A DNA stretch of 63,908 bases, counting the filler, from Rozella allomycis CSF55 (lineage: Eukaryota), in the NCBI GenBank assembly GCA_000442015.1. It is 5 parts of 5 records of this genome, joined end to end, with 100 filler letters (N's around TTAATTAATTAA, not from the genome) between each part and the next. Parts side by side here need not be neighbours in the genome. Positions count along the whole stretch, not along the records: positions 27,339 to 59,020 come from KE561194.1; 4 more parts are not named here. The stretch is one strand, 5' to 3'. Every line of letters begins with the position of its first letter. Within the stretch, counting starts at the first letter, position 1. The position numbers were made by a program, and so were the translations under genes. Below are positions 1-63,908 of this stretch, one piece after another. The notes under the pieces were generated by a model. The model saw only the letters and a program-made list of their open reading frames with translations. It made no database searches and had not been told where the DNA came from.

Positions 1-41
1 ATAAATTCAATAAATTACCTTTATCGTTTACTTCTTTTTAT
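1..41 (+). repeat. 3' end of a Copia-family LTR (partial)
   Basis: ATAAATTCAATAAATTACCTTTATCGTTTACTTCTTTTTA matches the ends of the LTR copies at 1554-1681 (+), 2633-2672 (-) and 3423-3552 (-). Confidence 0.75.
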
Positions 42-1422
42 AGATATGTAACAGTTTTTCTTCATAAAGCAAAGTCGGATGCGTTTGATGCATACAGACA
101 ATATTCAACAAGAGTCCTTAATATTTTCAATCGTCAGATTTTTTTGNAAACTAGTTTACAAAATGGAACTCGAATTCAAACAACGACTTCTTATACCCCT
201 CAACAAATTTAAATAGCTGAAAGACTAAATAGAACTCTTCCTAATTCTGTCAGATCTATCTTACATCACAGTAATTGGCCTTTCATATTATGGTCTGAAG
301 CTTTAGCAAATCAAGTTTACATTCACAACATCTCTTCGTTATCTTTCGATAACTACTTTAAAACAGCTTCAGAACTTTGGACTGCCGACGTCTTTCATCT
401 TCGAATTTTCGGTGAACCTGCATTCGCTGTCAATAAAAAGCCTACGAGAAAGAAGTTGGATTTAAGATGTGAGGAATATATTTCAAATTTTTACAAAGTG
501 AAGGTTACTCTCCAGATAGTTCTTATCCTTGTATCTATATTGAACGATAGTTCTAAGAATATAATTGTTGGATTTATTAGTCTTTATGTTGATGATTTCA
601 CTATTGCAGAGAAGAAAGAAACAATGAATTTAAAGATTGATTCCTTGAAGAAACGATTTGAAATGCCTGATTCGGGTCAAAAGTGCTGAACAGGATGATG
701 GTACTTCGAATTCCTTATGTGAATCATTTTGAACAATCATTGGATGTCTTTTTTCAATAGCTATCAAGACAAGGCCTGATATCTGTTTTGCACTTAATCT
801 ACTTTCTCGTTTCCAAGATTCTCCTAGAGATATTCATTGGTTATGTCTTAAGCGTGTACTGCGTTATTTGTAGGGAACTCCTGATGTTGGAATTGGTTTA
901 GGTGGTTTAGCAGAACTAAAGTTATCTTGATACTCGGATGCCGGTTTTGGTGGAGGTGATCTTGAACATCCTTCTATTGGTGGTTATCTTATTCAGTCGG
1001 GGAACTTTTCTATCTCGTGGAAGAGCTTTAGGCAAAAGAATACTGCTAAATCTAGTTCTGAAGCGGAATACACTTCTCTTGTTTGGGTGGTTTAGCGGAA
1101 GTAAAGTTATCTTGTTACTCGGATGCCGGATTTGGTGGAGGTGATCTTGAACACCGTTGGTGGTTATCTTATTAAGTTGGGGAACTCACCTATTCCTTGG
1201 AAGAACTTTAGGCACAACAATACTGCTAAATTTAGTTCTGAAGCGGAATACATTTCTCTTGCGACACATCAGAATAGTGTGAAGCATTTGGATGTTGGAT
1301 ATCGTATTACTAGACAGCAGCATGAAAATCGAACCATACATGTAACCTTTTGTGAAAGTCAAAGTATGCTCGCCGATATATTTACTAAAGCTCTCCACCG
1401 CCCTCGACTTCTTCTCGACTAG
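42..1422 (+). mobile_element. Degenerate Ty1/Copia pol: integrase, RT and RNase H fragments
   Basis: Integrase motifs YTPQQ..AERLNRTL and LWSEAL..VYIHN; RT motifs LYVDDF and [16 protein letters not shown]; RNase H motifs YSDA, WKS..Q...AKSSSEAEY, KHLDVGY and LADIFTKAL. Frameshifts and stops throughout. Confidence 0.9.
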
Positions 1423-1553
1423 GTCTAAAACAGATGGTTCATGTCAAGAATATTAAATGAATTGCTAATTATATTTAATTCATTAAATGGAAATTTACTA
1501 ATTAATTCANCGCCCTCGACTTCTTCTCGACTAGGTCTAAAACAGGTGGTTCA

Positions 1554-1681
1554 TGTCAAGAATATTAAATAAATTGCTAATTATATTTAATTAATTAAAT
1601 GGAAATTTACTAATTAATTCATCACTCATATATATACACAGCATAAATTCAATAAACTAACTTTACGTTTATTTCTTTTTA
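1554..1681 (+). repeat. Copia 3' LTR (~128 bp); 1442-1509 is a partial copy at an n-joint
   Basis: Begins TGTCAAGAATATTAAAT just downstream of the RNase H fragment; near-identical to the reverse complement of 3423-3552. Confidence 0.8.
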
Positions 1682-1699
1682 ATAGCACGATAGTGTCCT

Positions 1700-2630
1700 G
1701 GATAGGGTATCGGTTATAACTCCTAGAAGTTGTTGTAAGACCAAGTAGGCTTAGGGAATTGTTGACGTTGTCTAATTGTCAATTGTTGTTTGATAAGTTG
1801 CGAGAGACATAATTTCATTGGTGCCTTAGGCAATTATGTCATGAAATGTGTTTTTCGTCATTTTTCGAAGATCCGGAAATATATTATTGTATTCGATGTG
1901 AGGAATCAATAGGTGAATATCCTAGTCGCGGTGGTTTAAGCGATGAGTTGGTAGGGTTCTTAGTGACAGGTTTAGTTCCAAACGCCGCTCACTGGCAAAG
2001 CATCGAAAATATTTGGTATAGTTTAGTAGTCTAAAGGACACTCCAGTAGGCCTAGTGGTCGCCGGTATTGCATTTGAAAGATTGTGAGGCACTCCCGCAG
2101 TATTATTCCTAAACTGTTGTCACCGCGGATGATGTTTTCAAGTGTTTGGAGGGGCTATTGGTTGTAGATTTGTTCAATTGAAGGTATAATAAGTAGTCAG
2201 GAGTGGTTGACTCCGTAATCTGGGGTGGAAAGCGGTAAGTTGTATTTTGACTTCAATATTTTCTTGAGAGTGAGGTCAATTTTTGGACACTGAGTTTTGT
2301 TTTTGACGCTTATCTGTAGCCGGTAAGCTAAGCCTTGTGATAGTACGGTCTTCAGGATGTATTGTGTGATGTGGTTTGAGGTGTGTCGGGTATAGATTTT
2401 GTGAATGTACGGGATATTTTGTTCGTGACACTTTCATATTTTCAGTGTGTTGGCTGACCATTGTTATCTGGACACCAAGAGCTTTATCTCGCATGTATTG
2501 CGGTAGGACTTTGATCGGTTCGTTACTGCATGGCAGTAGAAAGGGCGGCTGTTTAATTGGTTTGAATAATGGTTTGGGTACACTCATTAATTGGTTGTGT
2601 GTAATGGTAAAAAATGTGTAACATATCTGG
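1700..2630 (-). mobile_element. Probable non-LTR retrotransposon (LINE) remnant, post-RT region
   Basis: Minus-strand frame YILKTVLSQGLAYRLQI..CPKIDLTLKKILKSKYNLPLSTP resembles the thumb/post-RT region of fungal LINEs; multiple stops. Confidence 0.4.
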
Positions 2631-2772
2631 AGAATAAAAAGAAGTAAACGTTAAAGGTGATTTATTGAATTTNNNNNNNNNNNNNNNNNNNNNNNNNNNN
2701 NNNNNNNNNNNNNNNNTTAATTAATTAANNNNNNNNNNNNNNNNNNNNNNNNNNNNNNNNNNNNNNNNNNNN

Positions 2773-3408
2773 AAAAATGTGCACAAGACATTAAAACAGT
2801 TGCAGATACAGACTTTGGATCTTGTATCATCTGAGTGTTTGTTTCATTTAGCACTCTTCTTTCTATATCATCGATTGTCAGTCAAATGCTTGTCCAAGGT
2901 TTCAAGAGAAGTACGAATATGATAAAAATTTCCGGCTAGTTNNNNNNNNNNNNNNNNNNNNNNNNNNNNNNNNNNNNNNNNNNNNNNNNNNNNNNNNNNN
3001 TTGTCAACTTCAACACTAGTAGAACCAAACGCAGTTTTCAAATTATGACTTAGCGCTTTTAAGGCTAGAAAATCATTATCCAATTTTGACATGTTAGAAG
3101 AATACGAAAAGCTAGCAAGTTCACTAACGGCGCTAATAGTATTAGCCACAGAAGCAGATGCGAAACGTGACAAGAGAGAATTCCATATATCTGTAGCACT
3201 AGAGTTAAGAATATAAATTGACTCTTAATGTTTTATCCATATTTAACAGTAGACATTGAGTCTGATCCATTTCATTCCACATTGAAACATTAGCTACAAG
3301 TGATTGAATTTCAAAGCACCAGTCAAAGTAGTCAGTCTTTGAGCGTAGAGTAGTTTCGACTTTGAGTTTATCAGGAGTGTAAGATACTAATTGACCTTGA
3401 GTTGGCAT
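2773..3408 (-). mobile_element. Copia gag fragment
   Basis: ATG immediately after the LTR and PBS; DYFDWCFEIQ and IWNSLLSRFAS are gag-like; disrupted by a stop and a gap. Confidence 0.65.
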
Positions 3409-3410
3409 GA

Positions 3411-3422
3411 GTGCTGATAACG
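3411..3422 (-). other. Primer-binding site CGTTATCAGCAC (tRNA-Ile anticodon-arm type)
   Basis: Directly between the 5' LTR end and the gag ATG; complementary to the GUGCU-IAU-AACG arm of eukaryotic tRNA-Ile. Confidence 0.6.
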
Positions 3423-3552
3423 TAAAAAGAAGTAAACGTTAAAGGTAATTTATTGAATTTATGCTGAGTATATATATATGAGTGATAAATTGATTAGTAA
3501 ATTTCCATTTAATTAATTAAATTAATTGGCAATTAATTTAATATTCTTGACA
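3423..3552 (-). repeat. Copia 5' LTR (~130 bp, TG...TA termini)
   Basis: Reverse complement starts TGTCAAGAATATT and ends CTTCTTTTTA, matching the other LTR copies. Confidence 0.8.
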
Positions 3553-4814
3553 GTTTGAAGCATGCAAGAGATTTTCATCAATAACTACTCCCAGTTTATC
3601 AAATTCCCAAGACGGCATTGATAGGTGCCATGGTCATGTTCCATTTCAAGGACTTCTAACGAATGTTGGATTTTCTTGTTTTTATGAAGCACTTCTATCA
3701 ACTCAGTAACCCCATTCCGTGGCATTGTAATAAATCCCGCAGCTAAGAGCCTGTTTTATAATGCCCTGCTCAGTATGAAAAGGAAAAACTATTGGGATAG
3801 ACATTTGTGTTACGGTGATCAACTGGCTGAAAAGAATTAATTCATCAATTTATTCTATCTTTTCGAAGTTGATTGTGTGGACCGACCAAGTTGGTGTCAT
3901 AACACGAGAAACCAACGCAAATCGAAGTCCCAATGTTTTTCACAAAAAACATTGTATTTTCCGTAGCTTTAGCGGCACTGATTGAGCACACTCAGTTTAC
4001 CAGCTCACCTCGACATCTGAAAATTTTTTATGGTCTAAATGCTAATACATTACCGTATGTCGAAAAAAGAGTCGCAAATAGAAACGCCACTGTCGCAACT
4101 CTTTTTCAAAAGTCACAATTTTGATAGAGCTTTACGCAATATTTTTGAATTGCGAATTACAAAAACAATGTTTTCATATTAAGGCTTTTGAAACCCTTAA
4201 AAAAGACATTTTTTGGCGAGAATCTGAAATGGCAAGACAGAAGCTGTACTCAAACGCTAATAGGCTTCAATTTCATTCACTCATTCCCGAGCGTGGATAT
4301 AAAACGGTTTCGGAATGCTCTGGCGGGTCTTGCATTGGAGAACCGAAAAGATTCCAAGACCAAGTCTGTGACCAGTCCCGCCAAAATCACTTACAAATGG
4401 CCGCAACGTCAATGGGGAGTGCATTCCGTTTTAACATTCTGTTTTGTAGTATGTGCAACGTTGTTGGGCTCAATCCTTACAAGTGAACGGTACTTTGATT
4501 GCTATGGAGCTTTTTACAAAACAAAGAGATGAATTTAATAGTTTTTCAAAATGCCCAAAATTTGGTTTATTTTATTTTAACGAAACATAATGTTGTTTTA
4601 CGCGCTATTACGCAAGTAGATTATACTGTCCCCTGTAACCCTGAAGCAAAACAAGCAGAATGTTTAACTGAATATCATATTTTGAAAGTGAATTTTGATT
4701 CGGATTGTATAATTAATTTTAATGAAACACCATTGGCTATATGATATCCTAAGTAAAAGAACCTTAGCCCCCGCGGAAGCAAAACAATCAAAGCCCAAAG
4801 CGACGAACATTAGC

Positions 4815-5560
4815 AACTTGAGAATATCCTCGAGCAACTATTCTAGCTTTATATCGAGCAATAGAACCATCTGGATTTCGTTTAATTCGAAAAACCCATC
4901 TATTTGATATTGGAACTTCACCAGTAGGTAAATCAGTAAATTACCAAATTGACATCTTATTTTAAGCTATTCGGTTCTTCATAGACAGCTTCCATCCACA
5001 AAGATTCATCAGGTCGTCCTTTGATTTTAGAAAAATATTCCGGAACTTCAGGAAACGTATATAGAGTACAAGCAGAGTAATCAACCTTCTTACATGTTCT
5101 TCGACTATTTTCTGGAAGGATATGTTTAAAAGAAATATCAGAATAATCTATTTTAACATCAATCGCAGCAGTTTGGACTTCTTCAAAAATTGCGGAATTT
5201 TCTAAATGCATTGTAAATTCTTCGAAGGTTGTAGAAGAAGAATTATCACTTTGAAGTTCCAAATCATGATTTTGTGCTTCCATATATTGTCTATTATCAT
5301 CCAAATTTTGTTCCAGATCAATATCATCAATATTATCATTATTATCATTTGTCTCAATATCCGTATTTATATCAACATTATTCCCGCTTCCACAAGACCC
5401 AGTAGTCGAGAGGTCTGTATCGAGGTGCAGGTCCCACGTTCGACTCTTGCCGTGGTCTTCTTTTTATTATTTCTCGGAACTTCTTTAGAAATTTCTTGGT
5501 AAAAAAAATTTTCACCCTGGTCTTTTACTTCAGCAGTTTCGTCAAACGACAAAGTAACAA
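4815..5560 (-). mobile_element. Copia integrase-RT linker and RT N-terminus remnant
   Basis: PEVPEYFSKIKGRPDESLWMEAVYEE followed, after a frameshift, by DLPTGEVPISNRWVFRIKRNPDGSIARYKARIVARGYSQ. Confidence 0.85.
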
Positions 5561-5639
5561 AGTTTCAATTTAAATTTGAAACAGCTGAATTCTTTTGGTA
5601 ATAACCTTTTCTATTTTGGATAACTTTTACAAAGCGACG

Positions 5640-6168
5640 GAAAAGCCAAGAAAGAAAATTACGCTTGGATTAACTGTGACTCTCTTTGGAAACATTTTGA
5701 AACCTTTTGTTGTTTTTCATAGAAAACAAATGGCAGGATAGAACTTGAAATCAAAAGTGATTCGTTCTTTATGCTTCGCCACAGTAAATGACGCTGCATA
5801 TACGGATAAAATTAAAATAATGAATCGGACAAATGCACTGTTAAAACCCTTTTTGAATCAATGGCGATGTCTCTTAATTATGGACAATGTTTCAGCCACT
5901 TGCACCAATTTGATTCTTTCTTTTTTTAATTCAAGCTATATCACAGTTCTCCTCCTTCCACCGAACATGACACCACTTGACGTCGGGTGCAACCAACCCG
6001 TCCAAGCATATTGTAGATAGGGCTGGGTTTTCAATGAATGCGTAATAGTACATTAAATCCAATAGCAGAACGACGAAGATTTAGTCACAGAATTGTAAAT
6101 GCTACCTCAAAGATTACGACGGAAACGATCTTAAACTCATGGAGGCAGACAGGGATGCTAAAATAGTA
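5640..6168 (+). mobile_element. pogo/Fot1-type DDE_1 transposase remnant
   Basis: NAWIT, LLIMDNVSAT, LLLPPNMTPLDVG..QPVQAY and ETILNSWRQTG motifs; disrupted. Confidence 0.75.
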
Positions 6169-7905
6169 ATATTAAATAAGTATTTATTCTAAAGTAACAT
6201 GTTCATTTTAATTATTTAATGACGATTGATTTCACTCATCCGCAACATTTATGCGCAAATCTTACTTCGTCATGAATCAATTCGCCATGCATTTGTTCAA
6301 ATCAATCCTCATTTTCGTCTCGTCATTATCCAATTTTACATGGAGAAGAGGGTAAAAACGCATTCTATTTTGGAAAAAAACATTCTGCATTTTTTAGAGG
6401 GAAAAAAATGCATATAGAATCAGGTAATTAAGCACAAGAATGGAGGAAAACGACAAAAAAATGTCCAAAGTGTTTACAAATTGGAAGGAATACCATGGAC
6501 AAATATTAAAAATAATGAAAATTTACAAAGCTTGCTGTAACAATTAAAAGTTACCCCAAGCCTCGCTGACTTCCCACCTTCAAATCTATGGCTTTGGCAA
6601 TGGCAGGTGTCAGTGTGCTAATCATACCCATCAAGATTGTACACTCATGAATGCCACAGACTCGACTGCATTTAAAAATGAAAGTTTCTAAGAAAGGATG
6701 TTGCGTTAATACATCGTAAATTTTCTGTCTTCAGACCATAAGAAATTTGCAATTAAAGTCAATCAGTGCGTTTGTCCAAGCGTTGCGGTTGGTCATTGGA
6801 ATTTTAGAAATATCAGTGGCGCAGATATCACACCTTTACGTACCGGGAATTTTCAGATGATTAACCCCTGTCATCGAGGATATATATGTGGCAATNATGG
6901 ACAAATATTAAAAATAATGAAAATTTACAAAGCTTGCTGTAACAATTAAAAGTTACCCCAAGCCTCGCTGACTTCCCACCTTCAAATCTATGGCTTTGGC
7001 AATGGCAGGTGTCAGTGTGCTAATCATACCCATCAAGATTGTACACTCATGAATGCCACAGACTCGACTGCATTTTGAAATGAAAGTTTCTAAGAAAGGA
7101 TGTTGCATTAATACATTGTAAATTCTGTCTTCAGACCATAAGGAATTTAAGTCAATCAATGCGTTTGTCCAAGCGTTGCGATCGGTCATTGGAATTTAGA
7201 AATATCAGTGGCGCGGATATCACACCTTTACGTACCAGGAATTTTCAGATGATTAACCCCTGTCATCGAGGATATATATGTGGCAATTGTGGTTCCCCTG
7301 TATGGAGCCCGATAATTGCAATATTCTAGTTTACGAAGGCGAAGGAAAGTCATTGGAGACATAAAGTCCGTCATTCAGGCTGACGGCATAAGTCGTAACG
7401 TAAAAGTGTTGCGTAATAATGCCATCAATGTGTGTCCAATTTGTCATAGCATTCAAAGCATAGTTGAAAATNAAGGCCGTCATTCAGGCTGACGGCATAA
7501 GTCGTAATTTAAAAGTGTTGCGTAATAATTCCATCAATGTGTGTCCAATTTGTCATAGCATTCAAAGCATAGTTGAAAATAATCAAAAGTCTTTACATTT
7601 GTAAGTTTACTTATTTTACTAAAATAGACGGTATCTCAAATGCCAATGTGGAAGCAAATGTGAAGTGCAATTTAGGGCCACGTCATGTCTAAAATGTGGT
7701 CACATTAAAGTTGAAAAAAATTCTTTAAAACATTTTCCGGCCACCGAGGATGACAATATTATGGCTTGTAAAGGACTCTTTACAAGTCGTATGCTGGCGT
7801 ATATANNNNNNNNNNNNNNNNNNNNNNNNNNNNNNNNNNNNNNNNNNNNTTAATTAATTAANNNNNNNNNNNNNNNNNNNNNNNNNNNNNNNNNNNNNNN
7901 NNNNN

Positions 7906-8810
7906 GAAAGGGCTATAAAACTCTCTTCGCTGTCCAGAATACTAGAATCCGAATCCTTAATGTCATCGAGCAATGCATCCATGTCAAAGATATCATCCAA
8001 TTCCAAAAACATTTGCTGAATGTTTTCGTCTTTTAATTCATATCCTTTTAATTTAATAGAAGTTTCATTTGAAAGCATTTGAAGTGCCTTGATAACACCA
8101 CACCATGTAACTTACTTGAAAATTAGCTTTGCAGCAAGAATCTTCTAATAAATTGTCAAATGCGCTTTTGGGTGCACTATCGCTTCTATTATGGACTGCT
8201 CTTGGCTTTTGACTATCCAAGCCGGTCTTTTAAAACTAAGGACTTGTATTACTTTTTCAGATATTATTCCGATTGTCTTTTTCCCAATTAATTCAAGCAT
8301 GTTTAATCCTTGATTAACTACCTCAACATCTTCAGGCTTCTGAATGCTTTCAACAATTTTTCCTGCCTTTTCAGATATATCAGAAAGGTTAACTTCTTCA
8401 ACCTTCCTCATCCCACTAAGAAAAACAGATCCGAGAGTATCTGATGCGAAATCAAATGTCTTATCTAATCCATTTAGTATTAATTCAGTCGGATTCGCTA
8501 CTGGGTTATAGTCGATCCCTTTTCCTGAATCATCAAGTTTGTCATAAACTTTATCCACAGAATCCTTGATATTCTCACCTTTTTATAGCCATAAAAATGT
8601 GATACCAATTGTTTTAACAAAAGAAGATCCCCAGGAAAACCAACTATTTGCATTAGCATTATTCACCACGTTGACTTCATCATTTTCTTTAGGCGAAACG
8701 GATGCTGGTGCTTGTTGATAATTATCATTTGTTTTAAGCACATTTGGTTGAATTTCTTCGTCTGAATGTTCATTGGCACTTTCGAAATCACTCTCAGAAT
8801 TATCTGACAT
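7906..8810 (-). CDS. FAM114/Noxp20-like protein, 3' end lost in gap; 3 introns
   Basis: SWFSWGSSF, GLNMLELIGKKTI and ALQMLSNE resemble FAM114A; GT-AG introns of 26-28 nt join the ORFs. Confidence 0.6.
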
Positions 8811-9105
8811 AAGCCGATATTTCCAGAACTACTCCTTAAATGAATCAGGTCCCAGGATGCAAAATGCAATTAAATATTGATTTTTATTTGCTTTAACGAC
8901 TTTAATAGAATGTATTTTGTAATTTTTCCATGTGAGGATGTCAGAAGTCTCAAAGCCGAATAGTCGATAGTCATATTAACGAGTATTAAACTCGAAAGTT
9001 TGGATGTGTAAATACATGTAACATGATATGAAATAAGTGATTTCATGATAGATGTCCTCTTTTTCCACATCAATTTCTTGAAAATTTTCGGAAATTGATT
9101 TGTAA

Positions 9106-10224
9106 ATGAGATTCCTAATTAGACGATTTTATTCTCAATCGACGGTAAGTAACTCTATAAAATCAGTTGTTGGACTTGGTTTGGATGTTAATGACAAAGC
9201 TTCTGATACCAAGTCAATAATGAAAGGTACCTTTGTCGATAGGGTACAGAAATTGGAAAAGGCCAGCTTAGCGATGGAGCAAAACATTGACAATGAGATG
9301 GTATTTCTACCGGTTGATGTTGAAAAAAATAAAAAATTGTTGTTACAGTCAGCGGCCCTTGAAGAAAAGGATGCAGAGATTTGGGGTGATTTTGATTTCA
9401 AAAAGTGTCTGAAAAACTTTGAGGAAACATCAATAAAAGAATCAAAAGTTAATGTACAAAAGTACATGGATCAGAGAGAACTATTTTTTGAATCTCTCCA
9501 TGATCAAGTGCAAGACCTTCCAAAGTCTGGTAAGTAAATTTTAATCAAGCAAACAGATCCCGACAGACTTGAATTAGTTCGGTCCAAACAATTTGATGAA
9601 GAGAATCTATCTAGTGAGGCAATAACAGTCCAACAATTAATGGCGGCATCGGCGCATATAGGACACATGTCTAGTCACACTTCCCATTATAATTACCATG
9701 CAGGGAAGTTTTGCCTGGGTAGCCGTGAAGGGATAATGATCATTGACTTGGACAAGACTTTGTTTGCTTTGAGAAGATGCATAAATGTAGTCAGAGAAAC
9801 GGCAAGCAAAAGAGGGTTAATTCTATGGATTGGTACGCGTGCACTGGTTTCGCGATTGACTTATGAATGTGCTAGAAATTCTGGACAATATTACATTGAT
9901 GATACATATGTACAAGGGACGATTACAAACAGATTGAAAATTCTAAACTGCGATGTTGTCCCTGATTTGATTATTTTACTTTCTCCCGGAAAAGATAAAT
10001 ATGCACTCGAGGAAGCTTACAAATCAAGTATCCCGACTATTTCTATTTGCGACACTGACACACATCCAATCAAAATAACGTATCCCATTCCTGCTAACGA
10101 TGACGCTTTAGCATCAGTTTCATTGATAGCCAAATCTTTAATGTATGCAGCCATTGAAGGAAGAGAAATTGCAAACAATTCAGGAAAATACAGTTTCAGT
10201 CCTGCAAAATCACCTTTTAGATAA
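9106..10224 (+). CDS. MRP4: Mitochondrial ribosomal protein uS2m; one 27-nt intron
   Basis: AHIGH, IIDLDKT, PDLIILL, DTDT.P..ITYPIPANDD are S2 motifs; N-terminal presequence; intron 9530-9556. Confidence 0.9.
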
Positions 10225-10242
10225 ATAATGATTTATTTTTAA

Positions 10243-11037
10243 TTATTGCAAAATTTTAAGTTCTATCAACCTATTAGATAATGTTTTCTCAATCAATTCT
10301 TTCGCGATTGATGCAATGTCTTTAGGTGGTTCATCCACTAGGCCTTTAACCGTTTTGGAAGAACCAGTGCATTTAATTTTGTTTATCTAAACAAAATGAG
10401 GCCTTAAACTTACATTTTTCTCATGGCAAAGACTTTTTGAATGGAAAACAAACATATACGTACACGTTTTCTCTTCCGTAACACTGTATAAATGATCCAT
10501 TTCATGATGCCCACATTCAAACTAATTTTTGAAACAAAGTTTGGTTACTTTGACTATTGATGTTCTAGAAATATCTTTTCCAATATCACATGGTGTACCA
10601 TTAGAAAAATACTGATAGTAAGTCCCATTGACAATATCTGCTTTTTCATAGTTTCCAAGGTTAAACTCGTCAAGTTTATTGCTTGATTGATGGAATTGCC
10701 TAGTTTTCATTTTGTAGCAGTACTCAAATGTCCAGTAATTCATTTTCTATTACTAATAACTATTCTGATTTACCAGCTGAAAACACTTTCCCTTCAAACC
10801 TTGAAAGGTTTCTTTATTTAGCTCTACTGGTTTATTTTCAGAGGACTCAACGCTTTTCGGGAACTCGCAATAAATTTCTTTTCCTGTTGGAAGTTTCATT
10901 TTTATACCATTCGTAGAGTTCTTATTAAATCATAGCATATGATTTACTACAGATTTTTTATACTCAATACCATAGTAAACATCCTGAATGGATAAACCCG
11001 ATACGGATATAAGAAAGAACAAGGAACTGAATATCAT
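10243..11037 (-). CDS. OS-9/Yos9-like MRH (PRKCSH) domain ER lectin; 4 short introns
   Basis: Signal peptide; YWTFEYCY..RQFH, YQYFSNGTPCDI..R...VKFEC and C.YMFVFHS..LC motifs. Confidence 0.75.
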
Positions 11038-11094
11038 TACGGTCTACGGAATTTTCTAAATTTGTACATTCTTTTTTTGTTGACTAATTATTGG

Positions 11095-11661
11095 ATGAAA
11101 CAATTGTTTTATTTTAGAAATACTTTTCGAGAATATTCATTGATACCGTTTTCACGAATTTCATCCTTCAATGAAATCCCTGACCCAAAACATACAATAT
11201 CATCATTTATCAAAGGTGTATACATAAGGGATGAAATTGGTTCATACAAAGTTGCTTCTTATTCAATACTATTTCCATTTTACGAAGAATATAATGAATG
11301 TGGAAAGGCTTTGCTTTCTATTGTAACTCGTCGAAGAGTCCAATTATTTGCACTTAACAAAGCCATTATGGTCGCTGATGCTATGAATCCGAGTTTTAGC
11401 ATGTCTTTGAGGGTTTTTACTGAATCTCAAAGTCTGTCACGCTTAATTAATGAAACCATTTATGAGTACGCTGCCAACAAATGGTTCATTAAAAATACTA
11501 CAACTCCAGTGAAAGATTATGATATCCTAAGAGTAATATATTTAGCGAAACAAAAACGCGATATAAAATTAAAGCATGTGATAATATCCGAAGATTCAAC
11601 AAGTTGGTTTAACAAGAACAATCAGTTAGCAGAAGATTTGGCGATGAGCGTTTATAAATGA
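11095..11661 (+). CDS. RNase H1-fold protein with substituted catalytic residues (probable pseudo-enzyme)
   Basis: Collinear by eye with 12555-13133: YSILFPFYEEYNECG vs YAVIFPFHKDLNEHG; TRRRVQLFALNKA vs TNNRAEMFAIIKA; LRVFTES vs LKIYTDS; NQLAEDLA vs NRKADELA. Confidence 0.7.
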   Translation: MKQLFYFRNTFREYSLIPFSRISSFNEIPDPKHTISSFIKGVYIRDEIGSYKVASYSILFPFYEEYNECGKALLSIVTRRRVQLFALNKAIMVADAMNPSFSMSLRVFTESQSLSRLINETIYEYAANKWFIKNTTTPVKDYDILRVIYLAKQKRDIKLKHVIISEDSTSWFNKNNQLAEDLAMSVYK

Positions 11662-11720
11662 CTTAATGCTTTAGTAATGGCTACACATTGACTTATTGCT
11701 AATAAATTCATTTTTCATAT

Positions 11721-12380
11721 TTATTGCTTTTGAAGTGCAGAATGCAGATGTTCTTGAATTTCTTCAATATTTTCTGAACCGTAAACCATAGCAATGAAGT
11801 GGGCTAATTTATCTATTGGATATTCAACATATGCCCTAGCGCCCCAAGAGTAATAAGTTTGATCATCTATAGCACCATCCTTAATTTTCATTCTATCCAG
11901 GTAATTCTGTTTTATCAAATCTGTTAAAACTTCCGGTATCTTTTGCCCGAATTCTGTGTCTTGTGATATGTTAATATCAAGGGCATCTTCCAGAGACTTG
12001 TTTAATTCACCCTGCGACAATTTATTATCATTCAAAGCAACAAAAGCCAAAATAAAACTTATCAAGCCTACTTTAGGTAGAAATGGATACAAATTTTTAG
12101 CATCTTTATACGTTTCTTGGACAACTTCTGCATATTCTGCACTTTCCCTATTTATCAAAATAAACGAATTTTTTTTCTTGTCCGCTTTTACAAGTTCAAA
12201 ACCAAATGTTTCTTTTAGTTTGCGATTGGTTTCATCAACTAGAACGTCAAATGAGCCTCTATGGTCTTTCAGCAGTGTCTGGCGAATGATATCCTTTTTG
12301 ATTAGTTGTTTTTTGTTTTCTAAAAATATAGCATGTCTGGCAAATGCAATAGATGTATCTTCATAGTCTTCATTCGCCAT
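11721..12380 (-). CDS. NSE3: MAGE-family / Nse3 subunit of the Smc5/6 complex
   Basis: IKKDII, LKETFGFELV, SFILIN, KVGLISFILAFV, LIKQNYL and YYSWGARA MAGE motifs. Confidence 0.85.
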   Translation of the reverse strand: MANEDYEDTSIAFARHAIFLENKKQLIKKDIIRQTLLKDHRGSFDVLVDETNRKLKETFGFELVKADKKKNSFILINRESAEYAEVVQETYKDAKNLYPFLPKVGLISFILAFVALNDNKLSQGELNKSLEDALDINISQDTEFGQKIPEVLTDLIKQNYLDRMKIKDGAIDDQTYYSWGARAYVEYPIDKLAHFIAMVYGSENIEEIQEHLHSALQKQ

Positions 12381-12554
12381 TATGCACTTCGCAAAATTAC
12401 TTTTACTTTTTTAGAAAAAAGAAAAATAGGGTTAAAAGGATTATTTAAATTTTAAAATACTTAAAAAATATATAAACCATTATCACATGTTTGTGCCTTC
12501 AATTATTTAGTGGCTTCACTGATCGTTCCGAAAAGGTATATTTGTAAATTCAGT

Positions 12555-13133
12555 ATGCACATTGTCAGAATGAAACTTTTTCAGAAAGGATCATCATTTA
12601 TGAAAGAATCCCTTAGAGAATATAGTAATTTTTCAAAGTTGGTTATTCCTGCCTTTACGGACGGAAGCTGCTTAAATAATGGTCAAAAAGATACATACGC
12701 CGGTTACGCAGTCATATTTCCATTCCACAAGGATTTAAATGAACATGGCTGTATTCCTGTTAATACTAATAATAGGGCTGAAATGTTCGCAATTATAAAA
12801 GCATGCCAAATATTTGAAGAATTCGATAAAGATAAACAACATACCCTGAAAATATATACAGACTCTAAATTATGTGTGCAAACATTCAATTCTTGGATGG
12901 AAAAATGGAAAAACGAGAACTGGCAAAAGTCAACCAATGGGGCGATTCAAAATCTTGACTTTGTTCAAATAATGTATGATCTCAAAATGAGACTAGGGGA
13001 TAGAATAATTGTTAAGCATGTATTCGCGCATACAAAGGGGAAAGACTTTAAAAGTCGTTGGAATAGGAAGGCTGACGAATTGGCTAGATTGGGTGCATTG
13101 GAAACAAAAGAAAATAAATTCTTTGATTGTTGA
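12555..13133 (+). CDS. Ribonuclease H1 (catalytic domain only, intronless)
   Basis: FTDGSCLNNG, TNNRAE, IYTDS, HVFAH and WNRKADELA provide the complete DEDD set; start codon uncertain (12555/12570/12600). Confidence 0.9.
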   Translation: MHIVRMKLFQKGSSFMKESLREYSNFSKLVIPAFTDGSCLNNGQKDTYAGYAVIFPFHKDLNEHGCIPVNTNNRAEMFAIIKACQIFEEFDKDKQHTLKIYTDSKLCVQTFNSWMEKWKNENWQKSTNGAIQNLDFVQIMYDLKMRLGDRIIVKHVFAHTKGKDFKSRWNRKADELARLGALETKENKFFDC

Positions 13134-13217
13134 AATTTTATTTTTCAGTAAGTGGAAAAGATCTTATTACATTTCCGGTTTCATGTTTATTTCTTGTTGA
13201 CCTTTGACTAAAAATCG

Positions 13218-14419
13218 TTACTTGGAGAACAAGGGAAGTTTCTTTTGTTTCGATACCTGCTGAGTGTTTGAAACCCCTATAGTGGAATCCAAAGGTTCAG
13301 TAAAACGAGTATAATCCTTCTGGGATGAATTAATTGCATTGTTGTCCAAACTTTGGTTTGAATCCGTCACATTTTTTGAAGATTCCTCTTTGTCATGGTA
13401 TCTAGCCATTACCTTTGTTGCCTCATTAAAATAGCTCTTAATGAAAGCTATCCTTTTAGTCCTATCTGGGAAGCTGTAGTAGCGGTCTCTTATGTATTCA
13501 ACCTTTGAACGTAATCGCTCCACAAAATTCCCTTGAACCTTCACCGGATTTTGAGTCTCGTCAATTTCTTTGTTATCTCCAATTCAATATTACTCAATTC
13601 TTTTCCATAACTTAGTTTAACCTTGTTCTTAAAAGGAATAAAGTGAGGATGGGGAACCGCTTTAGTTATGATCACACAAGTATCAGGTTCTGTTTCTTCT
13701 GGGTGTGGTATGAGCCTAGGAAATAGGCAAAACCTCACGCTTTCATCGGGATCACGCAATTTCTCGTTAATCTTTCTATTAATCGGTGTTCACTATTACT
13801 TGTGAAGAATATCCGTATCCAAAATAGCCGTAATTATATGTTATTTGAAAGCTCAGATTTCCAAACAAATGCGAATCATTCCAAACTTCAACGGTATAGT
13901 CTAATGGTGAAGATTCAATGACATCAAATAAATGAAAAAATACTGATCCGAAACACATTTTCTCCTTGGGTGCACTTATTTGATAGCCCATAATCTGTAT
14001 TTTTAACAAATTTGTTGGCGAATAAAGCCATCTCGAGACAGTTACAGGAAAATGCTTGTATTCATTCCAATGAATCAATTTGCTTTGACTTGGGCGTGTG
14101 TTAGACGTTTTTGTCGTGTTATTTACTGTAATTTGGGCATAGAAGACATATCCTTCAGGGTCAAAATCTAAATTATATCTTTTAGGATACTTTACTTGGT
14201 ATAATGATACACAATGACTTCAGGTTAAATGACACGACACCATTCTATATCATTTGATAATAATCAATTTACAACAATGGCAGTTTGGATTTCCTCATCA
14301 AAGGTCAGCTTTCTTTGGAATTCCGACAATTTATCAAGATCATTAACCTTGGCATTACCTCTTCCCGATCGTCGCGAGGCAGAGGCACCACCAGTCGAGC
14401 GTGAGTAAGAGCGATTCAT
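13218..14419 (-). CDS. C2-domain protein, C2CD6/ALS2CR11 (CatSper-tau)-like; 5 introns
   Basis: C2-like region followed by YNYGYFGYGYSSQ..LFPRLIPHPEETEPDTCVII..VPHPHF, resembling the ALS2CR11 signature as I recall it. Confidence 0.6.
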
Positions 14420-14507
14420 TTATATTCGAAAAATTAAATCCCAAAATTAAGTATTTTCAAAGTCCAGACAATAACACTTATTTTAATTAAGTTTGGCATT
14501 TTTCAGA

Positions 14508-16092
14508 ATGACTGATGCCCAGTCGATAGACGAAACTAGATCTTTATTGAATGATGACAATAGATCGTCAAATACCTTTATATACCCAAGACCCATTTTT
14601 AAGATACTTGCCATACTATGTACTCTCCTTATTTCGTTTGGTAGCCATTATGAAAGTCACTTGTTTGCATCTTTGAAGAGTGACATTAAAAAAGTAGATC
14701 ATTTAATACACATTTCAACAGGATATGAATTTGACAAATCTTCAGTTTCATTTGTTGAGCGCTCTAGTGTCAATCCCAAACACTGTCATTCCCCTTCTCG
14801 GCGGCCTGTTCTTAGATGCTTTTGGAAGCTCCGCTGGTTCAATGCTAGCATCTTTTCTAATCTTTCTTGGTACTTCAATGAATGTGGTAGCTGTATTTAC
14901 CCGCCAATACTACTTGCTATTATCTGGTAGGTTCCTGTACGGAATTGGAGCTGGGTGTATTGTAATTATACAGGAGACTATATTGACTCACTGGTTTTAT
15001 GGTAAAAGTTTAGCGTTTGCAGTAGCATGTCAATTTACATTTTCAAGATTGGTAATTTTTTAACATCGGATCAATCTAGTCCACTTTTGTTGCGCTATCG
15101 CTATCAGAGCCTATTTCAGAGTGGACAGGATATTATGGCTATTCTATTTTAATTTCTTGCGTGCTTTGCGGCATCTCTTTCTTGTTTAATGGATTGTATT
15201 TGTTATTTGTAAAGTATTACCGAATGGGGCTATCGGAAAGAGAGCTTCAAGAGATCATGGAAAAGAAAAAAGTTGATATTAATGTATTATTCAGACTTCC
15301 ATATTATTTTTGGTTAATAACACTTGTTTCAATGCTTTTGACTTCATGTTGGAACCCCTTTATAGAAATTACGACGTAAAAATGAGCAATATGATTTAAT
15401 AGCGAATTCTTGTATCAAAAATTTAATCCCAAAGGAATTGATGTAAATTGGTCTAAAAGGGGTGTTAATTCAATGATTATTCCTGTTTTGTTGAGTACTC
15501 CAATCGGTATTATGACTGATAAATATGGAAGAAGATGTTCAAATCGTAATGAATAGAAAAGTATTAAACTAGTAATCCTCTCGGGATTTACAGCATTTTC
15601 GGGCTTTATTTTGTTGCAATATACGGAGTACCATCCCTTGATAGGCTTAATGTTGGTATCCCTAAGTTTGACCCTAGGTAATTTAAGCACTTGATTGATA
15701 AAGGTCCTGTTGCGATGATAAGTTCGATTCCCTTAATTATCCCTCTTCATGCAGTGGGCACAGCATTTGGCGTGTACAAATCATCTGCGAATATCGGAGC
15801 AGCATTAAGTCATCAAATAGTTGGGCGATTGCAGGATAACAATATGGGCAACTACGATAGGGTAATGTCTTGGTTGATAGTATGCGCATTTTTGGCAACC
15901 TTATTTTCATTTGTGTTGCTCTTTGTTGATGGAATGTATGCTTATAGATTAACAAAAACAACCAACAAATTTCGGCTGCTTGTTTCGCATTTGAGATTAG
16001 GACGAAGACCAAATAATCTTCCTCTTTATGTTTTATTAGGTTTGGCTGTTTCTGCATGGGTCATATTGATTGGATCCCTTGTAAATAAATAG
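14508..16092 (+). CDS. MFS transporter, MFSD1-like; 5 introns of 26-28 nt
   Basis: SFGSH, PNTVIPLLGGLFLD, GRFLYGIG and DKYGRR motifs; multiple hydrophobic segments. Confidence 0.85.
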
Positions 16093-16114
16093 AGATTATG
16101 ATAACACAACTTTT

Positions 16115-19100
16115 TTATTTAGAATAGAATTTCTTCAAGAATGAAACTGTCTTTGAATAATTTTGCTGGTAATGCAGATTGAGCTGTTTGGCAATAACAC
16201 CAGTCATTGGTGAGCATTTTAACTGAATATTCTTGTCAACAATTATAACAGATTCAGAAACCTATTTCACATGGTGATCATTATTTTACTATAACTTCTA
16301 TTGATTTAGCTGATAGAATAAGCGAGAGAAAGCTTGCGTTTGAAACATCCATTAAGAATAGTCTAGAGGAATGCAATAGCTTGTACGCAACGAGCCACAT
16401 TTCTCTCTGGTCGTTTTCTTGCAAATATTTGTTGATAATTTCTTGTTTGATTATACTTGTTGGATGAAGAGAAATATCCGAATAAAATTTGTCGATTAAA
16501 TTAAGCTTGTTTTGCCTTGCAATAACGAAATTGGGATAAAAAGCTAATCCCAATACAAGCGCTTGTATTTTATCGTTTTGACTGCTAATGTCCAGATCTG
16601 AATCTACTTTTAAGAATTCCACCCTTTGACAAAAAAGATAACACATTTACCCCTTTTTGGTTATTGTAGTAAACGGAGTTTCTGAATACTCTTCGGCAGT
16701 AGTTAACTGCGTTGAGAGATAAATTTTAGTTTCTTCTATTAAAACCAGATCTCCATGAGAAAAAGAATTTTTTCTAGCAAAGGAAATTGGATGATCAACC
16801 CCTGTAAAATGACACTTTCTCCAAGCCCTGTAAGCATTCCAAGAGGCTATCCAATCCGAAACATCTGATCCATATTTAGCAAAAGCGATTATTTTATCAG
16901 TGAAAATACTTTTTCCGTGACTGGCGAGCGCAGCTATTGTCAAGGCAAAATCGAGACATTGGAAATCAAGAGACAAAATTAATAGTTTTGCTAGCATGAT
17001 ATCAATAGGTAATGAAGCTATTTTGCAGCCCAAGGTTGTCAGAGATTCGGCAGAGTCCAGAGCGTTAATTTGCTGTAAGGCTTCAATCGTGGCTTTTACG
17101 GAAGCATTTGATGGAGGATCTAATGATTCTTCAAGAAAGGAGCGGATATCATCAATATTCATTAGTTTAATTTTAAGACAGAGTTGTTCAAGAGGTAATC
17201 TTTTCATTTCACATTGTTGATGCTTCTTCATCTAAATTAAAGGATTGTTGAAAATATTTACTTTATCAAACGTTTTTCTAGAGTAGAGCCTGAAACAGTA
17301 ACCTTCTTGAACTCTCCCTGCTCTGCCTTTCCTTTGATTGGCATTAGCCACTGAAATAAACTTTTCTGTTAAAGATTCCACTTTAGTAAGAGCATTGTAC
17401 CTTTTAAAAATAAAAGATTTGATTACTTTATTTCTTTGCTTTTTCCAGAATCAATTACGAAAACAACGTCAGGGATTGTAACCCCTGTTTCTGCAATGTT
17501 GGTTGACAAGACAATTTTTCTGACATTTTTGGGTGGTATTTTAAAGACTTTTAAAATAAATCAAATGAAATACCAAGAGATTGTTTATTTGAGGCCAAAG
17601 CAGAATGCAAAGGTAGAATCCAAAATGACGAGGGGTCCTTTAAATAAAATAAGCTTGACTCAATTAAACTGAGTAAATTTTGAATGCTTTGCCAACCAGG
17701 CAGAAAAACAAGAATAGAGCCAGAAGTTGAACGATAAGGTTCTTCATTACAAATTACTTCAATTAAATTCAAAATCAAATCGAGATTTAAAATGCTTTCA
17801 TTGTATTTATCCAAGAAAGAATTTGATGAATCTTGAAGATTTAAACTTTCATCTGAAATTTGAAATCTTTCCATCCTTCCAGTTTGATTGTTTTTTATTT
17901 TTAACGTCGTGGATGAAGAATTTTTGAGATTTTGTTCAAAATNATGAATAATTTTTGAGATTTTGTTCAAAATTAGAATAATCAGATTTAGAAAATGGTT
18001 AATTAATTTACTTGTTTCATTTAAAATTTCATCTAAATATTTTTCATGCACGTGATACAATCGACCAGGGATTTTAAGAATTGGACATTCATTAAAATAA
18101 TTTGAAAATTTTTCAGCATCTATTGTGGCACTCATCAAGATTAATCTATAAATATTTAAAGAGATTAAATTTTACTTGAAATCAGATCTCTTAGCAATTA
18201 ATCTTTTCATCATAATCAAAAGAAAATCTACTTGCAAAATTCTTTCGTGAACTTCATCTATTATAACGCACGTGACATCCCGAAGATCCGGATCAATCTC
18301 TAATCTACGAAGTAAAACACCATTAGTGCAATACAAAAGCCTGGTAAATTCAGAATCACATTTTTCTTGTTTAATTTGATATCCAACTAACCTTCCGCAT
18401 TTAGAATCACCAACTTCTAAAGAAACTCTTTCAGCTATTGAAATTGCAGATATTCTTCTTGGTTGTGAACAAATTATATTAACATTTCTATTCTTCAAAA
18501 TTTCTTCCATTAAAATTATTTGTGGAAGCTGCGTGCTTTTTCCACTCCCTGTCATCCCTGAAACAACAATCACTTGATTCGCATTAAATTCATCAATAAT
18601 CTCCTGCCTCGCTTGGAAAATAGGCAATTCTTGTCTTTCTTTCTACAAATCTCTCAAAATGCATAAAATTACTAGAATATTTTTGTAACTTTCTAAATTT
18701 TGATTTTCATTGATAAGTCTTTTGACTTCTTCAATCGATTTCAACTTTCGATTTTGGAAATTTCTAATTTCAGAATTTTCAAATTTCTTTTTTAAAGAAA
18801 CTTTTGGTTTGTCAAACTTAAAATTTGACATTTCAGTTGAAATAAAATCAATTCTTCTTTTTTCATTTCCATCAACAACATTATCATTCTATAATCCATC
18901 ACTATGAAATTTACTTTATTATCAAACTCAATCCATAAATCTCTAAAGACTGGAGGAAGAAGATTCTTGAAAGATTTCTTTTCAGACATTATCTCATGCA
19001 ACGCGATTGTAGAAACGAAATGCTCAGCTTCCTTTTTAGTACTACAACATTCTTTTTCCATTGTAAACTCCTTGTTTATTATGCCAGTAATGACAGCCTT

Positions 19101-20168
19101 GCACATGTACCCTGTTGCATTCAAATTACATTCAATGTCTTTTATTGCTAGTTTGCTTGCATTCTTTTGACAATATTCCTGCAATAATGTCTTTGGCGTC
19201 TTGCCTGACCACTTAGATATCGTAAAGTCTCTAAAGTGTAATTGTAAACAACCAATTCTTTCTGGCTCTTCATATTCAGCATCCATAAGTTGATCAAAGT
19301 CCATCGTTTCTTCATCATCCACTTTAACTTCTCTTCGTTTCTTTTGCTTTTCAATATCAACCTCAAAATTGGTTTTATCTTCACTTATCTTCATATTCGC
19401 CACTTGATCTTCTAACTCTAAATCATCATTCTCAACCTCATCCATCTCTGAAAAGTTTCTCAAAATCCAATCCTTGTTGACCATCATATCATTACTTTTC
19501 ACAACTTTGTCTTTGCATATTGCCTTGTTTATCTCTGGTATCTCTACATTCACTTCGTCTGTCAAAATTCTTTCTTCTTGTTTCACGTGTCCAATTCTAA
19601 CATCACCTTCCAATGCATCAACATAGAAATCATAAAATTTCTTTAAAAGGCGTTCCTTTGGCGTATTAAGGAAAATGTAATCAATCAAAGAATAAATATT
19701 TGAACAATCATTTACATTTTTAAACGCATTCTCTATTACATCAGCTGGAAGGCCATATTCTTCCAATATCACATAATTGGCATGGAGCTGATGCAAAATA
19801 TCAGAATCCGACAATCTCAAAGTATCCATAATGCCATTATCCTTTATATATTTAACAATTTGATCCTCTAATCGTTTCCCAAATTTTATTCTAGCCAACT
19901 TGCTCCTTTCTACTACGTCGCCAATCTTTTCAATGTTTTCCATCAATTTTTTATTAATCTTTTCAATTTTATATTTGCTTACATCCTCTTGATTAGCTGT
20001 TCCGGTCTTGGTCCTTGTTTCTTTTGCAGAGACCTTTTTGGTATTCTTTTCAGTATGCTTCACTTGACTTTTATCAGCATCTCCAGTTGCATTTGATTCC
20101 TTATTCTTTTTTACAGATACAGTCGAGTAAGCTCTAGGATCTGCAATATGTTTCTTCTTTTTGACCAT
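16115..20168 (-). CDS. DEAH-box RNA helicase, DHX29/DHX57-like; about 9 introns
   Basis: [52 protein letters not shown] and HA2 region; N-terminal RAYST motif and dsRBD-like segment. Confidence 0.92.
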
Positions 20169-20412
20169 GGCTATGAGAAAAATAGAAATTCTTAAAAACG
20201 TTAGTAAAGCATTGTCGTGATCGGAATTAAGACTTATTTTTTCTCATGAATTTCAACTTTAACATTCATTGTTAAAGGAAGGGAAGCCATTCTCCATAAT
20301 TTGCGATTGGTATTCTAAAAGGGAGCTGGGAGATTTAAATATAGTTACACCACATTAACAAAAAAGTCTTTTGAAGAAGGAATTATATTATCACAATAGA
20401 AATGATGTAAAA

Positions 20413-20486
20413 TGTTCCGATCCAGGATCGAACTGGAGACCTTTCGCATGTAAAGCGAACGTGATAACCAACTACACCATCGGAAC
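20413..20486 (-). tRNA. tRNA-Val(TAC)
   Basis: Cloverleaf GTTCCGA...TCGGAAC-A; anticodon arm TTCGC-TT-TAC-AT-GCGAA; GTTCGATC T-loop. Confidence 0.95.
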
Positions 20487-20906
20487 TGTTGATGAAGGTC
20501 GATGATGATTTGGCCACTTCCGAGTAACATTTCTTTCGCAATGTTATTTCTTCACTGGACGCTTGATGGAGTGACCTTTAGTACTGGGCGCTATGTCACA
20601 AACCAAATTACAGGAGAATCTTTGGAGACAGAAAGCTTAGCGGCTGCAGCGGAAGACTTGGGCTTATCACTTGAACTTATTCGCGAAGTCTCAAAACAAT
20701 ATTAATCTATGATCATCCACGAAAATGCTCGGGTGTTATAAATTTAATCGACAAAAAAGGTGTTAAAATGTATATTTATAAACTGGATCATGTTGACGAT
20801 TGCCGAGGAAGTAAATTCATAGGCCTAGTACATTATAGCAAAGATAGTATTTGACAGGAAAAGAATTCAAAGAAATTTATGATTTTATGAAGGCATGATA
20901 GAATCT

Positions 20907-21807
20907 TTATTGAATTTCTAAAAAGGGGCAAGCAAGTTTCACCAATCCACGATCCCTGTTGTTAAAGAAATCTTTTATCAAGCTGCGTAAAGATTCCTCA
21001 TTCTGGCGATCCATTTTTGTGTTAGTATCAATTTGGGCGACTCCTTTAGGAAATCTAAATTGTTTCATCCTTTGATCAAAGGAAGAAAATATTCCCATGT
21101 TTAAAATCTTTAGAGATAAAATAGGGATGTGATTTTCATTATCTAATGCAACTGATTGTTCTTCTACCTCGTCATCATTGGATTGTGAATCCTCTTGGCT
21201 TGTCCCAGTTTCTAATTCTACTAACATTGACCATTTTTAGATTACCACTTTCAACAGCATGATTATCTGACACTAATTTATTATTTCTTTGATTTTGGCA
21301 TGATCGGGAAGCTAGGACCGAAAAATATCCGGACCAAACTCTAAATTCTGCTTCATCAATAATGCACCATTTCATGGTAAATTCATAATCTGTTATTTTT
21401 ATTTCTGGGCCTTCTATTCGACAATCTAATAATGAATCTTGCAAATCAATGGTTTTCAATAAATGGTATCGCTTAGACTGACTTGATGTATCAAAGACAT
21501 ACAGTAATTCTCCATCTTTAACCATAAATGTATGGATCTTCTTTCGCAATTGAGACTTCTCCTCTACTAAATCTAACATGGAGCACCCAAAAATAAGCCC
21601 TTTTCTTCCAAATTTGTTCCAATGCTCTGCAAAAAATGCATTTGCTATAATTCCAAGACCAGTTTGTGTATAGCATTTGAAACATTGATTTGGGCAGTCG
21701 GTTGGTATCAGCATTGTTAACATGCAAGCAGGACATTCAAAGGTTTTTGTATTTAATAACGTAACCAAAATACTTGGTTCGTTTTCAATCTGTAATATGT
21801 GCTGCAT
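20907..21807 (-). CDS. Hypothetical protein with CxxC..CxxxCxxC cluster and PH-like region; one intron
   Basis: Two ORFs joinable by a 25- or 28-nt GT-AG intron near 21218-21245; FMVKDGELLYVF..EFRVWSGYF is PH-like. Confidence 0.5.
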
Positions 21808-21911
21808 TTTCTAGATTTTCCTTATTTTCCATTTAAACGAGATCCAAGGTTACAAAGTAAAATACGTTTTAATCATTGCTTGGAAACTGAATCGAATCAA
21901 AAAACATAATT

Positions 21912-22681
21912 ATGGATGATATAGAACATGATGTAAAAATATTGATACTTGGTTCTGGTGGTGTTGGTAAATCATATGTGGAAATAAAACAGGAAAATCT
22001 AGTATAATACGTCGATACTGCTTAAATCAATATATTCCTGTTTACAAGAAGACTATTGGTGTACAGTATAACGAAGCCGATATTCATGTCCAAATGGACG
22101 GCTCTAACTATCAAATAAAGTTATTGTTATATGATGCCGCCGGTCAAGAAGATTTCAATAATGTATCCGAGCAGTATTTCAGAGATGCTCAAGCTGCAAT
22201 TTTGGTTTTCTCCACAATTGATAGGGGATCATTTGATAGTTTGCGGCGTTGGAAAAGACTACTTGATAAATCATGCCCTAATATACCTAAGGTTCTTGTT
22301 CAGAATAAAGTAGATTTGATACAAAACTCATGCATCAAACCGTAAACATTAAATCTTTGGAACACACAGTGAAGAAGTTGAATCACTTTCTATGGAATGG
22401 AACATGAAGTTGTATAGAGTTAGTGTCAAGGATGATTTTAACCTCAAAAACGGTATCTGCAGCATCGCTATGTAAATTTAGTTTTCCAGTATTTGTCTGA
22501 AGTGTTTTTGGCTGGGAAATCTAAATTGAAGACTGTTCAAAACAATGATCCTTTTGTTAAAGGCAGAAAGGAAGTTAATTTGCGGCGCCTTTCATCATCG
22601 GAGTCATCGTGCGAATCCAAGAAATTTGAAAAACAAGGGAAAACAAATAGAGTAAAATCGGACAATTGCACAATTTGTTGA
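21912..22681 (+). CDS. RAB23: Rab23 small GTPase; 3 introns
   Basis: GVGKSSIIRRYC, YKKTIGV, DAAGQEDF, LVFSTIDR.SF, VLVQNKVDL, YRVSVKDDFN and VFQYL match Rab23; C-terminal CTIC. Confidence 0.88.
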
Positions 22682-22861
22682 AACTAAAAGGATCGCTTAA
22701 AGTATTTAGAATGGAATAGAATTAAATAAATTTTTACATCTTTTAATATGAATAAATTTTAATATGTTGAGCAAGTTCCCTGACCATGTTATTTTTAGAA
22801 TGGCACACCAAAGATAATTTGAGACAGGGACTTGTTTGTTTACCGAAATTTGGAAAACAAG

Positions 22862-25375
22862 ATGAGTGACCCGTTTTCATCTTCAACTCCTCAAAAATTA
22901 AGCACAAATAGAAAGTCAAAATTTTGCATAGAGAGCGAGAGTTTTGCATCAACCCCTGTTAGGCCAGAACTTATTGAAGCAATTAAGCACGGTGCATTTG
23001 ACAAAATGGATTCCGAAGATAGTGAAGAAAACAAGTTGATGTTTGTTGCTGAGCTGGGCTCATCTGTCCTTTCATATTCAAAAGAGTTAGAAGAAAAATT
23101 GCAAGAGACCATGGTTGAATATGAAAAGGCACAAAATTTAATAATAGAGTTGCAAGAACAAAATAGAATGATGCAAATTCGAGAGTTAAAGACAGCAGAA
23201 GCTACAAAAAACTTGTTGCTTAAAATGAACAGTTTAGAGCATGAAAGGAACGAAAATGTGACTAAAATAACCACGCTAGAGAATCGATTAAAAAGAAAGG
23301 ACAATGAAACTACCAGTTTGAGAAAACAGCTTTGGGATTTAGAGAGGAAAGTTGAAGAGGTTTCTGTTTCTGAAAATCAACTATTAAACATGCAATCTAC
23401 ACTAGAAGGTAGCCACGACGCAGAAATTATAAAATACAAAAGATCATTGACAGAATTAAAGAAGGAAAATTTTGAGTTGAGAAGAATACTAGACGAAGAG
23501 AAAAAGATTGAATCACCTGTGCCTCAAAGTGTCGAGAATTCTAAAAGTGAAACCATCAAATCAAATAAAGATGAAATGAATAAATTAATAATGGACTTGG
23601 CAGCAGCTGAGGAGAAAAATTTGCAGCTAGAAAATGAACTTAACGATATTAAGATAAATTATAACGAATTGAATGAAATCCTTTTAGAGTCACAGCAAGT
23701 CATTGAATCCTTTCAAAATGAAAAATACGCAACATTATCTCCTAGGTCTCCAGTCATGTCAAAGTCTAGTTCTAAGAGAATTAGTTTGATGGATGAATCG
23801 ATGGTTCTAATTAAAACGGAAAATAAAGAGGTTCAAGTTAATGAAAAAGACTTTTATTTTGTCGACGCTACAAAAGTTCATGCCCCTCAAGAGGCAGTAT
23901 CCACTGAGCCACCGATTGTGACAGTTTACAGTGATCCCATCAACTCAACAGACAAAGTCAATGTCAATGAAAAAGACTCCAATGAAGATAAATCATGTCA
24001 AATTCATGAGAAGATTATTGAAACAGCAGAGACTGAAAATGAGAAATATGACAGTTTGAAGACTACAGACACAATTCAAGTTGACAAGGAATCAAATTTA
24101 CATGAAATAGATCATTTAGACTTGACAATTAAAAAATCAACGTCATTTAGTTTGATGGATAACGTTAAAGATTTATCTGATGCACTAAAGGGCGTCGAAA
24201 TAGATTTATCAAAGTCATACGTCAATGAAGCTTCTATTAATAAATGTTTGTCTACAACCCCATTGGAGAACGATAGCGCTTTGGCGAGTGCCTCACTAGA
24301 ATTGGATCCTGAAAGATTGGAACGAATGAAAAAGAACATTTTAAATTTGAATCAAGAAAACAATTTAAACGGTACAAATTTATGACTTTCTCTCAATGCT
24401 TAGATCTTATTGGGAAAACTGAATTGGACAATATCGAGACATTTGGATCAAATTCGGTTTCTTTTCTAAAGTCGCTAGAGTTTGTTGATGGAACTCATGA
24501 TATTTCCACTGTTTTAAACTTGAGTGATTCCTTTTCAAATCTCGAACCAAAACCTTTAGCCAAAAAACGCGCGCCAAAAAAATTCAGAAATTTTAGTTTA
24601 CAGAAATGGAAAACTGAACGCCCTGCAAGGCGAGTATTTTCGCAAACAAATCAAAATGACTCAAAGGCGGATCCAGAGGAATATTCAACTAGCTCCATTA
24701 CTTCTAACTTGCACAATCCAATCACTACCATGAATCCTTCCGCTTTGGTAAACTCCATTTCTTTAATGATGGCTGGCACTTGGATGTACAAATTTCCAAG
24801 AACTAAAAACTCCCTTTGGAAAAAAAGTGATGATGTTTTGCCGGTGAAAAATTTACACAAAAGATTCTTTATAATCAATCCGTTTACAATGTCCATTATG
24901 TGGGGCGATGCCGAACCAAATGTTTGTCAGAAAACAAAGTCTGGTATGCCCTCCTAAATACTTTCATCTTAGCAAGAATAGTTGGCGTCCACGCTGAATT
25001 AAAGAAATTGCCAAAGCTTCACAATAAATCCAGTTTCAATCACGTTCAAAAGAATACAATGTCCGCATCCAATTCTCAAGTCGACATAACCCAGCTAATT
25101 GACGGTGACACAATCCGAACCAAAAGACTGGGAACAAATGAAACAGATCGCGAAGTTTTAGCGATAATCGTCAAAACAAGCAACTTGCTGCGCCCCAGGG
25201 ATGAGCTTTGCCTTGTTCCAATTTCCGTTTTTGATCAACAAACTTGGCTTCAGGTATACACAATCATTTCATGAATACACAGGGTTTAACAGTTTTGATA
25301 GAATCCAAGGAACAAAATAGAAACCTTCTAGAAAAATTTTCATTTATAGAAAACAAAAATTCTACATCAAATTAA
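22862..25375 (+). CDS. Num1/Mcp5-like cortical protein (coiled coil plus C-terminal PH); 3 introns
   Basis: AELG..L followed by a long coiled coil; MMAGTWMYKF..LHKRFFIINPFTMSIMW resembles the Mcp5/Num1 PH domain. Confidence 0.7.
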
Positions 25376-25414
25376 ATAAAAAATTTAATCATATCATATT
25401 AATTTAAGTGATTA

Positions 25415-25444
25415 CACGTGCTTCAAAGTACCGCTGAACACGTG
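25415..25444. promoter_or_regulatory. Two CACGTG E-boxes upstream of the bHLH gene
   Basis: CACGTG at 25415-25420 and 25439-25444 in an 86-bp intergenic gap. Confidence 0.5.
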
Positions 25445-25461
25445 AATTAAGCCACACACGC

Positions 25462-26138
25462 ATGGCCCAAGAAAAACAGTGTCTTTTAAATACACTGGAA
25501 TTTGAAAAAGATACTGCTTTTACTTCACATTTTACTTGTACAGATATTTCCACTGCGCAAAACCTGGATTTCTATAATTTGAATCAAATCGACAATCAGC
25601 CTTCGCTGCTTATTCAAGAGGGAAGGCGAAAATCAAGTGTTACAGATTTTAGCGGTTACCTTAGTCAAATCGTAAAACATACAAACCAATGGTCTTCAAT
25701 CCTACCATTGAAATTTGGCGCCGAAAAGGATGTACAAGACATAAGCAAGTCAGACAGTTATCCCAAAGTAGAAAGCACTTCCAATAATGAAAACGCGCCT
25801 GACACTACTATTAACGCCACGAAATACCATTCATTTAATCATTCGACATCAATTAATCGTCAACGAAAAGATGCACATTTAAAGTCTGAAAGAGAAAGAC
25901 GCAATCGATTAAATGATGCGTTTGATGAACTGAGAGATTTATTGCCCTCGTTTTACAGTAATCCGCATCGTGCAACGAAAATGTCGATTCTGGTTGAAGG
26001 TAATGAACATTTTTATCATTAAATTTAGCTAAATACTATATAGAGTTTATGGAAAATGTTTTAGGAAGAGGAGATGCTGCCGCGATAGAAGAATTAAGAA
26101 AGACATACAAAAGTTACAAGTTTCAGGCGAATTACTAA
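25462..26138 (+). CDS. bHLH transcription factor; one 29-nt intron
   Basis: RKDAHLKSERERRNRLNDAFDELRDLLP..TKMSILVEAKYYI. Confidence 0.88.
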
Positions 26139-26271
26139 TACTGATGGTCGCGTATTTGTAAATAAAATAGACTGTTGTAATATACCTTGATTTGAATTTT
26201 CGAACCGGTAGTTTACTTTCATGAAAAATTTTTAAAGGCGAACATTCATCCATGTTTACTTTTGTCAAAGA

Positions 26272-27238
26272 ATGTCAACAAATCATGACAAGGACATTAT
26301 TAGTCAACTTGAAAAAGTATGCTTGGAAGAATTTCCTGTTCGGCCATTAGCTAAAAATGAGTAATTTTTTCTACAAAAATTGAAAACAGGAATTACCGAT
26401 TGCCTCCAGTGAGTCGATTATGGGAAAAGGACTATGCCATAGAACAGAAGAAAATCAATGAACCAGGTAAACAAGAAAAGAGGGAATACGGATTGGAAAA
26501 CATGAAAAAGATGGAAAAGATGAATAGCACAAATCTAGAATATATCCCTAATAATCTGAATAAGGAGAATTTAAAGACAGATTTACCAAAAACAGTGGTT
26601 CCGACTGTTGTAGAGTATGAAGTTGTTTTGAAAGAGTGTCTCAAAGGAACTCGCACCGTGAGATCTTGTGGGACAGGATATGAAGATCTGAAGGGTATAC
26701 AAGAGAGAACAAACAAAGTGATAAGAAGGGTTAAGGAAGAGGAAAAGAAGGAAAAAGAAATGAAGATTGAAATGATTGATGAATTGCTGAAAGGAAGGGA
26801 AGAAAAGAAAAAAGATGCTTTTGAAGTCTTAATGGAGAGATATGCCATAGACAGAGAAAAGAATGAGAATAATGGGATTGAGTTGGCGCTTGGACTGACA
26901 AATGATATAGAAAGAACATCCCCAAGATCAAATCTTGATTTGGAATCAAGTGGGGATAAAATTGCGTCCGTGTTAATTGATGATTGGATTAATGAAGTGA
27001 GCGATAAAGTTTTGGAGAATAAGTGTGATGCTATGAAATCAGAGATTTATTCTAGATTGTCGAGTTCAGTTGAATTTTCAGATTCAGAAATTGTTGACTA
27101 TCAAGTTATTCATGCACTGAGAAATTTAACGACTAAAAAAGATAAAATAATCAGCAAAAAAGAAAAGATTAATTTTCAAAGAAAAAACTTTATTGGAGCT
27201 AGCAAGACTATTCCAATATCTGTTAATCATTTTGTTGG
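26272..27238 (+). CDS. Hypothetical charged/coiled-coil protein, truncated by gap
   Basis: ATG at 26272, 29-nt GT-AG intron, then a long open frame running into the N-run. Confidence 0.55.
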
Positions 27239-27338
27239 NNNNNNNNNNNNNNNNNNNNNNNNNNNNNNNNNNNNNNNNNNNNTTAATTAATTAANNNNNN
27301 NNNNNNNNNNNNNNNNNNNNNNNNNNNNNNNNNNNNNN
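27239..27338. other. Artificial contig joiner (N-run + TTAATTAATTAA + N-run); others at ~2673-2772, ~7806-7905 and ~59021-59121
   Basis: Identical palindrome, with stops in all six frames, embedded in N-runs. Confidence 0.95.
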
Positions 27339-27512
27339 ATGTGTGATGGAATCAATACCCCTGTCAAAAGATCGATATCTGTGAAACCATATGGAGCAAA
27401 CTAGCAATAGTTAAAGAACTTATAAATGCCATCAGAAATGATTCGCTATGAAGTGTTAAATAATAGGCAAAAGTTGATAAAGTGAATTTGCTCCTCGTCT
27501 TCAACGGTTCAA

Positions 27513-27598
27513 CCGTCCATAGCTCAGTTGGTAGAGCGCGTGACTGTAGATGTCAAATAGTAATCATGATGTCCCTGGTTCAATTCCGGGTGGACGGA
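27513..27598 (+). tRNA. tRNA-Tyr(GTA) with ~13-nt intron
   Basis: CCGTCCA/TGGACGG acceptor stem; AGCTCAGTTGGTAGAGC D-arm; CT-GTA-G then intron ~27550-27562; GGTTCAATTCC. Confidence 0.92.
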
Positions 27599-28672
27599 TA
27601 CATTTTGAGGTTTCTTTTATTAGACTTNATTCCGGGTGGACGGATACATTTTGATGTTTCTTTTAGACTCATTGGTTCAATCGACCATCATCACTGCCAC
27701 TTTACAAATAGCGATCTTAACATCTTAATCTTTCTATAAACTTCAATATTCATTGTTATCAACTGAAATAAGACATTTTCAGAAACTTCAATATTCATTG
27801 TTGTCAATTGAAATGAGACATTTCTCGTTGATTGATTCTTAAGCCTACCAAAGGTTGTTATCTGGATCGAAGACTTAAGTCGACAGAGCGAATTTTGTCT
27901 CCAACATTGACTTAGTTACAGAAGCCCACCAAAAGTTGTTAATTGATCATTACTACCTTCTCATGAAAAATTATTAACCAAGAATATATAATACGATAAC
28001 TTTGATCGAGAAACAGAGGGTTGCTTGATTCAACAAAGCAAATGCTTTCTCCAACGTGTGTCGCAAACTCGGTGAGGACCATGCAATTGACGTAAGGTCA
28101 ATATTAACCAATATTAACCTCAATTGTGTTAATAGAGATTTCATCAGAAGTCTTTGTCAAAAGGAAATTGTTACAATTTTTCAAACGAGCATAATAATAA
28201 AAGTTAAAATACGTAATGAGTATAGCCGTAGGTTTTCACAGTTCAAAGCTCTTTACTTGCAGGTATTCGCCAATCGAACAAATGTTTTAAAAGAGAATAT
28301 AAAATTATTTGGGCAATTTAGTTTATAGTTTAATAAATGCAATGTTTAAGTACCTGAGCAAGATCAAGATGCCGCAACCCACACAAGAGACAAATAGTTC
28401 ACACTTCACTCTTTATAAATATAAAACCGTAATAGTAATTCTCATTACTACAATAAATTGCAATACAACACTTAAATATGCATTTGAATAATCTAAATAA
28501 ATTGACAACCCCATATGAATTATTACGCTAAGCTACGCTCAGAAATCTTGTATGGCCAGGGAATTGCAAAATGTTGTTTTCTTTACGATTAATTGAAACT
28601 GGTGTTTTTGAAGTAATCATTGAGCTCAAAAGAATATTTCTATTTATAGTTCCGCAAATTAGGAAACTTGCA

Positions 28673-29566
28673 ATGTTGATTGCACTAAATTTTTTATTCT
28701 TATTCGGTTTCATAAATGGCTACATAAACTCTGTCCGGCATGTGAAATGTTCTTATCCCTCACACCAAGAGGATAACGATTGTGTAGAGCTACTAGCAAA
28801 GGTAAATGTTAAGGTATTGTATCACAAATCCATTCCTTTTGCCATCGCCCAATATTGCCAAAGTAAAATTGAGATATCATTTAGAGGAAGTATGGATTTT
28901 GATGACTGGCTAGTCAATCTTAACTTTTCCCCAACAGCAAATCAAGAAACGATTATACCCGGAAATATAGCAGTGCATTCTGGTTTTTACAAAAAGGCAA
29001 TTGAAATACTTCCAATTTTATCCAATTATCTTGAAGATAACCTTGAAATTTTACAGTCACATGCAATCATCTTTGCTGGTCACTCTCAAGGTGGAGCTCT
29101 TGCTACTGTTACAGCTATGATATTGAATGATTTTTATAATTTTAAATCTGTCGTTGTTTACACTTTTGGATGTCCCAAGATATTCTTTTCACAAGTGGAT
29201 GAATTCTGGAAATATCGCATTTTTAGGTTTGTTCTTTCAGGGGATCCAATCGTGAATATGCCACCTTTGCTTCGTCACGCAGGAAAAGAAATATTAATGG
29301 AATCACCGGAAGGGAAGTTTAGCTCTTTAAAATTGTTGAATGGCGTGGGATCTTTAGGATCTACAATATCAAATGCGATCTCAACTTTTCAAAGTCCTAA
29401 GAAAATGGAAGCCTCAGAGATATTAAAAACGTGTCTTAATACATTAAAAGAAGCCTCTGAAAAATGTAGACCTGTCACAAATGCCATCAGATCGCATAGC
29501 ATTATAGCCTACGAAAAGGGTCTAGACCTTTTTAGAGATCAAATTGAAATTCAAATCAAACAATAA
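28673..29566 (+). CDS. Secreted class-3 lipase, copy 1 (intronless)
   Basis: Signal-like N-terminus; SFRGS, VHSGF, GHSQGG, YTFGCP, DPIV..PP and C-terminal His. Confidence 0.9.
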   Translation: MLIALNFLFLFGFINGYINSVRHVKCSYPSHQEDNDCVELLAKVNVKVLYHKSIPFAIAQYCQSKIEISFRGSMDFDDWLVNLNFSPTANQETIIPGNIAVHSGFYKKAIEILPILSNYLEDNLEILQSHAIIFAGHSQGGALATVTAMILNDFYNFKSVVVYTFGCPKIFFSQVDEFWKYRIFRFVLSGDPIVNMPPLLRHAGKEILMESPEGKFSSLKLLNGVGSLGSTISNAISTFQSPKKMEASEILKTCLNTLKEASEKCRPVTNAIRSHSIIAYEKGLDLFRDQIEIQIKQ

Positions 29567-29707
29567 ATATTGATACTAATCACTATCACCATTCAAACCA
29601 TAATCACTTATCACTTATTGATTTTTCTTTGCTGACTCATTTGATGGGCGTGACAAAGTCCCTGCATATTTTGGCAGGTAACATGCTTGTGGCTGGTGTG
29701 AAAAAAG

Positions 29708-30652
29708 ATGAAAATATTTTGTTTGGCACTTATTTCCGTACTTTCTATTGTCTCATGTGAATTACTTCAGAAGTCTCTACGAAAAGTCTTGTATGCCACA
29801 CCGAAATACACAAACACCCCGGAATGTCAACACTACGTCAAAGAAACCAGATCAAAGATACTGTATCATGAAAACAAAGCTTTCGGGATGGTCCAGTCAT
29901 TTGAAGAAATGATAGAGATTACATTTCGAGGAACATACGACCTTGATGATTGGAAGATCAATTTAAGAATGAAGGAAGCAATTGCAACTAATTTAACGAA
30001 TATAAAAGTACATAAAGGTTTTTTAGAGAAAAGCATGAAATTATTGCCAATAGTGAAAAAGGCCATAAGTGACACACCGGGGTCTTCGAACAAAAAGCTC
30101 TTACTTACTGGGCATTCACAAGGAGGAGCATTAGCCATTCTAATTGGCATGGCGCTTTACTTTGAAGACAAATCCTTGAATATGAAGATTGTGACATTTG
30201 GTTGCCCAAAAATATTTTACTCTGAAATCGACAAAATATTTAACGACAAGATAACGCGAATAGAAGCTCCCCTAGATCCTGTTCCATTACTTCCTCCTTT
30301 TCTTAACCATGCCGGTAAACGTGTTGTAATTGGAGAAACACCGAACCCTTACGTTTTCTACATTGTCAAATGGGCTTCATTGATTTCATTTAGTATCATT
30401 ACACAGATGCTTAATCTCAGCACCGTCTCTAGCATAACACCGTCAATTGTAAAAATTCTCATAGAATCGAACGAGATAGAAAGTCTAAAATCAGCAAATT
30501 CCTTCATAACTGAAATGAAAATCATTTATCCAACTGCATTATACATTATTGTGTTTTTTGCCTACTCCTTAATACAATTGCTAAAAGCACATCAGACTCG
30601 ACGATACATGGCCGAATTACAGAATTCTCCGAACTTGAACATTAAATATTAA
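29708..30652 (+). CDS. Secreted class-3 lipase, copy 2 (intronless)
   Basis: Signal peptide; TFRGT, VHKGF, GHSQGG, TFGCP and DPVPLLPP. Confidence 0.9.
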   Translation: MKIFCLALISVLSIVSCELLQKSLRKVLYATPKYTNTPECQHYVKETRSKILYHENKAFGMVQSFEEMIEITFRGTYDLDDWKINLRMKEAIATNLTNIKVHKGFLEKSMKLLPIVKKAISDTPGSSNKKLLLTGHSQGGALAILIGMALYFEDKSLNMKIVTFGCPKIFYSEIDKIFNDKITRIEAPLDPVPLLPPFLNHAGKRVVIGETPNPYVFYIVKWASLISFSIITQMLNLSTVSSITPSIVKILIESNEIESLKSANSFITEMKIIYPTALYIIVFFAYSLIQLLKAHQTRRYMAELQNSPNLNIKY

Positions 30653-30722
30653 TAAATTGTTGTTAATATTGAATTAAATGCCTTTTTGAATACATTGCCT
30701 TTCCTTTTAGCTAGAGCATTTG

Positions 30723-31700
30723 ATGCTTCGCCACAAATACAATTTAACAATGTCCGTTGCCTTTTTCAAAAGTAGAATGCTTAATACATTGGGTCCAATA
30801 ATATCGAAGAACACGGGAATGACCAAATTGGGAAACATTGAGCAAGTTACAGGCGAAAGTGTTAAAAAGGTAACATGGTTAACTGATTCTGAAAGAAACT
30901 CGACATACCGCATATACCCTCAATTCGAGCCATTCGTGAAGGTAAAATTAACTTGGAAGAATACGTTGAAAATGTCCCGCATGATTTGTCATACCTTGAA
31001 AAGATCGAGCACGAAAAACCCTACAATGTCAAATATCCAAAGCTTCAGCCAAGCGATACAGTATTCTGTATTGACTTGAATGAATTGAAATCCAAGCAGC
31101 AGCTACTTGAGGAATCAGTTGAGACCTATAAACCGGTGCCTCCACCGCCGTAAGTTATGTTTAAAGATTTCAATAGTCGGCTAGAAAAGGAAAAGGTTCC
31201 AGAAGTTTTTAAACAAGTCATATCTGAGATTTTACCTGACAAATGTAGTTTAGATTTTAAACAAGTCAAGTTTCGTGATTTGAAATTGGAAGAGAGGTCA
31301 AAAGTAAGTCGCATACTCTTAATCAATCTAGATCTTAATTGAATGCCAGAAAAGAACAAATATATATTTTCCAGACTCTGCTCTTAATAGCATTCAAACT
31401 CTATATGACGTGCAAGCTCATCTTGAATTTGAGGAACCTCCTGAGCCTACACATGGAAATCCATTGGATGAATTGTTTAGGGGCCAAATCCTTCCTCCAA
31501 ATGTGAAAGTGAATTTGTGGGCAGGTTACCGCACCGTTGTTGACGCGCGATATGTCTTCCCCACATTGAGATCTGAATTTGTTGCTGGTTCAAATGTTAA
31601 ATATGCTCAACCGAAGAATGTTTTACCAAAGGAGCCTAAAAAATATAAACAACATCAAATACATCAGAAGCCGCTCCTTGAAAGTGCCGAAGTAATTTAA
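30723..31700 (+). CDS. Probable mitochondrial ribosomal protein mL50-like; 3 introns
   Basis: Introns of 26, 27 and 28 nt join the ORFs; ILIECQKRTNIYFPDSALNSIQTLYDV..LPPNVKV resembles Ribosomal_L50; start uncertain. Confidence 0.55.
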
Positions 31701-31916
31701 TAAAGGTCTAAGAAATGACACCTCATTTCAGTTTTTCTTAACTTCATAAAGGCTTGATCTTACATTTAAAATGTCAATTTTTCTTTTAACAATCGCAAAT
31801 GAATTTCATCTAATCAAAATGAATTAGATTCATCAAGTTCATCAGATGCCGATCATTTCATTGCACGAGATTTCAAAAATACAAAAAATNCGAGATTGCA
31901 AAAATACAAAAAATGT

Positions 31917-32542
31917 CTATTTATTTGAATGTTTTTTGATAAGCTTTAGCCATTGATATATACTTACATTCGCGTTATACGCCCTGGTATTTTTCGCTCT
32001 CACTTTATGAATCTGATTAATATATTCTTCGCTCGCAAACATCTGTTTCTATGATAAATCATTACAAGCATTTTTACAATAATTATTTCCTTCAAATCCA
32101 TATCCTGCTGGCTATTAGCATTTCCCAGTTTTTCCAAAATCCCCTGATAATATTTTACACGCTCCTGTTCCTCTTCGACCAAGATCATGAGCCTCGCATT
32201 AATACTTTTGAGATGGTCCGCTCTCAAAGCTCTCTTCACAAACGGTTTATCAATCGCCTTTCCGAGCTGATTCGGCACTATGAGCAAATCTGTCAGACTA
32301 AATGCATGTGAATTACCTTCAATACTGGCGGGCAGATGCTCAAACGAGTCGCCAAGGGGCCCGAACCGTGGGTGATACGCACCGCCGATTTTAGATCGAA
32401 GAACGAAAATTGGAAAAAATCGCTCGATTGCCTGTATGGGAGAAAAATAATGGTTACTGATTCGTCCTTGGAGTATGGCCGCAGATGTGGGATAATCTTT
32501 TTGTTGCGGTTCATTTTTGGACAGGGGTGGCCTGGCTACCAA
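31917..32542 (-). CDS. Hypothetical protein (start not resolved); one 29-nt intron
   Basis: 180-aa open frame continued after a GT-AG intron. Confidence 0.5.
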
Positions 32543-32774
32543 AGTTATTTGTACAGGAATTAATAGCTAGACTGCCTAGAGCTTTGATTATTGAATTATT
32601 GAGAATATAGTTTTTAATTTATATTGAGAGAAACTAAAGATTTCAAGTTAAGAAAATAAAAATCCATATTTTCTATTGAACGTTTAATAACCCGTTTACA
32701 ACATTATTTTATTTCCAATGTTCCATTTTATTACTTCCTGCTGTCTTTCCCAATCTTTTCAGGATAACCGGGGT

Positions 32775-35700
32775 ATGTCACTTTTTGAGCAAGAAGAAGA
32801 CGCATTTTCCGCGTTCCAAGTGAGTTCAACCGACTACGTGGCACCAGTTCCACTTAAGCGCGGCACTGACGAAGAGATCTATCCGTTTCCCAAGAGCGCG
32901 CGCCTGTCTAAAGCGACGCAGGTGATGGATGAGTTTTCGACGCGGGTAATTTACTGTATAATGCTTCAATATAGGTAAAATAATTTTTTCATAATTATCT
33001 AGGTAAAATAATGTGGGAGAGATGAGCAGGTTGAGCGGGAGGTGCAAGAGGGCGAGAAAAAGTCTCAGATCACGCATAGTGTGCGCCACGAGGTAGCGAT
33101 ACCTGAGGGGTTTGAGTATGTGCCTTTGAGTGAGCATGAGAGTCCGAGTGAGCCTTTTCGGAGGTATCCGTTTACGCTTGATCCGTTCCAGCAGTGTAGT
33201 GTGAGTTGTATTGAGAGGAACGAGAGTGTGTTGGTGAGTGCGCATACATCAGGTAAGGGAGATTGAGTTTTTTGAGGAGGTATTTAATGGGGATGGTGGT
33301 AATGATAGCTGGAAAGACAGTGATTGCCGAGTATGCGATTGCGATGGCGCTGAAGAAGAAGCAGCGGGTGATATATACGAGTCCGATCAAGGCTCTTAGT
33401 AACCAAAAGTACCGCGAGTTCCATCATGAGTTTGGCGATGTTGGGTTGATGACTGGAGAAGTTACGATTAACCCAACTGCGTCGTGTTTGGTGATGACGA
33501 CGGAGGTAAGAAAATAGAAAACAAGAGATAGATTTTGAGGAGTATGTTGTATAGGGGCAGTGAGGTGATGCGAGAAGTCGGATGGGTTGTGTTTGACGAG
33601 GTGCATTATATGAGAGACAAGGAGCGAGGAGTTGTTTGGGAGGAGACTCTTATCCTGTTGCCTGACCAGGTGCGGTATGTGTTCTTGTCGGCGACGATTC
33701 CGAATGCCAAGCAGTTTGCCGAGTGGATCTGTTGTGTGCACCACCAGCCGTGTCATGTGGTGTATACAGATTATAGGCCGACGCCGTTGCAGCATTATTT
33801 GTTTCCTGCTGGTGGCGATGGGATCCATTTGGCTGTAGATGAGAAGGGTGTGTTTCGGGAGGATAATTTTGTGAAAGCGTTGAGTGTGTTGGGCGATGAT
33901 ACGGTGTTGGGAGGCAAGAAGAAAAGGAAGCCTACAAAGAATGGTAAAGAGAGTGATTGAAGAGTATAGGGCCTTCTGATTTGTTTAAGATTGTGAAGAT
34001 GATAATGATGAAGAACTACCAGCCCGTTATAGTGTTTAGTTTTTCGAAAAAGGAGTGTGAGGCGAATGCGACGCAGATGTCAAAGTTGGATTTTAATGGT
34101 GAGGAGGAGAGGATGATGGTTGGCAAGATATTTAATAATGCGATGGAGGCGTTGAGTGAGGATGATAGACAGTTGGCTCAGATTGAGAATATATTACCGT
34201 TTCTGAAGAGGGGGATTGGTATCCATCATTCAGGTGAGAGAGTATGTAAAGAAAGAAAGGATTGTTACCGATATTGAAGGAGGTGATAGAGTTGTTGTTT
34301 CAGGAGGGGTTGTTGAAGGTTTTGTTTGCGACTGAGACGTTTTCGATTGGACTGAATATGCCAGCAAAGACTGTAGTGTTTACTAATTCGAGAAAGTTTG
34401 ATGGAAGGGATTTTAGATGGATTAGCAGTGGAGAGTATATCCAGATGAGTGGGAGAGCTGGAAGGAGAGGGTTGGATGATAGAGGGATTGTTATATTGAT
34501 GTTGGATGAGAAGATGGAGCCAACAGTAGCCAAGAACATGATAAAGGTAATAGCATGTAGTTGTAGTGAAGACTAGGTAAGCAAGTAGTTCTAGTGAAGA
34601 CTAGGTATTGAATTTAAATCAAATATAATAAAAGGGACAAGCTGATGCATTGAATAGTGCTTTCCATTTGAGTTANCAAGCTGATGCATTGAATAGTGCA
34701 TTCCATTTGAGTTATAATATGATATTGAATTTGATTAGAGTTGAAGTAATAGATGATTGAATGTTTGATGAAGGGGATGTCACCAGAAGATATTTTAGAG
34801 AAATCATTTTATCAATTCCAGAACAATGATTCATTGCCAAATTTGGAGAATCAGTTGAATGAGTTGATTGAAAGAAGAAAAGGATTGAAGATTGAACAAG
34901 AAGAAACAATTTCTGAATATTATGAAATAAAACAAGTAAAAGAGATTTAATATTGTAATGAAGCAATTGGAGGTGTTGAAGAAGGATTTTAAGATGATAA
35001 TTCATCATCCCACGAATATTTTACCATTTTTGCAAGTTGGCAGATTGGTTAAAATAAAGCATGAAAATGATGATTTTGGATGGGGATGTTTGGTTAATTT
35101 TATTAGAAAGAAAAAGATTGAAAAAGACAAGGGTAATCTATTACAAGTATGATGATAGAAACAAGTGAGATTTATATAATAGAAGTCTTGTTGAATTGTC
35201 AAAAGAATTCAGCTATTCCAAAGCCTTGTTTAAATGATAAAGGAGAGATGATTGTTGTTCCAGTTGTTTTGGAGAGTTTAGATGCTGTTTCTAAAGCGAG
35301 AGTTTATTTGCCAAAAGATTTAAAGAGTTATGAGAATAGGCAATCAATGTACAAGACAATTGAGCAAGTTAAAAAGAGACTAGGTAAGGAAGTGGGGGTT
35401 GTGTTTAACGTAGGTAAGAAGAAGTTAGTATAGTTAAACTAGGTAATCTATTTCTTCTCTAACATTATTATAGGTAATTCATTCTACTTTCACCTCGATG
35501 TAAGGGACTATTCCATTGTTGGATCCAGTAAAGGATATGAATATTCAAGATGAAAATTTAAAAAAATTAATAAAAAAGATGAACACGTTGGAAATTAAAT
35601 TGGAAGAAAACAAACTCTTCAATTCTCCAAATCTTTCTTCAATTTATAATTCATTTGAAGAAAAAGTTAATTTAGAAAATGAAATCAAATTAATCAAAAA

Positions 35701-36552
35701 TTTAATCAAACAAACAACGTGTATTCTTCACATGGATGAACTAAAATGCAGAAAGAGAGTTTTAAGAAGATTAGAATTCACAAGTCCATCTGATGTCATT
35801 GAAATCAAAGGTAACAGAAGTTTTGAAGGTTTCAACTTAGGTAACAGAGGTTTAAAGTTTCAACTTAGGTAACAGAGGTTGAAATAGTTAACCTCTAGGT
35901 ACCAATCATTTCAACTCATAAATTCTAGGTACAAATCATTTCAACTCTTAAATTCTAGGTACAAATCATTTCCTCTCATAAATTCTAGGTAGAGTAGCGT
36001 GCGAAATTAGCTCCGGTGATGAACTTTTATTAACTGAATTGATCTTCAACGGCGCCTTCAATGATCTCACTGTAGATCAAATAAACGCTCTCCTCTCTTG
36101 TTTTGTCTTTCAAGAAAAATCTGAAGACAATTCAAAACTAAAATCTGAATTAGCAAAACCTCTTAAACTATTACACGACACTGCCAGAAAAATAGCCCAA
36201 GTTTCAAAGGAATCAAAATTAAACATCAATGAAGAAGACTATGTTAATTCTTTCAGACCTGAATTAATGGATGTTGTTTACGCTTGGTCTCAAGTAGATG
36301 TTTCAATTTGAAATTATTTAGGGTGCAAAGTTTTCGCAGATTTGTAAAATGACTGATGTGTTTGAAGGATCTATCATTAGATGCGTTAGAAGATTGGAAG
36401 AATTGTTGAGACAAATGACTATGGCTGCTAAATCTATCGGTAACACTGAACTAGAAAATAAGTTTGCTCAAGGTATTCAATAATTGTTTCTTTCAATAGG
36501 TATCAACAAGATTAAACGTGACATTGTTTTCACCAACTCTCTCTATCTATAA
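32775..36552 (+). CDS. MTR4: Ski2-like nuclear exosome RNA helicase Mtr4; 13 introns, 5 of them composite
   Basis: [84 protein letters not shown] and C-terminal IKRDIVF..SLYL. Confidence 0.97.
32946..33029 (+). other. Composite intron of 3 GT-AG units (29+28+27 nt)
   Basis: 32946-32974, 32975-33002, 33003-33029; removing all three gives DEFSTR-VEREVQE. Confidence 0.85.
33253..33308 (+). other. Composite intron of 2 units (27+29 nt)
   Basis: 33253-33279, 33280-33308; removal restores Walker A SAHTSAGKT. Confidence 0.85.
34547..34634 (+). other. Composite intron of 3 units (30+28+30 nt)
   Basis: 34547-34576, 34577-34604, 34605-34634; restores [13 protein letters not shown]. Confidence 0.88.
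35384..35504 (+). other. Composite intron of 4 units (30+29+31+31 nt)
   Basis: 35384-35413, 35414-35442, 35443-35473, 35474-35504; restores [13 protein letters not shown]. Confidence 0.88.
35811..35988 (+). other. Composite intron of 6 units (30+28+30+30+30+30 nt)
   Basis: Units start at 35811, 35841, 35869, 35899, 35929 and 35959; restores [11 protein letters not shown]. Confidence 0.9.
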
Positions 36553-36686
36553 ATTAAGTAGTTTTAAGTATAATTAAAGAGTTTTAGCGTAATTCTGAGA
36601 ATAGTTTAAACTCTTTTTGAAATAGTTTACCCACTTCCCTTTAAAACCCACATTCTGTTGTACACAAAAATTAAAAAACTTTATTT

Positions 36687-37740
<1,054 letters not shown>

Positions 37741-38160
37741 GGAAAGGTAAACAAACCGGGGCGATATATTAAATTAAGGCGAAATTTCAGGAAATTAAAT
37801 TAATTTCGAGAATGAAATTTCCGGGTTGTTTGTGGGGATTGTTGAGGAGTGGTGGGAATATAATTTATTTGGTGGTGATGGGATGGGGTCGCTGAGTTGG
37901 AATGTTTATATTTGGTGAAAAAAATATTTCAATAATAATAATAATAAAGAGATGAAAACAATGTGTCTTAAAAGTAAAGAATAAACAACAAACAAAATAA
38001 CAAATGGTTTATGTCTAATAAATGAGATAGGGTGTTCATTAATTCTACAATTCGTTGGCAAAATTAAGTCTTATGAATTAATCAATTAATGTTATGTGTG
38101 ATTTCATTGGTGTCAAAAGATTGAAATATTGACAAAGGAAGCCACCTAATTAGTATCTTT

Positions 38161-39060
38161 ATGCTGAAAGGTTTTTCAAAACCAGCATTCGCACTCCTTT
38201 CACTATCATTGATGTTTGTCTATCTCATTAAGGTTAATCGCAATGTGAAAAGTGAACTTGATGAACTAAAAACTCATTATGAAATGTTACAAATTGAATT
38301 GAAACAGACACAATCGTTGAAAGTGATAGAATCGAACCATGTAAATGTGACAAGCATACCAAGACTTTACAAAAAGGAAAGAATTCATAATAGACGAAAG
38401 AATTATCAAACACAGCAAGATTCCATTAGAGTGTTTTCCTCATGCACAAAAAATGGCGTCATAGCAATTACAATAGATGATGGTCCTGGAGTCTCTACTA
38501 GTCGTATCCTTGATGTTTTTAAGAAATACAACTCCAAAGCAACATTTTTCTTTGTCGGAGTCAATTTTGAAAAGTACGGAAATATAATTAAACCTGCATT
38601 TGATGAAGGTCACTTGATTGCCTCTCACACTTGGAGTCACATAGACTTTTCTGAATCAACAGATGATAAAATAAAAGAAGAAATTGGTAAGAATAATAAT
38701 GGCTTTAGAAACCTCATCCGTGCAGTTCCTAGATATATTAGACCACCATACGGCACATTTACTCACAATGCTGGTAGAATTTTAAAAGAAATGGGTTTCG
38801 AGGCAGCCGTTCGTTGGGATTACGATACTAGAGATTGGGATACTAATCAATCATCAAATGTTGTGTCTTCATTTCAGAGGATTTTTGACAGCAAGCCTGA
38901 AAACTCCTCGTTTCTTGTTTTAATGCACGATATGGAACATTCAGCCGAAGCTTTAAGTTTAATAGTACCCAAATTAGTTGAAAAAGGATATAAACTGGTG
39001 AGAGTTGACGAGTGTTTGGGGATCCCCGAGTCCAGAGCGTATAAATACGAAGAATTATAG
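38161..39060 (+). CDS. Polysaccharide (chitin) deacetylase, CE4/NodB, with N-terminal signal anchor and coiled coil
   Basis: Motifs TIDDGP, HTWSH, RPPYG, DTRDW and LMHD all present; intronless. Confidence 0.92.
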   Translation: MLKGFSKPAFALLSLSLMFVYLIKVNRNVKSELDELKTHYEMLQIELKQTQSLKVIESNHVNVTSIPRLYKKERIHNRRKNYQTQQDSIRVFSSCTKNGVIAITIDDGPGVSTSRILDVFKKYNSKATFFFVGVNFEKYGNIIKPAFDEGHLIASHTWSHIDFSESTDDKIKEEIGKNNNGFRNLIRAVPRYIRPPYGTFTHNAGRILKEMGFEAAVRWDYDTRDWDTNQSSNVVSSFQRIFDSKPENSSFLVLMHDMEHSAEALSLIVPKLVEKGYKLVRVDECLGIPESRAYKYEEL

Positions 39061-39161
39061 TCAATAAAATAAATAAATTTGCAGATTTTCATTTTATACG
39101 ATGCTACTTTTTTTGTTGTTTATCTGAGATTTGGTGGCGCAATAATTAAGTGGCACAGCAG

Positions 39162-40094
39162 ATGCAAATATTTTCACTAGCTCTTCTTTTCTGTATCTCC
39201 AGCATATTCGCATTTGAAAATGTTTCGCGCTCTGTTAAAAATATACGATGCGCTTATCCCAAATTTTATCAGACACCGGAGTGTGTAGATTACATTCAAA
39301 CAACAAAGTCCATGGTGATGCTATACAAAACTATTCCATTTGCTCTAGTTCAATATACAGAAGTAGAACTAGAAATAGCTTTTAGAGGAAGCTCGACTGT
39401 AGATGACTGGGTTGTAAACCTCAGTTTGCTGTCTGCTGAACTCGAGCCCGCCATCATGCAAGGAAACATTACGGTTCACAGTGGGTTCTATAAAAAGTCA
39501 CTTAAACTACTGCCTTCTGTTAAAACTGCTATTAATACATTTAGGTCTATGTATCAGATTGATAGATATGTGTTTTCAGGTCATTCACAAGGAGGTGCTT
39601 TGGCTGTGATCACATCGCTGTTGGTGAAAGACTGGTTCCTGGAGCTTAACGAACACTTTAATTTTGTTGTATATACTTTTGGTTCTCCTAAATTGTTTTT
39701 TGGTGATATTTCGCAGGAAGTTCATGATAAAATCTACAGGTTCATAACCCCCAGTGACCCAGTGCCGGAGCTCCCGCCTCTTATGAACCATGGTGGCAAA
39801 GAAATAGTGCTGTCAAAATCAAAAACTACTTCAAGAGTCCTTAAAACTCTAAAGAAATTTGTGATCTCCATATCAATGGGCGTAGCGTTGAACACCGTTA
39901 CTTCATACATTAATTTTCCACCAAAGGAAAATGATAAAGATGAGAAAAAAGAACAAAGCTTGTCTAAGGTATTTAATGGAATTGCCACTGGTGTCGGTAT
40001 TGTCGCTCTTGCAAAAATGTTGATCCAAGATCATTTAACGCCGGCATATGAAAAAGCAGTCAAAAAGTTTGTTGACAGGTTAAAAATATATTAA
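39162..40094 (+). CDS. Secreted class-3 lipase, copy 3 (intronless)
   Basis: Signal peptide; AFRGS, VHSGF, GHSQGG, YTFGSP and DPVPELPP. Confidence 0.9.
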   Translation: MQIFSLALLFCISSIFAFENVSRSVKNIRCAYPKFYQTPECVDYIQTTKSMVMLYKTIPFALVQYTEVELEIAFRGSSTVDDWVVNLSLLSAELEPAIMQGNITVHSGFYKKSLKLLPSVKTAINTFRSMYQIDRYVFSGHSQGGALAVITSLLVKDWFLELNEHFNFVVYTFGSPKLFFGDISQEVHDKIYRFITPSDPVPELPPLMNHGGKEIVLSKSKTTSRVLKTLKKFVISISMGVALNTVTSYINFPPKENDKDEKKEQSLSKVFNGIATGVGIVALAKMLIQDHLTPAYEKAVKKFVDRLKIY

Positions 40095-40150
40095 TAAATA
40101 AAATTACATTGTTATATTATGACGTCATAAATTTTTAAACGAAAAAAAAT

Positions 40151-40232
40151 CGACAGCAACAGGATTTGAACCTGTGCGGGAAAATCCCACTTGATTTCGA
40201 GTCAAGCACCTTAACCACTCGGTCATGCTGTC
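40151..40232 (-). tRNA. tRNA-Ser(CGA)
   Basis: GACAGCA...TGCTGTC-G; anticodon arm CTTGA-CT-CGA-AA-TCAAG; long variable arm; GGTTCAAATCC. Confidence 0.95.
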
Positions 40233-40553
40233 TACGTCAAAAGGGACTTCAGAAAACATTATATAATGAAATAAAGGATAGATATTTATTCAAAAAAACT
40301 GTCTCTATATACACATCTTGTTCCACTAAAATGCGAATAACTCAAATCTCCGCCTCATGATTCTAGTCCAAAATGACCTTCTTTGGGATTTCAAACACAA
40401 CAATTGATTAAATATAACTCATTTGCTTTGTTCAAGTTCTCATTAGTAGATGTGGCCTGTTCTCACTCTTAATAAATTTGTAATAATAAACTGATAAACA
40501 ACCCTTCAGGTTTCCAATGTTCCATTATATAACTTGATGTGCTTGTTTATTTC

Positions 40554-41220
40554 TTAACGAGATCTAGATCTCTCTCTTCTTGGGGAAACAGACATACGGC
40601 GACGAGGTGGAGAACGTGAGTATCTTCTTGGAGAGCGACGGCGATTGTATTCTCTGTCATCATCACGACGTCTATCGTTATAACGACGAGGAGGAGAACG
40701 GCTGTAGCGTCTTCTGCGTGGTGGAGAACGGTCTCTGTAGCTAACACGTCCACGGTATTCACCAGGTGTTGGAGTATGTGGTTTCTTTGTAGCAGAAAAA
40801 TCAACACGGATTTCTCTTCCATCCATAAGCTATTTTAATAAATTCAAAAAATGTTACGGTTCCACTGGCTTTCTTGACGGCTTCTTCGGCTTCAGAAATG
40901 GTCGAGTAGTTGATGAACCCGAATCCACGAGAACGGCGGTCCTTGTCGTGCACAAGAGTGATTTGTTCAATTTTTCCAAACTGATTGAAAACTTCTTCTA
41001 AATCACGTTCAGTTGTTCTCAAAGACAAACCGAAAACACCAATGACCTTGCAAGGTGGAACTGGTTCACGATTAAAACGACGAACAGGAGCTGGACTGCG
41101 TCTTTCACGGCTGTAACGTCTGCGTGGAGCTGGAGAACGCTCTGGTGAGCGAGAATAGCGACGGCGTGGTGGTGAACGGTCGCGACTATATCTGCGTGGA
41201 GCACGTGGTGGATAACCCAT
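40554..41220 (-). CDS. TRA2: Transformer-2-like RS-RRM-RS splicing factor; one 28-nt intron
   Basis: [22 protein letters not shown] and [25 protein letters not shown] (Tra2 signature), flanked by RS repeats. Confidence 0.9.
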
Positions 41221-41650
41221 ACTGAAAGAAGTCTATTGACAAGGGGCTGTTTCTGATAATTGGTGTTACAGATCGATCGTTAAGAATAGAAACAGCTTCT
41301 ATGAATAGCAAGAATAGCAACAGGGATCTAAGAATAAGTTGAATAACAAGCGTGAATGAAGCAAACCAATCAGAGGAATCTCCTTAATTAAATAAATAAT
41401 TTGGGGGTGTCTGTTGACCCAGGCCCACACAGACAGAAACCATAATCGAATAAACTCTTTAATAAAATGCGATTTGTCGACAAATATAGCGTTTTTCTTA
41501 CGGTATTCTNAGTCACGACGGTCCTTTGGAGCAGGTGGTGGTGAACGGTCAAGGTCCATACTGAAAAAAGTCTATTGACAAGGGCCTGTTTCTGGTAAAA
41601 TCCTTATTGGAAGAGTACCCAAACAGAGTGAAAAATAATTAAATATAAGA

Positions 41651-42829
41651 ATGAATTTTTACTCTTCCGCGTTCCAACCATCAAAGACATCTCCTTGGTA
41701 CAAAGCTTTGGCTTTGGCTACTGGGTGGTCAAAACATGAGACAGCAGAAGGAAAAACATTTTATTTTAATCCAATCACCGGTGTTTCTACTTTTGTGAAG
41801 CCAACAGATGACCAGGAAAAACCTTTCGCAATTAAAGCTATTGGAAACTCACCGTGGAGGATTGTTTACACAGATAAACAACATTATTATTTCTACAACA
41901 AGGAAACACGATGGTGTGGGTGGTTTCCTCCTCAAGATGTCCTGGAACAATTTATTTGGCCCATGGATGATGACGAAAGAATGGATCTTTTGGACCCGTC
42001 CACCGCTTTGGTTTCTGAAGCTGAAGAAGAAAGCATTAAAGATGAAAAGGAAGAAGAAGAAGCTTTAGAACATGATGAGGATAAGGATGAGGAAGAAGAA
42101 ACACCCGATACCAAAAAGATCAGATTGGACGATATTGAACAAGTTATAGCAACAAAAGAGCTAACGACTCAAGAAAAAACACAAAAATTTATTGAATTAC
42201 TGAAAGAAAATAATGTATCACCTTATGACTCTTGGGCTTTGGTAGTTCCAAAAATTAAGGATGACGAGAGATTTCAACTTTTAACTTCCGAAAAAGAAAA
42301 AACCAAAGCTTTTGCAGCCTATGGCAAAGATATGATCCAGGCTATTCAAGAAGAGCAACGTATGAAAAAGGAAGCTCTTTGCAAAGAATTTGAATTGTAT
42401 GTGATGGAAAATGTTTCTGAAAAATCATATTTTGACGATTTCAAAAGAAATATTAAACGGTTGAGCAAGTTTAAGTCGTTGGATTCGTATTTTGTCGAGA
42501 AAACATTCAAAGACAGGGTTAAATTTTTGAAAAAATCAAAAAGTGAGACAAGCACGAATGTTACTGTTCAAAAGAAGGATGAATTTTGGCAACTGCTGCT
42601 TGATACTTTAGAGATTCACATGAAAAGCAGATGGAGGGATGTTAAACCTTTGATCCAGAATGATGAAAGATTTAATTCCGTTTCAAGCATGTCAGAAAAG
42701 GAAGATATATTTTATGATTATCTAGAGTTTTTAAAATCGGAAAGTGAACAAGATAGAAAGTCTCGATTGGAGCGGCAAGCAATGAACAAATCAAGTATTG
42801 AGTCAGTAGCTAATAAACTAAAGAAGTGA
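41651..42829 (+). CDS. WW/FF-domain protein (TCERG1/Urn1-like)
   Basis: Two WW domains (WSKHETAEGKTFYFN; WRIVYT..YYFYNKET..W.PP) and FF repeats; 3' end may include one more mini-intron. Confidence 0.82.
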   Translation: MNFYSSAFQPSKTSPWYKALALATGWSKHETAEGKTFYFNPITGVSTFVKPTDDQEKPFAIKAIGNSPWRIVYTDKQHYYFYNKETRWCGWFPPQDVLEQFIWPMDDDERMDLLDPSTALVSEAEEESIKDEKEEEEALEHDEDKDEEEETPDTKKIRLDDIEQVIATKELTTQEKTQKFIELLKENNVSPYDSWALVVPKIKDDERFQLLTSEKEKTKAFAAYGKDMIQAIQEEQRMKKEALCKEFELYVMENVSEKSYFDDFKRNIKRLSKFKSLDSYFVEKTFKDRVKFLKKSKSETSTNVTVQKKDEFWQLLLDTLEIHMKSRWRDVKPLIQNDERFNSVSSMSEKEDIFYDYLEFLKSESEQDRKSRLERQAMNKSSIESVANKLKK

Positions 42830-43202
42830 AAGCACAATAAAATAGAATTCCTTTGTATTTCATATTTTAGTTAACTGGGCCTCTGCTAACGAGAAAAATG
42901 GATAACATTACTATTAATATTTATAACTTTATTTATTTTCCTTAGAGGAGTTTCAATTTATCATGGCCAATGGTCATGGTCATGGTGATGATTCAACTGA
43001 TGAAATTATTTCGTTAGCTATCCGCCCATTGCCTCTATTGATTTTGTAATAGATTTCACTTTCAGGTACTCATTGAAGAATGCCTGCCAATAATTAATTA
43101 AACCAGCTATTTCAAAAAAATTAAAGATTGAGGTTTTAACCTGCCTTAATTCTTTTTTACGTATAAGTATATTGCATTTGATTTGTGGCGCTTTTAAATT
43201 CC

Positions 43203-45529
43203 ATGAATCTCGACTTTCCGCCATTTTTACTAGAAAGACTACCTGTCAAGGACCTATTCCATCTGTCACTAACATGCAAAAATCTGTATAAAATAATTCT
43301 GGTGGATATGCTTCCCTTCAAACTGAAACTGGAAAAGATGAATACAAATTCTGACAACCCAAAACTTTATATAGAAATATACCAAGAATTAACCCCTTAT
43401 TACAGAGAAATGCGCAAGAAACGTCTTGACGGAGAGGAATTCAGGAAATTGTCTCCTGTCAATGTCGCGAGGATGCTGGACCGACTGGTTGAATTTGGAA
43501 ATAGTAGACCGTTGCATGGTTATGAAGCTGTAAGTTTTGACAGCTGACGTTATAGATTAATGAGAATATAAAGAGGGCGAAGGAAATGTTTGAGAGTAAT
43601 GCTTTGTTGGCATTTGAGCAAGCGATTGATTCAAAGAATGTGCAAGATATGAAAGTAAATGAAGATTTGATATTTGAATAGAATTATATTGAGGTGTTGA
43701 CGATGCTTGATAATAAGAAGTCTGCAATTCAAATGTACCTGTCAAAGATTCCTGTGTTTTATGACAAGACATATAACGCGGTTCATTTCTTCAAGTAATA
43801 TTGTTTGTTGTGATTAAATTGATCTTCAAAGATTAGCTTTTCAGAGGTTGGGAATTACATTCAGAATTTCATGGGTCACATTTTGACGGTTTGTACAGAT
43901 CAGCTAAAGATCATTGAAATGATATTTAATGAAAAGGGAGAAGTTTCATTTCAATTCGTTTCCAGATTATTTACTGAAGTTGTAAAAAAAAGTTTTGACG
44001 AATAAAATATAGATTGAAGATTTTCTTAAAGAATTCTTTAAACAAGCGTTGTCTAACAATGATGTTCTATATTTGCAAACTATGGTCTATGCGTTTGCAG
44101 TTTGTAAAGATTTGAGTCAAAAATTGTTTGCTATTGATTCTAAACTGCTGGGGAATGCCACAGTTGAACAATTTGTGGGGAAAGAGTTTGCAACATTTCT
44201 GAACTCATATAAAGAGCAAGAAATTAATTATTTAAATGTTCATTACAAGGCTAAATCAGATGCTGTTCTTTCTAGACTGAAAGTTGAAAAGATTCAAAAC
44301 AAAATGTCATCAGAAGCGTTTAGTGTCTATAGAATGAAAATTTTGGTATAAAACGAATTAGTTTTTGATTAGAATATTCTAGAAAAGAATTTAGCTCCAG
44401 TTCAAGATGTGGTGGCTGCGATGGATAAGAAATTGATTCTCGAAGAAGATACAAAATTATTAGACCAGGGTCATCCATCCATTCAATTGTGTTTTGAATT
44501 TATTCGAATAAACCAAATTTCAGTTACTAGAGCGATATCAGTTTTAATGGGAGATGAAAGAGATCGATTTGTGGAGCAGCAGTTTGGCACAATGACTAGA
44601 ATGCTTAGTGAACATTTGAAAGCACTGTTTGCAAAGTAAATTAACCTTATTTGAGTTTAAAGTGAAATTTCCTTGTTGAAAAGTTTAAAATTAGAAAAGA
44701 TTCCAATTCCACGTGAACCATTTAATAGATTTTTCCAGATTGTAAACTTTATGGATCTCGTGCAACAAATTGTTCATTTTTATTTTGAATCAAATATTGT
44801 AAAAATAATACCTTGAAATGAAAGCAAATTAGAATTGACAAGAAAAAGTTGCACAGTGAATCCGCTGCAGAAAAGAAAATGTTTGAAGGAGTTTTAGATG
44901 AAATGGTGGCGACTGGAATGGATCAAATCATGCAAAGTATTTAAAAGTTGTTGTTAATAAAGTTTTAATTGAATTTGTTGAACATACCCTGGTCAATCAA
45001 CATGACGTTAAGGAATATTCAACCAGGGAAATGATTCTAGAACCAACCAAAGTAAGGCTAATATTAAATTAAAATAGGCTGTTTTGGAGAGTATTGAGAT
45101 ATTGAAAGATTGCATGAAACTGTTTAAAGAGAATTTGGATAAGCAATTGTTGGAAGTATTTGGGAATGAACTAGGGACAAGATTATTCAAGTAAATGAAT
45201 AAGAATTATTTGAAAGTATCTTATGTAAACATATAAAGAGAGGAATGGTAAGTGAAGCTGGAGGGTTTAGGCTAATGAACGACATTAATCAATTTCATGA
45301 ATGGGCATCTGAATTAAAATCAATCCAAGTCAAAAAGCAATTTGAAGCATTGAAAGGAATTTCAAATATTTTTATAATCCAACCAGAAGAAATAAAATCA
45401 TATTTAATGGAACAACAACGATACCAGGGTATACTCAAACAAGATGAAGTTTTAGAGTTTGTTAAATTAAGAAACGATTATAAAAAGATATCAAATAAAG
45501 TTGAAGTGGATGGATGTTCCATCTGCTAA
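43203..45529 (+). CDS. RCY1: Recyclin Rcy1-like: F-box plus Sec10-like domain and C-terminal CaaX-like motif; about 10 introns
   Basis: F-box LPVKDLFHLSLTCK; Sec10-type C-terminus SEAGGFRLMNDIN..EFVKLRNDY; terminal CSIC. Confidence 0.75.
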
Positions 45530-45539
45530 TTTTCTTACT

Positions 45540-46731
45540 TTATTGAAGAATTTGAACTCTGAAATGTTTTTGAAGTTTGTTTGCTTTCACTCCCAAATGC
45601 ATCATTTCATTCCTAAATCTTCTGTCCTTGATTTCCAACGCCTTCTTATGAACAACTGAGAGCTCATCGTTTCCTTTCCATCCAAGTGCTCTGTATTGTC
45701 CCATCAACTTATTAATCAAAACAGACTCTCTATTCTCCTCTGCTGGTAATCTCTGCTTGTAATACTTCTTATACATTCTATTTCCTAGCTGTGTTCCAGA
45801 TGGTAATATCATCGTTCCGTCTGAGTCAACAAAAATGCTCTCATGTATTGGTGCATCTTCATCTTCAACTTCCATCGCATCTGGATATGAACTAGAGTAA
45901 TCATAAAATTCTAAAATATTCATATCAGCCTCATCATCCCACAACAATCTACAATGACCCTTGTCAATCATATGCTTCCTTGTGGATTCTAAACTATAAA
46001 AATTTCTTCCCTTTCCATTGCAATATAAACACATATTATGCATCGACACTTTCTCTCCAATGTACTTTATTAATCCTTCCAAATCAATCACATATTCCAA
46101 GTCTGGTACAAAGAAACTATGGCTGACACTCATGTGTTGCAAATTATCTTCCAAATTCTCACTCTTATGGTTGCAAAACAAACACTCTTCTATCTCAAGA
46201 ACGCGTGCTGCTTTCGCCTTTTCTTCAACTATCATTGTTAATTCTTCCTTAATTAATTCCATCTATTTATAATTACTTCAGTTCTAGCATCTTCAAATTT
46301 CTTAATCCAATATCTCTCAGTCAATCTTGGTGTTGTACTAGCCACAGTGCTCTCAACAACCGATCCAGCTTCACTGGCTTCCATCATAGCCGTATGCTTA
46401 ATATTAACTTCCTTGTGTTTTCTAGACTGCATATGGTTCTGATACGCATTATCACTAGAAAACGATTTCTTGCAACACACACAGAAAAATGTTTCCGTCT
46501 TGGTTTTAACGCCGTCCATTTTATTCTGATCTGCTTGCAACGCTAACATAAATTTTGTAACATATTTTTACCAAGTGTTCTGGTTGCAAAGTTTTCGGCA
46601 GAGACAGGAGGTAATCCAGCACATTTTCTTTTCAGGTTGTAGCGATGCCACTCGGTCCGGTGATGAGTTCGCTGTTCTTCTGGTGTTCCGAATACAACCT
46701 GACATGATATACAAGTAAAACTGTTTGTCAT
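45540..46731 (-). CDS. REI1: Rei1/ZNF622 pre-60S maturation factor; 2 introns
   Basis: FTCISCQVVF..QRTHHRTEWHRYNLKRK, CLFC..HMSVSHSFFVPD and C-terminal NKLQKHFRVQIL. Confidence 0.93.
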
Positions 46732-46954
46732 GAAAAATAAAATTTGGGGCTTAGCAGCGACATAGAAGATACAGAAAGAAATATCATTAGCATTATCATT
46801 GATCGTTATATTATGTTCATATCTTTAATTAAATAAATTACNATTATGTTCATACCTTCAATTAAATAAATTACTTCATTTCATTGTTGTTATTTTCATT
46901 TTTAGTTGAAATATTAAATCACACTTCAAACAATGTGATTTTCCGAAATTTCCA

Positions 46955-48194
46955 ATGTCGTTCCTGTTCAAACCAAAACTAAAATCTCCACAAGACCTTG
47001 TCAAATCAACACGGGAAGCGATTATAAAGCTGGAACAGAAATCTTCAGAAAAGGTACCACTATAATCACAAGGCTATAGGCAACCGAGGAAATTTCAAAG
47101 AATCTATTTTCAATGAAATCAATATTCTACGGGGAACCAGGTATACAAACGTCTGCTATTAAATAGACTCGGAACCCTCGCCTGAAAATATGGCCAATCT
47201 CGCCGGCGAGCTCTTGTCGTCGGATCTGCTGGACTTGCTCGTTCAGAATATAGCTAAATTGGAGTTTGAAGTAGGGGCATCTTTGGTTAATTTTTAAGGC
47301 TAGGAAAGATACAGCGCAGATATACACAGCTCTGTTGAGGCGCCAAGTGGGTGTCAGATCGCCGACGTAAGAATTGTTATTCGTAAATTATAGCGTTGAA
47401 TATATTTTGGCTCACGAGAATATTTTATTCTCTTTACTAAAAGGGTAAATTGATTTTAAGGTGTATAAAGGTATGAAAATCAAGAAATCGCTTTAAATTG
47501 TGGATTAATTCTTAGAGAATGTATAAGGCATGAATCTTTGGCAAAATTAATGCTTCTTTCGCCAAGTTTTAATCAATTTTATGAATATGTTGAATTGACT
47601 ACATTCGATATCGCATCTGACGCCTTTGCGACCTTTAAGGACCTGCTAACCAAACACAAAAGTTTAGTCGCTGATTATCTTCAAAACAATTATGATTTGG
47701 TAAGATCTCAAAAAGTTTCACATGAAAGTTTTTTGAAAAATACACAACACTGTTAAATTCAAATAACTACGTTACAAAACGTCAATCTCTTAAAGTAAAG
47801 TCTGCAAATAGTTGATATAGCTTTTGGGCGAATTACTTTTAGATAGGTCAAATTTTGATATAATGACAAAATATATAAGCAGTGTTGAGAACCTAAAGTT
47901 GATGATGAATTTACTGCGCGACAAAAGCAAGAATATTCAGTTTGAGGCTTTTCATGTATTTAAGGTATAAAAAGATCTGATATATCAAAGGTATTTGTTG
48001 CAAACCCTAATAAAACAAAACCAGTTTTGGATGTCCTGTTCAAGAATCAAGAAAAATTGATTACTTTTCTAAGCAATTTTCATAATGAACGTTCTGGTAA
48101 CAACATTACTTTATAATTAAAAGATGACGAACAGTTTAACGATGAGAAAGCATATTTAATTAAGCAGATTCAGCAACTTGAAATAAGCTCTTGA
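46955..48194 (+). CDS. HYM1: Mo25/CAB39/Hym1 scaffold; 9 introns of 26-29 nt
   Basis: [60 protein letters not shown] and [15 protein letters not shown]. Confidence 0.93.
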
Positions 48195-48439
48195 ATAAAA
48201 AGTTAAACGTTAAATCACATGAATTTCTGTTCTATTTTATTCTTGATTGAAAACAATGATTTGACATTAGCAATGAGGGTACAATGAGGAAAGGATGGAT
48301 TAGCAAAGAATTGAATCAAGGGACATCGTGACATCGTCTGATTCTTAAAAAGATGAGAAACTGATTATTTAAATAATAATAAAAGAACACATCAAAAGGC
48401 TCAGGGTCACGTTGTGTAAGAACAGTTTATTTTGATTGA

Positions 48440-48793
48440 TTAACGCCCAAGAACGTCATTACGAGTAGTTTCAGCAATAGCAAGAATGGAATCAATATGT
48501 TCGGAATTGACTTTCAAGTCTTTCATAGCATCTCCAAGAGTGCGAATGACAGTGTCAAAGTGTGCGTCAGTTAATTTCAATTTAGCATGAGCAGCTTTCA
48601 TCGATTTGCCATTGTATGGTTTTCCGCCAAGTACATGGTTGAGAAAGCTCTTTTGCATTCTTCTTTGTTTATTCATATCTGTGTTAGCGAATATAAGTGC
48701 AACCGATTCATTTTGTAGGAGTTTGGAATAAAACAGTTCGACAACAGCGTCAATTGCCTTTTCACCTCCAATTTGTTCGTATAAACTTGCCAT
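48440..48793 (-). CDS. Group I (trHbN-type) 2/2 truncated haemoglobin, copy 1
   Basis: SLYEQIGG..AVV..FY, Q..MQ..FL..VLGG..Y.G.SM..AH..L.LT..HFD pattern. Confidence 0.92.
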   Translation of the reverse strand: MASLYEQIGGEKAIDAVVELFYSKLLQNESVALIFANTDMNKQRRMQKSFLNHVLGGKPYNGKSMKAAHAKLKLTDAHFDTVIRTLGDAMKDLKVNSEHIDSILAIAETTRNDVLGR

Positions 48794-48994
48794 AGTAATT
48801 GTTACCTAGTTACGGCCAGGGTTCAATATATGGCGCCAAAATCAATGGTCTAGACTCAAAGCTCACGTGATGATTGGGAATTGATAAATAAAGAGTTTCG
48901 TATATTACGTCATAATAATATATGCATAACACATAGCAATTGTAGAGAAAACACTGGAATGATTTATTTTAAGCGATGTAAGTTGATTTATTGA

Positions 48995-49348
48995 TTAGCG
49001 TCCCAGAACATCATTACGTGTGGTCTCTGCGACAGCAAGTATAGAATCAATATGTTGTGGACTTACTTTTAATTCCTTCATTGCTTCTCCCAAAGTTCGG
49101 ATGACAGTGTCAAAGTGTGCGTCAGTCAGCTTCAATCTAGCATGCGCAGCTTTCATGGATTTGCCATTGTATGGTTTTCCGCCTAGAACATGATTGAGAA
49201 AACTTTTTTGCATTCTTCTTTGTTTATTCATGTCAGTGTTGGCGAATATGGGGATCATGGTGTCCACTTTTAACAATTTAGTGTAAAAAAGCTCAACTAC
49301 AGCATCAATCGCCTTTTCTCCTCCAATTTCGTCGTAAAGATTGGTCAT
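48995..49348 (-). CDS. Group I 2/2 truncated haemoglobin, copy 2
   Basis: Same motifs; close paralog of 48440-48793. Confidence 0.92.
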   Translation of the reverse strand: MTNLYDEIGGEKAIDAVVELFYTKLLKVDTMIPIFANTDMNKQRRMQKSFLNHVLGGKPYNGKSMKAAHARLKLTDAHFDTVIRTLGEAMKELKVSPQHIDSILAVAETTRNDVLGR

Positions 49349-49435
49349 CAGATTTAAATCAGATAGTATGCAGGGGTCACAATCATGTTCGCGCCAAATT
49401 TATAGGTTTGAAATTTGGAAATTTAAAAATCATGT

Positions 49436-51794
49436 TTATTGGAACGTTACTTTTTCTGGTGGAGTTAATGCATTCAATGATCTTTTCAACTTTTCAGACA
49501 TCAATGTCAATCCCATTTGATATGATGTATTCATCCACCTAAGTAACTCCACGCTTTCTGGTGTACCCGAATCCTTCTCTTGGGACATATTTAAAATCTG
49601 TTCCCACATTTCCATACTCGACATNAATCTGTTCCTACATTTCCATATTCGACATTGCAAACATGAGACATTCTGACAACGTCATATTTTTCAGGGACCA
49701 CGCCATTAAAGTCAACAAATGACTTTGTAATCATGTAAAGCCAACGATAAGCAATTCTTTTTGCATCTGGCTCATGATTGTAATTTATTAATGCCTTCCA
49801 TGCCATGATTTGATGCGGCGCCCATCCTAAAATACAAATATGAAATCTCTTCTACCGAATGGATAATCCCATTGTCTGTTTGGACGAGAAAGACCAACTT
49901 CACCACGGGATTTTTCAGTTCCACATACAAGGCCTCCCTTAAACTCAAACATATCCAATGATGTTTTTCTTATTATAAAGATTCGAAAATATCTTACATG
50001 ACCCTTTCAGCTCTTTCTTGAGTAGTTAATCCAGCCCAAAGAGGCCATAAAGTAGTAACAGATTCGTAAACTTCTTGTTGTTTTGTTTTAATATTGTAAT
50101 CAAAATATATACCCTTTTCTTCATTCCACAGATATTTTTCAAATAATTCTTTTCTCCTCTCAGCCTTTTCAAACCAATCCTTTGACGTCTCAACAGTTCC
50201 ATCAATAGACCATTTAGAATCACAATGATCTTGAATAAAAGTGGCAATATCTACTTCATATTTGTAGAGAAGCGAATTCAAGTCAACAGTGCACAGATTA
50301 GCACATTTTCCATCTAATCGATAAGTGGTATCATGCCCAGATTCTCTAACAGAGCGGTCATGCACAAAGTATGAATCAAGTTCAGGTTCAGATATTGTAC
50401 CATTGTTATACAAATTTGAATATGTGTGAATATCGACACCCAGCTTTTCTGCAAAGGGTGCGAGAATGACATTAAAGTGAGATGGCTCTGTTTCAGGTGG
50501 CATACCAATCCCTTCACTACGATAAAGAGATAACCCAGTTTCTGACATTCGTGGTGATGATGTCCAAACTTTCTTGTACTCTTTAATCGCCGCTTTCATA
50601 GCCTCCTTCAACCACTCAAGATTTTCGGGTGTTTTTGGAAGGTTATTATACACTGATAATGCCATATCAGTCAAAAAGGGGGGTTGAGAACGAGTGAGAT
50701 AGTAACTTCGATTTGCATTTAGTATTTTTCCGTAATGTTCAATTTCATATATGAAGTTTTCAACCATCGATTTTGCCAAATCAGTGTACCCATCGATCAT
50801 TAATCCCAATGCTTCAAAATAACTATCCCAACCATACATTTCATTAAATCTCCCACCAGGAACAACAAATTTGTTCGCTTTAACAATCCTTTCGCCTGTC
50901 TCTTCATTAATAGATTCAGTCAACTTGAGAGTCAATATTCCAGGTTTGTCATTCAATGATTTTACATACTCTGGTGTAATCTCTTTAGGCAACTTGATAA
51001 CCTCCAATTGAAACTCTTTATGTTTAGCTGCAAAATGAATAAAATAATCCAACGCTAAACTGTCATCATAAGGTACATATATTCTGGGATCATGTCTTTT
51101 AAAACTCCTATCTTTGGGATCTAACAGAATCAATTTCAACCCTTGTTCATCAATNTAAAGTAATCCAACGCCAAACTATCATCATGAGGCACATATATTC
51201 TGGGATCATGTCTTTTAAAGCTCCTATCTTTGGGATCTAACAGAATCAATTTCAACCCTTGTTCATCAATACAGCGTGTAAGAGATGGCCAAAATAATTC
51301 TTTAATCATCCTAGAGAGTCTATTGACTGGTGGTTCATATAACTTTGACTCGTCAAACGTCAGATGCTTAATTCCTTTTTCCGATGCCAATGCAAGCTCT
51401 TGCAGCAAACTTGATATAGGATAAGTACCCCTCACTTCATATTTTTTGTGGCCTTTAGATACAGCACTTGCTAATTTCATGACCTTCGGGCCAGAATCCT
51501 CAATGGTAACCTGTAACAATAGTATCAAATCAGTACTTGATTGTTCAGGTCGGTGTCTTCCTGTTGCAATAGCAATGTCTTCATATTTTCTACATCAACC
51601 ATAAATTGTCTTGGATGTGAGCTTTTTTCATCAATGGATGCTCTTCTTCTTAGCATTTTAAAATCCTCTTTAGGAATAGGGTTACCCGATAAAAAGATGT
51701 CGTGATCCTAACAAAAATTGTTTTACGGATTTACATGACTCAATGTTCGATCTCTTCTTGTTGTTCTCTTGCGTCCTGAAGAATCGCCTTCCAT
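49436..51794 (-). CDS. NTH1: Neutral trehalase (GH37 with Ca-binding N-terminal segment); about 5 introns and two n-joint overlaps
   Basis: RRRAS PKA site, [50 protein letters not shown] and EGFGWMN. Confidence 0.95.
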
Positions 51795-51994
51795 TGATTC
51801 AATCTTTCCAAAATTTCAATTTAGGAGAACTAAGCTCTCAATGTGAAGAATACATTCACATTTTCAAATTTAACCTAAATCTTGTCAAATATTGACTAAA
51901 TTGTAGATAATCCGGGAAAAAAGTATGATTTTCGATTGGAAATTTGAGGGATACACAATAAAGCGATAAATGAAGTAATAAATAATGTAGCGTT

Positions 51995-53188
51995 TTATTT
52001 GAAGGAATTATTTTTTGATTGAGAAATAACTGGACTATTTCCTTTTGGAGGAGAAGAAGTTGGAGACGATTTTAGTTTTACCGGCTGATAATCTACATCA
52101 TCTTCATCTCTTCCGCTATTTTTAGCATTGACACTCAGTCTTCTTTGAACAGAGCTTTCAACTTTTGATCCCCATTGGACACGATAGCTAGCAAATTCTT
52201 CGATTGATGGGCGTTCTTTCTCAGTTGACCACGTAGCCCTTCGTTGAATGTGGAATCTTTCAGGTTTTGGAAAATGCTTAAAGTCCTTTAAATGTAGACA
52301 TAAATTGAAAAATTACCTGTCCGTAGTATGTATGAACAACTCTTTGGTTTGCTTTCTTTATGAATGCATAAATAAATAATTACTTTTGGTAAGAGATCAT
52401 CATGAAACTCCCACCACTTGTTTACGAGCTCCAACGCATTTTCGGAAATTCCAGAATGGGGTATTACAGATCGATCAGATGAAAATCTATGGAATTTCCA
52501 GGGTTTATGCTGCCCAATAAAATGGACTATCTTAACGTCTTCTTTGTGATACATGTAAGCCGGAAGATATGAATACGAAGCACTAAATGTCAAATTGTAG
52601 GTGAATGGAATTCGACGAGAACTATCGCCTCTTGCCCAATCCTTGAAATACTGATTTAAAAGACCTTGATCACCACCTACTTTAAAAATTGGTTTAGTAT
52701 TTACCATCGAAACTTCCTACACTTGTTGCCATATTCATTAACTGGGTAAAGGTATCGTGATTTGGGCGGCAAACGAACACACCTGAATTAAAGCAGTCAG
52801 GCCAACCAGCATCAGGGCAAGCACTAAATTCCTCTCTTTCCATTAAATCATCAACATTTTGAAGCACCAAAGTGTCAGCGTCGAGGAACACAACCTTGGA
52901 GTATTGGGTGAGCGTCCACACGAACAATTTTGTAAACGTAATGCCAAGCTCTGGACGCCCAAGTAGTTCAAGGTTCTTCGCATCATTAGAATCAATCGTT
53001 TCAACAGGGACTATAGTATAATGCTGGCTAAGAATGAGCCTGTTCTCATGTGACACGTCAGGCGTGACAAGGACGACCAATGGATAACAGCAATTGACTT
53101 TTTTCAGTGAATGGGCCAATACTTGAGCGCCAATAGTGTAGGAATTAGACGTGACCAATGTAACAAACGCGCATTCACCTTGTCCCAT
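51995..53188 (-). CDS. Glycogenin (GT8); 3 introns
   Basis: AFVTL, LLGRPELGITFTKL, FLDADTLV, PDAGWPDCFNSGVFV, SFDGGDQGLLN and VHFIG..KPW. Confidence 0.93.
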
Positions 53189-53469
53189 TTCAAATTGTCA
53201 ACCCCGGTCTTAATAAATTGAACATTTTTTCCATTTTAATACACAACTCAAAATCGCCAGAGAATTAAATCAACAAGGATACAATTAGTAATTGTTCTAA
53301 AGTTCGCTATTTATCCTCCAAGGCCTTTGCTGCTTTGGCTCAATTCTTGATTTACTTCTTTATTATTTCTATATCTTAATCTGAGACTTTTAACTAATAC
53401 TTAATATTAATATCTAAAAAAATATAATTATTCTTCAAATCTTTTGGAAATTTCTTGTAACAAATTTTG

Positions 53470-54293
53470 ATGGAAGACGATATTGATTTGTATTCCATAG
53501 ATACATCGAGAATTAAAGTCTCAAAGCAAGAAAATATATATGACGAAATCCTCTCCACCGAAGTTCCTAATATTCAGGATTTTATAACACCTGTTTCAAC
53601 TGACTCCAAAATGAAAGACGCTATAGACGACCAAGATAAAGCAAAACAAGAATCAGAGGACAAGCCAAATCATGTTGAAAAGATCGATCCTGTGGCTATT
53701 TTAGTCAGCAATTTGCCTTGGGTATTATTGGTCAGTTATATGAACTTAGTGGACCAGCGACAATGATATCATAAAGGCTATTGGAATAAGTATACATAAA
53801 CTAGAATTTAGAGAAAATAAAGCTAATGGAAAATCTAAAGGGGTCGTGTATCTAGAATTCCTGAACAAGGACTTAGCCAACAAAGCTGAAATGCAATTAA
53901 CAAAAGCGTAATATAACCTTCAAGTCAGTATTTCATAGTGGAATAAATGGTCATCGCTGCGATGTGGAGAGAACTCAGATAAATAAAACTGGTGAAACTT
54001 CAGATTTAAAGGTCCATAAATCTTCTAATGATAAAAGTATATTATCTCTTATTTTATAGTATAGACGAAGATTTAGATCGGAAAGAGTCCATTAGCTCAA
54101 TTAAGCCGCGCAAACCGTAAGAATTCTGTTTTTTTTCATTATCAGGGAAAATTCCTCATTAGAAAAATCGAGAAGTCGTAATGACTCCAGACCAAGATAC
54201 CGTGGTGGTGATTCTTATAGACCTAGATCACGAGGACGAAAAAGGTCACATTCCAGGTCTAGGCGCCGTTCTCGCTCACCCAGAAGAAGGTAG
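53470..54293 (+). CDS. CPSF6/CFIm68-like RRM plus RS protein; 4 introns
   Basis: EDDIDLY N-terminus; NLPWWTSD and F.ENKANGKSKG RRM; RS tail. Confidence 0.78.
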
Positions 54294-54426
54294 CTTAATA
54301 AACTTATATTAATTCTTTGGCAATCAATTGACTTTTCTTCCTTGATTTAAATCGATTTATCATTTTGTTTAGCTTTCGAACTATATTTACAATTGCTGAA
54401 TTAAGCCACAAACTTGAACTCCGGAA

Positions 54427-55606
54427 ATGGATGGATTTGTGGGGCGCTTGACGCAAGAGCAGAATCAGAAACTGATGGAAATGTGGAAGATCATCATAGA
54501 CATGGGAAAATGTAATATCAATGATCCTCCAAAAGTGGATGTGTCAAAAAGAAGAGGTATTAAAGCCTTGTTAGGGAAGAAAAGAGCATCTAGCAATTCT
54601 TTAGTAAAAGAGAATGATTTTGATTTGTTATTTGAACTATTTCTTGCATTTGCGACCGACGATCCCGACTCGCTTATTTTAAGATTCTTGAGGGCACGAA
54701 AGTGGGATGTTAACAAAGGCGTTGAAATGCTTCTAAACGCATTAAAATGTAAATATAAAATCATATTAAAATCAAGGGAGGGCGCAGATGGACATTCCAC
54801 AATTATTGGCGGGTGGAGAAAGGGATTTGGGAAAACAAATCGAAAGTGGAAAGTTTTTTGTGTTTGGAAAAGATAAAATGGGCAATTTAGTATCGTAAGG
54901 TTCAATTAGGCGTTTTTGATAAAAAGTTACACAAGAGTTAAGCTGCATGATAAAAATGCACAATCTCAAGAGGACAGCGAGAAGTTCACAGTTTACTACA
55001 CAGAATCAGTTAGGAGGATTCTTCCAAAAGGTCACGAGAAAATAACACTGGTATTTGATTTAACAGATTTTACTATGAATAGCATGGTATTACAGCATTT
55101 TTGTAAAAATTTAGGATTATCAGATGGTCAAGTTTTTAGTTACTTGCTTTGAAGCATATTATCCAGAGTCATTGCATCAATGTCTTGTAGTTAATGCACC
55201 TTGGATATTTTGGGGCTGCTGGAAGATTATAAAGCCATGGATTGATCCGATCATTTGTGAAAAAATAAAGTTTCTCAAGAGTTACTCCGAATTAGTAGAA
55301 TTCATTGATGTTGATCAAATACCAAAATATTTTGGTGGAGAAAATCCATACGAATTCAAATATGACGAATTTAGGGGCGAATCGCAATCAATGCCTGAAG
55401 ACAAAGTCAATGAAACAAATTCAAAATTTGACACGCTAAGGGATTCATTTGTGGAGACTACACTGAAATTAATAAATGATCCTAATAATCAAAATCTAAC
55501 GTTGGAAAGAAACAAGTTGAAGGAACAGATACAAAGTTTGAATGCCTACATCGAATCATTTTATCCCAAATCAATTTTTCAAAGGTCAAATATTTCTATT
55601 AAATAA
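54427..55606 (+). CDS. CRAL-TRIO/Sec14-family lipid transfer protein (Csr1-like); 3 introns
   Basis: PDSLILRFLRARKWDV, LVFDLTDFTMNSMDYQMVKFL..FEAYYPESL and IPKYFGG. Confidence 0.9.
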
Positions 55607-55645
55607 AGGTTTAATAATTATGAACTATATTGTTTTGTTCTTTCT

Positions 55646-56057
55646 TCATAATCCATAATCTTCATCTTCGTCATCACTGTAATCCATTCGGCGTCTTTGA
55701 ATAGTAACTTTAGGCTTTGCTTGCTCTGTTGTTCCACTTATTTGCTCCAAAAGTCCTTTTAATTGATCTTCATCAACCTTTTGGCGAATTTGCCCTGTTT
55801 GTCTCATTCTAATGAGCATTTCTTCTACAACACGGGCCTTTTCTGGCTTCACAATGGCGATTCTGGAAACTTTGCTGTGAAATAAATAAACTTACGTCTC
55901 TCTCTAGCCTCGTTCGTCAATATTTGCGCCAAGAAGCTATGACGCATTTCTTCCATTTGTTGCTGCTTAGCAGCTTCGTCTTGTTTATCCTATTTCGAAA
56001 GGCTTAAGCAGTTACTGGAGCTCCCTGTCTACTCAAGGTGTCCAAATTTACGTCCAT
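55646..56057 (-). CDS. PDCD5: PDCD5/Sdd2-like protein; 2-3 introns
   Basis: LAQILTNEARERLSRIAIVKPEKARVVEEMLIRM..GQI..KVDEDQL..LLEQI and IQRRR. Confidence 0.9.
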
Positions 56058-56126
56058 TGAATGCAAGCCACAAGAAAACAAAAGTTGATTATAAAGTCGG
56101 TTTATTTAAATGCCATGCATGAAAAC

Positions 56127-56990
56127 TTATTCATCAAAAATAAAATAGTCTTCCAATTTAACATTATCATTCTTAGTGGCAGTATCACATTCTTCAATGT
56201 CAAGCAAGAAATTTGATGCCACTTCAGATGCAAGGTTGATTAAAATTCTTTTGTCATCACTATTCCGTCGAAGAAATTTTGTTACTTCTGGTTTGGAGTA
56301 TTAGTAAATCCTTTTGGACTTGGTGTGGGGGTCATCATATTCTCAAATGAAAATACTGAGTCTGCCGTATCTAGATTTGAATCATTGAGAAACAAATCAG
56401 AAAAGTCTGTTATATTATTGACATCAATTGTGGAATTGAATATCTCAAAGGTATTTGGAAGCTCCAACAAAGGCATAATAGGCATGGTTCCGGTCTCAAT
56501 TTCATCATTTAGTGACAGTCTTTGTATAAACTTACATTTAATTGTAGATATTACCTTTTGCTCCCTTTTGATAATATTTCGTTATCATTATCAGGGCGTT
56601 TGTTACACTTTTTAAAATCATGTAATTCTTCTTTTAAATCTTCCTTTGAATTTGATATAGCTTCCAGGATTAATTTATTCCCTACATTAGAGCCAATTAG
56701 ACCGGCATATTCAGGTGAAACATCATCCTTTTTCTTATCCAGAGTTTGGGCAGGGAGGGTAACTTTACTTTCTCTCTTTACTTTGGAGCGCCTATTTTGA
56801 AACCTTTTATACATAAATGGGACTAATGATACCAAATACTAATGCTTCTGGCTTTCAGATTGAGTCTTGCTGCAAGATTTTCTAAACAGTCTTTGCTAGG
56901 ATTATTATCTATTTCGAACACGCTTTCAAGTATTGCTTTATGAGCATGAGTAAAGCGTGTTCTTTCATTGTTTTCCAACATGCAGTTCAT
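56127..56990 (-). CDS. Homeodomain transcription factor; 3 introns
   Basis: RTRFT..HKAILESVFEIDNNP...LENLAARLNL..RSISIWFQNRRSK. Confidence 0.88.
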
Positions 56991-57173
56991 CGGCAGCTAC
57001 AGATTTATGGGGCTATAAAGATAAATTAATACAATGTCAAGGTTTAGCGTGTTCAAATTAAGTTTAATGCTCCGATTGTGATTATTCCAGATTTTGACAA
57101 GGAGTTGGGCATTAAGTGACAAAGAGTGGTAAATTGGAAAATAGTTACAAAAAAAATAATTTATTTCAATTAA

Positions 57174-58623
57174 TTAATATTTCTCGTCATTGATTTTTAA
57201 TGATTTCCATAGATTGACAACCTAGCGATAAAGAAATTGAAAAGTAATCACCTTTCGTTGGACAATTAAAGTCTTTTGAAAGTATTCATTGATTGCTTTT
57301 CTAAAATCTCTAATCTTTACATCGTCAAAATAATCCATTTCCTGTTTAATTGTTTGATCGATTGTTTCTAGCTCTTTTTCCATTTCAATTTCTACTTTCT
57401 CATCCTTTATTGTTGCAAATATTTAATTTCTACTTGTTCTACTTGCTGTTCTAATTGTTGAATCTTTTCTGGCTTTGATTTATTCCCTCCTCTCAATTTA
57501 AAAAGATTTTCTTTCTTTTTTCTTAAAGAATCCTTAAAATGAGTTAACGAATGGAATATTTTTAGTCTATTATTGAAAGCATGGTTGATTGAGGAAATGT
57601 ATCGATAAAATTCGCTTGTGACGCATATTAACGTTTCCGTCTCTATTTTAGCCTATTAGCTCTTAATTTTGCATTTACTTGATCTTCTTGAAATTCTTTA
57701 AGATTTTGATGTGTTTTACCAAACGCTACCATCAAATCAGAAAGCCCGCGATGAATTTCTACATTAGACAAAGAAATTATCGCTTCTCCAAAGCTAGCCA
57801 TTGAGGATCCAACTTCTTTTCTTTGCTTTGAAATAGCCTCCAGGGCCTTTAGCAATCCTTTAAATTGACTCTCAAGCCTTTCAATTTGCATTCGTTTCTC
57901 CTCAAACCACTAATTTTCATCGCCCATTTGTTTTACGTTATCACCAACATGACGCGATAAACTCATGGTCGAGAGAATATTGTTAACAGTTTTGATTAAA
58001 TCAAATTTGTTTGTTCTATCCTCTTTCTTTGCTTCTTTCATCTGCTTTATCAGATTTCATTACTTTACCACTCCTTCAAATGAATCCATGGAAAGAAATG
58101 CGATAAGAGAGGGATCTCTAAAAAGAACAGGGTGTCTTGTAAAATTTTTAAGACATCTTTCTAGTCCGAGTCTTCTTGCTTCAAGAAAATCTTCTTGGAA
58201 ACGCCCAATTGCACTCTTCTCAGGAATAGGCGGGACAAATACTCCATGGTATTTGCTCATTAATAAATTATGTAGGAAGAAAAATTCATTGTATCTTCTT
58301 TTCACAGTCGATTCTTTAATAGCATAATATTCTGAATTTGTCTTGTTAAATTATTAATTGCATACTACCTTGAAATGAATAGTATAGAGAACATAAGCAT
58401 TTAGCCCCTCTCCTATCTTTACCGGATCAGATACTTTAATATCAAAGAAAGTCGTCTTTTCTAATGACATTTCAACTGGCGTTTCCATTCGCCGTCCTTC
58501 AAGTGGATTATCATTTACAAATAAACGCAAATTATCGTTACAAGTTTCAATGGGAGAGATATCATTGGCACCGTCTTTCAATTCAGCAAAAGGATTAAAC
58601 TGCAGTTCATCAACGCTATTCAT
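57174..58623 (-). CDS. VPS5: PX-BAR sorting nexin (Vps5/SNX1-2 type); 6 introns
   Basis: IKVSDPVKIGE..AYVLY, VKRRYNEF, PPIPEK..GRF..F.E.RR..LE; BAR region WFEEKR.QIE.LE.Q.K.L.KA. Confidence 0.85.
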
Positions 58624-58645
58624 TCTAAATCTGAATTTTCGTATA

Positions 58646-59020
58646 ATGGAACCTTTTGAACATCAGGTGGCCGGACATGAAATATACGTCAAAAATGGCG
58701 ATCTATTAAAAAGCTTTACGAAGCTAGNAAAATGGCGATCTATTAAAAAGCTATACGAAGCTAGAACATGAATTCTATACACGTTGCGATCTTGAACTAG
58801 AAAGTATCATACCAAATTTCCTGGGGGTAGTTGAGCACGAGGGAAAAAGTAAATCTCCAATTCATACGATTTAGCGTCAAGAGTATATAAAACTCGAAAA
58901 TTTACTTGCAAACTGCAGCAAACCATGCGTCATGGATGTCAAAATGGGAGTGCGCTTGTATGATGATGAAGCTGATGCAGCGAAAATAGAAAAGATGAAA
59001 AAGCTAGCTGAATCTACAAC
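58646..59020 (+). CDS. Inositol polyphosphate kinase (IPK family), truncated by gap
   Basis: MEPFEHQVAGH, LENL and KPCVMDVKMG (PxxxDxKxG). Confidence 0.88.
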
Positions 59021-59489
59021 NNNNNNNNNNNNNNNNNNNNNNNNNNNNNNNNNNNNNNNNNNNNTTAATTAATTAANNNNNNNNNNNNNNNNNNNNNNNN
59101 NNNNNNNNNNNNNNNNNNNNTGTGGCTTATAGGCCCATTATCCCTGGTAAAATTTTTATGGCGACAAATGTTTTAGTCAGCGTAACAGAATGTTCTCTGC
59201 TAGATGCGGGGTTGCATTTGCGCGAAAAGTTTTGTCAGGGGGCTGAGATAGTCAAACCCCGAGGCCGTAAGGTAACAAACTGCCAAAATTGTGGCAGTTT
59301 GAAAAAAGCATTTAATCAGTAACAAGTATATTTTTGATTACATAAAGGACGTATTTATGTCGCTGCGGTAAAACTTGCCAAACAACATTCCGCATCAATC
59401 TATGTGGCGAATGTATAACCGCACGTCTGTTTGGGAATGGTGTTGAGCATTACCCGGATGAGCAAATGAACAAACGGGCCGTGCAATTC

Positions 59490-62400
59490 AACGAGACAAT
59501 AACCGCATTTGTATGCGAAAATTTGAAGATGAAAAACATTTAATTGGCAAAAGAAATAGAAAGAAAAAATGGTCGGGCAATGTCGCGTAGACAAATATCT
59601 GATTTAAAGCAAAGATTAAAAGACAAATTGCGGTTTTCGAATAATTTAGATATTTTAAAGCAAAAATTGAATTTGATGAAAAATGTGGCAAATATGGATG
59701 AATCTGAAAAAAATGAAATTTTGAAATTCGGGGTAAAATTGGGAAGTGGCTCTGAGACCAACCCCATCACAGTAGGATTTACATCCTACTGTCTAGTCGA
59801 CAATTTCGTTCAAGCATATCGTGTAATGAATGGTAGTATTGTATTATCAGGTNCACGATTACCGCATTGGTATGCGAAAATTTAAAGATGAAAAATATTC
59901 AATTGTCAAAAGAAATAGAAAGAAAAACTGGTCTGTCAATGTCGCGTAGACAAATATCTGATTTGAAGCGAAGATTGAAAGACAAATTGGGTTTTTCGAA
60001 TAATTTGGATATTTTAAAGCAAAAATTAAATTTGATGAAAAATTTAACAGATATGGATGAAACTGGAAAAAATGAAATATTGAAATTCGGTGTAAAACTA
60101 GGAACTGGCTCTGAGACCAATCCCTTTACAGTAGGATCTACATCCTACTGTCAAGTAGACAATCTCGTTCAAGCATATCGTTTAATGAATGGAAGTATTG
60201 TATTATCAGGTAAATGAACACTTTTTTTAATATAGTGGATGAAACTTTTAAAATTGATCTTATGGGATACCAGCTAATTGTATTGGGGTTTATCGATGTG
60301 GCNTCAACGGTATTGAAAAGTTTTTTGAATATTTTGAAGACACCTGGGGGAACAATGGAAAGTTTACCTGTAATTGACAAGCATATTTAACACCCCCAGG
60401 AGTTTCTGTTACGAACAACTATATTAAATCATTCAATAAACAAATTAAGAGCCAGTACACTTCCGCTTGGCTGCCGGTAAACTTTTAAAACTCTTCGCTG
60501 AAATTATTGAAGATTACGGATCAGGGCAATTTAAAAAGCCATTTTTAACCAAAAGGCCATTTGGTGCAGCATTAACCAAAAAAGCTATTGAAAATAAAAA
60601 ACTGCAAATACGTAGCGAATGCCAGAAACAAAAATGTGTTTGTTAAAGGCTCAAAAGGGAATTATCGTGTGGATTTCGAAAAGTGCTCTTGCGATTGTCA
60701 TCATTATCTCTATTGGACGACATGTATTCATATATTACTTGCATTACATTTCCTGGATATTGAACCCCCATTTTCATTTATCTATGATATAAGATCTTTA
60801 ATCAAGAAGAAACGAAAAGCTGATCCTGATATGAAAGAAACATCGAAAGTGAAGAAAGGTAGAAGAAAAATAGTAGGGAAAGCTTTATCATTAGAAAAAA
60901 ATTCTTTTTTAATTTATGAAAAATACTATTTTTTAATTTCTAAATAATTCTTTTTAATATTTTACTACATGATAAACAAAAATTTTTATGAAGGAAAAAT
61001 AGTTTCATATGCTCCCCTTATGGGTATGTTGCTGTTAGCCGGGAGCTACTAATTTGGGGCTGAGAACCGAAAAAGGTGCTGGGAAACTGNACACATTGAA
61101 GATTACATGGGTTGTCCCTTTACCCCTGCGTTTGTAATGTCAGATGCGTCTGACGCTATTTTCAATGCCTTTCACGAACTGCTTCCAATTGAGTCTTACG
61201 TTCATTTGATGTGTTTTGCACACGTGGAACGTAATGTTTTTAAACATTTAATACAATTAAAATTGAGCATTAAAAAACGAAACGAAATCGCATCTTTAGT
61301 GAAGGGATTTCTAAAAAAATTACGCTTTGCAAGATCCTTGTCTGAATGGAAAGAAAATTATACTTTGATGCAAGAATCCTGCAAAGTCAACGGTGCTGAA
61401 AAGTTCTTTGCATATTTTGAAGACACCTGGGGGAACAATGGAAAGTTTACCTCTAATTGGCAAGCATATTTAACACCTCCAGGATTTCCTGTTACGAACA
61501 ACAGCATTGAATCATTCAATAAACAAATTAAGAGCCAGTACACTTCCCGCGAACGCTTGGCTGCCACAACAGCATTGAATCATTCAATAAACAAATCAAG
61601 AGCCAGTACACTTCCCGCGAACGCTTGGCTGCCGGTGAACTTTTTGGAATCTTCGCTGACATTATTGAAGATTACGGATCAGGGCAATTTAAAAAACCAT
61701 TTTTAACAAATAGGCCATTTGGTGCAGCATTAGCCAAAAAAGCCATTGAAAATAAAAAAAATTCAAATACGCAGCAAATGTCAGAAACAAAACAGTAGCG
61801 GTTAAAGGCTCAAAAGGGAATTATCTTGTGGATTTCGAAAAGTGCTCTTGCGATTGTCATCATTATCTCTATTGGAAGACATGTATTCATATATTGCTTG
61901 CATTAAATTTCCTGGATATTGAACCCCCATTTTCATTTATTTATGATATAAGATCTTTAATCAAGAAGAAACGAAAAGCAGATCCTGATATGAAAGAAAC
62001 ATCGAAAGTGAAGAAAGGTAGAAGAAAAATAGTAGGGAAAGCTTTGTCATTAGAATAAAATTGTTTTTTATTTTATTAAAAATACTATTTCTTAATTCAT
62101 TCGTTTACTGAATAAAATTCTGGATATTTCTTAATTTCTAAATAATTCTATTTAATATTTTACTACGTTATGAAAAAAATTTAATGAAGGAAAAATGGTT
62201 TCCATTGCTCCCCTTATGGGTATGTTGCTGTTAGNTTGGATATTGTATTTATGATATAAAATCTTTAATCAAGAAGAAACGAAAAGCAGATCCTGATATG
62301 AAAGAAACATCGAAAGTGAAGAAAGGTAGAAGAAAAAAAGTAGGAAAAGCTTTGTCATTAGAATAAAATTGTTTTTTATTATTTTATTAAAAATACTATT

Positions 62401-62680
62401 TTTTAATTCATTTGTTTACCGAATAAAATTCTGGATATTTCTTAATTTCTAAATAATTGTATTTAATATTTTACTACTTTATAAAAAAAAATTTATTGAA
62501 GGAAAAATGGTTTCCATTGCTCCCCTTATGGGTATGTTGCTGTTAGTCGGGAGCTACTAATTGGGGGCTGAGAACCGAAAAAGGTGCTGGGAAACTGTAC
62601 AAAGTGCTGGCAATCACCTGGGGTGCTGGGAACCGAAAATGGCGCTGTTAGTCCCCAAAATGGGTGCTGTTAGTTGGTCC
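59490..62680 (+). mobile_element. Fragmented, duplicated MULE/Mutator transposons with SWIM finger and GC-richer terminal repeats
   Basis: VDETFK, VMSDASDAIFNAF..HLMCFAHV, TNNSIESFNKQIK and SWIM CSCDC..TCIH; repeated GCTGTTAG/GTGCTGGGAA units at ~61010-61090 and ~62520-62680. Confidence 0.85.
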
Positions 62681-63908
62681 ACCGTGCAAAATTGATTATT
62701 ATTTGCGTAATAATGTGTGGTGCTATCCTTATCNTTATCGGTGTTAGCAATGCGGGAAAAATAACGAACTCAATACAGTTTGTTAATGCGAGCGAAGCGA
62801 ATACAACCGCTAGTTTCAAGAATAAAGATGGTAAGAATTCAAGTTATTTTATTGACCAGTAAAGGAGGCTGTGAATGAATTCTGTGAGAACTTATTTGAG
62901 TTTTTCATTTAGTTTTTGTTTGATGTCCAGCATTTATTTATAATAATCTTTCAAATTAGCCAACGCGAAGGAATAAGCCATTTTTTATATATTTTAAATA
63001 TAGCCATGCTATTTTTAGGAATTAAAAATATAAAAACACACTACTTGACCAAGCCACATAATAATGTTTTTCTGGGGTCTTTTGACAGTTGTTACAGTCA
63101 TTTCTAATGCATTTGTTGCTGCATCTCCATCGAGATTATCCAAAAGCAGTTTATACAAAGACTGGAGAAATTTGTCACTATAAAATACTTGTAAACTGAT
63201 GATGTCAATGATATGCTGGAGTTTATTGGGAACCATGACATCCCATATAATGTATCTTGGGATCTTTTCAAACAAGTGATGAATCAGGTGTTTCAATGTG
63301 TCAAGGTTGAAACTCTTCGACATCGCGCAACTAAAGCTATTGAAAATTTGGTAGGAGTTTCTGCACGCAAACGTGACATATTCTATGGAAGAAATCAAGA
63401 TAGCAAGCCTTTTATGAATGATATATTGGAGAATATTAAGGAAATCTCAAAAGCTTTGGACGAAGAGAGTCTATTTCTTCTCTAGAAGGCTGCCTCATCG
63501 ATTATCAGATACGGAATGGTTCGTGGTCATACAAACAAAATTGGAAAAGCCTATGCCATAAGCCTTGTCTCTGTGCCAAATAAGATGCTTGACGACATTC
63601 TGAATGACAATTTTGATACCGAAAATGTTTTTAATAATGATGAAAACGTTGATTCAATATTGAAAGTTCTAAATATGTATAACGGTGCGCTNTGACGGTC
63701 CATCTAAAAAGAGAATTCGACCGCGCTGTTCAAGGAAACAGAAAGACATCTGCTTTTGCTATTTCACGACTTAAAAATAATGTGAACGAGAAACATAGAA
63801 AAGTTTTCCAGGTAACATNCGGTGCGCTTCAAACCAAAGCATGTCATCCGCATATTTCAAAACATGCCTTTGATTTGTTTTGTAAATTTAAAAAGTTTGA
63901 ATCTACAA

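Follow-up and report, generated by a model that had tools for sequence, protein, structure and literature searches.

Within the Mtr4 gene of the parasitic fungus Rozella allomycis CSF55, a stretch of 121 nt carries the word TAG/GTAA at near-regular distances of about 30 nt (a slash marks a splice junction or a candidate for one). A sequence-only reading of this locus had proposed that these junctions are ratchet points, maintained by selection between four diverged units, each of which has to be spliced. Is the stretch a single intron with leftover internal motifs, a worn tandem repeat, or a series of complete introns with nothing between them? The window analyzed here is the whole stretch of 63,908 nt, filler included, which joins five parts of the genome assembly.

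Gene context

The host gene encodes the exosome RNA helicase Mtr4/SKIV2L2. Mtr4 is the nuclear-exosome helicase and, as known from work in yeast, helps to destroy unspliced pre-mRNA and excised introns. The gene and those of its parts that flank the focal array or contain single introns are as follows.

32775..36552, plus strand: Mtr4/SKIV2L2 gene, ATG to TAA stop; 13 intron positions, 26 intron units
35170..35383, plus strand: exon upstream of the focal array, Mtr4 arch/beta-barrel domain (MTR4_beta-barrel HMM positions 46-137), 3' end AAG AGA CTA G
35384..35504, plus strand: focal array of 121 nt, made up of four abutting putative mini-introns; phase 1, within a Gly codon (G/GG)
35505..35810, plus strand: exon downstream of the focal array (MTR4_beta-barrel HMM positions 137-202), start GG ACT ATT CCA (G-T-I-P-L-L-D-P)
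33506..33531, plus strand: single 26-nt Mtr4 intron, from ORF restoration
33944..33969, 34234..34259, 34746..34773, and 34936..34963, plus strand: further single Mtr4 introns
35133..35158 (or 35147..35169), 36294..36321, and 36473..36499, plus strand: further single Mtr4 introns

The gene has Pfam matches to the DEAD, Helicase_C, MTR4_beta-barrel, and DSHCT families, and splicing at all 13 positions yields an intact ORF of 1012 aa. This ORF is 100% identical to the public model P0124 (295/295 columns) and 60.8% identical to the Mtr4 of the chytrid B. salamandrivorans, P0022, over 993 alignment columns. The R. allomycis CSF55 partial models P0003 and P0124 are 100% identical to the Mtr4 exons of the window.

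Anatomy of the focal array

Direct reading and tiling bear out the four units that the sequence-only reading had delimited, with the same lengths.

35384..35413, plus strand: U1, 30 nt, GTAAGG...TTTAACGTAG; purine fraction 0.67; 5' splice site 5.5 bits, 3' splice site 3.3 bits
35414..35442, plus strand: U2, 29 nt, GTAAGA...GTTAAACTAG; purine fraction 0.69; 5' splice site 6.1 bits, 3' splice site 6.1 bits
35443..35473, plus strand: U3, 31 nt, GTAATC...CTCTAAC...TATAG; purine fraction 0.35; 5' splice site 5.4 bits, 3' splice site 6.6 bits
35474..35504, plus strand: U4, 31 nt, GTAATT...GATGTAAG, AAG acceptor; purine fraction 0.39; 5' splice site 7.2 bits, 3' splice site 2.0 bits

All four units start with GT and end with AG, with an extended donor (GTA followed by A or T) and an acceptor in which T, A, or C precedes AG. 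The internal junctions at 35413/35414, 35442/35443, and 35473/35474 read GTAG/GTAAGA, CTAG/GTAATC, and ATAG/GTAATT, so that TAG/GTAA is present in 3/3, with the acceptor directly against the donor at each and the spacing kept, as had been claimed. The 5' boundary of the array has the same form, CTAG/GTAAGG. At the 3' boundary, GTAAG/GGACT, U4 ends in AAG and not in TAG; AAG acceptors are common in R. allomycis (18/41 introns of the training set described below). Branch-like motifs are found in U1 (TTTAAC), U2 (TTAAAC), and U3 (CTAAC, 11 nt from the 3' end), with weaker candidates only in U4. Words of the TTAA/TTTAA type are enriched in the 3' parts of the introns of other genes.

Removal of the 121 nt gives a protein identical to P0124. 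This restoration of the frame holds for the sum of the four units; no exon lies between them, so there is no reading for each unit separately. Among the 15 possible patterns of retention, 14 truncate the Mtr4 ORF at aa 747-777. Retention of U2 truncates it at aa 747, retention of U3 also truncates it, and U1 is the sole unit whose lone retention keeps the frame (+10 aa).

Similarity among the units

The interiors of the units were scored without GTAA and NAG, and 820 pairs of unrelated introns, taken from other genes, served as the null. The U1-U2 score is equaled or beaten by 23% of the null pairs and the U3-U4 score by 14%, and for the four cross pairs more than 99% of the null pairs score as high or higher. 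The contrast in composition between G/A-rich first two units and C/T-rich last two holds in the purine fractions listed above. The claim that the units share almost no internal sequence stands in that the interiors are no closer than those of unrelated introns, but it has to be softened: U1 and U2 have in common a TTAAC/TTAAAC-type motif just 5' of the junction, and U3 and U4 have in common their first ~10 nt. A repeat search of the array finds direct repeats that are junction-centered only (9-13 nt) and no inverted repeat, and no significant relatives of any unit turn up in the 64-kb window beyond the array to which it belongs. The array is not reported by Tandem Repeats Finder and the similarity of its units is not above the null, which sets it apart from a plain minisatellite and agrees with the earlier view that it is not just a recent tandem repeat. 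The focal units may lack one common ancestor and may never have been homologous.

The periodic pattern is far beyond chance. Shuffles predict 6.2 copies of the word TAGGTAA in the window, which in fact has 13, nine of them within Mtr4; the Poisson probability of four copies within ~125 nt is ~6e-11. Chains of AGGT followed by A or G, at a spacing of 24-33 nt and with at least 4 junctions, are found in 0/200 Markov shuffles of the window, and 3 junctions are reached in 5/200.

Ordinary introns as a yardstick

The resolved single introns of the window (n = 54; 46 in other genes, 8 in Mtr4) are all 23-32 nt long, with 47/54 at 26-29 nt and a mode of 26-28 nt, in a catalog that was hand-curated by ORF joining and Pfam frames within one 64-kb window, where not all genes are fully modeled and a rare long simple intron could have escaped. 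At the junctions resolved in the window, there is no long intron that lacks internal AG/GT junctions, and no composite intron with a decayed one was seen. Three suspicious gaps that were spot-checked, in CRAL-TRIO, Ras, and DHX helicase genes, each resolved into tiny introns; the automated list of long-intron candidates is by itself insufficient to exclude long simple introns. A generic search for ORF-bridging GT..AG segments (18-300 nt, with control dinucleotides) proved too noisy for a length distribution, and joining of ORF pairs was used instead.

A splice-site model (PWM) trained on 41 introns of other genes only gives leave-one-out scores of 6.0+-1.7 bits for the 5' splice site and 4.6+-1.6 bits for the 3' splice site in its training set. 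The focal units, at 5.4-7.2 and 2.0-6.6 bits, respectively, are inside this leave-one-out range and at the 91st-98th percentile of 2532 GT..AG decoys. Since all 54 resolved single introns measure 23-32 nt, each focal unit looks like an ordinary R. allomycis intron in length as well as in splice-site scores. The earlier claim that the units have to be spliced is thus partly upheld, insofar as they match real introns in length and score and the gene is intact only without all 121 nt, while their removal one by one is what we infer. The 20 array units found in the window measure 27-31 nt and are longer than the single introns by 1.6 nt on average (29.1 versus 27.6 nt; p = 7e-4, copies collapsed), which could mean that they are not handled exactly like single introns.

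Sister arrays

Five further arrays of abutting units are found in the window, four of them in Mtr4.

32946..33029, plus strand: array A, three abutting units of 29, 28, and 27 nt, Mtr4, from ORF restoration
33253..33308, plus strand: array B, two abutting units of 27 and 29 nt, Walker A region of Mtr4 (HTS/AGKT)
34547..34634, plus strand: array C, three units of 30, 28, and 30 nt, Mtr4; units 1 and 2 are near-identical copies
35811..35988, plus strand: array E, six units of 30, 28, 30, 30, 30, and 30 nt, Mtr4; removal gives EIKG/RVACE, as in P0124
37449..37504, minus strand: probable array of two units (28 + 28 nt) in the FHA-forkhead gene next to Mtr4, splitting the FHA domain

In the FHA-forkhead gene, translations show that the next exon reads on only once the 56 nt are removed. 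A Pfam scan of the 29-aa exon after this array gives no match, the exon being too short; the FHA domain presumably continues across 37449-37504, judging from the translations and from the FHA motif. The six units of array E fall into a purine-rich family, which comes first, and a pyrimidine-rich one, each with three related copies. Its near-identical units E1-E2 and E4-E5-E6, like C1-C2, are each matched or beaten by 0/820 null pairs; the presence of near-identical units in arrays C and E points to unit duplication that is recent or ongoing.

Across the six arrays, 14/14 internal junctions are intact AG/GT[A], and 7 of the 14 lie between units without detectable similarity. Among the 90 columns of the recent copies, 20 are variable and 18 are GTA/TAG columns, with no overlap between the two sets (hypergeometric p = 0.006). 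These counts are indirect evidence for the claim that the junctions were maintained while the interiors diverged; for the focal units, the word "diverged" assumes a shared ancestry. An upstream exon ending in AG precedes 5/6 arrays, compared with 8/54 single introns (Fisher p = 0.0012), and in 4/6 arrays the first base of the downstream exon is G. The AG-ending upstream exons fit unit duplication based on microhomology, or the need for a good regenerated donor.

The arrays are confined to two adjacent genes, with none in the other genes, which hold ~46 introns; this clustering hints at a local mutational cause and not at a general rule. Several other candidates in the window were rejected as arrays. 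The chain at 47965-47990 (plus strand) consists of one 26-nt intron, after which the sequence is coding (VFVANPNK, in our own reading), and the chains at 60344-60367 and 61427-61476 (minus strand) lie within a 359-nt duplicated segment without ORF support. The ~31-nt tandem repeats at 17913, 46806, 49595, and 58692 are assembly artifacts, because in each the two copies surround a single N base.

Proposed removal and growth of the arrays

The probable explanation is that the focal 121 nt form a tandem array of four autonomous minimal introns of the U2 type (GT-AG), separated by zero-length exons and spliced recursively. The arrangement of the arrays suggests that R. allomycis removes longer spacers piece by piece. 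Introns in this organism have a near-fixed length of ~26-30 nt and would be recognized across the intron, so that each 29-31-nt unit would be defined as an ordinary intron by whichever compatible donor, branch site, and acceptor lie closest together. The units would leave one at a time, because adjacent 30-nt units probably cannot hold two spliceosomes together. Removal of any one of them would rejoin ...AG to GTAA... and so remake a normal junction, which would leave the order of removal free and the final mRNA the same. Formally, this process would be equivalent to recursive splicing through ratchet points.

Growth of the arrays is most likely due to duplications that each span exactly one intron unit, perhaps through slippage or unequal exchange on the (T)AG/GTA microhomology that flanks it. 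The copies would then drift in their interiors, and purifying selection would hold the splice signals and the unit length, since failure to splice a unit shifts the frame of an essential protein or cuts it short.

If the units are indeed spliced singly, this would be the smallest-scale natural recursive splicing described, with zero-length exons every ~30 nt and up to six introns running. A spliceosome adapted to tiny introns would then meet longer spacers by concatenation and not by stretching, and intron length would have an upper bound, not just a lower one. The near-identical sister units would catch whole-intron duplication under way, which bears on the origin of new introns. The reported numbers and lengths of Rozella introns are probably distorted, because gene finders either take such arrays for single long introns or splice them wrongly.

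A broader proposition, which we consider possible but doubtful, combines a spliceosome limit of ~32 nt, serially removed concatemers, whole-unit slippage, and the intron load of Mtr4 as a kinetic sensor. With such a limit, a longer intervening sequence would be possible only as a concatemer of minimal introns; with such slippage, the arrays would be a live example of intron birth by whole-intron duplication at the same site. The load of Mtr4 (26 units at 13 positions, with five arrays) might couple its expression to the capacity for splicing and surveillance.

Alternative explanations

Recursive removal of four autonomous introns has to be weighed against several rivals. The one that survives best, though unlikely, takes the 121 nt as one ordinary intron, removed in a single step from the donor at 35384 to the acceptor at 35504, with the internal TAG/GTAA words as unselected leftovers of duplication or insertion. 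The outer donor GTAAGG and the acceptor AAG are themselves good sites, one-step removal gives the correct protein and the same mRNA as stepwise removal, and in the public model P0124 the 121 nt are a single intron. The duplications in arrays C and E also show that such a structure can arise without functional need. Against this, there is no simple intron longer than 32 nt among the 54 resolved single introns, and the intact state of all the internal junctions in the six arrays extends to the seven between units without residual similarity. Moreover, the internal sites score like those of real introns, so a spliceosome that pairs the nearest sites should use them anyway.

Somewhat less likely still is an account that concerns the origin of the array and not its present mechanism, namely, that the units were never copies of each other. 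Mini-introns would have been inserted serially at one AG/GT, by reverse splicing or in an introner-like manner, or a long intron would have been subdivided by new internal AG/GT sites that arose as the splicing machinery specialized for ~27-nt introns. Origin of complex introns from new splice sites inside an existing intron has been proposed by Ag et al. 2020 (PMC7138796). The upstream AG in 5/6 and the downstream G in 4/6 arrays are proto-splice-site-like, the unit interiors are as unlike as those of unrelated introns, and the pyrimidine-rich 3' half would resemble the 3' part of a conventional longer intron. However, unit duplication does occur in the sister arrays of Mtr4, and the 64 kb contain no donor intron or dispersed family, the best outside partners of the units being matched or exceeded by 1-14% of the null pairs.

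A structured long intron, in which the purine-rich U1 and U2 pair with the pyrimidine-rich U3 and U4 and bring the outer sites within mini-intron distance, is improbable. Although the MFE and centroid folds nest U1 positions 5-13 with U4 and U2 with U3, the focal fold is no more stable than those of shuffled sequences (z = +0.19; 109/200 as good), the similarity between units and reverse complements of units is not above the null, and the repeat search adds no inverted repeat; the hairpin model for the focal array is accordingly unsupported by folding and by that search alike. Array E likewise runs from purines to pyrimidines, and it folds somewhat better than its shuffles (z = -1.89; 8/200 as good), whereas arrays A, B, and C and the FHA array lack this pattern. 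Pairing of the units would also leave unexplained why the internal splice sites are periodic and fully formed. An intron-encoded small RNA was considered too, but a search of 32600-36700 against Rfam gives no match at E <= 1.

An assembly error or a decaying pseudogene is scarcely credible: the assembly does contain many two-copy tandem duplications around single N bases (for example, 17913-17982, 31866-31914, 34637-34714, 46806-46874, 49595-49655, 51040-51270, and 58692-58770), one of which lies inside Mtr4, but there is no N in or beside any array, the focal units are not copies of each other and therefore cannot be created by a mis-join, the spliced Mtr4 is a full-length, conserved, stop-free ORF, and the same exon junction is found in a public model that was made independently, from a different assembly of the strain.

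Comparison with known systems

Genomes with ultra-short introns include those of Paramecium and Nyctotherus (~25 nt), as well as dicyemids, myxozoans, and microsporidia (PMC13644364). R. allomycis shares with them the narrow distribution of lengths centered below 30 nt, the GTA...AG ends, and the frameshifts or stops that mostly result from intron retention. An account of abutting introns without exons was not found for these genomes in the open-access literature searched. For Rozella, the sole mention found, a passing one, is of ~30-nt introns in a single ribosomal protein gene (PMC6349667). Searches of the open-access literature for tandem, back-to-back, stacked, or concatenated intron arrays and for Rozella intron lengths found no account of such arrays.

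In Rogers' model, introns are gained when a segment with an AGGT motif is duplicated in tandem. As in that model, duplication here would make a new donor/acceptor pair from AGGT, with microhomology at the unit ends. The classical version, however, duplicates exon sequence and gives rise to a first intron, whereas in R. allomycis a whole existing intron has apparently been duplicated at the same position.

The stwintrons, or complex intervening sequences, of fungi (Flipphi, Fekete) also consist of more than one U2 intron and are removed by consecutive splicing reactions; duplication of splice elements, or new sites within an intron, have been proposed as their origin (PMC7138796). The focal intervening sequence would likewise be made of several U2 introns. 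Stwintrons are nested, with the donor, branch, or acceptor of an external intron split by an internal one, and this nesting makes the order of splicing obligatory. By contrast, the focal units abut with no element split, each having its own complete GTAA... start and ...AG end.

Work on Drosophila Ubx reportedly dealt with recursive splicing at ratchet points. Ratchet points in Drosophila subdivide introns of very great length and are preceded by pyrimidine tracts. The focal array differs from this type in that no pyrimidine tract precedes its first two junctions, U1 and U2 being 67-69% purine. Recursive splicing at ratchet points is described for long introns of Drosophila and long genes of vertebrates (bioRxiv 10.1101/224170; PMC8605326), and one fungal case, across a zero-nucleotide exon in BOT1 of C. 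neoformans, has been demonstrated by experiment (bioRxiv 10.1101/224170). The scale is unlike: the focal host is 121 nt long, versus tens of kilobases, and the BOT1 intron has 375 nt (210 + 165). Also unlike these cases, the focal array has three ratchet points ~30 nt apart and array E has up to five, the focal units have the standard intron size of the genome, and their removal, a stepwise process predicted here from sequence, need not run 5' to 3'. The name "ratchet point" given in the sequence-only reading therefore fits formally, in that a 3' and a 5' splice site are juxtaposed, though in a setting far from the Drosophila type. As in recursive splicing elsewhere, AG/GTAA places a 3' splice site against a 5' splice site inside one annotated intron, and removal of the upstream unit would regenerate a donor and leave in the final mRNA no trace of the intermediate step.

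Focal array and its host gene

The gene at 32775-36552 (+) is Mtr4, encoding the nuclear-exosome RNA helicase. Its successive ORFs match the Pfam domains DEAD, Helicase_C, Mtr4 beta-barrel, and DSHCT; an exon translation of 138 amino acids (aa) is 100% identical to P0003, a public partial protein of Rozella allomycis CSF55, and the exon directly 3' of the focal array is 100% identical to P0124, a CSF55 partial model named Skiv2l2. The array consists of four abutting units, which interrupt a glycine codon in phase 1:

35384-35413, +, U1, 30 nt, purine fraction 0.67, GTAA start, TAG end
35414-35442, +, U2, 29 nt, purine fraction 0.69, GTAA start, TAG end
35443-35473, +, U3, 31 nt, purine fraction 0.35, GTAA start, TAG end
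35474-35504, +, U4, 31 nt, purine fraction 0.39, GTAA start, AAG end

Removal of these 121 nt yields a 14-residue segment identical to that of P0124 and colinear with Mtr4 from other fungi. Mtr4 carries 26 intron units at 13 positions, and removal of all 13 intervening segments leaves a stop-free ORF of 1012 aa (MSLFE to TNSLYL), of which 13 aa, one of them X, stem from an assembly duplication. The spliced ORF is 60.8% identical to a Batrachochytrium salamandrivorans protein over 993 columns. As the conserved ORF is intact after splicing, the gene is live and the removal of every unit is required. Of the 15 retention patterns of the focal array, 14 truncate the protein at aa 747-777; retention of U1 alone is the sole in-frame pattern. 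Elsewhere in Mtr4, one intron boundary has two options, 35133-35158 (26 nt) or 35147-35169 (23 nt), with no bearing on the focal array. At 33944-33969 (+), P0003 reads KNGKERPSDLF, implying a 17-nt intron (33953-33969), whereas a 26-nt intron at 33944-33969 gives KNGGPSDLF, a better match to other fungal Mtr4 proteins. Public gene models of Rozella may err systematically at tiny introns.

Ordinary introns of the window

Single introns, each lying alone between two exons, were resolved by joining adjacent ORFs via GT..AG candidates, with Pfam frames as a guide (46 in other genes and 8 in Mtr4). Examples include:

9530-9556, single intron
15052-15079, single intron
22342-22369, single intron
18889-18914, -, single intron
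57653-57678, -, single intron

All 54 are 23 to 32 nt long, and 47 are 26 to 29 nt (mode, 26 to 28); no simple intron longer than 32 nt was found among the modelled genes of the window. The Rozella genome is of the ultra-short-intron class. Its introns seem barely documented, the search of open-access literature having returned nothing on their size beyond a passing remark by Whelan et al. on two ~30-nt introns in the S23 gene (excerpted from PMC6349667). A candidate 20-nt intron at 54890-54909 (+), GTATCG...AATTAG, links the CRAL_TRIO_N and CRAL_TRIO ORFs and, if real, is the shortest of the window.

A splice-site model was trained on 41 introns, none from Mtr4; the donor is GTA in all 41 and the acceptor is [T/A/C]AG. 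The focal units score 5.4 to 7.2 bits at donors and 2.0 to 6.6 bits at acceptors. These values are within the leave-one-out range of the training set and rank at the 91st to 98th percentile of 2532 decoys. Judged by length and signals, all four units are ordinary introns for this genome.

Junctions and interiors of the focal units

Tiling of the sequence confirms the four lengths and the TAG|GTAA at all three internal junctions reported in the sequence-only reading; the same motif marks the 5' boundary. The window has 13 occurrences of TAGGTAA (6.2 expected), 9 of them within Mtr4. The Poisson probability of four copies lying in a stretch of about 125 nt is near 6e-11, and chains of at least four junctions appeared in 0 of 200 Markov shuffles. 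The junction pattern is beyond chance.

With splice-site letters removed, the interiors are no more similar than 820 null pairs of unrelated introns. The U1-U2 score is matched or exceeded by 23% of these pairs and that of U3-U4 by 14%; the four cross pairs rank near the bottom for similarity. The interiors are thus as dissimilar as first described, and the purine fractions likewise agree with a purine-rich first half and a pyrimidine-rich second half. Repeat searching found only junction-centred repeats, and the array is absent from Tandem Repeats Finder output. The proposal that this is not just a recent tandem repeat and that its units look spliced is favored by unit lengths, splice scores, and low similarity; common descent of the units, which the proposal assumes, is one of two possibilities.

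Other arrays and unit duplication

Further arrays (at least two introns end to end, with zero-length exons between) are as follows:

32946-33029, +, array A, Mtr4, units of 29, 28, and 27 nt
33253-33308, +, array B, Mtr4, units of 27 and 29 nt
34547-34634, +, array C, Mtr4, units of 30, 28, and 30 nt
35811-35988, +, array E, Mtr4, units of 30, 28, 30, 30, 30, and 30 nt
37449-37504, -, probable array, 28 + 28 nt, splitting the FHA domain of the convergent FHA-forkhead transcription-factor gene next to Mtr4

None was seen in the window outside these two genes. Units C1-C2, E1-E2, and E4-E5-E6 are near-identical, with none of the 820 null pairs reaching these similarities (0.4% for E2-E3). This indicates recent whole-intron duplication in arrays C and E, so that duplication of whole units is ongoing. 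The focal array looks like an old product of such duplication or an assembly of unrelated units.

Across six arrays, AG|GT is intact at all 14 internal junctions, 7 of which separate units without detectable similarity. Alignments of recent copies vary in 20 of 90 columns, none of them among the 18 GTA/TAG columns (p = 0.006), and in the modelled genes of the window we found no composite intron whose junction had decayed. These are indirect signs of constraint on the junctions. The last two bases of the upstream exon are AG for 5 of the 6 arrays, compared with 8 of the 54 single introns (p = 0.0012). Two readings fit this: duplication through (T)AG|GTA microhomology, or a requirement that the regenerated donor be a good one. 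The units of arrays are slightly longer than introns that stand singly (29.1 versus 27.6 nt; p = 7e-4 with copies collapsed).

Both array-bearing genes lie exactly in a skewed segment, 32000-37800, with a GC content of 0.41 to 0.44 (about 0.33 to 0.35 elsewhere in the window) and a strong G-over-C excess on the coding strand (GC skew, +0.22 to +0.39). In the 5' two-thirds of Mtr4 and in the forkhead gene, exons and introns both share this composition; the remaining 3' third of Mtr4 is rich in AT.

Assembly artifacts and local families

The window contains two-copy tandem duplications of 25 to 359 nt, 87 to 97% identical, with a single N at each join:

17913-17982, 31866-31914, 34637-34714, 46806-46874, 49595-49655, 58692-58770
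1399-1621, 7364-7582, 51040-51270, 59502-60211

They resemble unmerged overlaps at contig joins and are hence assembly artifacts; the one at 34637-34714 inserts 13 spurious codons into Mtr4. Such artifacts are always made of copies and always lie beside an N. The focal array has no N alongside and its units are not copies, which excludes this origin.

Pfam searches also revealed local families of class-3 lipase (n = 3), bacterial-like globin (n = 2), and RNase H (n = 2) ORFs, and a retroviral-type SH3 fragment near the start of the window (jointly, 28532-30649, 39150-40091 [+]; 48443-49399 [-]; 10996-13130 [+]; 213-686 [+]).

Proposed splicing mechanism

Introns would be defined across about 27 nt, pairing the nearest donor, branch, and acceptor; with such pairing in a genome of ~27-nt introns, each unit is expected to splice as its own intron. 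Simultaneous occupancy of adjacent units is presumably improbable, which would favor serial removal. Each removal would bring ...AG next to GTAA... and restore a standard junction, so that the same mRNA should result whatever the order. Excision of the whole 121 nt in one step is a less likely alternative. A hairpin drawing the array ends together is not supported: the purine-then-pyrimidine order is seen again in array E, but shuffled sequences fold as well as the focal one (z = +0.19) and the repeat search found no inverted repeat in the array. An intron-encoded small RNA is unlikely, given the lack of Rfam matches.

Comparison with known systems

Removal unit by unit would formally make the focal array a case of recursive splicing through zero-length exons. 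Genomes with ultra-short introns are already on record; searches of open-access literature on tandem, back-to-back, stacked, or concatenated introns returned no description of abutting minimal ones. Ratchet-point recursive splicing occurs in very long introns of animals. BOT1 of C. neoformans is the one experimentally shown fungal case, a 375-nt intron split into 210 + 165 nt (bioRxiv 10.1101/224170; PMC8605326). The focal array would resemble recursive splicing in mode but lacks two features of the Drosophila type, a long host intron and a pyrimidine tract. It also differs from the fungal stwintrons, which, as excerpted from PMC7138796, are nested, whereas the focal units are arranged in tandem.

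Follow-up and report, generated by a model that had tools for sequence, protein, structure and literature searches.

A probable tandem array of complete mini-introns, variable in unit number, in the MTR4 gene of Rozella allomycis

The window analysed here, a stretch of 63,908 nucleotides from Rozella allomycis CSF55, contains the gene for an exosome helicase of the MTR4/SKIV2L2 type (Table 1), in which eight of the intron sites hold a single mini-intron of 26-28 nt and five hold arrays of such units. The spliced model comprises 1025 codons without an internal stop and is identical at 587 of 587 positions to P0002, an NCBI protein of R. allomycis CSF55 (100% identity for exon 33532-33942), and at 617 of 926 positions to P0015, the MTR4 protein of Piromyces. 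The array on which we focus is 178 nt long, a length that is not divisible by 3, and its excision restores the reading frame, so that ...IEIKG meets RVACEIS... in a gapless alignment with fungal MTR4 proteins (P0015, P0021). The whole 178-nt interval must leave the MTR4 mRNA. A first-pass annotation of this DNA had proposed that duplication of an entire mini-intron leaves the mature mRNA unchanged, which agrees with the gapless alignment, as the latter needs all 178 nt removed. It had also described an AAAG|GT...AG|GT exon context, and the upstream exon does end in AAAG and the downstream exon starts with GTAGAG. Three tRNAs were the only Rfam matches in the window, none of them at the six-unit array.

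Table 1. Coordinates of the MTR4 gene, its arrays and neighbouring features, counted along the window
Feature	Position	Strand	Remarks
MTR4/SKIV2L2-type exosome helicase gene	32691..36551	+	13 intron sites; 5' end uncertain; stop TAA 36549-36551
Probable three-unit array	32946..33029	+	29, 28, 27 nt; near MTR4 5' end; acceptor 33026 or 33029
Two-unit array	33253..33308	+	27, 29 nt; units dissimilar (0.50)
Three-unit array	34547..34634	+	30, 28, 30 nt; units 1/2 0.84 identical, unit 3 unrelated
False duplication of MTR4 exon, assembly artefact	34638..34676	+	39 nt, ends in single N
Four-unit array	35384..35504	+	30, 29, 31, 31 nt; units 1-2 purine-rich, 3-4 pyrimidine-rich
Upstream MTR4 exon	35505..35810	+	end ...ATCAAAG; tblastn to Piromyces MTR4 P0015, residues 815-914
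Six-unit mini-intron-like array	35811..35988	+	in phase 1, with MTR4 codons K-G|R-V on either side
Family A units U1-U3	35811..35898	+	all begin GTAACAGA
U1	35811-35840	+	30 nt
U2	35841-35868	+	28 nt
U3	35869-35898	+	30 nt
Family B units U4-U6	35899..35988	+	all begin GTAC, rare donor
U4	35899-35928	+	30 nt
U5	35929-35958	+	30 nt
U6	35959-35988	+	30 nt
Downstream MTR4 exon	35989..36293	+	start GTAGAG; tblastn to P0015, residues 915-1015
Two-unit array	37449..37504	-	28, 28 nt; neighbouring FHA/forkhead gene; second unit begins GTAC

All six units begin with GTA and end with TAG, and at each of the five internal junctions they meet as TAG|GTA, which regenerates a donor as in recursive splicing. 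Tandem Repeats Finder (TRF) detected two arrays at this site, one at 35809-35884 (period 28, 2.6 copies, 89% matches) and one at 35894-35991 (period 30, 3.3 copies, 92% matches), and both periods fall into the range of head-to-tail units of about 10-100 bp that is characteristic of minisatellites. The two TRF arrays overlap the exons by just 2-3 nt, at exon ends that look like unit ends, and exon sequence is not repeated. Identities between units were computed on the interiors, with the GTA and AG ends removed, and were compared to a background of 3000 random pairs from 81 unrelated mini-introns (mean 0.53, 99th percentile 0.71). They amount to 0.84 (U1/U2), 0.72 (U2/U3) and 0.64 (U1/U3) in family A, to 0.92 (U4/U5), 0.88 (U4/U6) and 0.88 (U5/U6) in family B, and to 0.44-0.60 between the two families. 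The first-pass annotation had placed six head-to-tail units here at exact coordinates and with the correct unit structure, had recognized that the repeat is a whole intron-sized GT..AG unit and had given an exact consensus for U4-U6. Of the likeness it saw among U1-U3 the common 5' part is present in all three, while the tail CAACTTAG occurs in U1 and U2 only. Purine-rich units precede pyrimidine-rich ones, a trend that is repeated in the four-unit array.

Under a dynamic programming model of splicing, which allows only GT..AG introns of 24-33 nt, the remaining genes of the window showed long open reading frames. In these genes the model uses 81 mini-introns of 24-33 nt, 65 of which measure 26-29 nt, and GT..AG intervals that bridge ORFs show their sole peak at the same 26-29 nt. 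Two apparent introns of 102 and 113 nt on the minus strand (48361-48462 and 48954-49066) were rejected, as the globin genes in front of them proved to be two distinct and complete ones, and for intervals >40 nt the ORF-flank criteria and pairwise ORF bridging proved noisy and were dropped. Because the roughly 81 other introns of the window are 24-33 nt long, the repeat period of the array, with units of 28-30 nt, is that of a normal intron, just as the first reading of the site had it. With a PWM trained on introns outside MTR4 only, U1, U2 and U3 score 12.5, 12.6 and 10.4 and U4-U6 score 7.6-8.2; most training introns reach 8-17 and the single introns of MTR4 6.7-13.1, and with 7.6-12.6 overall the six units score like single introns. 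The donor consensus is GTA[A/T]; the GTAA of U1-U3 is shared by 58 of the 81 reference introns, among which no branch-point motif is enriched clearly enough to be defined (the best 4-mer, TTAA, was found in 26 introns, with 17.7 expected). When the window was simulated 50 times by a first-order Markov model and both strands of each copy were scanned (100 scans), head-to-tail chains that pass the PWM occurred 107 times with two units, twice with three units and never with four or more.

The intervals >33 nt that need to be removed from MTR4 (84, 56, 88, 121 and 178 nt) all divide exactly into GT..AG units of 27-31 nt. The three-unit array and the two-unit array of MTR4 are absent as a whole from P0002, which reads ...HTSAGKT... 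at the latter site, and excision of the probable three-unit array brings ORF 32691-32975 into frame with the exon that starts P0002, at a junction that lies outside the homologue alignments. Arrays account for 5 of 13 intron sites in MTR4 versus 1 of about 82 elsewhere in the window; the ORFs on both sides of the array in the neighbouring gene gave Pfam matches to FHA and Forkhead. Five of the 11 adjacent unit pairs in the MTR4 arrays have an identity above the 99th percentile of the background, whereas four pairs, U3 and U4 included, are at background similarity and nevertheless keep exact AG|GTA borders. The idea of the first-pass annotation that whole introns were duplicated in tandem is in line with the five similar pairs, but recent duplication does not account for every unit, because the border between U3 and U4 and three others join dissimilar units.

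Allelic versions of the arrays were taken from de Bruijn contigs of four DNA runs (X1, X2, X4 and X5, of which X4 and X5 maybe represent the strain of the window). A contig of 3,740 nt from X4 spans 35698-36555 with one 1-nt gap and therefore carries six units. In a 2,951-nt contig from X5 exactly 30 nt are absent at 35945, and in a 97-nt contig from X2 U5 is directly joined to the exon, so that both are devoid of a 30-nt family B unit. At the four-unit array, contigs from X1, X2 and X5 contain 35394-35418 twice with 3 letters in between, which makes 28 extra nt and therefore a fifth unit. At the level of contigs, haplotypes differ by six versus five units at 35811 and by four versus five at 35384, where five is a lower bound because identical neighbouring units of another haplotype might be collapsed; a 31-mer assembly of the window sequence itself would not collapse the arrays, as neither contains repeated k-mers of ≥25. 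The polymorphic copy number that had been thought possible, and the comparison of haplotypes suggested to look for it, are borne out by these whole-unit differences at two arrays of MTR4.

The X1 main contig differs from the window at 16 positions in U4-U6, and the array of the window may itself be a mosaic of haplotypes. Among the differences listed there are 31 substitutions in the 299 nt of the two arrays versus none in the 137 nt of five single introns of MTR4 (Fisher P = 8e-6), with 9 in the 1465 nt of remaining sequence, and all 31 are at unit positions 4 to L-5, leaving the first 3 and last 5 bases untouched (P about 0.001 if independent), both P values being optimistic because many differences are linked in haplotype blocks. 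Indels among the differences listed comprise either 1-2 nt or whole units of 28 or 30 nt, and the units worked out after such changes (five at 35384-35504, U1 and a rebuilt U4-U6 allele) remain 28-31 nt long. The arrays are hypervariable relative to the neighbouring single introns. With alleles that differ in unit number (at contig level) and a variability above that of the flanks (among the differences listed) they resemble minisatellites or VNTRs, and the minisatellite-like behaviour ascribed to the locus in the first-pass annotation agrees with both the unit-number alleles and the excess of substitutions over single introns.

An array of this kind could also arise in the assembly, if allelic versions of one or two units were placed one after the other, as in the false duplications at single-N joins. 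The locus is heterozygous, 10 of 20 single N positions lie in the middle of 2.0-copy repeats, U4-U6 of the window have no exact match in the X1 main contig, and one of the N positions is inside MTR4, where the falsely duplicated exon segment (TRF 34637-34714, period 39, 2.0 copies) is missing from P0002. The six-unit array, however, contains neither an N nor repeated k-mers of ≥25, and its length is the same in the independently assembled X4 contig that spans it; an expansion peculiar to this assembly is therefore excluded. All other haplotypes seen at this site carry five or six units, and two of the four further arrays in MTR4 are missing in their entirety from a protein model that derives from a different assembly. 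We therefore consider an artefact most improbable.

We think it probable that the 178 nt consist of six spliceosomal mini-introns, each of them complete, which follow one another in tandem and are joined via zero-length exons (AG|GT). The same interval might be one ordinary intron of 178 nt, from the donor of U1 to the acceptor of U6, that contains a minisatellite and whose internal GT and AG are unused passengers. Since any route of splicing yields the identical mRNA, the gene model fits stepwise and one-step removal alike, and introns of 178 nt are spliced by intron definition in many eukaryotes. The GTAC donor of U4-U6, furthermore, is present in only 2 of the 81 reference introns (including the well-bridged intron 24372-24403) and may be weak or unused, and U4-U6 as well as U1-U2 are young copies (identity 0.84-0.92), so their borders could have lasted unselected. 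But none of the about 95 modelled intron sites in the window demands an interval >33 nt that is indivisible into units, and there is no continuum of intron lengths at 34-55 nt. Borders are perfect at four junctions of dissimilar units, the listed substitutions avoid the unit ends, the indels keep units at 28-31 nt or shift whole units, and the internal sites, with scores like those of real introns, should rival the outer ones in splicing. Removal of the units one by one is favoured because adjacent dissimilar units keep exact AG|GT borders, an argument that draws on the four dissimilar junctions and the allele data, as young duplicates would retain GT and AG even if unselected. The single 178-nt intron is in our view unlikely, though with a real chance of being correct.

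A long intron might also be spliced after folding back on itself, if base pairing between its purine-rich 5' units and its pyrimidine-rich 3' units brings the outer splice sites to mini-intron distance; such shortening has been described for some long yeast introns. The order of purine-rich and pyrimidine-rich units in both arrays is compatible with this, the 178-nt RNA folds with -31.5 kcal/mol (z = -1.89; 8 of 200 shuffles fold as well), and in the centroid structure of the four-unit array the two outer units (1 and 4) are paired, as are the two inner ones (2 and 3). The four-unit array, however, folds no better than its shuffles (z = 0.19, with 109 of 200 being as stable), and the weak signal of the six-unit array is partly due to a local U2-U3 hairpin. 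According to our reading of the difference tables the alleles alter paired segments without visible compensation, and pairing does not explain the exact unit borders at 27-31 nt, which makes fold-back very unlikely.

Instead of local duplication, a family of mobile introns (introner-like elements) could have inserted repeatedly at AG|GT, the classic proto-splice site, and the dissimilar units at U3-U4 and three other junctions are what independent insertions would leave. Near-identical copies at unrelated sites, the mark of such elements, were not found in the 64-kb window for any of the 18 units: none significantly matches outside its own array, and likeness is strictly confined to neighbouring units. 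We regard this origin as highly improbable. One outside match of a unit, 15 nt in length (E = 0.001), was judged to be due to chance.

A search of metagenome contigs with the exon that follows the six-unit array yielded 72 MTR4 loci. In 55 of these the site is intron-free and reads straight through ...KG, 3 further loci are contiguous by eye with KA instead of KG, and the remainder show a break. No close relative of Rozella was recognisable among the 72 loci. GT..AG chains of at least four units were noted in 5 of them and rejected, since by eye they are coincidental, lie in sequence that is coding or unrelated, and do not have the form GTA...TAG.

The arrays relate to two known phenomena, the gain of introns through tandem duplication and their recursive removal by splicing. 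In the Rogers model an intron is gained by tandem duplication of a segment containing AGGT, as described for vertebrate ATP2A1 (PMC3265369) and potato RdRp (PMC4974935). As in those cases, tandem duplication gives rise to extra donor/acceptor pairs, the copy is spliceable, the mRNA remains the same, and AG|GT flanks are present here as well. There the duplicated segment is exonic and creates an intron at a site that had none before, whereas here a complete intron seems to be copied repeatedly at an existing site, with unduplicated exon sequence and a polymorphic multi-unit array as the product. Recursive splicing via zero-length exons (ratchet points) is described in PMC2773006 and PMC4482092 for long introns of Drosophila and vertebrates, where, as here, an internal AG|GT regenerates the donor, so that piecewise removal is possible and leaves no trace in the mRNA. 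The introns treated there extend over tens to hundreds of kilobases with few conserved points; here a ratchet point would occur every ~30 nt, the units are repeats, and stepwise removal is a reading of the sequence.

Stwintrons, the spliceosomal twin introns of filamentous fungi, likewise consist of more than one U2-type intron, are removed in consecutive splicing reactions and have been linked to intron duplication (PMC8469720). In that account they are nested, one interrupting a splice signal of the other, with a fixed order of removal, whereas the units of the array are complete, lie side by side and would be independent of order. Zhuo and co-workers (PNAS, in 2007) reportedly found human introns that originated from tandem repeat arrays carrying splice sites, with polymorphic array length and long units, and these arrays are said to cause alternative splicing and new introns in human genes. 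Their repeat units carry donor and acceptor sites like those described here, but are not reported to be minimal introns, complete in themselves, at a conserved site in a genome of mini-introns. Rozella is the sister lineage of the microsporidia. Ultrashort spliceosomal introns, which share with those of the window a narrow length class near the lower limit of the spliceosome, are reported in PMC13644364 for microsporidia, ciliates, dicyemids and myxozoans, and in PMC6349667 as putative introns of ~30 nt in the Rozella S23 gene. The word 'tandem' does not occur in the former, and tandem arrays are not mentioned in the passages of the latter on Rozella and short introns. In the full-text literature, a scope that excludes most subscription journals and with them the Rozella genome paper of James et al. 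2013, we found no description of head-to-tail arrays of spliceosomal mini-introns.

Taken together, the evidence supports the view that entire mini-introns are duplicated in tandem and lost in the manner of a minisatellite. Slippage in replication or unequal exchange between neighbouring units, two routes that are indistinguishable here, would lead to the gain or loss of whole units. With a donor and an acceptor in every unit, and with exon ends that recreate an identical junction, every order of removal would give the same mRNA; for this reason gain and loss of units would be nearly neutral and the site would become minisatellite-like. The units of the six-unit array would leave singly by recursive splicing, rather than as 178 nt at once, and each is, judged by its sequence features, a putative functional intron. 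To call this the birth mechanism of introns, as the first-pass annotation did, is too broad, because units duplicated in place are added where an intron already exists, which leaves the arrival of introns at new sites unexplained. It is conceivable, although we hold it to be a long shot, that the Rozella spliceosome is limited to about 24-33 nt, so that longer intervening sequence could persist only as a chain of mini-introns spliced successively via zero-length exons, with arrays growing and shrinking like minisatellites. The concentration of arrays in MTR4 would then be no accident: up to six spliceosome cycles would delay the mRNA of a nuclear RNA-surveillance helicase and leave its own pre-mRNA open to exosome decay, a splicing-timer feedback on the level of MTR4.

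For annotation, gene finders with a fixed intron length will miss the array sites or record odd 'long' introns. The multiplication of introns is a long-standing open question for which clear young cases are rare, and at this locus minimal introns appear to be duplicated and lost as whole units where they stand, with one-unit allele differences at two sites of a single gene, in an organism with introns close to the smallest size that the spliceosome accepts. Should the units be spliced singly, the array would represent natural recursive splicing at maximal density and offer a direct test of the upper length limit for mini-intron spliceosomes, and the number of introns in a gene would be shown to vary as a neutral length polymorphism.

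The 178-nt array at 35811-35988 (+) consists of six head-to-tail units, every one with GTA at its 5' end and TAG at its 3' end. Tandem Repeats Finder reports two adjoining arrays, 35809-35884 with a period of 28 (2.6 copies, 89% matches) and 35894-35991 with a period of 30 (3.3 copies, 92% matches). After trimming of the GTA and AG ends, interior identity was 0.64-0.84 within U1-U3 (family A) and 0.88-0.92 within U4-U6 (family B), and just 0.44-0.60 between the two families; 3000 random pairs from 81 unrelated mini-introns gave a mean of 0.53 and a 99th percentile of 0.71. The first-pass annotation, which had proposed tandem duplication of whole introns, described the units correctly overall; the 3' tail that it gave to units 1-3 is shared by U1 and U2 only. 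The upstream exon ends in AAAG and the downstream exon starts with GTA.

Units of the six-unit array and multi-unit intron sites of the window
Feature	Position	Strand	Size and remarks
U1	35811-35840	+	30 nt
U2	35841-35868	+	28 nt
U3	35869-35898	+	30 nt
U4	35899-35928	+	30 nt
U5	35929-35958	+	30 nt
U6	35959-35988	+	30 nt
MTR4 array	32946-33029	+	3 units, probable
MTR4 array	33253-33308	+	2 units
MTR4 array	34547-34634	+	3 units
MTR4 array	35384-35504	+	4 units
MTR4 array	35811-35988	+	6 units
FHA/forkhead gene array, adjoins MTR4	37449-37504	-	2 units (28 + 28 nt); second starts GTAC, rare donor

Judged from its sequence, the array-bearing gene is the exosome helicase gene MTR4. Along its entire length, exon 33532-33942 matches P0002 with 100% identity; the NCBI name of P0002 is 'P-loop containing nucleoside triphosphate hydrolase protein, partial [Rozella allomycis CSF55]'. 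With P0015, the Piromyces MTR4 homologue, tblastn ends the upstream exon in ...DVIEIKG and opens the downstream exon with the next residues, none missing between them. Taking out 13 intervening intervals and one 39-nt assembly artefact gave a spliced model with a 1025-codon frame and no internal stops, identical to P0002 at 587/587 and to P0015 at 617/926 positions and reaching the C-termini of both fungal homologues. In the P0015 alignment, 11 of the 14 joins, the 178-nt one among them, show no break within ±4 residues, and the three others fall in poorly conserved stretches. As the model is open and the alignment contiguous across this join, the entire 178 nt must be removed from the mRNA. 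The site is intron-free in 55/72 metagenome MTR4 loci, and 3 further loci read as contiguous with KA. Worked through by hand, retention of any of U2-U6 would give a stop or frameshift; U1, with no in-frame stop in the site's phase, would add 10 codons in frame if retained alone. Synonymous-site composition flips inside MTR4 (33030-36551, +), with the switch near 34600-34700: third codon positions are 47% G and 9% A in exon 33532-33942, and 40% A and 5% G in exon 35991-36293. Introns in the 5' half of the gene contain 0-1 C.

A splicing model restricted to GT..AG introns of 24-33 nt gave the window's other genes long open frames (among them Sec10, Mo25 and a DEAH helicase with 8 introns each, an MFS transporter and a PX/Vps5 sorting nexin with 5 each, and trehalase with 2). 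Of the 81 mini-introns in gene models outside MTR4, 65 measure 26-29 nt, which is also the sole length peak of ORF-bridging GT..AG intervals in the window; they start with GTAA (58), GTAT (12), GTAG (4) or GTAC (2) and end in TAG (38), AAG (35) or CAG (8). Putative Rozella S23 introns of ~30 nt are mentioned in passing in one paper (PMC6349667). The array unit, at 28-30 nt, is thus the genome's normal intron in size, which bears out the earlier proposal that the repeat period equals the intron unit. With position weights derived from 35 training introns of other genes than MTR4, U1-U6 score 12.5, 12.6, 10.4, 7.6, 8.2 and 7.6, compared with 6.7-13.1 for the single introns of MTR4 and 8-17 for most training introns. 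Elsewhere in the window we noted two tandem genes (48443-48805 and 48998-49399, -), both of which contain a complete bacterial-like (truncated) globin domain. The ~100-nt stretches lying behind these two genes begin alike and were called long introns in error by the first intron finder. There are also three intron-free class-3 lipase paralogues, two of them adjacent (28532-29563, 29702-30649 and 39150-40091, +), and retroelement remnants (213-686 and 10996-13130, +) comprising one ORF with a retroviral polymerase SH3-like domain and two ORFs with RNase H matches; several N-gapped repeats also lie at the window start.

MTR4 carries 8 single introns (26-28 nt) and 5 multi-unit sites, and each removed interval >33 nt divides exactly into units of 27-31 nt. 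Multi-unit sites account for 5/13 in MTR4 versus 1/~82 elsewhere in the window (Fisher P = 1e-4), the latter in the adjoining FHA/forkhead gene; the remaining gene models under the 24-33-nt splicing model contain none. In simulated windows, 100 strand scans gave chains of two units 107 times and of three units twice, and no chain exceeded three. Among the 11 adjacent unit pairs in MTR4 arrays, five have identities above the 99th percentile of the background, two lie near the 95th (0.64, 0.65) and four are at background (0.38-0.50), and each array looks like a composite: A-A-A-B-B-B at 35811, A-A-B-B at 35384, A-A-B at 34547 and A-B at 33253. Since no unit has a significant match elsewhere in the 64-kb window, bar one of 15 nt (E = 0.001) judged to be chance, copying appears to be local within it, and dispersal of a mobile intron was rejected as the source. 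A regional mutational cause for the concentration in MTR4 and its neighbour is possible, because the region is compositionally odd.

We compared DNA-type contigs of four sequencing runs with the window over 34700-36600. The 3,740-nt X4 contig spans 35698-36555 with a single 1-nt gap and confirms the six units in independent data. In the X5 contig (2,951 nt) exactly 30 nt are missing at 35945, the remaining unit being a U5/U6 recombinant, and a 97-nt X2 contig runs from U5 directly into the exon, the same allele. At the four-unit array, X1, X2 and X5 contigs match 35394-35418 twice with 3 letters between, i.e. 28 extra nt or one added U1-like unit. One and the same X5 contig thus carries an extra unit at 35384 and is short of one at 35811. 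Six units are also present in the main X1 contig, where U4-U6 differ from the window at 16 positions and by one inserted base. The first-pass annotation had suggested that unit number may be polymorphic, and contigs from different haplotypes do differ by whole units at both sites, with six versus five at 35811, where five is a lower bound because neighbouring units that are identical in another haplotype could collapse. An assembly artefact as the source of the array has to be weighed, as false duplications exist in this assembly: 10 of 20 single N positions lie mid-way in 2.0-copy tandem repeats of 25-359 nt (N at 1510, 7472, 17943, 31890, 34676, 46842, 49625, 51155, 58728 and 59853), which look like unmerged contig overlaps, and one of them (34638-34676) falsely duplicates 13 MTR4 codons, the duplicate being missing from P0002. 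The six-unit array, however, contains no N and has all six units in the X4 contig. Both it and the four-unit array are free of repeated k-mers of ≥25, so with the sequence seen in the window they would not be collapsed by 31-mer assembly. Four bases past the MTR4 stop (36555 onwards), X1 and X4 contigs both diverge into the same unrelated 30 letters, pointing to a second haplotype or a second 3'-flank arrangement.

Among the differences listed for these contigs, the four- and six-unit arrays (299 nt together) account for at least 31 substitutions, the five single MTR4 introns of the same stretch (137 nt) for none and the other 1465 nt for at least 9. Variability in the two arrays is ~20 times that of the rest (Fisher P = 8e-6 versus single introns, among differences listed), although the differences sit in haplotype blocks and the source strain may be common to the runs. 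All 31 listed array substitutions are confined to positions 4 to L-5 of a unit, leaving the first three and last five bases untouched; sparing of the first and last three has P ~0.001 if events are independent, which the haplotype blocks qualify. Listed array indels comprise 1-2 nt or whole units, and where the resulting unit lengths were calculated (the five units at 35384-35504, U1 and the rebuilt U4-U6 allele) they are 28-31 nt. Four junctions between units without detectable similarity still read exactly AG/GTA. Such borders may either have been kept by selection while the interiors diverged or reflect unrelated introns placed side by side, and on both readings each unit would be an intron by itself.

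Unit-by-unit (recursive) removal is predicted, with moderate confidence, as the most likely route, because long introns of any other kind do not appear in the window and the internal sites look as good as real ones. The main rival is one 178-nt splicing event with the internal sites unused, which we consider rather unlikely; the GTAC donor of U4-U6, rare elsewhere (2 of 81), speaks for it. A fold-back pairing model is weak, with z = -1.89 for the six-unit array but 0.19 for the four-unit array. Every unit has its own donor and acceptor, and taking out any unit would recreate the same kind of junction (AAAG upstream, GTA downstream), so that all orders of removal would end in identical mRNA. 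Adding or dropping a unit through slippage or unequal exchange should then be nearly neutral, in line with the length alleles. That slow multi-step splicing regulates the mRNA of this RNA-surveillance helicase is speculation, and improbable.

A full-text search, with most subscription journals outside its reach, returned no description of head-to-tail mini-intron arrays. Human introns were reportedly found by Zhuo et al. in 2007 to be born from tandem arrays. This and three further concepts seem closest: the gain of introns when an AGGT-containing segment is duplicated in tandem (PMC3265369, PMC4974935), recursive splicing through zero-length exons (PMC2773006, PMC4482092) and stwintrons (PMC8469720). 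Unlike in those four, the copied segment in Rozella would be a complete minimal intron whose copies remain at one existing site and are polymorphic by whole units, in a genome with introns almost all of ~28 nt.
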